Below are positions 1 to 28,562 of a stretch of 28,562 bases of DNA, one piece after another. Both the position numbers and the translations under genes were made by a program. Numbering within the stretch: the first letter of the stretch is position 1; each line of letters starts with the position of its first letter. The notes under the pieces were generated by a model. That model saw nothing but the letters and a program-made list of their open reading frames with translations. It had not been told where the DNA came from and ran no database searches. The stretch comes from Candidatus Melainabacteria bacterium (GTDB lineage Bacteria > Cyanobacteriota > Vampirovibrionia > Obscuribacterales > Obscuribacteraceae), in the NCBI GenBank assembly GCA_014380105.1, contig JACMKL010000106.1, positions 1 through 28,562 of the forward strand, given 5' to 3'.

Positions 1-65
1 TCTATTCGAAGGCCATTTCAAAAAGTAGTTTTTTCCCAACGCACGTCGAGTACCCTACTCGCAAA

Positions 66-95
66 CGAAAGAGCCAGGCAAGCCTGGCTCTTTCG
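66..95 (-). terminator. Intrinsic terminator-like hairpin closing the ABC operon
   Basis: Perfect 13-bp inverted repeat CGAAAGAGCCAGG-caag-CCTGGCTCTTTCG, 18 nt past the stop at 114. On the minus strand the loop is CUUG and a short TTT follows; it may be bidirectional. Confidence 0.75.
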
Positions 96-113
96 CTTTA
101 AACGCGAATACAT

Positions 114-824
114 TCATTCCTTGCTAGTTTTCTGGTTTTGTCTTTGGATCTCTGAGAAAGACATCTCTATTACCTTATCTACAGGTAGTTTTTCTTTGGA
201 ATGCTGACATATATAGTCGTACTGGTCTGAAACCTGTTTGGCGTTTCCGGCTGTAAGACCCCGATAAGGTGAAGCAATTTCTTGCCCAGCTGTACGCAGC
301 GCCTGGCTTATCGCCACCTTCTTATCTGCATTCATGCCGCTAAAAACTTTTCCCAATGCCTTTTTGGAACACTGAATTCCATATTCTTTTGCATTTGCAT
401 AAATGCGCCTGCAAATTTCGATATGACCATTCTCGTGCTCAACCACATCTGGCGGCGCTCTATCTGATATCAATAAACGAATCGGCAACCCTAAATTCAA
501 ATCAACAGAAGTGATCTTCAAATCTACCTTGTACTCATTGCCGACCTTTTCCTCTTTCAAAATCTTGAACCCTAGCTCTGGAACTATTCCATAATTCCAC
601 TCAGTGCGGGCAGTCTCATGATTCGAAGGATCAACGCCCTCTTTTTCAGCATTTACGTTTTTGGAATATTCAGTTATTACTTTCGGCTCCAGTACTTTCA
701 CTTTAATATTGTCGGAAGCAATATCAGGTTTGACTGCGATCGTATTTGTGCAACCTGATTGCGCAAAAATTCCAAGCACAAGAAATAAATAGGGATAAGT
801 TTTTCTTGAGAAGCGCATGATCAC
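114..824 (-). CDS. Putative lipoprotein with HExxH motif (DUF922-like predicted Zn peptidase)
   Basis: Basic N-terminus, hydrophobic stretch and AQSGC (weak lipobox); VVEHENGHIEIC motif. GTG start at 824 overlaps the upstream stop (GTGA); alternative ATG at 818. Confidence 0.6.
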   Translation of the reverse strand: MIMRFSRKTYPYLFLVLGIFAQSGCTNTIAVKPDIASDNIKVKVLEPKVITEYSKNVNAEKEGVDPSNHETARTEWNYGIVPELGFKILKEEKVGNEYKVDLKITSVDLNLGLPIRLLISDRAPPDVVEHENGHIEICRRIYANAKEYGIQCSKKALGKVFSGMNADKKVAISQALRTAGQEIASPYRGLTAGNAKQVSDQYDYICQHSKEKLPVDKVIEMSFSEIQRQNQKTSKE

Positions 825-1609
825 TCTTTAGTTACAGTGTAGTCATCAAAATACATCAAGCTATCAGCCTTTGACCAGAGTCCGACTTTTCCGTCAATCG
901 GTTCTGTAAATGTGTAATCCAAAACTTTGTTGCCATTGTAGAATCCGTCGATTTTTGCACCTTTGATTGCAACCGAAATTTCGTTCCAGCGACCAGATGG
1001 CACCTGCAACTTACGAATCCATTTTAGAGCCTTGCGTTTTCCTTTTTCATACTTCCAAAGCACCACATTGTTTTCAGCCGAGTTGCCACGGAAAATCAGA
1101 TAGTCACCATTAGGCTTCATGTTGAAAACAATGCCAGCGCATTGATCAATTTTCCCACCCACGCCTTTGAATCGCATTGAGATATCGCCATTCTTGAAAT
1201 TTTCAACTGGCTTGAAAACGGCAAGTGGGAAGTACGCAAATGTTTGGACGCGGTCCAGAAACTCAGCATAGCGGTCGCCATACAATGCTCTAGCTTTTTC
1301 AGCAACGCCTGATGCGACTTTACCTTTTGCCCACTTGCGTCCGTCGACACAGAAGACTTTATTGCCCTTATCATCAGAGACATACCAATCACCAATCATC
1401 GTCGCAAATGATTTTGGGTCTTGACCGACACTGTCATCTTCAAAGTTTATCTTTGTGATTGATTCCGCCTTACTCACATTCGGACTGGCAACTGGCTTAG
1501 TTTCGTCAGCGTACATAGACTGAGTTGATATGAACACAGTAGATGCAGCAAACGCAAAACTCAGAGATGCGAGTTCTAACGTTCTGGTCTTCAATCTAAT
1601 TTCCGACAT
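821..1609 (-). CDS. Secreted DUF1080 / concanavalin-like beta-sandwich protein
   Basis: Signal peptide (..SMYA/DE); INFED start; AGIVF..DY, WNEISVAIKGAKI.GFYNG and GKVGLWSKADSLMYFDDYTV are typical of this fold. Confidence 0.7.
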   Translation of the reverse strand: MSEIRLKTRTLELASLSFAFAASTVFISTQSMYADETKPVASPNVSKAESITKINFEDDSVGQDPKSFATMIGDWYVSDDKGNKVFCVDGRKWAKGKVASGVAEKARALYGDRYAEFLDRVQTFAYFPLAVFKPVENFKNGDISMRFKGVGGKIDQCAGIVFNMKPNGDYLIFRGNSAENNVVLWKYEKGKRKALKWIRKLQVPSGRWNEISVAIKGAKIDGFYNGNKVLDYTFTEPIDGKVGLWSKADSLMYFDDYTVTKE

Positions 1610-2960
1610 TCAATCCACCTTTATAGCGTTTCTTCAAAAAATTCTGAGCCAATACCCACGATAAAACAATTAACAACGGCAAAATTGCATAGAACCAAAT
1701 TTTGTAATTCTCGACATCGATATGATGAGGATGCCCTGGATAGACAGATTTCAACTCTCCTTCTAAAGAAACGCCGGTTAGTAGATGTAGAATTTCCAAA
1801 CCTTTGATTGGTCCTACATCGTGAGTCATCATCCTGGCACCATCATAGTCATAGTCAATCTCACCAAATAGTGGATCGCCCTCTCCAAATTTTCCCGAAT
1901 CATCAGGTGTTATATATACAACCTGAAAATTCTTAACAACACGACGCAACTTACCCACAAAATTTCTTTCAAAGTCTACAGCAGCTGAGTGCTCAGGGCT
2001 GAGGTGCACAATTATCTTCAATGGCTTATTGAGCTTTAGGAGCTGCGCTTCATTCTTGGGATTGAAGGAATTGATCCTATTTTCGCTGAAATCACGAAAG
2101 TAAAAAGCATTCGATGCACAAAATGCCAAAAGAGAAATTATCAAGGCACAGATGGATGTTTCACGTAGTTTCGCCAGTAAAGACTGACCTGACCTGATCC
2201 AGATAGCGCTCAAAATCAGGAAGAATATTGACACCAAAATGAATCCCAGGGTAGTGGGCAAACTAAACATGCCATTTTCAAAAGCGCGCAGATTAGCACT
2301 TAAAGATAGCCAGCTCAAAGCTTTAAAATTTGCTTGATTCTGACCAGCGAATTCAATCACCCAGGATGTGATCGTAAACGCTAATGCCACTATGGCAGCC
2401 GTTTGAGGAGAATCTGTAATCGCGACAGCAAAAAAGGAAATTGCAATAATGGCGATGGCATAAAGTAAGTGTCCCAAAAACAAGGTTGCCACTTCAGGCA
2501 TATACAAATAGCCACCTTGTTGTGACCAAATAATCAGCGCCGAAATTACAGGAATTAAAGTCGCACCAAAAGCGAAAAGTACAACTAGTGCCTTTACAGC
2601 AATTGGCAAATACATTTGAGGACTGAGTTGCAATAAAAATTTCAATGATCCAAATTGCTTTTCAACTCCCAGAATTCGGATTGCAACAAACGGCAGAAAA
2701 AAGGTTTCGCTCAAATACAAAGCACTGCAAGTAGGCATAACAAGACCTTCTAACGGACTCAAGCTATTGAGTAAAATTTCGTCGCCGAGGGTTGTGGCGC
2801 TTGCCGCAGAATAAATGTGCGCAGCTTCAATAAAACTAAATCCAACCAGTGGAGAAAGAAATAGAAGCATTACCCAGAAAGATCGCGAAGCAAAAAGTTC
2901 TCGAATTTCCTTAGTAAAGAGTGCGAGATATTTATTGGATTGAGTAGTTTTCATAATCAT
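1596..2960 (-). CDS. ABC-2 permease (GldF-like) fused to a GldG N-terminal-like periplasmic domain
   Basis: FTKEIRELF start, about six TM helices, EKQFGSLKFLLQL loop, then DFSENRINSF..LLKLNKPLKIIVHL and a C-terminal TM helix. ATGA overlap with the ATPase stop. Confidence 0.75.
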   Translation of the reverse strand: MIMKTTQSNKYLALFTKEIRELFASRSFWVMLLFLSPLVGFSFIEAAHIYSAASATTLGDEILLNSLSPLEGLVMPTCSALYLSETFFLPFVAIRILGVEKQFGSLKFLLQLSPQMYLPIAVKALVVLFAFGATLIPVISALIIWSQQGGYLYMPEVATLFLGHLLYAIAIIAISFFAVAITDSPQTAAIVALAFTITSWVIEFAGQNQANFKALSWLSLSANLRAFENGMFSLPTTLGFILVSIFFLILSAIWIRSGQSLLAKLRETSICALIISLLAFCASNAFYFRDFSENRINSFNPKNEAQLLKLNKPLKIIVHLSPEHSAAVDFERNFVGKLRRVVKNFQVVYITPDDSGKFGEGDPLFGEIDYDYDGARMMTHDVGPIKGLEILHLLTGVSLEGELKSVYPGHPHHIDVENYKIWFYAILPLLIVLSWVLAQNFLKKRYKGGLNVGN

Positions 2961-3685
2961 GTCAATGCAACGAAGACGTCCTCTAGAGTGCCGTCCTTGA
3001 GTCCGGCGACAGTTTGAAGCATACCTAAATCCCCGTATCCAAGCAGCTTTCCTGAAGAGAGCAGCAAGAAATTGTCCGCAATTCTCTGCGCATCTGCAAT
3101 CTGGTGAATAGACAGAATTAAAGTTTTTCCTAGTTCTTTTTCGTCTTTTAAAATCGATACGACTTCCTTAGTCTGCCTGATATCGAGACCCTCAAACGGT
3201 TCGTCAAGCATCAATATATCGTTTTTGGAAAGCAACGCAATTGCTATTAACAGGCGTTTTTGATAACCGCGGGAAAGGTCTTTTGCACTCTTATTCAGGA
3301 CCGGCTCTAGCTTAAGCCGATCGATGACATTTCTCAAACGGACCTGCGAAACATTCATCATCTGGCGGAAAAAATTCAGAGTAGCAAATACAGCATGATC
3401 CGGATAGGGCAAAATCTGATCTGGTTGATAGAAAAAATGCTTGTGACGATCCCTTTGATCTATGGCTTTTCCTGAAACGTCCACGATGCCTGAATGCTGG
3501 GGCCGCAACCCGGCGATGCATTCCATCAGAGTAGTTTTTCCTGAACCATTTGGACCGATAACGCCCACGATATCGCCCTTAAGGCAGGAGAAACGAATAT
3601 TTGAAAGAATATTTTGTTGTCCAATCTTGCATGAAAGGTCTTTTATTTCAAGCAAAACCTGACCTTGATGCAATGGATTAGACAT
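2957..3685 (-). CDS. ABC transporter ATP-binding protein (GldA/ABC-2 type)
   Basis: Walker A GPNGSGKTT, signature LSRGYQKR, Walker B LMLDEPF, H-loop SIH. ATG at 3685 preferred over TTG at 3688. Confidence 0.92.
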   Translation of the reverse strand: MSNPLHQGQVLLEIKDLSCKIGQQNILSNIRFSCLKGDIVGVIGPNGSGKTTLMECIAGLRPQHSGIVDVSGKAIDQRDRHKHFFYQPDQILPYPDHAVFATLNFFRQMMNVSQVRLRNVIDRLKLEPVLNKSAKDLSRGYQKRLLIAIALLSKNDILMLDEPFEGLDIRQTKEVVSILKDEKELGKTLILSIHQIADAQRIADNFLLLSSGKLLGYGDLGMLQTVAGLKDGTLEDVFVALT

Positions 3686-3688
3686 CAA

Positions 3689-4687
3689 TTAAAACGGTAA
3701 TGGATTAATGCCAACTTGGCGCTCTACACCTTGCACCAATTGTCTGTTGGTAGGAGTGTCTCCGCTTGTCAGACAAGCCTTTTCACAAGCGGCAAAGCTC
3801 CGTACAAACCAACTAATATCAACTCCCTGAGCACGTTTTTGACGTAATGCGTTCCAGATAGCCGTTCGCCGAATATATGCAAAACCAGGATGAGGAGCCG
3901 TTCCCAGAAAGTCGGCATTCGCGACACTTTGCTCAAGTTTTATATTGTCTTGCATAGTTTGCGCCGTAATATGGGCTTGAGCGCTTTCGATGGCTTGACT
4001 CGTAGCAGTTTGAAGAGCCTGGAAAAAGCGATCTGTCTCAGAGCCTTGCGCACCATTATTAATCAGTGCTTCTAGCTGCATAAACTGCGCCCAGGCTTGT
4101 TGAAAGTTTCCACCCTTGGTGGCAACTTCCCTCAATTTTTGCCAGAGCGTAATCCGATCTTCAAATCTATAGCCTTCAACTGGTAAATATCTTTTGACTT
4201 GCTCCACCGAAACAGAAGAGACACTCGCGCGCCCTGTTGTCGCAACCACAGCTGCGCCTTTGGTGACAGTCAAAAAACTGAGCAAATCATCTTGAGTAAT
4301 ACCACCAGATGCAAATCGTTTGATCATCTGTTCTGGTACCGTGCATTGGCGTACGGCTGCTCTGTTCGTTTGATCGTAAAAATTCATCGAAACAGCTTTT
4401 ACATCTGCCGGATATCTATCGCGCAAAGCTTTGGTGACAAGAACAGCGTCAATTTTCAGATCTCGCTCCGGGGCATTCGGATTTCGGTACATGTTGACGA
4501 TAACGGTGCCATCACTGAATGTCGCTCTAAAATTTGGCGTTTTAAAAATCTTTGCCACATGAATAGTCTGAATAATTTCTGCTTCGCTCAAAGTTCTTGC
4601 ATGGGCACTTTGAGTCAAACTTTGAGTTGAAATACAGAGTGCTGCAATCAACGTTGACGTCAGAATTTTATTGTTCGGCGATCTCAT
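3689..4687 (-). CDS. Secreted hypothetical protein with an internal 38-aa duplication
   Basis: Signal peptide ending AHA; 332-aa ORF whose stop abuts the ATPase start; two copies of P..G(Y/F)....R...W..LR.....G.........F...E. Confidence 0.7.
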   Translation of the reverse strand: MRSPNNKILTSTLIAALCISTQSLTQSAHARTLSEAEIIQTIHVAKIFKTPNFRATFSDGTVIVNMYRNPNAPERDLKIDAVLVTKALRDRYPADVKAVSMNFYDQTNRAAVRQCTVPEQMIKRFASGGITQDDLLSFLTVTKGAAVVATTGRASVSSVSVEQVKRYLPVEGYRFEDRITLWQKLREVATKGGNFQQAWAQFMQLEALINNGAQGSETDRFFQALQTATSQAIESAQAHITAQTMQDNIKLEQSVANADFLGTAPHPGFAYIRRTAIWNALRQKRAQGVDISWFVRSFAACEKACLTSGDTPTNRQLVQGVERQVGINPLPF

Positions 4688-4770
4688 TTTTCACCATCCG
4701 GGGCACTTAAACATTGTAGCGCGGTAAATGGGAGCGCGCTAATTCAGCGCACGAAGATGCTTCCGATAAC

Positions 4771-4800
4771 AAAAAAACGCCCCAACAAGTGGAGCGTTTT
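4771..4800 (-). terminator. Intrinsic terminator of rplI
   Basis: Minus strand AAAACGCTCCA-cttgt-TGGGGCGTTTTTTT: stem with one G-U pair followed by a T7 tract, about 25 nt after the rplI stop. Confidence 0.8.
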
Positions 4801-4824
4801 AAAAATCAGATTTTAATCGACTGA

Positions 4825-5379
4825 TTATTCAGCGTCTTCAGAATCTTCGTCGCTGTCGTTTTCATCAGCATCATCAGCTTCGGTTTCAGCACTAGCTTCT
4901 TTGGCTGGAGCCGGAACCTTATCTTCGGTGCCTTCTGGAACAACTTCGATGTTCAATTCGGCTTGTGCATCTTGAGCCAGCTTAACACTAACTTTGTAGA
5001 TGCCGAGTTGTCCGATGTCGTTCGACATTTTGATGAGACGCTTGTCAACATCAATTTCCGTAGCCTTTTTAATTGCTGCGGCAACTTCTTTATTTGTGAC
5101 CTTACCGTAGAGCTTACCGCCATCTCCAGCCTTGGCACCGATTCTTATGGTGCCGAGGTCGGTTATCTTCTGACACAAGTCTTGCGCTTCTTGTTTAGCC
5201 TTATCAGCTTTCTTACGCAAGATTTCTGTGTCTTCGTCACGCTTCTTCAGTGCACCGGTAGTAGCCAATACAGCTAGAGAACGCGGTTGCAGAAAGTTGC
5301 GGTAATAGCCAGGTGCTGCCTCGACGATGTCGCCGGCGCCGCCCAACTTTGGAACGTTTTGCTGCAAAATTACCTTCAT
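4825..5379 (-). CDS. rplI: 50S ribosomal protein L9 with acidic C-terminal tail
   Basis: MKVIL..V.KLG..GDIVE..PGY.RNFL.P and GKLYGKVTNKEVA..IDVDKRLI..IGQLG.Y.V.VKL motifs. ATG at 5379 follows a GGGGGA Shine-Dalgarno-like site. Confidence 0.97.
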   Translation of the reverse strand: MKVILQQNVPKLGGAGDIVEAAPGYYRNFLQPRSLAVLATTGALKKRDEDTEILRKKADKAKQEAQDLCQKITDLGTIRIGAKAGDGGKLYGKVTNKEVAAAIKKATEIDVDKRLIKMSNDIGQLGIYKVSVKLAQDAQAELNIEVVPEGTEDKVPAPAKEASAETEADDADENDSDEDSEDAE

Positions 5380-5544
5380 CGCATCCCCCAAAACAAAATT
5401 TGACCCGCCTCATAGGCGCGTTAATATTCAAGCAATAAGTGACTCTATCATGAAATTACGCTGCTTTTGCGAAGTCTCAAGCTTCCGTTAACACGGCGAA
5501 AAGCAATTCGGAAAACAGCCCGTTGCAAAGACCACAAAAGAGCC

Positions 5545-6003
5545 CTAAAACCGCTCTCGGAACATTCCGCGCACACCCGATGGATCACAAGAGAAACCGA
5601 AGCGTTTGTAAAAGCCATCGGTGCCCGGGTCAGCATACAAAGTGACCAGCGGAATTGGAAAAGTATCAAGTTCTTTCAACAATTCGTTCATGACTAGAAG
5701 TCCCAATCCGCGGCGCTGGTAGGACGGTCGGACGACAACATCCCAGACAGTAGCGTTGAAAACCGCGTCTCCAGTGGCTCTTGAGAAAGCGACCAGTAGT
5801 TCGCCGTCCCAAATCGAAACCACAGCAAGGCTATTTAAAAGTGCCTTGGTGATCAAATCGGGCTCTCTCCTGCTCCAGCCTACCGATGCACAAATTTCCT
5901 GCACAGCGACAGGAGAAATGCACTTCTCATGAAGGATGACAAGATTGGGGGGCAGCGGCTCCCGCGAACCGTCGGGACGTTTCCAAATGCTAGACAGGAC
6001 CAT
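5545..6003 (-). CDS. GNAT N-acetyltransferase, Ycf52/NSI-like
   Basis: VGWSRR, RATGDAVFNATVWDVVVRPSYQRRGLG, VTLYADP..FYKRFGF..DP.GVRGMF match the cyanobacterial/plastid Ycf52 pattern as I recall it. Confidence 0.85.
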   Translation of the reverse strand: MVLSSIWKRPDGSREPLPPNLVILHEKCISPVAVQEICASVGWSRREPDLITKALLNSLAVVSIWDGELLVAFSRATGDAVFNATVWDVVVRPSYQRRGLGLLVMNELLKELDTFPIPLVTLYADPGTDGFYKRFGFSCDPSGVRGMFRERF

Positions 6004-7555
6004 CGAGAAGAACCCTTTCTAAAGTTGCCACGGATTCAACGTGATAGGTCTGTGGAAAGAGGTCAATCGGTTGAATCCGAAGAGTCTTATACCCATATAT
6101 GGGCCTATTTCCATCTTCCTGAGCAACAACCCGAGTTTCTTGCCCCTGATCATCAATCTCGACAGTTGTGGGCTTCTGATAAGGGTCGATGCCACCGTTG
6201 GCCAACAATTTCAAATCTCGTGCCAGAGTGGCCGGATTGCAGCTGACATAAATTATGCGAGGCGGCGCCAAATCTACAACAGACCTGAGCACTTCGGGCG
6301 AAACTCCCTTGCGGGGCGGGTCTAATACAAGTAAATCAATTTTATCGCCGGTATCGTGAAACTGCGGAAGCACTTCTTCGACAGAACCCTCAATAAATTC
6401 GACGTTTCTAATTTCATTTATTTCGGTGTTAAAACGACCATCAATGACGGCTTGCGGAAATTCTTCAATAGCACTGATTCGCACTGCGCCTGGTGACAAG
6501 AACAATGAAATTGCTCCAACACCGGCATAGGCATCAACTACCAATGGAATTTTCATAGTCTGCGGCTCAGTACCGAAAGCCTCGTCGTAGACCACTTCTA
6601 GAAGACGAACCGCTTGGTCAGTATTGACTTGAAAAAAGCTTGTCGGAGACAATTTGAATTTCAGACCATCTTTAAGTTTGAGAGGGAAACGTTCGTCAGT
6701 GGCGCGCAGCACCTCTTCAATTGCCTCTTCTCCGTCGATAAGTACTGTCGTATCACCGAGGATACGATTGCCGCGCATCGTGTTGTAATTGACAGCAACA
6801 CCGATAATTTGCTCATGACGAGCCAAAATTTCATCAGCAACGGCTTCCAAAACTTCCTGATAATCGCCTTCTTCAAGATTGACTACCAGTGTCACTAAGA
6901 TCGTTCCATTTGAGCGACTTTCTCTAGCGTGAATGTGGCGGACAATGCCATCACCACTGCGTTCGTTGTAGGCCGGAATTTCATGTAATTCCAAAACTTC
7001 TTTGACGGTCTCAAGCATTCTATCGAGTGCTTCCGACTGCACTGGGCAGTGCTTTATGTTGACTAATTCGTGAGAATCGGGCTTAAAATAGCCTGCCAAA
7101 ATACGAGTAGAATCCTTCGGATTGCGAACCGGAAATTGCACCTTGTTACGGTAGAACAGCGGGTTCTCGGCGCCAATACAATCTTTCACTATCGATGAGT
7201 CCAGTCCACCAATATGCTGCATTGCTTGCTTGACGATGCTAGTTTTGTGAGCGAGTTGCTTTGAGTATTCCAGATGTTGCCACTGACAGCCACCACAGAC
7301 CTTAAATAGCTTGCACGGCGGCTCTTGTCTGTCGGGAGATGGTTTGATGAAGCGCGCGATTTTGCCTTTTGCAAATTTCTTGCGAACATCGAAAAGCTCG
7401 ACTTCAACAACATCACCGGGCGCACCCCTTTCAATGAAGACCGGCAAATCATCAGCCTTTCCGAATGCTTCACCACCAGGAGCCATCGAAGTAATGGTCA
7501 TCTCGACGACATCACCTCTATTGTGAATGACGCCACCAGACTGTTTCTTTGCCAT
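5990..7555 (-). CDS. rlmD: 23S rRNA (uracil-C5)-methyltransferase RlmD/RumA
   Basis: TRAM domain, CKLFKVCGGCQWQH Fe-S motif, YRNK, SFFQVN, DAYAGVG, LDPPRKG, YVSCNPATLARDL, DLFPQTYHVE. Confidence 0.95.
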   Translation of the reverse strand: MAKKQSGGVIHNRGDVVEMTITSMAPGGEAFGKADDLPVFIERGAPGDVVEVELFDVRKKFAKGKIARFIKPSPDRQEPPCKLFKVCGGCQWQHLEYSKQLAHKTSIVKQAMQHIGGLDSSIVKDCIGAENPLFYRNKVQFPVRNPKDSTRILAGYFKPDSHELVNIKHCPVQSEALDRMLETVKEVLELHEIPAYNERSGDGIVRHIHARESRSNGTILVTLVVNLEEGDYQEVLEAVADEILARHEQIIGVAVNYNTMRGNRILGDTTVLIDGEEAIEEVLRATDERFPLKLKDGLKFKLSPTSFFQVNTDQAVRLLEVVYDEAFGTEPQTMKIPLVVDAYAGVGAISLFLSPGAVRISAIEEFPQAVIDGRFNTEINEIRNVEFIEGSVEEVLPQFHDTGDKIDLLVLDPPRKGVSPEVLRSVVDLAPPRIIYVSCNPATLARDLKLLANGGIDPYQKPTTVEIDDQGQETRVVAQEDGNRPIYGYKTLRIQPIDLFPQTYHVESVATLERVLLDGPV

Positions 7556-7645
7556 TTATCCCTCGCCTCTACGGCTGCCATCCCCCAAACGGGGAAGGTT
7601 GAAACCGTTAGTACAGGGAACATTTTAGACTGGGAAGGCCATTGC

Positions 7646-8365
7646 ATGCAAAGTCTCAGCAACATTGACGATCCGGCGCCAATTCCCCTTCAAATCTCCC
7701 AAAGAGATTCAGAAGGCTGTCCTGGCTCGGGTTTCCAAGATTCACCTTTGGCGTCCGAATACGGAGCCATGGCGAGCGAATGGTCTGTGATTATTCTCAC
7801 ACTAACGGCTGTCATCCAGCTTGGCGTAGCTTCTATGTCCGGAAGTGTGGCGTTATTAGGCGATACGATACATAACTTTAGCGACGCCTTGAGCACCCTG
7901 CCTCTGTGGCTGGCATTTTACTTAGGGCGAATGCAGCCTGGCAAGCGGTTTTCGGTCGGTTCTATCAGGCTTGAGGATGCGGCAGGCGCCGTGATTGTTC
8001 TATCAATCTTAATTAGCGGACTAATGGTCGGATATCAATCCATTGACCATCTCTTCCACCCTAAAGCGGTCCATCATCTCACTGCTGTTTCCATAGCTGC
8101 ATTTATCGGCTTCATCGGAAACGAGACGGTCGCACTGTTCAGAATGAAAATAGGCAAAGAGATTGGCAGTCAGGCATTAATTGCAGACGCTTGCCACGCT
8201 CACCTGGACGGTTTTACCAGTCTTGCAGTCGCAGTTGGTTGCGTCGGCATCGCGCTCGGCTTCCCACAGGCTGATTCTATGGTCGGTTTACTGATGTCTG
8301 CTCTGACCATTTTTGCAGGCCTAGAATTGGCGCTAAAAATGCGCACACCATCTGCGGTGCGCTAA
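7646..8365 (+). CDS. Cation diffusion facilitator, transmembrane domain only
   Basis: ALLGDTIHNFSD (TM2) and ALIADACHAHLD (TM5) site-A motifs; six TM helices, then stop. The track start at 7325 overlaps rlmD, so the in-frame ATG at 7646 is preferred. Confidence 0.8.
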   Translation: MQSLSNIDDPAPIPLQISQRDSEGCPGSGFQDSPLASEYGAMASEWSVIILTLTAVIQLGVASMSGSVALLGDTIHNFSDALSTLPLWLAFYLGRMQPGKRFSVGSIRLEDAAGAVIVLSILISGLMVGYQSIDHLFHPKAVHHLTAVSIAAFIGFIGNETVALFRMKIGKEIGSQALIADACHAHLDGFTSLAVAVGCVGIALGFPQADSMVGLLMSALTIFAGLELALKMRTPSAVR

Positions 8366-8393
8366 CCTTTGCAAAATCACTAGCTCAGCGGCT

Positions 8394-9341
8394 TCAAGCT
8401 CTCGAGAGCAGTTTGCTATTCAAGATTGACTTATAGTCGAACACATCTAGATACTGGAATGTGTAAGCTGCAATCGCTTCTTTTTCTTCTTTGGAAAGCT
8501 CATTAGCTGTGGCAATATTGGCTTCCGGTGTAGCTTTTCGAATTGTGCCCCAGGGATAGATTTCTTCCAATTGAGAGCCATTCCATGTTGGAGTTTTCAG
8601 AGTATCTGATGATTCTAATCCCATTTTTTCGAGTACTTGACCGAGCGCCTTTTTGGAGTCGGACATTACGTCTTCAGCTCTTACAATGTGCATTCTGTCT
8701 GGATATTTTTCCTTAAACATCAAAGCATGATACTGATTGAGGGTCCAACCGAGCATGTAGTGATTCAACGAAAGCGGCACGGGGCGCTTCTTCGTATCAG
8801 CGTATGCGGACCAGGGGTTTCTCACTATGTGCAAAACATGGGAGGTCGGCAGGTCGTTCAAAATCTTATCGGAGTCAACGCCAATGATGGGGCTGTAGCC
8901 CACGTGCACGCATTCTTCGCCCGAGCGTTTGAAGTTTTTCCAAGCCTCAAAAGTTGCTTTGTAAAATGCGGCCATGTTGTTTGCGCGCGAACGCCCAGTT
9001 TTCAAAACATGCTCAACGTAGTGCTTCATGCGATCTTCGTCCGAAAAATCAAATTCCATATGTCTGAATTTGCTGACTTTCGGAGTGAGGGCGCGCACTT
9101 TGCATTCTTCGTCAATAATTGCCTTGTAGTCTTCCTGCGGTGTCGCTTCCAGGGAGAAAACCGGCCATCTGTACTTGACGGGAAACATCGACGAAAGGTG
9201 ATCGTTGACCAGGCGTGTTCCTGGCTGCGATTCAAATGGATAGACAAACAATTGCGGATGGCCGTCTAAAAAACGATGCGTCGTATTGCCACCATTTTCG
9301 TACATGGCACCAAGCATCAGTAAACGGAATTCGCCGCTCAT
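8394..9341 (-). CDS. Sulfotransferase-fold protein with non-canonical PAPS motifs
   Basis: LMLGAMYENGGNTTHRFLDGHPQL..PFE, VLHIVRNPWSAYAD and IVRAEDVMSD.K..L..V...MGL occur in Sulfotransfer_3 order and spacing. ATGA overlap with the upstream gene. Confidence 0.75.
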   Translation of the reverse strand: MSGEFRLLMLGAMYENGGNTTHRFLDGHPQLFVYPFESQPGTRLVNDHLSSMFPVKYRWPVFSLEATPQEDYKAIIDEECKVRALTPKVSKFRHMEFDFSDEDRMKHYVEHVLKTGRSRANNMAAFYKATFEAWKNFKRSGEECVHVGYSPIIGVDSDKILNDLPTSHVLHIVRNPWSAYADTKKRPVPLSLNHYMLGWTLNQYHALMFKEKYPDRMHIVRAEDVMSDSKKALGQVLEKMGLESSDTLKTPTWNGSQLEEIYPWGTIRKATPEANIATANELSKEEKEAIAAYTFQYLDVFDYKSILNSKLLSRA

Positions 9342-10642
9342 TTTTTCTTACCCCTCGTTAATAGACTAGAAGATTTACCAGAATTCGCATCAGTTGTCGA
9401 TTGAAGACGCTTCATACTTGGCTTCCCGGCGCTTAAATCGGTCTCAAATGCGTAGAAGACAAGGTTTTCATTTTTCAAGTCACGTTTCAAAGAGAAGGGC
9501 AATCCGCCGGACATCACAACTGGCATGCTTTCGACCGCAAAAATCTGATTTCCGGACGCCCAGGTGATACTGCCAAGAATACGACCGCTTTTGACATCGA
9601 CCGCATGAACGCCACAGACACTTTTCGACACATCCAGACCAGGAGCATATTGAGAGAAACGCGGAATCACGCGTGAAGTACCAATAAAGGCCACATCACC
9701 AGCAAAACACAAACCGCGCGTCCAGCCCGGCAGTTTCGCAGCGATGCTGCTCTTACCGTCTTTAATCTCACATAACTCGCCATATCCGGAGTTGTCTACA
9801 AACAATCGTTTGCCATAGAAGCGAGCTGAATGCGGTCGTGTCAGTCCTCTAACTATTGGCTCTCTGGTTTTGCCACTGAAAATTACTCCTCGACCGTCAA
9901 CTTGATAATTCGGCTCGCCTGGTCTACTTGTCGAAACAACAGCGGAAGATGCGGAGAAGTACGAATCTGCCAGAGTTTTTCCGGCAGCAATAGAATTCAT
10001 CTGGATATGGTTTTGCTCGAAAATTGGCTTGTGCTTATCTTCAATACATTTTGGCCACCAGACTCTTTCAAAGCCTTTTTCAAAATCTAGAGTAACGATG
10101 GCATTGTGTCCGACAGCATTGCCATGTAGATGACCGTCAATAAGGGCCAGGTCATGCATATAGATGCAGCCAGGCAAATAAAGTGAGCGAGTTACAACTA
10201 AATTCTTTTCGACACTCTCTGGCAGTTCTACATCTAGTCTATTCAATAGACCAGCCACCGGTCGCAATTCGAGCAGCTGATTTGGATTTCTGGTGCTTGC
10301 TACAAAAACCTTCTGATTCTGTACATCAACCGCCACCCCAGATGGATGGGGCAACGGCAAATAAGTGATGGACGGTTTTCCGGCGCTTTGACTCAGAGAA
10401 AGCAGCAAATGCTCGTATTCGCGACTGACTATTAGAGCAATTTTTTGACGTTCTAAAATATCGAAAAATGCGCCTGTCACCTTGTATTTAAGCAAAGTCG
10501 GGTCAGTGGATTCTGCATCTTTCCACATACTAGATACTTGAGCAGCGTCGCGCCACTCAGCGTTATGTCGCGCCCACAGCGCATTGAGTGCTTTACTCTG
10601 CTGATTTTTCTTAGGCTTTATTTTTTTTACAGCCGGTGGCAT
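9338..10642 (-). CDS. TIGR03032 / DUF4915 family beta-propeller protein
   Basis: MHDLAL, QMNSIA, GLTRPHSARF, DNSGYGEL, LPGWTRGL..GDVAFIGTSR, IFAV motifs; no signal peptide seen. Confidence 0.82.
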   Translation of the reverse strand: MPPAVKKIKPKKNQQSKALNALWARHNAEWRDAAQVSSMWKDAESTDPTLLKYKVTGAFFDILERQKIALIVSREYEHLLLSLSQSAGKPSITYLPLPHPSGVAVDVQNQKVFVASTRNPNQLLELRPVAGLLNRLDVELPESVEKNLVVTRSLYLPGCIYMHDLALIDGHLHGNAVGHNAIVTLDFEKGFERVWWPKCIEDKHKPIFEQNHIQMNSIAAGKTLADSYFSASSAVVSTSRPGEPNYQVDGRGVIFSGKTREPIVRGLTRPHSARFYGKRLFVDNSGYGELCEIKDGKSSIAAKLPGWTRGLCFAGDVAFIGTSRVIPRFSQYAPGLDVSKSVCGVHAVDVKSGRILGSITWASGNQIFAVESMPVVMSGGLPFSLKRDLKNENLVFYAFETDLSAGKPSMKRLQSTTDANSGKSSSLLTRGKKK

Positions 10643-11341
10643 TCAGTTTTTTGCCTCGCGCCACAGTTCATAAGCGCCCCAGTACATGCGAAAAGCAGAG
10701 CCATAATTGGTTGTGGATTTACCACCATGCCGTTTTGTTGAAAGGACGGGCACTTCAATAACAGGATAGTTTTCTCTTCGGCAAATCCAGTTAAACTCAG
10801 CATCTATGAGATCATCGTCGCGCGTGAGCTGCATCAGTTTTTCAAATTTTCTTGGAAAAACTTTTGGGGTGCCATTGATGTCCCAGGTTGGCAGGTCAAA
10901 GAAGGCCCTGCATTCCAGGTTATAGATCAGTGAGCCTAGCCGGCGGCGCCAATTATCTCGTATCTTGCGATTTGCTTTAATGACCACTTGTGGAAAAGCG
11001 ACTGCGTATAAAATATGTAAAACAAGATGCTCTGGGCTTGTGCGAGCGGAATTCGTGTAGCAGATCAAGTCACCGGTTGCTTGCTTCAATCCCAGGCGAA
11101 CTGCTAAACCCCAGCCACCCTGGGGGCTGTCGAGCGTTTTTATATAAGAAAACTTTTGCGCCAGAGCCTGACAGACGGAAGGAGAATTATCGCGACAGCC
11201 ATTGGTGACCAAAATTATTTCAAGATTTGATTGAACTTTTTCGAGCGCATTTACGTATTCACTAATAATGGGCTCGATATGATCTGCCTGATTGCACACA
11301 GGCAGAATTATCGAAATCAAATTGTCTCTGCTATTTGCCAC
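10643..11341 (-). CDS. GT2 glycosyltransferase (polyprenyl-phosphate sugar synthase-like)
   Basis: ISIILPVCNQ, EIILVTNGCRDNS, GWGLAVRLG...ATGDLI, DINGTPKVF, YPVIEVPV...RHGGKS. 232 aa with no TM helix; canonical DxD absent. Confidence 0.85.
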   Translation of the reverse strand: MANSRDNLISIILPVCNQADHIEPIISEYVNALEKVQSNLEIILVTNGCRDNSPSVCQALAQKFSYIKTLDSPQGGWGLAVRLGLKQATGDLICYTNSARTSPEHLVLHILYAVAFPQVVIKANRKIRDNWRRRLGSLIYNLECRAFFDLPTWDINGTPKVFPRKFEKLMQLTRDDDLIDAEFNWICRRENYPVIEVPVLSTKRHGGKSTTNYGSAFRMYWGAYELWREAKN

Positions 11342-11459
11342 TATTCACGCCGCCTGCAAATAAGAGATTTTTGCAGCTAATGACCGTATTGTGCGAGTTC
11401 CTGGGGTTAGAAATTACTCCACTAACTCAAGCACCCCCTCTTTGCATCGTCGCGATGCT

Positions 11460-11465
11460 TATAAT
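11460..11465 (+). promoter_or_regulatory. Candidate sigma70 -10 box for sbcD
   Basis: Perfect TATAAT 26 nt upstream of the sbcD ATG; no correctly spaced -35 seen. Confidence 0.35.
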
Positions 11466-11491
11466 GCATGGTGTGACAACAATGGAAATAT

Positions 11492-12793
11492 ATGGCGCCA
11501 CAGATAATTCACGTCTCTGATATTCACTTCGGCTCCGGCGAGTCTCATGGTCGTGTGAATCCCATTACCGGATTGAACATACGCTTTGAAGATTTTGTCG
11601 GTGCGCTAGCCAAGGTTGTCGATTATTCAATTGAACACAAGATAGACGTCTTTCTGTTTTCAGGCGACGCTTACCGTAATGCATCACCTGAACCTGTCTA
11701 TCAAAAGATGTTTGCAAGGCAGCTCAAACGCCTTTCAGACGCTGATATCAAGACGATACTGGTGGTTGGCAATCACGACCAGATTTTGCGCTCTACGACC
11801 AGCCACGCGCTCTCGGTTTTCCAGAGTCTGGAAGTCCCGGGGGTATTGACGGTTGATGCGCCCGTTTTTCAAAGACTCGAAACCAAAAGCGGTCCGATTC
11901 AACTAATCGGTATTCCGCACTTGACCAAACATCAATTGATGACCCTGGACAAATATGCTGACAAGACCGCCAAGGAGCTCGATCGCATCCTTGTAGACCA
12001 TACGCGCCTACTGCTGGCAGGTTATTACGAAGAATTAGATCCTGAAATTCCTACGGTCGTCACTGCGCACATGACTGTCGACATAGCCACCGCCGGAATA
12101 GAAGAAGAGTTATTGATCGGCTACACCCAGACTTTTCCAACTGACATTTTTATTCACAAAAATATCGACTATGTAGCTCTTGGTCATGTGCATAAATTTC
12201 AGACTATCCGAGAAAGTTCGCCTTGCATTGTCTATTCAGGCAGCCTGGAGCGGGTAGATTTCGGCGAAGAAAGCCAGGACAAAGGCTTTGTGCACGTCAT
12301 TTTAGAACGCAACAAAACCACCTGGAAATTTGTATCTATCAAACCCAGACCATTTATCACTATTGAGGCTGATGTTACCGGATCAGAAGATCCAACCGCG
12401 CATCTAGTCAAAAAAATACAAGCCGGTGTAGAGCCAGGCTGCGTTTTGAGAGTCAGATACAAAGTCGACCAGACACAATTGCCGGATATTCGCGAAGATC
12501 TTCTGCGCAAAGCGGCTAGCGCCGCTCTATCGTCACGCTTTCTGCCTGAAATTATCGTCACTCACTCGCGCGCACGATTGCCGCAACTCAACGAAAGTAT
12601 TGTGTCATCACCAATGGTGGCACTTGATACTTATCTCGAAGAAGTAGCGCCCGAGCGCAAAGAGCGCCTGATGACCAAAGCGCGCGATATTATGAACGAA
12701 ATTTCGCTCGAGCTCACAGAAGAAAACGGCGCCGCCAAAGGGCAGAGAAGAAGAGCTAACGTCGAATCTAATGAAGAAGTGGTCGAAATTTAG
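11492..12793 (+). CDS. sbcD: SbcD/Mre11-family nuclease subunit
   Basis: HVSDIHFG, FSGDAY, VGNHD, AHMTV, LGHVH, YSGSLERVDFGEE metallophosphoesterase motifs plus C-terminal domain. Confidence 0.93.
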   Translation: MAPQIIHVSDIHFGSGESHGRVNPITGLNIRFEDFVGALAKVVDYSIEHKIDVFLFSGDAYRNASPEPVYQKMFARQLKRLSDADIKTILVVGNHDQILRSTTSHALSVFQSLEVPGVLTVDAPVFQRLETKSGPIQLIGIPHLTKHQLMTLDKYADKTAKELDRILVDHTRLLLAGYYEELDPEIPTVVTAHMTVDIATAGIEEELLIGYTQTFPTDIFIHKNIDYVALGHVHKFQTIRESSPCIVYSGSLERVDFGEESQDKGFVHVILERNKTTWKFVSIKPRPFITIEADVTGSEDPTAHLVKKIQAGVEPGCVLRVRYKVDQTQLPDIREDLLRKAASAALSSRFLPEIIVTHSRARLPQLNESIVSSPMVALDTYLEEVAPERKERLMTKARDIMNEISLELTEENGAAKGQRRRANVESNEEVVEI

Positions 12794-12794
12794 T

Positions 12795-15560
12795 CTACTT
12801 TCGAACTCGATTTTTAACCAACAAAATTCCTGCCGTTATGACTCCCAGAATCCAGAGCAGAAGAGAAATCAGAAAACTGTTTGGTTGATAAGTAAAGGCG
12901 ACGTGATGAATGCCTTTAGGAACAGCTACTGCACGAAACAAGTAATTGGCGAGCACAATTTCAGTATCTTTACCGTCAACGCGAGCGCTCCAGCCCGGAA
13001 AAAACGTATCTGTCAAAACAAGCATCGCATCAGCCGGACTATCTACATCCATTTCAATACAATTAGGCTCGTTGACTCCCAGCGTCACAGCCTTCCCACG
13101 CTCAACACTAACCAATGGCGACAATTCTTGCTGTTTCTTCCCACTCTCAAGTACAACCGTAGTTAATCCATCGAAGCCATCGGCAGACACCATATTCAGT
13201 GCCACGCTCTCGTCTCTTGCAAAAACCGAATTGAACATTAGATATGCTCGCCCCAGTGTGCGAGTATTTTCATAGACTCGAACATGTTGACGTCCAGACT
13301 CGCTAACCAGCCTGTAGTGGGAATTCACAGACTTCGTATCAGGTGACGCAAAAACAAAATCTTTCAAACAAATTATGTGCTCAGACATTTTTAGTCCGCT
13401 ACCAGAAACTGGCTTGATGAATTTCATTTTTTCGCTGTCAAAGACCTGAATGCCGACCGTAAATTTGTCACCCGCCTTCAAGGTGAGCGGAACAAGTCCT
13501 GGCATACCAACTGGCACTTCGAAGTTAACAACCTTTTTGCCGGTCGGACAACAGCCAATTAAGCCGCCATACCAGAGAGTATTGCCCGCCTGGTCCAGCA
13601 TCACGACCGAAAATACAAAGCGTTTTCTGGAATCAGCTGCAACACCAAATTTAATTGTGCCCGCAGTCTCGGCCTTACCAATGTCGTATCCGAGTGAAGC
13701 CCTCTCCAAGGTCAATTGCTCGGTCGATTCGAAGTGAATAGGTTCGGAGCCCATTTCGCATGCCTGCTCTGGGAGATTTGGATCACCGACACCTGAGACT
13801 GGTGCCAATGACAAAATGTATTTCACGCCGGCGAAATCAATCATTGGTGAGAGCGGCGTGCGATCAACGAGTGTGTTGAAAGTGTTGCGCTTAGCGCCTA
13901 GCTCCTTCATGAAAGCCTTGTATCTAGACGGCGTCATCACATTGTGAGAACCCACGCTCGGAATTTGAAAAACAAGATTTGTATTTGGACTGAGAACATC
14001 AAATCCAACTGCTAGCGCGCGCTCCTTACGGTCATGGAGGAAAGGCAGTGGCTCCTCATAGTCAAAATTGAACTTTGATTGAATCGGCAGTGAGAGCCGC
14101 CCAATTTGCGCCTGACTTACGAAACTCGCAGCCAAAATGAAAGCTATTAAAATTGGAGTTGCAATTTTTTGTTTGAAGAAAATAAAAATTGTCAGAGCCA
14201 AAGCGAGACCCACTGTCACAAACCAGAGACGTGGCGCAAACGCCATCGGGGCAACACCATTGTCAAAACTTCCAGATTTAAAATCGTAATGCAGAAGTTC
14301 CAGCGCAGGTGGGAGGAAACATGTGACTAAAAGAGCCACTACAAATAGCAGAGTAAATTTATTTTTCTGAAATGCAAAAGTTTCGACGAGATATGCGAAG
14401 CCAAATCCTGAGCCGATCAAAATAAATAGAATAAAAATTGGTATACAGTACGTCCCTGGCACATACGTGAGAGGAGACAGGTTGAGGACATCATTTAGAA
14501 AACCAGGGCGACTGACAAAAAGAAAAGCCAATATTCCTGAGATAGCCACAGGCAAATAGTAAAGACTATTTTTTCTGGCGAAAAATGCCAGAAGAAGGAA
14601 GGGGACGCCAAACACACCTGTGTACGGCGAGGCGCCAAGATAATTGGCCTGCACCAGATTTAGTACCAGAGCCTGCCAGGGCGCAACTGCGTTTTTGTCG
14701 GTTGCAAATTTATAGCAATCGGCATGAGAAAAGAACTCGCAAAAGGGCAGAATGACTGGCGCAGCAAAGCATAAAGCCAGACCGGCCACCACTGCTATCC
14801 ATTTGAAACCAGTGACGGTATTTTTAAATTTCGAACCTTTTTTTTGAGTAAAGGCGAAAATCAGGAGGCTAAACAGTGTCGCAAAGGTGATGCCAATAAA
14901 CGATGACTCCGGATGTCCTGTGCCTATAAAAATTGCACAGGAAGCAGCTGACAGCAATGCTCGCGTGATGGACGGCTTGTTGGCGAGTCTGGCAAAATTC
15001 CAGAAAATTAGCGGATACAGCGCCGAAGATGTTCCTGACAGAAGCTCCAGATAATACATATTGTAGGGACAAAACGCGTAGCCTAGAGCCACATACGCAG
15101 CGACATAACGTGGCAGTTTTATTTCACGCGCAAACAAATAACACCCGGCTGCCGCTATCATCAATTCGAAAACGAGCAAAATATTGTAGAAATGCAGTGA
15201 CGGATTGATAGCAAATAGAATTCTAAGTGGGGAGAAAACCGCTGCCTGAATATCACCCAACAACGGAACACCCCAGCCCGTGTAGGGGTTCCAGAGCGGC
15301 AATTGAAAGCTTCTCCAGTAATTTGCAACAAGATGGTAGTAAGGCATTAGGAGCAAAAACACAGACTCGTCAAAGCCACTCGCGCCGAGTGTAAAGTATT
15401 TTCTAAATAAAACATCGCGCTTGGCGAGCAAGAAAATGCGTGAGATTGGCTCAGCCAGGAAAACAGTTTTCCAAAATACAGCCACAATTAGAGCAGTAAT
15501 AAATGACACCGCTAGGGCGTCTTGCTTCTTATCTGTGAGTTTTTGCCAGCCGGAAAGCAA
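12795..15560 (-). CDS. YfhO-family GT-C membrane glycosyltransferase
   Basis: PLWNPYTGWGVPLLGDIQAAVFSPL, about 12 TM helices, and C-terminal LVLTDTFFPGWSARVDGK..I..ANYLFRAVAVPKGIHHVAFTYQP plus a final TM helix. Confidence 0.87.
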   Translation of the reverse strand: MLSGWQKLTDKKQDALAVSFITALIVAVFWKTVFLAEPISRIFLLAKRDVLFRKYFTLGASGFDESVFLLLMPYYHLVANYWRSFQLPLWNPYTGWGVPLLGDIQAAVFSPLRILFAINPSLHFYNILLVFELMIAAAGCYLFAREIKLPRYVAAYVALGYAFCPYNMYYLELLSGTSSALYPLIFWNFARLANKPSITRALLSAASCAIFIGTGHPESSFIGITFATLFSLLIFAFTQKKGSKFKNTVTGFKWIAVVAGLALCFAAPVILPFCEFFSHADCYKFATDKNAVAPWQALVLNLVQANYLGASPYTGVFGVPFLLLAFFARKNSLYYLPVAISGILAFLFVSRPGFLNDVLNLSPLTYVPGTYCIPIFILFILIGSGFGFAYLVETFAFQKNKFTLLFVVALLVTCFLPPALELLHYDFKSGSFDNGVAPMAFAPRLWFVTVGLALALTIFIFFKQKIATPILIAFILAASFVSQAQIGRLSLPIQSKFNFDYEEPLPFLHDRKERALAVGFDVLSPNTNLVFQIPSVGSHNVMTPSRYKAFMKELGAKRNTFNTLVDRTPLSPMIDFAGVKYILSLAPVSGVGDPNLPEQACEMGSEPIHFESTEQLTLERASLGYDIGKAETAGTIKFGVAADSRKRFVFSVVMLDQAGNTLWYGGLIGCCPTGKKVVNFEVPVGMPGLVPLTLKAGDKFTVGIQVFDSEKMKFIKPVSGSGLKMSEHIICLKDFVFASPDTKSVNSHYRLVSESGRQHVRVYENTRTLGRAYLMFNSVFARDESVALNMVSADGFDGLTTVVLESGKKQQELSPLVSVERGKAVTLGVNEPNCIEMDVDSPADAMLVLTDTFFPGWSARVDGKDTEIVLANYLFRAVAVPKGIHHVAFTYQPNSFLISLLLWILGVITAGILLVKNRVRK

Positions 15561-15572
15561 TAATTTACACCA

Positions 15573-17273
15573 TCAATTCTTTTGGCGATACAAGAGAATT
15601 TCACTGCCGTCGGGCACTTTTCGACGAGCAATCTCTTCGAATTTGCCACTATTTTGGACAAAATTCAGTAGTCCTTCGTTGGCAATGCGCGACTCCTCAT
15701 TTAGAAGTTTGTGCCCTGAATCACCAGTTTTCAGAAGATACCAGTGGTAGTACAACGCTGACGCTTTGCTGAAAGTGACCGTATCACCAAGCACTGTCCA
15801 GGTGCGCGAGCTGGTCGGCTTGATCAAACTGCCGGTTGCTTTGGCAATCAAGCTAAAGGTGTGGGGATTATATTCAACGTGATTTGCCATCACATTGAGC
15901 CAGAGTGGCGCTTTATGATCGCGTTTTTCAATGCTCTCCAAAACCCACGCTTGTCCCCAGTCTTGAAATGCTACTGGAGTCGATTTACCGCGCGTTTCTA
16001 CACCCATACTTGACGCTTTTGCGCCGAGCCAATCGGACAAGCCGACCATGAAAGTCGGCTGCGCAAAAGGATAAGGGAAAAAACAAAGTGAAAAATACTG
16101 CAAGACAGCTACTACAGAAACGATCACCAGGACAATTTTGCCAGGCAAGAACTTCCAATTTATGACCCGACTGAAAGCCCACCCTGTGTAGACCGCCGGA
16201 GCAATTAGAGCGCTTGCGGCATAGCGGTGATGCGGGAATTGCCACGGCAGGAGACTGATCATCACAATGCCTAAAACAGCGCTCAAGGTGACCGGTAAAA
16301 AGCGAATATGCGCTTTCTTTCCGCTGATTGCCGCACCAATCACAAAGAGGGCCATCATGAGCGGCGTCACTACATCTGGAAAAACAAACGAATAATAGCG
16401 AATGCCGCGCTGCAACGCCTGCGGAACCGAGATGGCGCCAACGGTCGAAGTAATTACCTTTTTGTTGGTTTCGGCAAATTCAGAAATAAATCCGTAGCTT
16501 GCCACTGCCCATGGCACCATCAGGATAACCGCGATCAATGCCATCGTGACAAGCTGCGCAATGCGCGTCTTTCCGCCCGATTTCAGATCCGAAAAACAGC
16601 GGGCGAAATAGAAAAGCCCAGGACCAGCCAGGAAAGCGCCTGCGACTTGCTTTGTCATTAGAATCAAGGCGAGTGCAAAACCCGTTAAAATCGCCCGTTT
16701 CCAGGTCGGCTTTTCATTCCACCAGACCATGCAGAACAATCCCACCGAAATCATGCAAGCCACCTGAAAATCAAGCAGGAATGTATGACTGAGGAAAATC
16801 AGTTCAGCATAAAAATTGACGCAGACGGAAGCCACGATTGCAGCAGTTCTGCGACCAGTGAGAAGCAACGTAGTTCCATAAACAGAAAATGTGAGCGCAA
16901 AATCATAGAGAGCAAGAGAAAGCCAATCGACCCAGCGATCCGGCCCGAAAAATATCTTTAAGAAACCGTTGAAGGCGTAAACCGCAGGCGGATAAAAATT
17001 ATTGACGGTGAGAAGCTTGGTCCACCACCAGCCCTTGAAAGGGTGCGCATGACTGAGCAAATCGGAGTAGCTGAAAGCACACAAGATGTGCCCTGCTTCA
17101 TCCATCGAAGGTTGTCGATGATCGAGCGTATGCCAAATACACAGAATGAGAGCGAAAATCAGACTAACAATTGCACCATAGACGATCGATATACGCGAAA
17201 GCTTCGCTCCGGATACGGGCTCGTTTGAGCCAGCGGGCAAATCTTTAGCTGAAATTTCGACGGCAGAATCCAC
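15573..17273 (-). CDS. ArnT/PMT-like GT-C glycosyltransferase
   Basis: First-loop PSMDEAGH, YPPAVY, FLLDFQV, LMTKQ, HHRYA; multiple TM helices and a periplasmic C-terminal domain. GTG start. Confidence 0.83.
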   Translation of the reverse strand: MDSAVEISAKDLPAGSNEPVSGAKLSRISIVYGAIVSLIFALILCIWHTLDHRQPSMDEAGHILCAFSYSDLLSHAHPFKGWWWTKLLTVNNFYPPAVYAFNGFLKIFFGPDRWVDWLSLALYDFALTFSVYGTTLLLTGRRTAAIVASVCVNFYAELIFLSHTFLLDFQVACMISVGLFCMVWWNEKPTWKRAILTGFALALILMTKQVAGAFLAGPGLFYFARCFSDLKSGGKTRIAQLVTMALIAVILMVPWAVASYGFISEFAETNKKVITSTVGAISVPQALQRGIRYYSFVFPDVVTPLMMALFVIGAAISGKKAHIRFLPVTLSAVLGIVMISLLPWQFPHHRYAASALIAPAVYTGWAFSRVINWKFLPGKIVLVIVSVVAVLQYFSLCFFPYPFAQPTFMVGLSDWLGAKASSMGVETRGKSTPVAFQDWGQAWVLESIEKRDHKAPLWLNVMANHVEYNPHTFSLIAKATGSLIKPTSSRTWTVLGDTVTFSKASALYYHWYLLKTGDSGHKLLNEESRIANEGLLNFVQNSGKFEEIARRKVPDGSEILLYRQKN

Positions 17274-17441
17274 GATAGAAAGCTCTCACTGCGATTTACA
17301 AGGCATTTGCATATCGCATTAGTAATCTGGCAGGCACTTGTAAACGCGCTCGGCAACTTCAATTGTATAGGTCCTGACTGACGTTAGCTAATTACCTTTG
17401 ATAGAGGAACTTTAATAACTTAAAAGCAACACCACCGCGCT

Positions 17442-17450
17442 TGCTACAAT
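17442..17450 (+). promoter_or_regulatory. Candidate extended -10 promoter (TGCTACAAT) for the DUF4915-GT4-GT-C operon
   Basis: TGn-TACAAT about 100 nt upstream of 17552 in a divergent intergenic region; TGCTACAA recurs at 17465-17472. Confidence 0.3.
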
Positions 17451-17551
17451 CTCAGCTCGCTATCTGCTACAAAGATGTGCGACTGAAACTTGCATTTGGC
17501 TTAACTTAACCGGCGCTCACAAACGCCAATAAGTCAACTGGGAAAACAGAT

Positions 17552-18454
17552 TTGGAGCGGCCAGTGCTGGCAGAATATCTTTTAAAAGAATTGCCTCATA
17601 GTGAAATTCCCGATTCCGGTTTTGACGGAATCAGTGAAACGCTTCTTATTTCAATTCCGAATATCGACACAAAAGAAGGGCTTTGCCTTCTTCATCGCGG
17701 CAAACTATATAGTTTGCACATACCGTCGTGTTCCGGCTTGTGGCTGGAGGGTCAGAAACTTTATGTTTCGCTCTTGTCACCTGATCACATGCGTCTGCGC
17801 ATATATGAACCTGGCAAAACGACGAAAGAATTCTTGAACACATCCATTGGTGATATTCACGACTTGCGCATTTTCGGCGGTGAGCTGTATGCAGTCTCGA
17901 CTTCTACAAATGAAATAGTGACTTTGTCGGAAACAGGCACAATTTTGAAGCGATGGGTATTTCCAGGGATTGGCGATTCTTGGCATATCAATTGCATTGA
18001 TGTCTGGGGTGAAAAAATCGTGGTGTCCGCTTTCGGAAAATTTCCACACTTCCGTGCCTACAAAGGGCGTGTCAAGGAAGCTGGGATAGTGTTCGATATG
18101 GAAAGCCAGGAAATTTTGCAAACACACTTATCGTGCCCACATACACCCAGGTTGGACGAAGTCGGCAGAAAAATGATCTGTGATTCCAGAACCGGACGAT
18201 TGCTATTTTTTGATCAAGACAAAGGCAAAGAAGTGATGTTCGATGGTGCATTCACGAGAGGAATTGCATTCAGCGACAAACATATTTTTGTGGGCTTAAG
18301 CAGCCTGCGCCACAGAGTCGGCATCAAGCCTGGAGCTGGCACACAAGCGAGTGCAGAAATTGGCATTGTGGATTTCAAAACACTGGAATGCTTGAAAAAG
18401 GTAGCAATTCCGCGGCGTGAAATTTATGACGTCACTCTTCTTCCGAATAATTGA
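17552..18454 (+). CDS. Second DUF4915/TIGR03032-like beta-propeller protein
   Basis: DIHDLR, VSTSTNEIVTL, DSWHINCI, LSCPHTPR, DSRTGRL, FTRGIAF..HIFVGLSSLR, EIYDV. TTG start is uncertain; no signal peptide. Confidence 0.75.
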   Translation: MERPVLAEYLLKELPHSEIPDSGFDGISETLLISIPNIDTKEGLCLLHRGKLYSLHIPSCSGLWLEGQKLYVSLLSPDHMRLRIYEPGKTTKEFLNTSIGDIHDLRIFGGELYAVSTSTNEIVTLSETGTILKRWVFPGIGDSWHINCIDVWGEKIVVSAFGKFPHFRAYKGRVKEAGIVFDMESQEILQTHLSCPHTPRLDEVGRKMICDSRTGRLLFFDQDKGKEVMFDGAFTRGIAFSDKHIFVGLSSLRHRVGIKPGAGTQASAEIGIVDFKTLECLKKVAIPRREIYDVTLLPNN

Positions 18455-18471
18455 GGCTTGATTAAAGCGAC

Positions 18472-19842
18472 ATGAAAGTCTGCATGATTACATCCCATTT
18501 TCCTCCAGACTTCGGCTGGAGTGGCACTGGGCGTGCCAATTTAGAATTAGCAAATGGGCTTGCTGGCTTGGGTCACGAAGTTGAAGTAATTGCCTGTGCT
18601 GAAGACGAAACAGCGATTAACAACACCTATCAAGACGGCGTCAAAGTCTCAAGAGTGAGCTGGAAAAAGCAGCCGCGCACGGGCTTGGTGGCGCATACGA
18701 TACCACGCTCCAGATTGATGCTTAACTTGAGCGTCGCCTTGTGGAGAGAGTATCTAAAATGCGCAAAAGAGACATCATTCGATATTGTCGACGCAACTTG
18801 TAGTTATGGTGAGTCTGTCATTCCTGCCTTGACTGGCGCATCGCCTGTTCTCTCGCGCCTGTACGATAAGCGTGCTGTCTTTGTTGATAAGGAATTAGCT
18901 TTTCTGGGCGACACTGGCTTTAAATTTGAAAATGAACTCGAGAAGTTTTTCCAGAATATTGCAGTCAGCTTATCGGATGACACTGTCGCCATCAGCTCAG
19001 ACCTTTTAGCAAAGAATGACAATTCGGCAGCCGCTCACTTGATCAACTATCCGCTAGATACAGAATTGTTTTGTCCTGAAGGTGAGAAAGCTCTGGATGT
19101 GGAAGGCAAACCGTCTCTCATTATTCGCATGCCTGTTAAAAATAGTGCAGTCAGGCAAAAAGCCGTCGAGATAGTGCGTGCATTGATGGCGGAAATTCCA
19201 GATCTGGCAATTACAATTGTGGCTCCGGACCTATTCACCGAAGACAGTGAAGCGCAAATAAAAGAAGAGTTGGCTGCAGTTGGATTTGCCTCTAATATGA
19301 TTATTAGCACCGGAATGTCCAGGCTAATTTCAGCGCATCTATGGAGAAGTGCTGACTGTGCGCTACTTCTTGATTGGAAGGATGAAACACCATACGCTGC
19401 CCTTGAGGCACTAGCATGTGGTGTGCCGGTGGTGGCAGAAACGCTCCTGGATGAGCAAATCTGGTTGAAGGATAAAAGTATAATTTTAAGCCCCGAGGGT
19501 TTTTCTGCCTCCTCAGTCGCTGAAAAACTAAAATTGATGATTAGTGATTCTGCAGAAAGCAGGTCGCAGCGGCTCAAATCCAGGCAATATATTCTCGATA
19601 ATCACTGCCACAGGCAAGCTGCCAAACAATGCGTTGAATTCTATGAGAATGCAATCAAACGTTCTAGTGAAGGAAACAGTATCACTAAGCGAATCGGCGG
19701 CTTTGAGCAAGCACTGGACCTTGTCCGCAGTACGTCCGACAGACTCGATAGTTTCCTCTATGACCTGATGTTTGTTCATTCTTTCAAATTCAAAGTTTCG
19801 CACTGGGTCAAAAAATTCAATAGAAAAGCATCAAAGCGATAG
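18472..19842 (+). CDS. GT4-family (GT-B) glycosyltransferase with degenerate donor motifs
   Basis: MKVCMITSHFPP..SG......LANGLAGLGHEVEVI and ADCALL...DETPYAALEALACGVPVV. Confidence 0.85.
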   Translation: MKVCMITSHFPPDFGWSGTGRANLELANGLAGLGHEVEVIACAEDETAINNTYQDGVKVSRVSWKKQPRTGLVAHTIPRSRLMLNLSVALWREYLKCAKETSFDIVDATCSYGESVIPALTGASPVLSRLYDKRAVFVDKELAFLGDTGFKFENELEKFFQNIAVSLSDDTVAISSDLLAKNDNSAAAHLINYPLDTELFCPEGEKALDVEGKPSLIIRMPVKNSAVRQKAVEIVRALMAEIPDLAITIVAPDLFTEDSEAQIKEELAAVGFASNMIISTGMSRLISAHLWRSADCALLLDWKDETPYAALEALACGVPVVAETLLDEQIWLKDKSIILSPEGFSASSVAEKLKLMISDSAESRSQRLKSRQYILDNHCHRQAAKQCVEFYENAIKRSSEGNSITKRIGGFEQALDLVRSTSDRLDSFLYDLMFVHSFKFKVSHWVKKFNRKASKR

Positions 19843-19850
19843 GTTTTTCT

Positions 19851-22145
19851 ATGGCAAAACCTTCAACACTAATTGATATTGGCATTATTCTGCTTGTTGT
19901 TGCTCTACTTTTTGGACGCACACTGACCAGTTATTTCCTTGCTGACGATTTTGGCGAGGTGCACTATATACATCGCATCTTCAATGGTCAGCCGGGTCTA
20001 CTCTTAAGCAACTTCACCGGCAACTACATGCAAATTCCGGGTATGAGCGTGTATCGACCGTTCCTGCTTCTTTCGCTTCTGTTCGATTACATAATTTGGA
20101 AAGGTAGTGCTTTTGGCTATTATGCCTCCAACATCTTTTATTACGCAGGCGACTGCATCCTACTTTACTTTATCGTCAAACGGCTGGCACCGTCACCCGA
20201 AAGTCTCGCAAATCGCCTCACCGCATTCTTCTCCTCACTCTTTTTTGCTCTCAGCGCTCTTCACTGTGAAAGCGTCTCATGGGTTGTGGGACGGGTGGAT
20301 ACGGCATGCGGATTTTTCTATCTGTTATCGATTTTATGCATTTTAAAATCACTGACAGGCGACCGAAAGACTCTCACCATCTCAGCAATTGCTCTGTTTA
20401 TTTCAGCGCTTTTTATCAAAGAGATGGCCATCGGAATCCCTGTAGTCGCCTTTTTAATCGGGCTCTTCTATCTAAAAGAAGACGGAAACAATTTCGACCT
20501 GAAGCGGAAATTCAAAGGTGCTTTCACTTTCTCGCTGCCTTATTTGGCAGCGACTTGCGTGTACTTCTTGCTTCGCTACCTCACGCTCGGCACACTAGTG
20601 GGCGGCTATGTAGCGGGCTTTGGTGCCAGCCAGGAACAAAATCTCCTGGCACGCTGGCTTGACGTAGACACAATGCGCAGAATTGCATATCCACTCGTAA
20701 ACGGACATTTCGCTGGTGCTGCGCAAATAGCAAATGTTCTGACAATTTTCTATGTGGCGACAACCACCCTGTTTGCAGTGCGCCTCTTCAGTGGGCAAAT
20801 ACCATTTCGTTTCACTGCCTTCTTGATTGGCTGGTCGTTAACCACGCTTGTGCCCATTTACAAACTCTGGGGGCTTGGCTATCACCTGGAAGGCGCACGC
20901 TTCCTGTTCTTTTTCACGATGCCACTTTCCTGCATTTTGGCAAGTATGCTATTCCAATCAAAAGAGAAAGAAATAAAGTCAACATATTATTCTGGACCGC
21001 GGCTGGTGGCATGGGTAGTGGCAATCCTTTTTGCTGGAATCTCCGCATATATTTGCCAGAAGACAAATCTGATCTGGATACATGCAGGCAAACAGGTGAA
21101 GGCCGTCAACGCACAGTCTATCAAGATATTGAATGAACAAGCCAATAATCAGACAGTATTTCTAGGCATTCCGAAAGAGTCAGAAGGCACACATATGCTC
21201 CTGAATGGTGACACTTTTCGCACGATGTTGAATCCGCCTTTCAACAATAAAGAAGTGAAATCTACGTTCTCAACCTTTGAGCCAATTATGTACTCGCCGA
21301 CTCCGGAAATAGACACCAACCGGCTTCAGAAGCTGGTGTCCAATGGTGCTTCCTTCTATGTGTGGTCCGACGCAACTCACTTTGTCCCCGTTAAATTTAT
21401 AAGCGCCCAATCATCATCCTCCCCTTCTTCAAAGCAATTCGAGCCTGAAGAATTACAGAGGCAGGGTAGTGAAATCACTATCAACAATCAGTCTATTAAT
21501 CCATTAACAACTGACTTTCTGACAATCAATCTGGAAGCGCAGGAGCCAGCAGATGGGGCTTACGTGGGCGTTTCGTGGGGTAGTCCGAATTTCCCACTCA
21601 AAAAGGACATGACTGCCGAACCAATGCTCAAGGTAAAACTAAAGTCCGACAAGACTAACTCGCAAAAACTTATCCATATTCCACTGTCGAGAGACTGGAG
21701 ATGGTTTCGTGATGGAGAAGTAAACAATTTCAATATCGTTCTGCCTGCCGCACAAAAGCTAAAACTACACTCTGTTGAAATTTCCGACCAGGCGAAAATC
21801 TCTCCTACAATCGATTTGACGCAGCTGACTTGCTCTGAGAATGGGGTCTATCCACTGAAGGCTACCGAAACCAATCTTGCCGCCGACGCCGGGCAAATTC
21901 CGGGCGCTACGGGTCTGTTGATTGAAATAACAAAACCGAATTTCTTCTTTGAGAATTTCCGCGAATCAAACGGTGAAGACGCAGTCGGATCGCGCTTTCC
22001 GGTCAAAAACACGAAGACCGATTTTCGCCTGAAACGCATTCTATTTAGAGGCAAAGGATATTATCAGGTGCGCGTTCGGGCTGTAAACGACAGGGGTGAA
22101 ACAGTCGGCGAACCGTCATGTCGCCTCAGTCTTCAGGTCGAGTGA
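19851..22145 (+). CDS. GT-C membrane glycosyltransferase (TMTC-like core) with large periplasmic C-terminal region
   Basis: YFLADDF, YRPF..LSLLFDY, LHCESVSWVVGRVD, LFIKEMAI, WGLGYHLEGARF; ends in YYQVRVRAVNDRG (FN3-like strand). Confidence 0.78.
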   Translation: MAKPSTLIDIGIILLVVALLFGRTLTSYFLADDFGEVHYIHRIFNGQPGLLLSNFTGNYMQIPGMSVYRPFLLLSLLFDYIIWKGSAFGYYASNIFYYAGDCILLYFIVKRLAPSPESLANRLTAFFSSLFFALSALHCESVSWVVGRVDTACGFFYLLSILCILKSLTGDRKTLTISAIALFISALFIKEMAIGIPVVAFLIGLFYLKEDGNNFDLKRKFKGAFTFSLPYLAATCVYFLLRYLTLGTLVGGYVAGFGASQEQNLLARWLDVDTMRRIAYPLVNGHFAGAAQIANVLTIFYVATTTLFAVRLFSGQIPFRFTAFLIGWSLTTLVPIYKLWGLGYHLEGARFLFFFTMPLSCILASMLFQSKEKEIKSTYYSGPRLVAWVVAILFAGISAYICQKTNLIWIHAGKQVKAVNAQSIKILNEQANNQTVFLGIPKESEGTHMLLNGDTFRTMLNPPFNNKEVKSTFSTFEPIMYSPTPEIDTNRLQKLVSNGASFYVWSDATHFVPVKFISAQSSSSPSSKQFEPEELQRQGSEITINNQSINPLTTDFLTINLEAQEPADGAYVGVSWGSPNFPLKKDMTAEPMLKVKLKSDKTNSQKLIHIPLSRDWRWFRDGEVNNFNIVLPAAQKLKLHSVEISDQAKISPTIDLTQLTCSENGVYPLKATETNLAADAGQIPGATGLLIEITKPNFFFENFRESNGEDAVGSRFPVKNTKTDFRLKRILFRGKGYYQVRVRAVNDRGETVGEPSCRLSLQVE

Positions 22146-22872
22146 CCATAAAAATCATCTCTTCAGACATAGTCTCATCGAAAACAGCACCATCCCAATT
22201 GCCCAAAACGTCCTTAACTAAGAGCCCGGCGGCAGCCAAATGCTCTGTGATTTCCCTGCGGGACATAAAGCGCAATTCGCTCATTGACTGCAAATTTTCA
22301 TCTGGAAATTTATAGCTAAGCTCAAAAACCATCCGGTCATCTTTAAACGATATCAATCGCCGAGACTCACTGACAGTGGCGCCCGGGAGCTCTAGAGTGA
22401 TTGCATAATCCCACTGTTTCGCCCAATCAATCGCAGGGTTTCTGGACTCAAAAACAATCAGCCCGCCAGGTTTTAAATGTTCCCGCATGGTGGCGAAAGT
22501 GGCATGCACATCAGCATCTTCAAGCAAAACTTGAAAGGCGTGTCCGGTCATTATAATCAAGTCAAAAGTCTTATCTGTTTCGAATGATTGTGCGTTCGAT
22601 TCAATCCAGTCAATGTCCTTACCGTGTTCCTTCTGACGCCCCACTTCCAGCATGGCTCGCGATGGATCGACGCCAGTGACATCATGATTTTTGCCCGCAT
22701 AGGCATTACAAAGTAATCCTGTGCCGCAGCCAAGATCCAGAATTCTCTGACGCTCTGAACCCGCCAGTCCGAAATAGAAATCGCGATCGACAGACCAACC
22801 ACTGTCGAAATCATATATTTCGGCAAGCTTGGAATTGATGTAGTGGGCATCGGGCATTTCAGACGCTCCCAT
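22126..22872 (-). CDS. Class I SAM-dependent methyltransferase
   Basis: ILDLGCGTG, VTGVDPSRAML, FDLIIMTGHAFQ, HLKPGG. ATG at 22872 or 22857; the 3' end overlaps the convergent gene by 20 nt. Confidence 0.9.
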   Translation of the reverse strand: MGASEMPDAHYINSKLAEIYDFDSGWSVDRDFYFGLAGSERQRILDLGCGTGLLCNAYAGKNHDVTGVDPSRAMLEVGRQKEHGKDIDWIESNAQSFETDKTFDLIIMTGHAFQVLLEDADVHATFATMREHLKPGGLIVFESRNPAIDWAKQWDYAITLELPGATVSESRRLISFKDDRMVFELSYKFPDENLQSMSELRFMSRREITEHLAAAGLLVKDVLGNWDGAVFDETMSEEMIFMVTRPED

Positions 22873-22891
22873 CAATAAATAACTAACCGAC

Positions 22892-23668
22892 TTAAGTTAA
22901 GGCTGGGGCTTTCACGAATACTTTCTGAGCGACCTGACCATCTTTACTCATCAGCTCTTCATAGGCAGGCACAACATCATCTACGGAGCCTTGCATCATC
23001 AAGTTGCCACCATTCAACAGAACAGCGTTTTCACAATACTTGTAGGCTTGCCCGGGCTCGTGTGTGACGAAAACGAGAGTTGTTCCACGCTGACGCAATT
23101 CATAGATTTTATCCAGACATTTCAACTGAAAGCGTCTATCGCCAACGGCCATCGCTTCGTCGACCAAAAGAATCTCGGGGTCGACATTGATCATGGATGC
23201 AAAAGCCAATCGCACGACCATGCCTGAAGAATAAGTTCTGATTGGTTGATCAAAGAAATCTCCAAGTTCAGCAAATTCAGCGATTTGAGGGAGACGTTTT
23301 TCGATTTCTTTCTCTGGAATTCCGAGAATGATGCCGTTCATGATGACGTTTTCGCGACCGGTATAATCCGGCTGAAAACCGGCACCCAATTCAAGGATGG
23401 CAGTGGTGCGACCTTTGACTGCAAGAGTTCCGACGGTTGGTTGCAGTACGCCGGCGATAATTTGTAGCAGTGTCGATTTACCAGAACCATTCGGTCCAAG
23501 CAAAGCCACAGAATCTCCACGTTTGATCTTTAGAGAGATATCGTGCAAAGCCCAGAATTCGCGGTGATAGGCTCGTTTGTTGCGCGTCAAAATCTCTTTC
23601 AAACGATCAACCGGACGATCGTAGATGTTGTATTTTTTTGAGATGTTATTTACTTGAATTACGTCCAT
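22892..23668 (-). CDS. wzt: Polysaccharide ABC exporter ATPase, no C-terminal carbohydrate-binding domain
   Basis: FWALHDISL, GPNGSGKST, LELGAGFQPDYTGREN, YSSGMVVRLAFA, LLVDEAMAVGD, FVTH; 258 aa. Confidence 0.93.
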   Translation of the reverse strand: MDVIQVNNISKKYNIYDRPVDRLKEILTRNKRAYHREFWALHDISLKIKRGDSVALLGPNGSGKSTLLQIIAGVLQPTVGTLAVKGRTTAILELGAGFQPDYTGRENVIMNGIILGIPEKEIEKRLPQIAEFAELGDFFDQPIRTYSSGMVVRLAFASMINVDPEILLVDEAMAVGDRRFQLKCLDKIYELRQRGTTLVFVTHEPGQAYKYCENAVLLNGGNLMMQGSVDDVVPAYEELMSKDGQVAQKVFVKAPALT

Positions 23669-23674
23669 AAAATC

Positions 23675-24544
23675 TCACATCACGTCCGCGAAAGAGCGCT
23701 TGGTCTTCATGAAGAAGTAATAGCCAGCGAAAAACAGTGCTATCGAAACAGCCGTGTAGACTGCAAAAATTCCAAAATCAGGTGCTTTGCCTTCCAGCAT
23801 CACACGTCTGTAATCACCAACCATACCGGCAACCGGGTTTATCCATACCAAAAATCTGAGATTTTCAGGCAGTGCCGAAGCAGGGTAAACAATTGGGGTC
23901 ATGTACATCCAGGCGGACAAAGCCAGACTCATCAAGTGTCTGATGTCGCGGACATATACGCCAAGACTGGCTAATATCCAGGACAATCCGACCATAAACA
24001 GAACTTGCGAAAACATGATCATCGGAATGTACAACAAGCTCGCATGCAGTGCTTGCTGATAGACACCAGCACACAAAGACAATATGAGCATTCCGCCCAA
24101 CTGAGTAGCGAGCGCGGAGATTGCCACCACGAGCGGTATTATTTCGAGAGGAAAAACTACTCGCTTGACGTAATTAGGTACTTCCAAAACACAGGTCGTC
24201 GAGCGCGCCAAGGATTCGGAGATGGCGCCCCAGGCAAGCAATCCACTCATTAAATAGAGTGCGAAATTACCGGTTGAGCCATCCTGACCAAAGCGGACTT
24301 TCAAAACAACGCAAAAGACAAAGGTATAGAGCAGCAAATGCCCGATCGGGTGTATTAACGGCCAGAGCGCGCCCAGAAGCGAACCCCTGTATCTACTTTG
24401 AAAATCGCGTTTGACCATCAACTTGATCATCGTTCGATAACCAAGCAAAGCTGTCACAGGCGGAACCTCAACCACTTCATTGCGAGTGGTCAAAATTGGC
24501 TCTTCAGCTGTAGGGCTCGGAGGTGTTTGCAATCCGGCAGTCAT
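23675..24544 (-). CDS. wzm: Polysaccharide ABC exporter permease
   Basis: MVKRDFQSRYRGSLLGALW, YVKRVVFPLE, VYVRDI, WMYMTPIVYP, NPVA, KRSFADVM. ATG at 24544 follows GGGAAG. Confidence 0.93.
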   Translation of the reverse strand: MTAGLQTPPSPTAEEPILTTRNEVVEVPPVTALLGYRTMIKLMVKRDFQSRYRGSLLGALWPLIHPIGHLLLYTFVFCVVLKVRFGQDGSTGNFALYLMSGLLAWGAISESLARSTTCVLEVPNYVKRVVFPLEIIPLVVAISALATQLGGMLILSLCAGVYQQALHASLLYIPMIMFSQVLFMVGLSWILASLGVYVRDIRHLMSLALSAWMYMTPIVYPASALPENLRFLVWINPVAGMVGDYRRVMLEGKAPDFGIFAVYTAVSIALFFAGYYFFMKTKRSFADVM

Positions 24545-24667
24545 CGGCTTCCCAAGGAGACGGCGCACAAAGCGCTTTCAGTTCCCAAGATGTTATCACG
24601 ACAAGCAGTCCTGCTCCAGAAACAGATTCTTATCTGTAATATGGATGCACGGTTGACAAGCGTCGGA

Positions 24668-25282
24668 TTATTCAGCCTTCTTCTCGCCCTTAGCTTCAGC
24701 AGACTTCGTCACAGCATCCTTTGCAGCTTCGGAAGCTTTCGTAGCAACAGAAACAATCGAGACGACTTTAACGGCAGTTGCATCTTTGCCAGTGTAAATA
24801 AGTTCTGACTTAAGATTGTCGCCGTACCAGTGTGTTTCGACTGGTGCATCTTTTTTGCCAGCCTTAACTTCGGAATCGTCTACCTTAGACTCTGGATTTG
24901 CAGTAGCTGGCAGCAAAGCGGCGATTTTCGCAAGCGCGTCAGCTTTGGAGATTGGCTTCTGAGCATACAAAACGCGCAACTGCTTTGGCAGAGTGTCCTT
25001 ATATGCAATCGCATACTGTCCACCATTGGCGTCATAAGTACGACTCAAATATTGGGTGAAACCAGCGAGATTGACGTTAGGGTCAGCGACGAAAGATAAG
25101 ATCGCAGATTTTGCGCTTTCTTCAGGCAGACCAAACTTAATTCCGTCGAGTGAAATGATGCCTTTGTAAGCTTGTGTGGCACTGCCTTCACCAGGCTTAG
25201 CGGTGCAACCGGTAAACAGGCTAAGTGCGGAAATCGCGCACAAGAGGGTCAAACCGTGTTGCTTTTTGACTTGAAAATTCAT
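24668..25282 (-). CDS. Hypothetical lipoprotein
   Basis: KKQH plus hydrophobic stretch and FTGC lipobox; Ala/Lys-rich tail. Confidence 0.7.
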   Translation of the reverse strand: MNFQVKKQHGLTLLCAISALSLFTGCTAKPGEGSATQAYKGIISLDGIKFGLPEESAKSAILSFVADPNVNLAGFTQYLSRTYDANGGQYAIAYKDTLPKQLRVLYAQKPISKADALAKIAALLPATANPESKVDDSEVKAGKKDAPVETHWYGDNLKSELIYTGKDATAVKVVSIVSVATKASEAAKDAVTKSAEAKGEKKAE

Positions 25283-25440
25283 CCAGGTGTCTCCCGACTG
25301 TCTTAAGTGTCAAAGTCTAGCGCACCACAGGTGAGAGCACAGACCATATGAAGGTCAGCGTAATTGAAATTCGTCTCAGGTGCCTGCGAGCGCTGCACTG
25401 AGCGCACTTCCGGAACATGAGAAGGTCGCCAGTTAGAGTT

Positions 25441-26271
25441 TTAGCTCCTTAATCCAAAACTTTGTCGAACCTTGCGGGCAAAAATTTCAGGACGCGAGAC
25501 GAGCATGGAAATCCAGTGCTTGAGGCGAAACCGATAGGACACGCGGAAAAGCAAGTCATAAAGCATGCGGTCAAAAAGCATGATCATATCTTCAGCGCTC
25601 TTAACAAGCCTCTGTGCACCATGACGATATAGTTTTGGCTTTCGCACCAGGATAAAGTCACTGACAGCTTTCTCGTAGCAGGCAATAATCTGAGCGTGAC
25701 TCGATTGTCCAGGATTTTCATCCAACGCAGATATGCGATCTATATCAGCGAGTTGGGCGGCGAACGCATTTCTCATTTCTGAAGACGCAAAACAAATAAC
25801 ATCAGCACAATTGAAAACGTAGTCGCTGACAAGAGTTTCAAAATTCTCGTCGAAGGCGGCGCTGGTTGATTTATCAATTGAGAATTGCGGATGAACAGTT
25901 AATACTGAAGGAATTTCGCGTCCGACAGCGGCCAGCAATGCACCAGCCTGACTGGCTGGTGCGTGCACGACTTCAAAAGCTTGCACACTATTGAGACTGA
26001 CGAAAGTATTCCAAAAGCCAAGCTGTTTGTAAGCAAAACCATGCGCCTTCGGCAAAACAGTCTGTGCCAATCTCAAATTTTTGAGACTTTCAGAAGCTTT
26101 CACTGGAAGCACTTTCAGACCTTGCGTTTGGAAATCCCGAACTGCATCGGTCAGCAAAGTAACATCATGCCCAGCGCCAACCAGCGCGGGAGCCAACTCT
26201 TTAAAGAAAGCTACCTCGTCACTTGTTGAAGGGGTAGGCTGAGACTGGCTAATTATGAGGCAAATACGCAT
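25441..26271 (-). CDS. GT4-like protein retaining only the N-terminal Rossmann domain and C-terminal tail
   Basis: MRICLII....ELAPALVGAGHDVTLL, FEVVHAP, ADVICFASSEMR, then directly YEKAV and the LYDLLF..S..F...HW tail; no LEA..G.PV motif. Confidence 0.72.
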   Translation of the reverse strand: MRICLIISQSQPTPSTSDEVAFFKELAPALVGAGHDVTLLTDAVRDFQTQGLKVLPVKASESLKNLRLAQTVLPKAHGFAYKQLGFWNTFVSLNSVQAFEVVHAPASQAGALLAAVGREIPSVLTVHPQFSIDKSTSAAFDENFETLVSDYVFNCADVICFASSEMRNAFAAQLADIDRISALDENPGQSSHAQIIACYEKAVSDFILVRKPKLYRHGAQRLVKSAEDMIMLFDRMLYDLLFRVSYRFRLKHWISMLVSRPEIFARKVRQSFGLRS

Positions 26272-26280
26272 CAGGAAAGT

Positions 26281-28560
26281 CTAGTGAAGGGAAGTGCGAA
26301 AAGCAAGGGGATTGAAATCGAGCGTGCTAATTTCAAGTTTCAGATCCTTTATTTCGAGCCTACTGCCGCTCTTCTCCGGAAAGAATGAAACATTGATAGT
26401 GTTAATGTCGCCACCAATCAAAGATGGCATTAGAGGAAAGCTGTAATCGAAAGTGGTCATCTCTCTATTAGAAGGCAGGGTGCGCGGCAGCCAGCGCACT
26501 GGATAGGGCAGGTTTCGACCATTTTTCTTACCCACATAAAGAACTACTACAGGCTGAACCTTTGTGGGTTTCTCCGAAGCAGATGTGCCATGCAATCGCA
26601 TAATTGCCATCTCATTATGGAAGTTCTTCAAATTTACATGCATCGAAAAATCACGACGCATTCCAGGCTCAACGAAATATTGCTGCTGTGGCAAATCATC
26701 GATAGACACTATCGGTTTAGCGGCCTGCCCCTCAGCCAGAGGAGCCGTGAGTAGCAATATGGAATAGGCACCCGAGTGATATTTCGGCTCACGAATAGAT
26801 ACAGAAGACTCTGAGTGATTACTCATATTGATTCTGAAATCGTATCGCGGGCAGGTCAATTCTTTGTCGCTTTCTACTCCGTAAAATGCCTTCTCCCACG
26901 ATGAAGAATCGACAGAAGGCAATATGGCAGTGCCGTTTTTATTGACATGAGCGCCAAAAATTCTGATTGGAAGTTTGCCATCTTTGTTTTCAATTTCAAT
27001 ATCAAAGCGTCCAGCTGTTTTTGCAGTATTCACTACATCCGGTGGCACGCGCAGCCAGTACCACTGTCTTAAATCGAGATTGCTCAAATCAGCAGAAACG
27101 GTCATACAATCGTAGATCCATTCGCACTCATAATAGAGTTCGCTCTTGCCGTTTTGCTTGATAGCGGAGAAATCCTGAGTAAGTGAGATGCCGGGAATTA
27201 GCGCATTCTCGATTTGTTTACCATTGACTGTAATTCGTCCGCTCTGGCTCAGCGCCCGAGATCCGGCCGTATCTACCAGGATATAGGCAGCTTGATGGGT
27301 AAGCTTTTCTCGTTCGCCTGCCGATAATTTTATTGTCTGCGAAATTTTGTCGTTAGCATTTTTAAGCGTAGTCACCCACTCACCAATTCTCCCGTTAGCG
27401 CGGACAGGCAGGGAGGCAAGTAAAACAGTGACTACGGCACATGCGGCAAAACTTCGCCGTGGCAAGCGCCCAGCCATTTTGCTCAATCCGGATAATTCAT
27501 ACAGGTAGGCGAAAAATACTATGCCAAAAGCAATTTTTGCAATGCTCAAATAAGCCGCAGCCAGCAAAACATTGCCACCACTCAAAATTAAAATTCCGCC
27601 TGGTTCTGCGACTCTCGCCACCAGGAAAAAGGCAATTGCTGACAAAACCACCTTTATATATGCCGGATAATTTCTGTAAGCGAGTCCGAAAACTGCAGAT
27701 GCTCCAGCTGCTGCAAACAAAATCAGAGCAGGGGTTTCCGTCAAGTTGTATCTCGGGACTGTAATGAATAGCCAATACAAACAGTGCGCCAAAAAATACA
27801 GGAAGACAAAATATCTAGCATGCTGAACGCCACTATCTTGAGGCGTCCCTATTTTGCGTTTGACTAAAGTGAGACAAATTCCGCAGGCAAACAAGCACAG
27901 TAGCACTTGATGGTAGAGAACCTGACTCCAAAACGAAAACGGTCCAATTGATGTCCGGAAATCATTCCAGGGAAATTTCAGAAGGCGTTGAGGCTTATCC
28001 GTCATCAGCTTGAAAAAACGTTCCGGGCTTCTTTTGAAATTCTCCGAGAGGACTTTCAGTGCAGGTTTTGACTCTACGCCCCGACCGTCTGGATAGGGAT
28101 ACGACAGCCATCCACTGATATCACTATTGGTGCCCACAAATAAATTGTAATTTCCAACTCGATCAACGACCAGGCTGGACTTTCCAAAAATTACTCTCTG
28201 CGCCATCAGCCAGGGCAGGACGATACAGCACATTCCTAGCAACAGGACAAATACTTTTGCTTTTGGACTACGATTGCGCTCATGGAAGAAGGTCAGTGGT
28301 AAAGCAGCAATTGAAAGTATCACCATCACAGATCGGCTCATCTGCAAAATAGCCAGGGCAGCCCCCAAGAACAAGATATGCAGCCGTCTTCGATTACCAC
28401 CAGTAAAGCCGATACACAAACTAAAAATGATAAAACAACAAATCGAAGTAGCAAAACTTTCAGTGTAGAGCCGTCCCGAATTAACGATATAAGCGGGATA
28501 AAATGCGGAAAGAAAACCTGCAAAAATCCCCGCACGAGCGCTCCAGACTCGCGCGCCGGT
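26281..28560 (-). CDS. PMT_2/ArnT-like GT-C glycosyltransferase with large periplasmic domain; 5' end beyond the window
   Basis: I extended the frame upstream of 28419 by hand and it stays open to the edge: TGARVWSARAGIFAGFLSAFYPAYIVNSGRLYTESFATS, a typical GT-C loop. Also PWLMAQR, GNYNLFVG, VPRYNL. Confidence 0.8.
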   Translation of the reverse strand, partial: TGARVWSARAGIFAGFLSAFYPAYIVNSGRLYTESFATSICCFIIFSLCIGFTGGNRRRLHILFLGAALAILQMSRSVMVILSIAALPLTFFHERNRSPKAKVFVLLLGMCCIVLPWLMAQRVIFGKSSLVVDRVGNYNLFVGTNSDISGWLSYPYPDGRGVESKPALKVLSENFKRSPERFFKLMTDKPQRLLKFPWNDFRTSIGPFSFWSQVLYHQVLLCLFACGICLTLVKRKIGTPQDSGVQHARYFVFLYFLAHCLYWLFITVPRYNLTETPALILFAAAGASAVFGLAYRNYPAYIKVVLSAIAFFLVARVAEPGGILILSGGNVLLAAAYLSIAKIAFGIVFFAYLYELSGLSKMAGRLPRRSFAACAVVTVLLASLPVRANGRIGEWVTTLKNANDKISQTIKLSAGEREKLTHQAAYILVDTAGSRALSQSGRITVNGKQIENALIPGISLTQDFSAIKQNGKSELYYECEWIYDCMTVSADLSNLDLRQWYWLRVPPDVVNTAKTAGRFDIEIENKDGKLPIRIFGAHVNKNGTAILPSVDSSSWEKAFYGVESDKELTCPRYDFRINMSNHSESSVSIREPKYHSGAYSILLLTAPLAEGQAAKPIVSIDDLPQQQYFVEPGMRRDFSMHVNLKNFHNEMAIMRLHGTSASEKPTKVQPVVVLYVGKKNGRNLPYPVRWLPRTLPSNREMTTFDYSFPLMPSLIGGDINTINVSFFPEKSGSRLEIKDLKLEISTLDFNPLAFRTSLH

Positions 28561-28562
28561 CA

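Follow-up and report, generated by a model that had tools for sequence, protein, structure and literature searches.

Three neighbouring genes in the window, i.e., the whole 28,562-nt stretch of Candidatus Melainabacteria DNA that was analysed (GCA_014380105.1), encode a GT2 glycosyltransferase, a DUF4915 propeller protein and a sulfotransferase-fold (ST-fold) protein. They were described in the first-pass annotation as a three-gene system, but are actually one half of a conserved six-gene cassette, the other half of which consists of a split transketolase (TktN and TktC) and an SDR. The most likely role of the triple would be the synthesis of a two-carbon-modified sugar and its hand-over to neighbouring membrane glycosyltransferases. 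That the triple forms the "hand-over" half of a sugar-tailoring cassette, with a product meant for an envelope glycan, appears somewhat more probable than all other readings together.

The transketolase of the cassette is a ThDP enzyme whose ThDP motif reads SDA in place of GDG; the SDR is of the extended, nucleotide-sugar dehydratase/epimerase type. The genes for GT2, DUF4915 and ST-fold protein were found together in 72 of 80 fetched loci, and cassette loci came from about 12 bacterial phyla, in agreement with the expectation that the three genes co-occur elsewhere. All six genes were present in 45 of the 80 loci, 41 times in the order TktN-TktC-GT2-DUF4915-ST-SDR and four times in cyclic permutations; loci L042-L049 contained the triple only. 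In the genome of the window, TktN, TktC and the SDR are encoded on a separate contig (C504), with identities of 58%, 52% or similar to Chloroflexia copies, and the genome has the full set of six genes, each of them intact, in two operons. Three congeneric genomes (G006, G010, G011) carry both halves on a single contig, separated by 190-217 kb, while the halves are adjacent in other genera of the same family; the cassette is thus split in this genus of Obscuribacterales (Melainabacteria). This natural split indicates the working units, namely transketolase plus SDR versus GT2 plus DUF4915 plus ST-fold protein. Among 41 related genomes, an ST-fold gene and a cassette-type TktN occurred together in 16 and alone in 3, and 22 had neither.

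The positions of the features are compiled in Table 1. The three coupled ORFs with their TGA-ATG and ATGA junctions were found exactly where the first-pass annotation had placed them, and all the odd motifs which it had named (NSA in the GT2, QxN in the propeller, acidic PAPS positions in the ST-fold protein) were present. For the GT2, GTG at 11341 or TTG at 11320 is possible as start codon. Scans of the region for promoters and terminators gave counts not above those of shuffled sequences; since such sites are no commoner here than in shuffles, the hairpin beyond the ST-fold gene is a possible, although weak, candidate for the end of the operon.

Table 1. Positions of the three-gene operon and of the surrounding glycan locus in the window.
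Feature	Position	Strand	Remarks
GT2 ORF	10643-11341	minus	232 aa; Pfam Glycos_transf_2 match
Cassette-type DUF4915 ORF	9338-10642	minus	434 aa; Pfam DUF4915 match
ST-fold ORF	8394-9341	minus	315 aa; Pfam Sulfotransfer_3 match
GT2/DUF4915 junction, TGA-ATG, 0-nt spacing	10640-10645	minus	reads AAC TGA ATG CCA
DUF4915 stop/ST start overlap, ATGA	9338-9341	minus	reads AAA AAA TGA GCG
Terminator-like hairpin and T-run	8343-8362	minus	32 nt beyond ST stop codon
YfhO-like polytopic GT-C-type protein	12795-15560	minus	921 aa; YfhO PF09586, 37.7 bits (cut-off 28.5)
PMT-like polytopic GT-C-type protein	15573-17273	minus	566 aa; PMT PF02366, 34.7 bits (cut-off 22.7)
Paralogous short DUF4915 (H-x-N type) and, directly after, GT4 glycosyltransferase	17552-19842	plus	DUF4915 300 aa; pair kept in genus
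Polytopic protein (+), methyltransferase (-), Wzt and Wzm ABC exporter genes (-)	19851-24568	mixed	polytopic protein 764 aa; glycan locus

Comparison of the three ORFs with their orthologues gave pN values of 0.11-0.25 and pS values of about 0.8 (0.73-0.95, saturated); both are given instead of dN/dS, which is not computable with saturated synonymous sites. In about 70 orthologues, which represent about 12 phyla, the odd motifs were nearly invariant, i.e., the non-canonical residues were kept and not replaced by canonical ones. The three ORFs are under strong purifying selection and their non-canonical motifs are fixed. Degenerate copies do occur, one relative (G013) having a copy full of stops and two loci (L078 and L103) frameshifted GT2 genes, and these could be taken to mean that the triple is a remnant of a decaying glycan operon, with motif changes that reflect loss of function. 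The probability of such decay is negligible for the triple of the window, since it is refuted by the pN and pS values and by the identity of the motifs across phyla, besides the three open reading frames. The preference of the first-pass annotation for a dedicated pathway therefore stands, and the ORFs are functional and co-selected, with open frames, the same motifs in orthologues, co-occurrence in 72 of 80 loci and pN far below the saturated pS; its assumption of "parallel changes" in three enzymes has to be given up, since each motif is an ancient signature of its own subfamily.

The GT2 reached 49 bits with Pfam PF00535 (Glycos_transf_2; cut-off 23.3) and 35.5 bits with NF007986 (cut-off 529), which is below equivalog level. 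A PDB search showed ArnC (9hwj, 9bhc, 8vxh), DPMS (5mlz) and GtrB (5ekp) as closest solved relatives. As judged from its sequence, it is a short soluble glycosyltransferase of the polyprenyl-phosphate type, similar to ArnC, DPM1 and GtrB, without the donor-binding aspartates. In HMMER alignments N97-S98-A99 stands opposite D-A-D of ArnC 9hwj, the DxD motif thus being absent, and T46-N47 opposite the D-D of "DDGS" in ArnC and 3bcv, so that the GT2 lacks these aspartates too. The sequence CYTNSART was found in 58 of 74 orthologues, none of which had an acidic residue in the NSA motif, and a 25-row alignment spanning phyla showed N47, N97, A99, R100, T101 and D154 to be invariant. D154 and the equally invariant K160 align with D and R of "GDYGCMLR" in ArnC; we take an aspartate of the D154 type to be the catalytic base. 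The protein stops at residue 232 and has no C-terminal TM helices, whereas the GT2s of variant cassettes run about 80 hydrophobic residues past the equivalent point. Some loci (L111, L112, L114) contain the short GT2 together with a canonical full-length polyprenyl-phosphate GT2, which weakens the claim that the short GT2 loads the lipid carrier. The short GT2 could be a non-catalytic subunit, since every donor- or metal-binding Asp of its relatives is missing and the membrane anchor is absent. Metal-independent GT-A glycosyltransferases exist, e.g., GT14 C2GnT-L and the bacterial GT6 enzymes with NxN; as in the GT2, their DxD is exchanged for uncharged residues, and the adjacent invariant basic residue R100 is counted as a further likeness, although these enzymes belong to other GT families and the likeness is by analogy only.

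The ST-fold protein was recognized by Sulfotransfer_3 (PF13469) with 31.4 bits (cut-off 27), in a match which spans profile positions 49-215 only, so that its N-terminal PAPS loop is unmatched. Its sequence gave no match in the PDB at E<=1; with the AF2 model (pLDDT 94.4), all of the 22 Foldseek matches at E<=0.001 were sulfotransferases, at the top CurM ST (4gbm), olefin synthase (OLS) ST (4gox) and TPST2 (3ap1), with TM values of 0.55-0.63. A canonical sulfotransferase with the motifs RSGST and REP..S, which is encoded on contig C709 of the same genome, was used as reference for alignment. By MAFFT and hhalign, E15 (in YENGGNTT) was found at the 5'-PSB Arg position of that enzyme, in a loop that canonically has Lys/Arg and Ser/Thr, and D182, conserved to at least 90% within the family, at its 3'-PB Ser position, eight residues after the Arg of that motif; of the 3'-PB residues, R174 and P176 are retained. 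The register is that of three concordant weak alignments and the fold, an hhalign comparison of the family profile with the C709 enzyme alone having given the expected N-terminal register with a probability of 2.9%. The acidic residues reported at both PAPS-binding sites are family-wide, Glu and Asp occupying the two PAPS-phosphate positions across 517 clusters. The entire family differs in this respect from CurM ST, olefin synthase ST and TPST2, its best fold matches, which have Lys/Arg at the 5'-PSB and Ser at the 3'-PB position and have Arg and Pro in the 3'-PB motif in common with it.

In five cassette genomes (G016, G017, G021, G042, G045), searches for APS kinase, ATP sulfurylase and CysD (PF01583, PF01747, TIGR02039) gave no hit. 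Genes may be absent from MAGs because these are incomplete; one of the five (G042) is a closed chromosome. All five have an intact ST-fold gene, which thus persists where sulfate activation was not detected; a PAPS-dependent sulfotransferase would be expected to have a PAPS supply in every genome that keeps it. The genome of the window does possess sulfate-activation genes, and CysD and CysNC are located about 21 kb from the cassette in its genus, so that sulfation could take place somewhere in the wider locus. A function of the ST-fold protein as PAPS or APS sulfotransferase is very unlikely, considering the family-wide Glu and Asp and the five cassette genomes without detectable sulfate activation; the non-standard donor suggested in the first-pass annotation is thereby supported more strongly than when it was proposed. 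There is accordingly a rather small chance of true sulfation of the cassette sugar, in which PAPS or APS would be used non-canonically, e.g., metal-bridged via E15 and D182. The fold, with a PAPS enzyme as every structural neighbour, the gathering score passed, the retained R174 and P176 and the nearby CysD and CysNC are consistent with it, whereas the carboxylates at both phosphate-contacting positions, the PAPS loop outside the profile match, the intact gene in the five genomes and the separate canonical sulfotransferase of the window genome argue against it.

The ST-fold protein is about 70% identical between phyla, and relatives with 28-41% identity still accompany split transketolase, SDR and GT2. 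The identity between phyla is extreme and typical of proteins with many interaction surfaces; together with the lack of textbook catalytic or cofactor ligands in GT2 and ST-fold protein and the extra canonical GT2 in some loci, it would suit a pseudoenzyme scaffold, in which one or both proteins are non-catalytic and act as structural or channelling subunits around transketolase and SDR or around a membrane glycosyltransferase. We regard this as unlikely, since the substitutions (Asn, Arg, Glu, Asp) show no relaxation, being specific and invariant, and the GT2 retains its aligned base Asp. A three-chain complex prediction (GT2, ST-fold protein and DUF4915, with their own alignments) had a score of 0.00, which lends the scaffold no support and speaks neither for nor against binding.

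The propeller protein matched Pfam DUF4915 (PF16261) with 184 bits (cut-off 35) and TIGR03032 with 128.4 bits (cut-off 251.5); since the latter score is under the equivalog cut-off, the protein is a DUF4915 member, and not a TIGR03032 equivalog as had been annotated. It is predicted to contain an N-terminal helical segment and a six-bladed beta-propeller (AF2 pLDDT 84). Residues H163, D164, N180, N216, P270, H271 and S285 are invariant in the family, and Q214-x-N216 is the signature of the cassette subfamily; the same alignment columns are occupied by H-x-N, as noted before, in the second DUF4915 protein (window positions 17552-18454) and also in a third one (contig C803). The sequence gave no match in the PDB at E<=1. 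Foldseek of the model against PDB and Swiss-Prot AFDB yielded generic six-bladed propellers only (YWTD/LRP, nidogen, strictosidine-synthase-like), with TM of about 0.45, and assignment of a function from them was dropped. Neighbours by language-model features were NHL, Str_synth and SGL clusters, with scores of at most 0.90, which are leads only. The model appears to have the six-bladed fold in common with the SGL/strictosidine-synthase/NHL clan, although TM is below 0.5 and there is no match at the sequence level; the residue set H/D/N/N/H/S is peculiar to DUF4915. Literature searches with DUF4915, TIGR03032 and PF16261 returned nothing relevant, and no DUF4915 member was present in the searchable literature.

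The two GT-C-type proteins of the locus (12795-17273) might be the enzymes that use a lipid-linked sugar. Polytopic proteins, of the GT-C type or other, lie beside the cassette in the window and at 52 of the 80 loci; the 764-aa polytopic protein of the window belongs to no Pfam family. When ten large membrane neighbours from other phyla were scanned with Pfam, eight matched no GT-C family, and the other two matched MMPL and Acyl_transf_3. Since most of them are without a Pfam family, the label GT-C is a guess for these proteins, and the notion of a cassette always next to GT-C was dropped. No GtrA, ArnE/F or LPG_synthase_TM flippase was detected among the window ORFs scanned, which covered those of less than 80 aa in part; a LPG_synthase_TM flippase-like gene is situated beside the cassette in 7 other loci. 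The neighbourhood bears also on the question whether the cassette could provide the sugar moiety of a diffusible small molecule instead of an envelope glycan, for which a slim chance is left: split-gene transketolases have been suggested to branch keto sugars in the miharamycin and amipurimycin clusters (PMC12247030), and a PP-binding carrier protein and an Antibiotic_NAT gene are encoded close to one variant locus (L128). Against this, the cassette is accompanied in the window and in most loci by Wzm/Wzt, GT4, GT-C-type and further polytopic proteins, the window is without PKS or NRPS, and the flanks of the cassette, which occurs in about 12 phyla, are variable and of glycan type.

A lead to the substrate came from variant cassettes, which possess, instead of the short GT2, a PgfS/ArnC-like GT2 of full length that has a hydrophobic tail, and an APH-type kinase in place of the DUF4915 propeller. 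CDP-glucose synthase (TIGR02623) and CDP-glucose 4,6-dehydratase (TIGR02622) scored above their cut-offs inside such cassettes, for which reason we infer CDP-glucose to be the best candidate substrate. RfbF adjoins variant split transketolases and was present in 8 of 8 cassette genomes with at least 90% completeness; it was not found in the window genome (78% complete). Since it is common also in genomes without the cassette, CDP-glucose synthase was rejected as a cassette-specific marker. Literature searches on transketolase with O-antigen or branched-sugar terms returned nothing relevant.

In the preferred pathway to an envelope glycan, SDR and transketolase would convert a nucleotide sugar to a two-carbon-branched or chain-extended sugar. 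The GT2 would transfer this sugar metal-independently, most likely onto polyprenyl phosphate, with Asn, Ser, Ala and Arg where its relatives use Asp for metal or nucleotide, and with the aligned base Asp kept. Propeller and ST-fold protein would tailor the sugar by a chemistry other than sulfation, the ST-fold protein probably binding a nucleotide whose 3'-OH is free. Polytopic GT-C-type enzymes encoded in the locus could then draw on the product for the decoration of an envelope glycan, and Wzm/Wzt would export the glycan. A more specific version, doubtful but worth considering, is an undescribed class of envelope sugar: the transketolase would add a hydroxyacetyl group to a CDP-keto-hexose, DUF4915 and an ST-fold enzyme switched from PAPS to a free-3'-OH nucleotide (for non-sulfate group transfer or elimination) would process the product, and a metal-independent, Asp-less GT2 would deliver it. 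Synthesis and delivery would then each be a new route, with new chemistry in both processing families. If this version were true, DUF4915 and the ST-fold family of 517 clusters would both receive a first function from one pathway.

If the general reading is correct, the cassette would be a mobile module for an undescribed sugar common to about a dozen phyla, including Melainabacteria, Cyanobacteria, Chloroflexota, Acidobacteriota, Actinomycetota and Planctomycetota. A first functional context would be available for DUF4915, a whole clade labelled "sulfotransferase" would need re-annotation, and a GT2 would be seen to work without any canonical aspartate. Also, a role of transketolases in glycan tailoring, hitherto proposed only for antibiotic pathways, would be demonstrated.

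Among known systems, the Arn, Gtr and Pgf pathways (ArnA/ArnC/ArnT; GtrA/GtrB/GtrC; PgfS) share with the cassette relatives of the GT2, a nucleotide-sugar SDR and adjacent GT-C-type enzymes, and the PgfS/ArnC-like full-length GT2 of variant cassettes is a further likeness to Arn and Pgf. The cassette GT2, with 232 aa, differs from theirs by the lack of TM helices and of the DxD and DD aspartates; a flippase of the GtrA/ArnEF type was not seen in the window, and transketolase, DUF4915 and ST-fold protein have no counterpart in these systems. The miharamycin and amipurimycin systems have a ThDP enzyme beside a nucleotide-sugar SDR, as does the cassette, the role of their split transketolases being a proposal (PMC12247030) and not an assayed activity. 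The same arrangement is found in the yersiniose system, and the entry steps of the CDP-dideoxyhexose/yersiniose route are the same as those of the CDP-glucose enzymes in variant cassettes. YerE and YerF represent ThDP-dependent branching in CDP-yersiniose A; YerE is of the acetolactate-synthase type, whereas the cassette enzyme is of the transketolase type, split, and carries SDA for GDG.

The genes for GT2, the DUF4915 propeller and the sulfotransferase-fold (ST-fold) protein, here called the triple, belong to a six-gene cassette. In contigs from Chloroflexia and Blastocatellia the order is TktN and TktC (a split transketolase), GT2, DUF4915, ST and SDR. Among 80 loci, taken from species-representative genomes by means of an alignment of the ST-fold protein, the triple was found in 72 and the full set in 45; the order was canonical in 41 of these 45 and cyclically permuted in four, and most loci short of the full set end at contig boundaries. 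Clustering of flanking open reading frames yielded these six families as the only recurrent ones; the flanks are variable (Wzm/Wzt, GT4, many unannotated polytopic proteins), with an LPG_synthase_TM flippase-like protein in seven loci. The dedicated system proposed in the first-pass annotation is a live pathway, with six genes and not three. Leptothermofonsia sichuanensis E412 and the organisms of CP039740.1 and CP028461.1 are cultivable examples among the carriers. No paper mentioning DUF4915 or the six-gene cassette was found in a literature search. In some cassettes of Acidobacteriota (Blastocatellia, Pyrinomonadaceae) and in one locus from Anaerolineae, DUF4915 and the ST-fold gene are separated by a large polytopic membrane protein, 660–1216 aa long and with as many as about 23 hydrophobic segments; four of these proteins (all but that of locus L083) were scanned and gave no Pfam family.

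The DUF4915 tree intermixes phyla (21 label changes versus a minimum of 11, with Heliomicrobium, for example, nested within Blastocatellia), which is consistent with horizontal spread, although the taxonomic labels of some MAGs are unreliable. Labels from SMAG records (Planktothrix, Drouetiella, Oculatellaceae) for loci L085 (genome G018), L057, L061 and L065 look unreliable, since G018 was placed by genome taxonomy in the window's own Melainabacteria family.

In the window, GT2 and DUF4915 are joined by TGA ATG, the start directly following the stop, and the DUF4915 stop overlaps the ST start in ATGA; the reading frames previously assigned within 8394–11341 were exact, and the motifs described for them were confirmed. 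With 128 bits against TIGR03032, below the cut-off of 251.5, the propeller is, judged from profile scores, a member of DUF4915 and not a TIGR03032 equivalog. The ST-fold protein covers only positions 49–215 of the Sulfotransfer_3 profile in the Pfam scan; the profile thus leaves its N-terminal PAPS loop unmatched. A glycan locus makes up the remainder of the window and encodes YfhO-like and PMT-like GT-C-type proteins, a shorter second DUF4915 followed by GT4, a methyltransferase, Wzm, Wzt and two large polytopic proteins, homologues of which come after a complete cassette in another Obscuribacterales genome (locus L054). A divergent gene for an SbcD-type nuclease is wedged between the triple and the GT-C genes, an arrangement kept in the genus.

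Coordinates of the features discussed (L, fetched loci; G, genomes; C, contigs)
Feature	Location	Strand	Remarks
GT2, 232 aa	window 10643-11341	minus	PF00535, 49 bits
DUF4915 protein, 434 aa	window 9338-10642	minus	PF16261, 184 bits
ST-fold protein, 315 aa	window 8394-9341	minus	Sulfotransfer_3, 31.4 bits (cut-off 27)
SbcD-type nuclease	window 11492-12793	plus	
Short DUF4915 paralogue, 300 aa, then GT4	window 17552-19842	plus	H-x-N type
Polytopic protein, 764 aa	window 19851-22145	plus	about 7-8 hydrophobic segments; no Pfam family
Polytopic protein, 712 aa	window 26281-28419	minus	about 7-8 hydrophobic segments; no Pfam family
TktN	window's genome, contig C504 (L040) 1858-2682		
Third DUF4915	window's genome, contig C803 (L041:1671-2615)		between YfhO-like protein and two GT4 genes
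Putative glycan island of the genus	G010:C13 330-362 kb; G006:C10 352-388 kb; G011:C5 477-509 kb		
Decayed cassette	G013:C1:438000-451000 (L024)		same family
APH-family kinase	CP028461.1 (L128:7944-8831)		
Inserted polytopic protein	L060:6751-8931; L076:5226-8873; L083:5211-8858; L088:6948-8939; L100:6727-8991		
Second Asp-less GT2	L074, L075, L099, L103, L106, L107, L116		Solirubrobacterales

The other cassette genes of the window's genome, TktN-TktC-SDR, form an operon of their own on contig C504. Three well-assembled genomes of this genus have both halves on one contig at a distance of 190–217 kb, and in six other genera of the family they are adjacent; a bare triple with ample flank was found only in this genus (loci L042–L049). 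Of 41 related genomes, 16 contain both the ST-fold gene and a cassette-type TktN, 22 contain neither, and three, all of them incomplete MAGs, contain only one of the two. The split resembles a natural experiment, with transketolase and SDR as one unit and GT2, DUF4915 and ST as the other. RfbF, CysD, a CysN/C-type APS kinase and the triple lie within about 31–35 kb of each other in this genus; their proximity suggests a large glycan island, which may include true sulfation by another enzyme.

The triple is not decaying. It is syntenic across nine genera of the same family with all motifs retained, and in comparison with seven relatives the non-synonymous differences amounted to 0.11–0.25 per site (up to 0.35 in the propeller), while synonymous sites were saturated (pS 0.73–0.95). 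Across about 12 phyla, AMYENGGNTTH of the ST-fold protein was present in 74 of 78 orthologues, VRNPWSAYADTKKRP in 69 of 78, CYTNSART in 58 of 74 GT2 orthologues and QLNSIA in all 67. Conserved motifs, synteny and low non-synonymous change thus bear out the earlier preference for a live, dedicated pathway over decay. GT2 genes are frameshifted in two loci, in contrast to the open frames of the window. A whole cassette in a decayed state was observed in genome G013 of the same family, where the ST gene is fragmented with six internal stops and GT2 is frameshifted, with TktN still open.

The AF2 model of the ST-fold protein is confident (pLDDT 94.4), and every significant structural match is a sulfotransferase, the best PDB matches being the olefin-synthase and CurM sulfotransferase domains and TPST2 (TM 0.55–0.63). 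A canonical sulfotransferase with RSGST and REP......S motifs is encoded on contig C709 of the same genome; in concordant MAFFT and hhalign alignments, E15 stands opposite its Arg and D182 opposite its Ser, and R174 is kept. Only 517 relatives came out of a HMMER search run exhaustively on 1.84 billion cluster representatives. Down to 24% identity, all full-length ones have [ED]-x-G-G-[GN], whose acidic residue corresponds to E15, and Asp in the place of D182, which marks these residues as an old signature of the family. The idea of parallel changes in three enzymes must be given up. Split transketolase, SDR and GT2 also accompany relatives at 28–41% identity, and in one variant cassette an APH-type kinase substitutes for DUF4915; in the variant cassette at locus L128 the ST-fold gene has its end overlapped by an APH-family kinase gene in the usual DUF4915 position, and genes for PP-binding and Antibiotic_NAT proteins are nearby.

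CysD and a CysN/C-type APS kinase are present in the window's genus. In a census with genome G041 as positive control, no APS kinase, ATP sulfurylase or CysD was found in five cassette-bearing genomes, G016, G017, G021 (96%, 95% and 92% complete, respectively), G045 and G042, the last of which was deposited as a single chromosome of 6.7 Mb. Their ST-fold genes are intact, and both motifs are unchanged in four; in G045 the first reads YENGGNMT. Because of the family-wide acidic positions and these intact genes, use of PAPS or APS by the ST-fold family is very unlikely, and the non-standard donor postulated in the first-pass annotation gains support. Given Asp at the 3'-phosphate position, the ligand may be a nucleotide whose 3'-OH is free, by analogy with the discrimination between NAD and NADP.

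The AF2 model of the DUF4915 protein (pLDDT 84) shows an N-terminal helical segment and then a six-bladed propeller, whose neighbours by structure and by features are generic (YWTD, NHL, strictosidine-synthase-like and SGL proteins). Q214-x-N216 of the cassette type is replaced by H-x-N at the same columns in the window's second copy and in the third copy on contig C803. H163, D164, N180, N216, H271 and S285 are invariant in cassette and paralogue types and look like a catalytic or metal site. The DUF4915-GT4 pair in the window is conserved in the genus; since the paralogues are paired with GT4 both here and on C803, DUF4915 looks like a recurrent partner of glycosyltransferases.

Among solved structures, GT2 is nearest to those of the polyprenyl-phosphate glycosyltransferases ArnC, DPMS and GtrB. 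In the HMMER alignment, T46-N47 stand opposite D-D of the ArnC 'DDGS', N97-S98-A99 opposite D-A-D, and the 'GDYGCMLR' loop has its D matched by D154 and its R by K160. All three donor- and metal-binding aspartates are replaced (N47, N97, A99); R100 beside them is invariant and D154 is retained. The most economical reading of these alignments would be a metal-independent transferase. GT2 could conceivably be a non-catalytic subunit instead, for which the presence of a canonical full-length GT2 alongside the short one in some Planctomycetota and Armatimonadota loci would speak. The window GT2 consists of the catalytic domain only; the GT2 in the same place in variant cassettes is full-length, PgfS/ArnC-like and has a hydrophobic C-terminal tail. 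In Solirubrobacterales, a paralogue with the N-x-x-R-T signature in common lies beside the cassette; this second Asp-less GT2, encoded on the other strand immediately beyond the cassette, is 38–45% identical, reads Y-[TA]-N-[WY]-x-R-T and is devoid of the C-terminal RHGGKSTTN motif.

As a lead to the substrate, variant cassettes contain TIGR02623 glucose-1-phosphate cytidylyltransferases (413 and 428 bits, cut-off 300) and, in one case, a TIGR02622 CDP-glucose 4,6-dehydratase (449 bits, cut-off 278). RfbF directly adjoins the variant split transketolases in genomes G018, G035 and G037 and occurs in all eight cassette-bearing relatives which are at least 90% complete; it is also common among genomes without the cassette, and was not found in the window's genome, which is 78% complete. 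The ThDP/metal motif of TktN is S-D-A-E in 53 of 53 orthologues, as against G-D-G-E of transketolases, with the Asp kept. The closest solved match of the cassette transketolase is the split enzyme of Carboxydothermus. [quoted passage not shown]

Follow-up and report, generated by a model that had tools for sequence, protein, structure and literature searches.

A sulfotransferase-fold protein with predicted carboxylates in place of PAPS-binding residues belongs to a six-gene cassette shared by more than ten phyla

The window analyzed here, a stretch of 28,562 nucleotides from a Candidatus Melainabacteria bacterium, contains a minus-strand operon of three genes in which a GT2-like gene and a DUF4915 gene are followed, in last position, by the gene for a sulfotransferase-fold (ST-like) protein (Table 1). 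The ATG of the ST-like gene shares bases with the stop codon of the DUF4915 gene upstream (ATGA). The operon is flanked by sbcD and a cation-efflux gene and sits within a larger glycan region that also carries YfhO-like and PMT-like membrane transferases, a second DUF4915 gene, GT4 genes, and an ABC-2 exporter. The range singled out in the original prediction, 8793–9311, runs from Gly11 to Thr183 of the ST-like protein. The closest relatives of the protein are encoded by Candidatus Obscuribacterales/Melainabacteria MAGs (83–84% identity); no match was found in a plasmid collection, and no NCBIfam family matched the protein.

Table 1. Positions of the three operon genes in the window and of the motifs and residues discussed for the ST-like protein
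Feature	Coordinates	Strand	Basis
Sulfotransferase-fold (ST-like) protein, 315 aa	8394..9341	-	ORF call
Motif GAMYENGGNTT, residues 11–21; equivalent of the 5'-phosphosulfate-binding strand-loop-helix	9279..9311	-	Codons checked
Glu15, at the place of the loop Arg/Lys	9297-9299	-	Alignment to TPST1 and the OLS ST; modelled strand/helix
Glu37 (YPFESQ), probable counterpart of the catalytic Glu base in TPST and the CurM/OLS ST domains	9231..9233	-	Inferred
Tyr149 (VGYSP), where DKSP has its catalytic Lys (TPST2 Lys158)	8895..8897	-	Profile alignment to the OLS ST
Motif RNPWSAYAD, residues 174–182; equivalent of the 3'-phosphate-binding (3'-PB) motif	8796..8822	-	Codons checked
Arg186 (TKKRP), directly past the 3'-PB helix; pairs with a TPST1 Arg	8784..8786	-	Profile alignment; invariant
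DUF4915/TIGR03032 protein, 434 aa; translationally coupled, upstream of the ST-like gene	9338..10642	-	Pfam DUF4915, 184 bits
GT2-like protein, 232 aa; opens the local three-gene operon	10643..11341	-	Pfam Glycos_transf_2

A sulfotransferase fold had been predicted from the sequence of the window, and structural comparison confirmed it. The AlphaFold2 (AF2) model, for which an alignment of 44 family members served as input, has a mean pLDDT of 94.3 and a pTM of 0.92, and Foldseek matched it to solved sulfotransferases with a probability of 1.0, the top matches being 4gox, 4gbm, and the human and tick TPSTs (TPST1/2). VIA-align gave Z scores of 17.4–18.8 against the OLS and CurM ST domains and TPST1/2, and the top matches of the model in both programs were all sulfotransferases. 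Searches of the ESM Atlas by feature and by shape returned "putative sulfotransferase" clusters only. The match to Pfam Sulfotransfer_3 (PF13469) was weak and partial (31.4 bits, above the gathering threshold of 27) and covered residues 88–245 only, with the N-terminal loop outside the matched part. PDB sequences searched with the single ST-like sequence gave no match, and sulfotransferases were reached by family profiles only. On the evidence of the model, we regard the sulfotransferase fold as established and assign the protein to the branch that holds TPST and the CurM/OLS ST domains.

In sulfotransferases, an Arg/Lys and a Ser bind the phosphosulfate and the 3'-phosphate of PAPS. The family profile aligned with the OLS ST (4gox), the CurM ST (4gbm), and TPST1/2 with domain scores of 22–34 bits, and the best E value, from a profile built from diverse members, was 9e-8; the best structural and profile matches are the CurM and OLS domains (Z score 18.8). 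For the 3'-PB motif, one and the same register emerged from two family profiles, one of close members and one of 44 diverse members, and from an hhalign comparison with the canonical sulfotransferase that this genome encodes on contig C709 (HMRSGSTLL, REPGRSVSS): Arg174 takes the place of the 3'-PB Arg and Asp182 that of the 3'-PB Ser. An Asp at the Ser position of RNPWSAYAD was part of the original prediction and was recovered in all three independent alignments, and we consider the 3'-PB register secure.

For the 5'-phosphosulfate loop, the HMM alignment is free of gaps and pairs GGVPRSGTT of TPST1 with SAWNESGGG and the LDAHP that comes next with LDGHP, with weak local scores. The alignment with the OLS ST is consistent with this pairing, and the AF2 model, in which a strand (residues 7–12) leads through a short loop into a helix (residues 18–25), fits the same register. 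Combined, the weak local alignments and the predicted secondary structure support the placement of Glu15 on the loop Arg, in keeping with the earlier view of GAMYENGGNTT as a loop that is acidic at the Arg/Lys position. The equivalent of this loop in the family contains no Lys or Arg at all.

A third substitution, absent from the original prediction, affects the catalytic Lys. In the profile alignment, LLIDKSPSY of the OLS ST is set against vvvgycPvi, which puts the DKSP Lys on Tyr149 with moderate posterior probability. PFET of the OLS ST pairs with PFES, the motif of Glu37, in a local alignment that is weak and non-significant alone, and Glu37 and TPST2 Glu99 differ by no more than one residue in their distance to the HP motif. 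Glu37 is probably the counterpart of the catalytic Glu, as inferred from these two observations. Arg78, Glu99, and Lys158 are catalytic residues of TPST2, and their Ala mutants lose most activity (PMC10951654). By the alignments above, Glu15 would be the counterpart of TPST2 Arg78, Tyr149 (a His in distant members) that of Lys158, and Asp182 that of the Ser in the 3'-PB motif.

TPST1 and TPST2 (PDB: 5wri, 5wrj, 3ap1-3) have the same fold as the ST-like protein (Z of about 18), and their strand-loop-helix and 3'-PB elements align with it without gaps; the 3'-PB Arg, the Arg that follows, and probably the Glu base are kept. The ST-like protein differs from them in having no membrane anchor and in its middle region (residues 40–145), which has invariant motifs of its own. 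The CurM and OLS ST domains, which belong to a branch in which the fold serves group activation in complex pathways, have a PFE/PFET motif at the presumed base, as the ST-like protein does. They are PAPS dependent, however, and carry RSG(S/T)T and DKSP where the ST-like protein reads YENGGN and VGYSP; they are also PKS domains, whereas the ST-like protein stands alone and is encoded in a glycan cassette.

The protein could still be a PAPS-dependent sulfotransferase that holds PAPS otherwise, for example through Arg23 or Lys184/Lys185/Arg186, and sulfates the sugar of the cassette. The sulfotransferase fold and the Pfam match over threshold are in line with this explanation, as are the retained 3'-PB Arg174 and the many invariant Arg/Lys residues, some of which could, together with the four basic residues just named, reach the nucleotide pockets. 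Against it, carboxylates appear to occupy both phosphate sites, and the Arg and Lys that cripple TPST2 when changed to Ala (PMC10951654) are Glu and Tyr/His here.

The substitutions extend far beyond the window. A word-indexed search yielded 3624 clusters at 90% identity, of which the best 120 were all 71–99% identical and came from several phyla, and an exhaustive search yielded 517 representatives at 50% identity. The ST-like gene is present in at least 313 species genomes, a lower bound that covers the close subfamily only (the query was the close-member alignment). Its distribution in the window's own phylum is patchy, because a sample of 200 genomes from that phylum held no further copy. 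The original prediction had pointed to homologue conservation as a check, and the substitutions proved to be invariant in 81 sequences and kept down to 24% identity. Glu15, Glu37, Tyr149, Arg174, Asp182, and Arg186 do not vary among these 81 sequences, which represent more than 10 phyla. In a further 27 relatives at 24–59% identity, position 15 is always acidic (12 Glu, 15 Asp), position 149 carries Tyr in 9, His in 18, and Lys in none, position 182 is Asp in 26, and Glu37, Arg174, and Arg186 are present in all 27. Over the 81 close and 27 distant members together, position 15 is acidic and Glu37 is retained in 108 of 108, and Asp182 in 107 of 108. Judged by these counts, the acidic substitutions are a family trait, ancient and fixed across thousands of proteins, and no accident. 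Residues conserved over the whole depth of the family include Ala12, Gly17, Gly18, Glu37, Pro151, Arg174, Pro176, Asp182, and Arg186, and they fall on the four classical active-site elements; because deep conservation maps to these elements, the former active site seems to have remained the functional center of the protein.

The ST-like gene is the fifth of a six-gene cassette in Leptothermofonsia and in two MAGs, one from Chloroflexia and one from Blastocatellia; the order is TK-N, TK-C, GT2, DUF4915, ST-like, SDR, where TK-N and TK-C are the two genes of a split transketolase. Synteny of the cassette extends over more than 10 phyla, and its order is nearly always kept among the 80 loci taken from species genomes. 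Within the flanks of these loci we found DUF4915 in 77, directly adjoining the ST-like gene, GT2 in 75, TK-C in 63, TK-N in 60, and SDR in 57. ST-like relatives at only 26–41% identity retain the same partners. The genome of the window has the cassette split over two contigs, with TK-N, TK-C, and SDR as an operon of their own on contig C504; its nearest relatives (L025–L032) show the same split arrangement, and most other loci have the full six-gene order. CDP-glucose genes (RfbF/RfbG-like), which lie beside distant relatives, were considered as a flank of the cassette and rejected, being absent around the compact form.

In the 42 loci that have all six genes, the ST-like protein is the most conserved of the six cassette products, with a mean pairwise identity of 73.7% compared with 57–65% for the five partners, a lead that is somewhat inflated because the 80 loci were picked by similarity of the ST-like protein itself. 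Of its 317 alignment columns, 105 are invariant. These figures indicate that purifying selection on the ST-like protein is very strong and tighter than on its partners.

Two of the partners, the GT2-like and DUF4915 proteins, have no recognizable catalytic motifs. Aligned to ArnC, the GT2-like protein has lost the DxD and DD motifs (DAD in ArnC against NSA, DDG against TNG). The DUF4915 protein is modelled as a generic six-bladed beta-propeller (pLDDT 83) with no enzyme-specific match, and its 50 best Foldseek matches, which are YWTD/NHL-type propellers, include no PAPS-independent arylsulfate sulfotransferase (ASST). The transketolase reads SDA where GDG is expected, but the idea that it is dead was rejected, since its remaining ThDP motifs are intact, as is the Asp that binds the metal. 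These two neighbors would also fit a non-catalytic assembly.

Such an assembly is the setting in which the ST-like protein might keep the fold only, as a pseudoenzyme or scaffold that, in a complex with the GT2-like and DUF4915 proteins, lends structure or presents the substrate. The replacement of three canonical catalytic or cofactor residues would be explained in this way, and so would the translational coupling to DUF4915, the close adjacency of the two genes, and the missing DxD in the GT2-like partner. Fusions of DUF4915 with ST-like parts among metagenome gene calls point in the same direction, although these calls, and similar ones that involve SDR, are mostly fragments and maybe artefacts, and we set them aside as evidence. 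A scaffold would not readily account for replaced positions that are fixed to specific residues over 24–100% identity, with no drift, or for the concentration of the most conserved deep-family residues, the invariant Glu37 among them, on the old active-site elements. The slowest evolution in the cassette is likewise unusual for a scaffold, though possible for a hub with many contacts. We therefore consider a scaffold role unlikely. Taken with the retention of Glu37, the conservation pattern argues instead that the ST-like protein is a repurposed sulfotransferase fold that is probably an active enzyme with a new ligand.

An enzyme that depends on PAPS or APS needs ATP sulfurylase, and PAPS additionally requires APS kinase. 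These functions were surveyed in 50 cassette-bearing genomes, of which 36 had a strong APS kinase match, 10 had none, and 4 had weak matches only. One of the weak matches was examined, in the closed 6.7-Mb chromosome G245, and proved to be shikimate-kinase-like. Sat-type ATP sulfurylase (PF01747) and PAPS_reduct (PF01507, which covers CysD and CysH) were absent from all 14 genomes negative for APS kinase, and three positive controls from the same 50 genomes scored strongly for the sulfate-activation markers. With neither Sat nor CysD/CysH nor APS kinase, the 14 genomes can make neither APS nor PAPS, a statement to be read with the composition of the set in mind: apart from the one closed chromosome, most are MAGs of unstated completeness, and sulfate-assimilation genes are often clustered, such that a single missing contig could remove all three markers.

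The distribution of other sulfotransferases followed that of APS kinase. Each of the 14 negative genomes had exactly one Sulfotransfer_3 match, and in the five checked by position this match was the cassette gene in every case and no Sulfotransfer_1 match was found. Two or more Sulfotransfer_3 matches, up to 17, were present in 30 of the 36 APS-kinase-positive genomes, and within the 50-genome census further Sulfotransfer_3 genes were confined to such genomes (Fisher p 4e-8 for the association, with the qualification that kin are not independent and matches are not copy numbers). Ordinary sulfotransferases follow PAPS synthesis; the ST-like family does not, and it is present in genomes that have no PAPS synthesis, in contrast to the canonical enzymes. 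The window's own genome has APS kinase and one canonical sulfotransferase, so the argument for independence from PAPS rests on the family and not on this genome.

The presence of APS kinase here and in 36 of the 50 cassette genomes would suit a PAPS-dependent enzyme, but the 14 genomes that lack the whole pathway, one of them a closed chromosome, and the way in which canonical sulfotransferases track APS kinase weigh against it, as do the residue changes, and we judge continued use of PAPS to be highly improbable. Sulfate transfer from APS, or from some other sulfo donor with no 3'-phosphate, would in principle suit an Asp at the 3'-phosphate Ser, which should favor a free 3'-OH if the general behavior of NAD- and NADP-specific enzymes is any guide. 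The 14 genomes with no match to either ATP sulfurylase marker (PF01747, or PF01507 for CysD) cannot make APS, however, and the family has also lost the loop Arg/Lys and the catalytic Lys, the residues whose target is the phosphosulfate itself; we find this explanation barely credible. Because the PAPS residues have been exchanged, the exchange is ancient and fixed, constraint is strong, and the family persists where APS and PAPS are not made, the ST-like protein is very likely not a PAPS- or APS-dependent sulfotransferase. The original prediction had allowed for a ligand that lacks the 3'-phosphate, either APS or another nucleotide, for a different transfer, and for a scaffold. Its APS branch is disfavored by the census, given that 14 of 50 genomes cannot make the compound; a different transfer, or another ligand that lacks the 3'-phosphate, is now the best-supported reading, by virtue of the strong purifying selection and the clustering of conserved residues at the active site.

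These results bear on annotation. Thousands of database entries of the family are named "sulfotransferase," a name that suggests sulfated surface glycans in cyanobacterial relatives, Chloroflexota, Acidobacteriota, Planctomycetota, Actinomycetota, and others, and that prediction is probably wrong. The exchange of Arg, Lys, and Ser for Glu, Tyr/His, and Asp could reveal a new use of cofactors by an old fold. In the literature searched, the cassette is undescribed: we found no paper on DUF4915 or TIGR03032, and searches for sulfotransferase, transketolase, and GT-C combinations returned unrelated clusters only. A role for the ST-like protein would also give the DUF4915/TIGR03032 family its first function. 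In the literature searched, reports of PAPS-independent sulfotransferases concerned ASST propellers only; these are beta-propellers that work through a sulfo-histidine relay, whereas the ST-like protein has the alpha/beta sulfotransferase fold. SULT4A1 (PDB: 1zd1), a conserved orphan cytosolic sulfotransferase for which we know of no established PAPS-dependent activity, was among the structural matches of the ST-like model (Z 9.6) and, as a member of a distant eukaryotic branch, offers an analogy only.

The cassette resembles the Arn (Ara4N) and Gtr/CsbB-YfhO systems in combining an SDR that would act on a nucleotide sugar, an ArnC/DPM1-related GT2, and GT-C membrane transferases nearby (YfhO-like and PMT-like in the window, PMT_2 in other loci). 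It differs in that its GT2 has no DxD and in that it includes a sulfotransferase-fold protein, a propeller, and a transketolase, none of which the Arn and Gtr/CsbB-YfhO systems possess. For the early steps, a parallel comes from the miharamycin and amipurimycin pathways, in which split-gene transketolases are proposed, with no in vitro proof, to attach a hydroxyacetyl group to a keto sugar as a branch (PMC12247030, section 2.3). As in the cassette, a two-subunit transketolase there lies beside a sugar oxidoreductase in a sugar-tailoring set; by contrast, these are Streptomyces secondary-metabolite clusters, and no sulfotransferase-fold partner is reported for them (PMC12247030). Hydroxyacetyl branching by a split transketolase is the best available analogy for what the cassette does first.

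We propose that the ST-like protein acts next to DUF4915 on an unusual sugar that the SDR would build jointly with the transketolase, probably a keto sugar onto which a two-carbon branch is placed, and that the branched sugar would reach envelope glycans via the neighboring membrane glycosyltransferases. Since the cassette is common to more than 10 phyla almost unchanged, with the ST-like protein evolving slowest, its product is likely to be an unrecognized, widespread envelope sugar. In full, this proposal has a sulfotransferase fold turned to non-sulfate chemistry, its phosphate pockets rebuilt with carboxylates for another donor, finishing a branched envelope sugar together with the DUF4915 propeller; we rate its chances as about even, and the family would then be the first catalytic PAPS-independent one of the fold.

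The former PAPS cleft most likely holds a ligand with no 3'-phosphate. An Asp that contacts free ribose hydroxyls is what discriminates NAD-specific from NADP-specific enzymes, and by analogy Asp182 may read the free ribose hydroxyls (3'-OH) of the ligand. Glu15 may bind a cationic group or a metal-bound diphosphate in place of the phosphosulfate. The donor might be a nucleotide, or a nucleotide sugar, whose 3'-OH is free and which is bound through a metal; a cation that contains adenosine, SAM for example, is another candidate, and the glycine-rich D/E-x-G-G-G loop of the family faintly recalls methyltransferase motif I.

Neither APS kinase nor ATP sulfurylase nor CysD/CysH was found in 14 of the 50 cassette-bearing genomes searched (G204, G206, G210-G212, G214-G216, G224, G228, G235, G245, G247 and G250; loci L037, L042, L047-L049, L051-L054, L067, L073, L085, L098 and L103). 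These genomes span several phyla, and one of them (G245) is a closed 6.7-Mb Obscuribacterales chromosome. Sulfate assimilation is apparently impossible in all 14, and the organisms apparently need reduced sulfur for life. The window's own genome encodes an APS kinase (contig C11) and one canonical Sulfotransfer_3 protein, in which HMRSGST and REPGRSVSS are both conserved and whose gene is adjoined by a GalE-like epimerase; therefore, ordinary sulfation may occur in this organism too.

Features located in the window and elsewhere in the same genome
Feature	Coordinates	Strand	Contig	Remarks
GT2-like gene, first of the operon	10643-11341	-	window	232 aa
Second DUF4915 gene, divergent	17552-18454	+	window	300 aa, shorter
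Canonical Sulfotransfer_3 gene	L003:902-1663		C709	motifs intact
TK-N, TK-C, SDR operon	L106:1858-4590		C504	

The half of the cassette missing from the window, comprising both parts of the split transketolase (TK-N and TK-C) and the SDR, forms an operon of its own on another contig, and the cassette is split likewise in the closest Obscuribacterales relatives (L025-L032). In the window's genome and in Leptothermofonsia alike, TK-N has SDA in place of GDG in its ThDP motif. When the GT2-like protein was aligned with ArnC, the DAD (DxD) motif was replaced by NSA and the DD of the nucleotide-binding motif by TN. No membrane helices were found in this protein, which shares 68% identity with the Leptothermofonsia copy. 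The plus-strand operon that begins with the second DUF4915 gene also includes a GT4-like gene and a gene whose 764-aa product belongs to no Pfam family; thus, a single glycan region holds two DUF4915 genes.

In four metagenomic gene calls (P0264, P0140, P0175 and P0183), parts of the sulfotransferase-like protein share one frame with DUF4915 or SDR. Because most of these calls are fragments, they could be true fusions or artefacts of read-through or frameshift. RfbF/RfbG-like CDP-glucose pathway genes were sought in the flanks of the compact cassette and were absent there. Such genes adjoin distant relatives of the sulfotransferase-like protein (32-41% identity) at loci L022 and L024, in one of which DUF4915 is replaced by an APH-type kinase; their proximity hints at a CDP-linked 4-keto-6-deoxyhexose as the precursor in this subfamily.

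Follow-up and report, generated by a model that had tools for sequence, protein, structure and literature searches.

Arylsulfate sulfotransferases (ASSTs) have three conserved histidines at the centre of a propeller, of which His436 (numbered His350 in D. hafniense) carries a sulfuryl group transiently, and they coordinate sulfate through Asn358 and Arg374. The ASST-type enzyme Cpz4 sulfates a sugar hydroxyl (PMC13426309). Together with Cpz8 it forms a two-step sulfate relay in which a PAPS-dependent enzyme is paired with an ASST (PMC4257720), a precedent for coupling a PAPS-type enzyme to a propeller transferase. As a reference for comparison we used E. coli AssT, 18 relatives and seven diverse cyanobacterial PF05935 proteins; the Pfam families considered as ASSTs were PF05935 and PF14269. 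Six residues are invariant across the reference alignment, H252, H356, N358, R374, H436 and N451 (mature E. coli numbering), in agreement with the literature. The sequences place each of the three histidines at the opening of an inner strand, on three consecutive blades.

Here we analyse a window of 28,562 nucleotides from a Candidatus Melainabacteria bacterium (contig JACMKL010000106.1, positions 1 to 28,562). An initial annotation had noted by eye that a DUF4915 protein encoded in this window carries motifs resembling the ASST active site, and had suggested that it may be a ping-pong transferase relaying a group through histidine. The region it singled out, 9792-10160, corresponds to residues 162-284 of a 434-aa protein (Table 1).

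Table 1. Coordinates of the DUF4915 protein, its motifs and its neighbours in the window
Feature	Residues	Coordinates	Strand	Description
DUF4915 (PF16261) protein, N-terminal extension	1-58	9338..10642	-	helical
DUF4915 protein, propeller domain	~54-378	9338..10642	-	six-bladed beta-propeller
DUF4915 protein, tail	~403-434	9338..10642	-	Lys/Ser-rich, low confidence
PHPSG	98-102	10337..10351	-	H99 immediately before inner strand of blade 2
TRNPN	117-121	10280..10294	-	B-C loop of blade 2
MHD	162-164	10151..10159	-	H163 begins inner strand of blade 3; candidate equivalent of ASST H252
NHIQMNSI	211-218	9989..10012	-	inner-strand start of blade 4; Q214-x-N216 compared with ASST H356-x-N358
PHSAR	270-274	9821..9835	-	inner-strand start of blade 5; H271 candidate equivalent of sulfurylated ASST H436
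DNSG	283-286	9785..9796	-	end of strand B and B-C loop of blade 5; N284 compared with ASST N451
WTRG	307-310	9713..9724	-	inner-strand start of blade 6, includes R309
GT2 glycosyltransferase (ArnC/DPM1-like)		10643..11341	-	first gene of the triad; stop codon abuts DUF4915 start codon
Sulfotransferase-fold protein (Sulfotransfer_3, 31 bits)		8394..9341	-	start overlaps DUF4915 stop by 4 nt
Second DUF4915 paralogue		17552..18454	+	divergent, 300 aa, upstream of a GT4 gene

Family assignment

The protein matches Pfam DUF4915 (PF16261) with an E value of 4.6e-54 and 184.2 bits over model positions 3-310 of 316, clearing the gathering cut-off of 35 bits. Against TIGR03032, an NCBIfam hypothetical equivalog, it scores 128.4 bits and does not reach the cut-off of 251.5 bits. 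On sequence scores, the protein belongs to a clade separate from TIGR03032 in the same superfamily. The family is large, with a canonical DUF4915 member alone matching more than 7,000 clusters at 90% identity. Our literature search returned no paper mentioning DUF4915, TIGR03032, PF16261 or IPR017481, and a search of the ESM Atlas yielded unnamed clusters only, plus one cluster that was 20% NHL.

The motif strings lie in the protein in the order in which they had been reported. The reverse complement of nt 10151-10159 reads ATGCATGAC, which encodes M-H-D, and is followed by HIQMNSI (residues 212-218), PHSARF (270-275) and LFVDN (280-284).

Conservation of the motif residues

Orthologues with at least 50% identity turned up in 341 species when one genome of each was scanned with a pattern; their hosts include Melainabacteria/Obscuribacterales, Cyanobacteria, Chloroflexota, Acidobacteriota, Planctomycetota, Verrucomicrobiota, Deltaproteobacteria and Nitrospinota. 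Among these hosts the Melainabacteria/Obscuribacterales are the closest relatives of the window. In 76 orthologues from more than 12 phyla, at overall identities of 50-69%, a set of 19 polar residues is 100% invariant: E77, H78, H99, R118, H163, D164, N211, Q214, N216, S217, S232, H271, S272, R274, N284, S285, G286, R309 and Q366. The histidine of HIQMNSI, H212, had been read as the His of the HxNS motif of ASSTs; it is kept in just 58 of the 76 and lies in the wrong register, the equivalent position being that of Q214.

We also compared 36 diverse representatives of the whole DUF4915 family. H163 is retained in 31 of them, N216 in 30, H271 in 32 and R274 in 29, and R309 is the best-kept Arg of the family (34 of 36). 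Position 214 is Q in 24 representatives and H in seven, with His present in the canonical TIGR03032 clade and in the second copy in the window, which has His at all three positions equivalent to 163, 214 and 271. The family-wide core comprises H163, N216, H271, S272, R274, S285/G286 and T-R309-G. Residues E77, H78 and H99 are not kept across the family, H99 being replaced by R or K in the canonical clade, and position 284, N in 76 of 76 orthologues, is N, D or E family-wide. As judged from these alignments, the MHD, HIQMNSI, PHSARF and LFVDN motifs are family features and not chance strings.

Predicted fold and arrangement of the conserved residues

Structural analysis was based on an AlphaFold model made with a 64-sequence alignment (pLDDT 88.7, pTM 0.86) in place of a single-sequence prediction, which reached a pLDDT of 34. 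The model consists of N-terminal helices followed by six four-stranded blades, bearing out the proposal of a beta-propeller. Inner strands start at residues 100, 162, 215, 270, 307 and 367, which therefore puts H99, H163, Q214/N216, H271 (with S272 and R274), R309 and Q366 at the N-termini of the six inner strands. The secondary structure of the model assigns R118, N175, S232 and N284-S285-G286 to B-C loops. With invariant polar residues both at inner-strand N-termini and in B-C loops, all would lie on one face round the central tunnel; we infer this common face at the tunnel mouth from the secondary-structure string, not from coordinates.

The residues of this predicted pocket are H78, H99, R118, H163, Q214, N216, H271-S272-x-R274, N284-S285-G286, R309 and Q366, among which there is no obvious acidic metal-ligand set. 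With its predicted His/Arg/Asn/Ser pocket on a single propeller face, the DUF4915 protein almost certainly either catalyses a reaction or serves as a subunit that binds a small ligand.

The strand-start arrangement of the ASST histidines recurs in this protein, with H163, Q214/N216 and H271 on blades 3, 4 and 5. Therefore, at the level of pattern, five of the six ASST invariants are matched in the same order (H252, H356-x-N358, H436 and N451), N216 and N284 being aligned with N358 and N451 at motif level only. The suggestion that the protein has central histidines like those of ASSTs holds for H163 and H271, which in the model occupy the same class of position, but fails for the middle one: the proposed general base of ASSTs is replaced by Gln214, in the protein itself and in 76 of 76 orthologues. 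The ASST Arg374, located where strand B of the HxN blade ends, has no aligned counterpart, its position being taken by S232/S233, and the two replacements together weaken the resemblance. R118, R274 and R309 might substitute for Arg374 in space.

Searches with Foldseek and VIA-align found the best fold matches among YWTD propellers (nidogen, LRP4/6; Z 24.3-22) and NHL propellers (SOQ1, NHLRC2, TRIM71; Z 21-19.6). Gluconolactonases (Z 21), the Zn lyase PAL (Z 19.8) and strictosidine synthase also ranked above any ASST. Cpz4 (9kf6_A) came 35th in the wide VIA search, with Z 18.8, an rmsd of 3.3 Å and the longest alignment listed there (268 residues, model 41-386), and no ASST was among the best 50 of the Foldseek search against the PDB or of a second VIA search. 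The HINS His of Cpz4 is 212 and its QH His 267 in SEQRES numbering, which on a rough check fits a blade-for-blade register with Q214 and H271. The model does have the six-bladed fold of ASSTs, though many non-ASST propellers score higher, and the fold is compatible with an ASST without being specific to one.

Sequence comparison with ASSTs

None of the 64 family members searched showed a match to the Arylsulfotrans Pfam model at E<=10, whereas the NHL Pfam model matched 10 of them weakly. Neither phmmer nor a profile search retrieved an ASST chain at E<=10 from the PDB, which contains 3elq and 9kf6. The family profile instead found NHL chains in the PDB at E values of 1e-9 to 6e-4, including PknD/Pizza (E 1e-9 to 5e-7), TRIM71 and SOQ1, mostly through blade 2; this blade, which carries PHPSG, is the most NHL-like of the protein.

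Profile-profile comparison with ASSTs by hhalign gave probabilities of 0.5-3.2% and P values of 0.014-0.12 across runs. With the 64-sequence DUF4915 alignment (P ~0.09-0.12), only N-x-x-Q-x-N-S-I was placed on N-W-A-H-V-N-S-I. The best run used the canonical clade that bears His214 and gave P 0.014 over 133 collinear columns, pairing H214/N216 with H356/N358 and H271/284 with H436/N451; a larger canonical alignment gave P 0.037 with the H271 blade alone. Against a broader ASST profile the best local match shifted to blade 2, with H99...R118 facing H356...R374. This alternative register scores equally well, so the blade motifs are partly generic, and within it R118 (of TRNPN) is a possible counterpart of Arg374. 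A near-global alignment (greedy, mact 0.01) was long and meaningless, the three motifs not being co-aligned, and was discarded. The repeated choice of the same catalytic motifs by hhalign is suggestive, but no run was significant. Of the 2775 open frames of the genome, a pattern of shared residues, built after the fact from residues common to both families, matched only this protein and one unrelated enolase-type frame; shuffled sequences gave no match.

Homology of DUF4915 to ASSTs is not statistically demonstrable from these comparisons. H212 is not the equivalent residue, there is no counterpart of Arg374, the profiles are non-significant and Cpz4 scores below other propellers; for these reasons we do not regard the protein as a detectable ASST family member. 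Of the motif resemblance noted in the initial annotation, the order of the motifs stands, following H252 / H356-x-N358 / H436...N451, but it is not accompanied by significant sequence or profile similarity. That the protein nevertheless works like an ASST is a hypothesis to which we assign a low, though not negligible, probability.

Genomic context

The DUF4915 gene is translationally coupled on both sides and sits in the middle of a GT2 - DUF4915 - sulfotransferase-like operon. The linkage to a sulfotransferase-fold gene, which the initial annotation sought to explain, extends well beyond this genome: the triad is adjacent in ~76 of 80 loci, and fusions join the same partners. Single-protein fusions found elsewhere include GT2-DUF4915, Sulfotransfer_3-DUF4915 and DUF4915-TPR-GT9-GT2, as well as a three-domain protein combining an Asp/Asn-hydroxylase, a PAPS-type sulfotransferase and DUF4915. 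The sulfotransferase-like protein is the best-conserved member of the triad, with 63-84% identity across phyla. In place of the PRxGST of PAPS-type enzymes, its N-terminal loop has YENGGNTT, and it reads RNPWSAYAD in comparison with the RDP...S PAPS motif; the fused sulfotransferase of P0263 retains both PRAGST and RDP...S.

A split transketolase and an SDR flank the triad in ~55 of the 80 loci and complete a six-gene cassette; in the lineage of the window the transketolase/SDR genes form a separate operon on another contig of the genome (C504). The cassette lies in a glycan locus with several GT-C enzymes and a Wzm/Wzt-type exporter, and holds no aryl-sulfate donor pathway. In a relative whose orthologue is 63% identical, the glycan locus also includes cysD and a cysN-cysC fusion, at 20 kb from the triad. 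A chain of contigs of the present genome (C267 - C234 - C11 - C229) repeats the gene order of this relative, which would place cysD-cysNC just beyond the right end of the window. Two ORFs near the cysNC of the relative, of 592 aa and 913 aa and with no Pfam match, were considered as propellers or ASSTs and rejected as polytopic membrane proteins.

The association with sulfate activation and sulfotransferases is not uniform. Eleven of 32 cassette-bearing genomes had no strong APS-kinase match (these are MAGs of unknown completeness), and many DUF4915 genes have glycosyltransferases alone as their companions. Among the cyanobacteria sampled, a Sulfotransfer_3 match lay within 10 kb of a DUF4915 match in 3 of the 16 genomes with both, among the matches listed.

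Possible functions

We tentatively favour, while holding it short of probable, a model-based reading of the DUF4915 protein as a cytoplasmic six-bladed propeller enzyme that acts on an anionic ester, likeliest by way of a covalent His271. The sugar on which such an enzyme would work, together with the GT2 and the sulfotransferase-fold protein, would come from the transketolase/SDR half of the cassette. Its His/Arg/Asn/Ser pocket, the composition of which favours chemistry on a sulfate or phosphate ester, would bind and act on such an ester of the cassette sugar or of a lipid-linked sugar. Group transfer through a covalent His271 intermediate would be the likeliest chemistry, with H163 as acid/base and with N216, N284, R274 and R309 holding the oxyanion as in ASSTs. 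The invariant Gln214 and the lack of an Arg374 equivalent imply that the mechanism, if related to that of ASSTs, would be a modified one.

A second reading, a serious rival though to our minds less likely and on the whole doubtful, is an NHL/SGL-type propeller enzyme working without a covalent intermediate, whether as hydrolase, lyase, lactonase or isomerase, on the transketolase/SDR-derived sugar. It might rely on pairs of His for acid/base catalysis, perhaps together with a metal bound by H78, H99, H163 and H271. This would fit the NHL repeats as nearest sequence relatives, the weak NHL matches in Pfam, the gluconolactonases, PAL and strictosidine synthase as top enzyme folds, and the four His and E77 that are invariant on the active face in this clade. 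It sits less well with the loss of H78, H99 and E77 elsewhere in the family and with a core of two His, an Asn, two Arg and two Ser, without the acidic ligands usual in Ca/Zn propeller enzymes, and it leaves the fusions to sulfotransferase domains unexplained.

We consider it unlikely that DUF4915 is a PAPS-independent, ASST-like ping-pong sulfotransferase passing sulfate from a small sulfated carrier, or from the neighbouring sulfotransferase-fold protein, to His271 and on to a glycan; this proposal is a subset of the favoured one. The order of the motifs and the structural match to Cpz4 are consistent with it, as are the sulfotransferase-fold partner in a fixed triad and in fusions, the altered PAPS loop of that partner, the cysD-cysNC genes within the glycan locus and the Cpz8/Cpz4 relay. 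Against these stand the Gln at position 214 of every orthologue where ASSTs have their proposed general base, the missing Arg374 and the non-significant profile similarity, together with the absence of a phenolic-carrier gene, the lack of a strong APS-kinase match in about a third of cassette genomes (with the above reservation on completeness) and the wide occurrence of DUF4915 apart from sulfotransferase neighbours. We give a comparably low probability to DUF4915 being a new kind of sulfuryl (or phosphoryl) transferase that depends on histidine, whether of independent origin or only very distantly related, and that decorates a lipid-linked sugar in a relay with its sulfotransferase-fold partner and the GT2.

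Least likely, though still a serious rival, is a non-catalytic propeller that binds an acceptor or scaffolds, presenting a glycan, lipid-linked sugar or protein to a range of tailoring enzymes (GT2, GT9, GT41, sulfotransferase and hydroxylase): the many different catalytic partners fused or adjacent to DUF4915 and the ligand-binding YWTD and NHL propellers among the best structural matches suit it, but a face whose polar residues (His, Arg, Asn and Ser) are completely invariant across so many phyla, at 50-69% overall identity, would sooner be expected of a site for catalysis or small-ligand binding than of an adaptor surface.

DUF4915 emerges as a large family which, in the envelope glycan loci of many phyla, is tied both to glycosyltransferases and to sulfotransferase-fold proteins. 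The favoured reading of a propeller enzyme acting on an anionic ester amounts to a hypothesis at the level of single residues, with H271 as covalent carrier, H163 as helper and N216/N284/R274/R309 as oxyanion cradle. If true, it would mean that sulfuryl or phosphoryl transferases include a second lineage of propellers, and would account for the part played in glycan tailoring by a sulfotransferase look-alike whose PAPS sites are altered; a new transferase class would also give a function to thousands of uncharacterised bacterial proteins. If it is wrong, the same residues would still mark the active face of an enzyme.

Comparison with known systems

The ASSTs (PF05935; E. coli AssT 3ELQ/3ETS/3ETT, Streptomyces Cpz4 9KF6 and the D. 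hafniense ASST) have the six-bladed propeller in common with DUF4915. The two also share the order H...[H/Q]xN[S]...H[ST]A...DN at the strand starts of three consecutive blades, and DUF4915 is like Cpz4 in being cytoplasmic, glycan-directed and accompanied by a sulfotransferase-fold partner. DUF4915 differs from ASSTs in its additional invariants H78, H99, R118, R274 and R309, in having neither an N-terminal beta-sandwich domain nor a signal peptide, and in that no aryl-sulfate donor is evident.

The NHL/YWTD propellers, among them the PknD sensor/Pizza, TRIM71, SOQ1, the LDL-receptor family and PAL (3FW0), provide the best matches in both sequence and fold (Z 24.3-19.8). They are mostly binding modules without the invariant His/Asn/Arg set of DUF4915, and the three Zn-binding His of PAL occupy positions unlike those of DUF4915. 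The six-bladed fold also occurs in SGL/SMP-30 gluconolactonases, PON1 and strictosidine synthase (Z 21-19), which form their active site at the tunnel mouth from the first residues of the inner strands, as DUF4915 is predicted to do. These propeller enzymes hold Ca or Zn with Glu, Asn and Asp, where DUF4915 has His, Arg, Asn and Ser instead.

The canonical TIGR03032/DUF4915 proteins belong to the same Pfam family, share H163, N216, H271-S-x-R and T-R-G, and are likewise fused to GT2, TPR-GT9 and PAPS-type sulfotransferases. The protein of the window is set apart from this clade by its N-terminal helical extension, by Q214 in place of His and H99 in place of Arg/Lys, and by its fixed GT2-DUF4915-sulfotransferase-like cassette.

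Conservation and genomic context of the DUF4915 propeller

Across phyla, the sulfotransferase-fold partner of the DUF4915 propeller retains 63-84% identity, compared with 50-69% for the propeller itself, and its conservation also exceeds that of the GT2. In its N-terminal loop, we found YENGGNTT at the position where the PAPS-binding PRxGST motif is expected. In most other phyla, a split transketolase and an SDR flank the triad of GT2, DUF4915 and sulfotransferase-like genes, giving a single six-gene cassette.

Both additional, divergent DUF4915 copies have His at the positions corresponding to 163, 214 and 271 of the propeller. The C-terminal tail of the main protein is common only to its closest (Obscuribacterales) orthologues, and may serve as a membrane or partner contact.

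Features of the window, its own genome and a relative (locus L101)
Feature	Location	Strand	Remarks
Sulfotransferase-fold partner	window 8394-9341	-	
DUF4915 C-terminal tail	window 9338-9435	-	residues about 403-434; Lys/Ser-rich, low-confidence
Divergent DUF4915 copy	window 17552-18454	+	first gene of GT4 operon, same locus
Large ORF	window 19851-22145	+	
Large ORF	window 26281-28560	-	
Divergent DUF4915 copy	own genome C803:1992-2588		
Split transketolase (N and C parts) and SDR	own genome C504:1915-4578		separate three-gene operon
cysD and cysN-cysC fusion	relative L101:6611-9301		

The PAPS synthesis genes cysD and cysN-cysC lie inside the same glycan locus in the relative and in the window's own genome, neighboured by one MBOAT and one GT2, as well as GT-C-like membrane proteins. 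In the own genome this region falls beyond the window end (28562) on contigs C234, C11 and C229, with a gene order reconstructed only via a chain of short contigs. A Pfam search returned no match for the two large window ORFs; the minus-strand ORF, whose counterpart in a relative is a 913-aa polytopic membrane protein, is probably another GT-C-like enzyme.

Cyanobacterial genomes (loci L090-L099) also encode a short ASST-type family of about 376 aa, which consists of the propeller only, without the N-terminal sandwich domain, and carries the complete H / HxN / R / QH / DN set.
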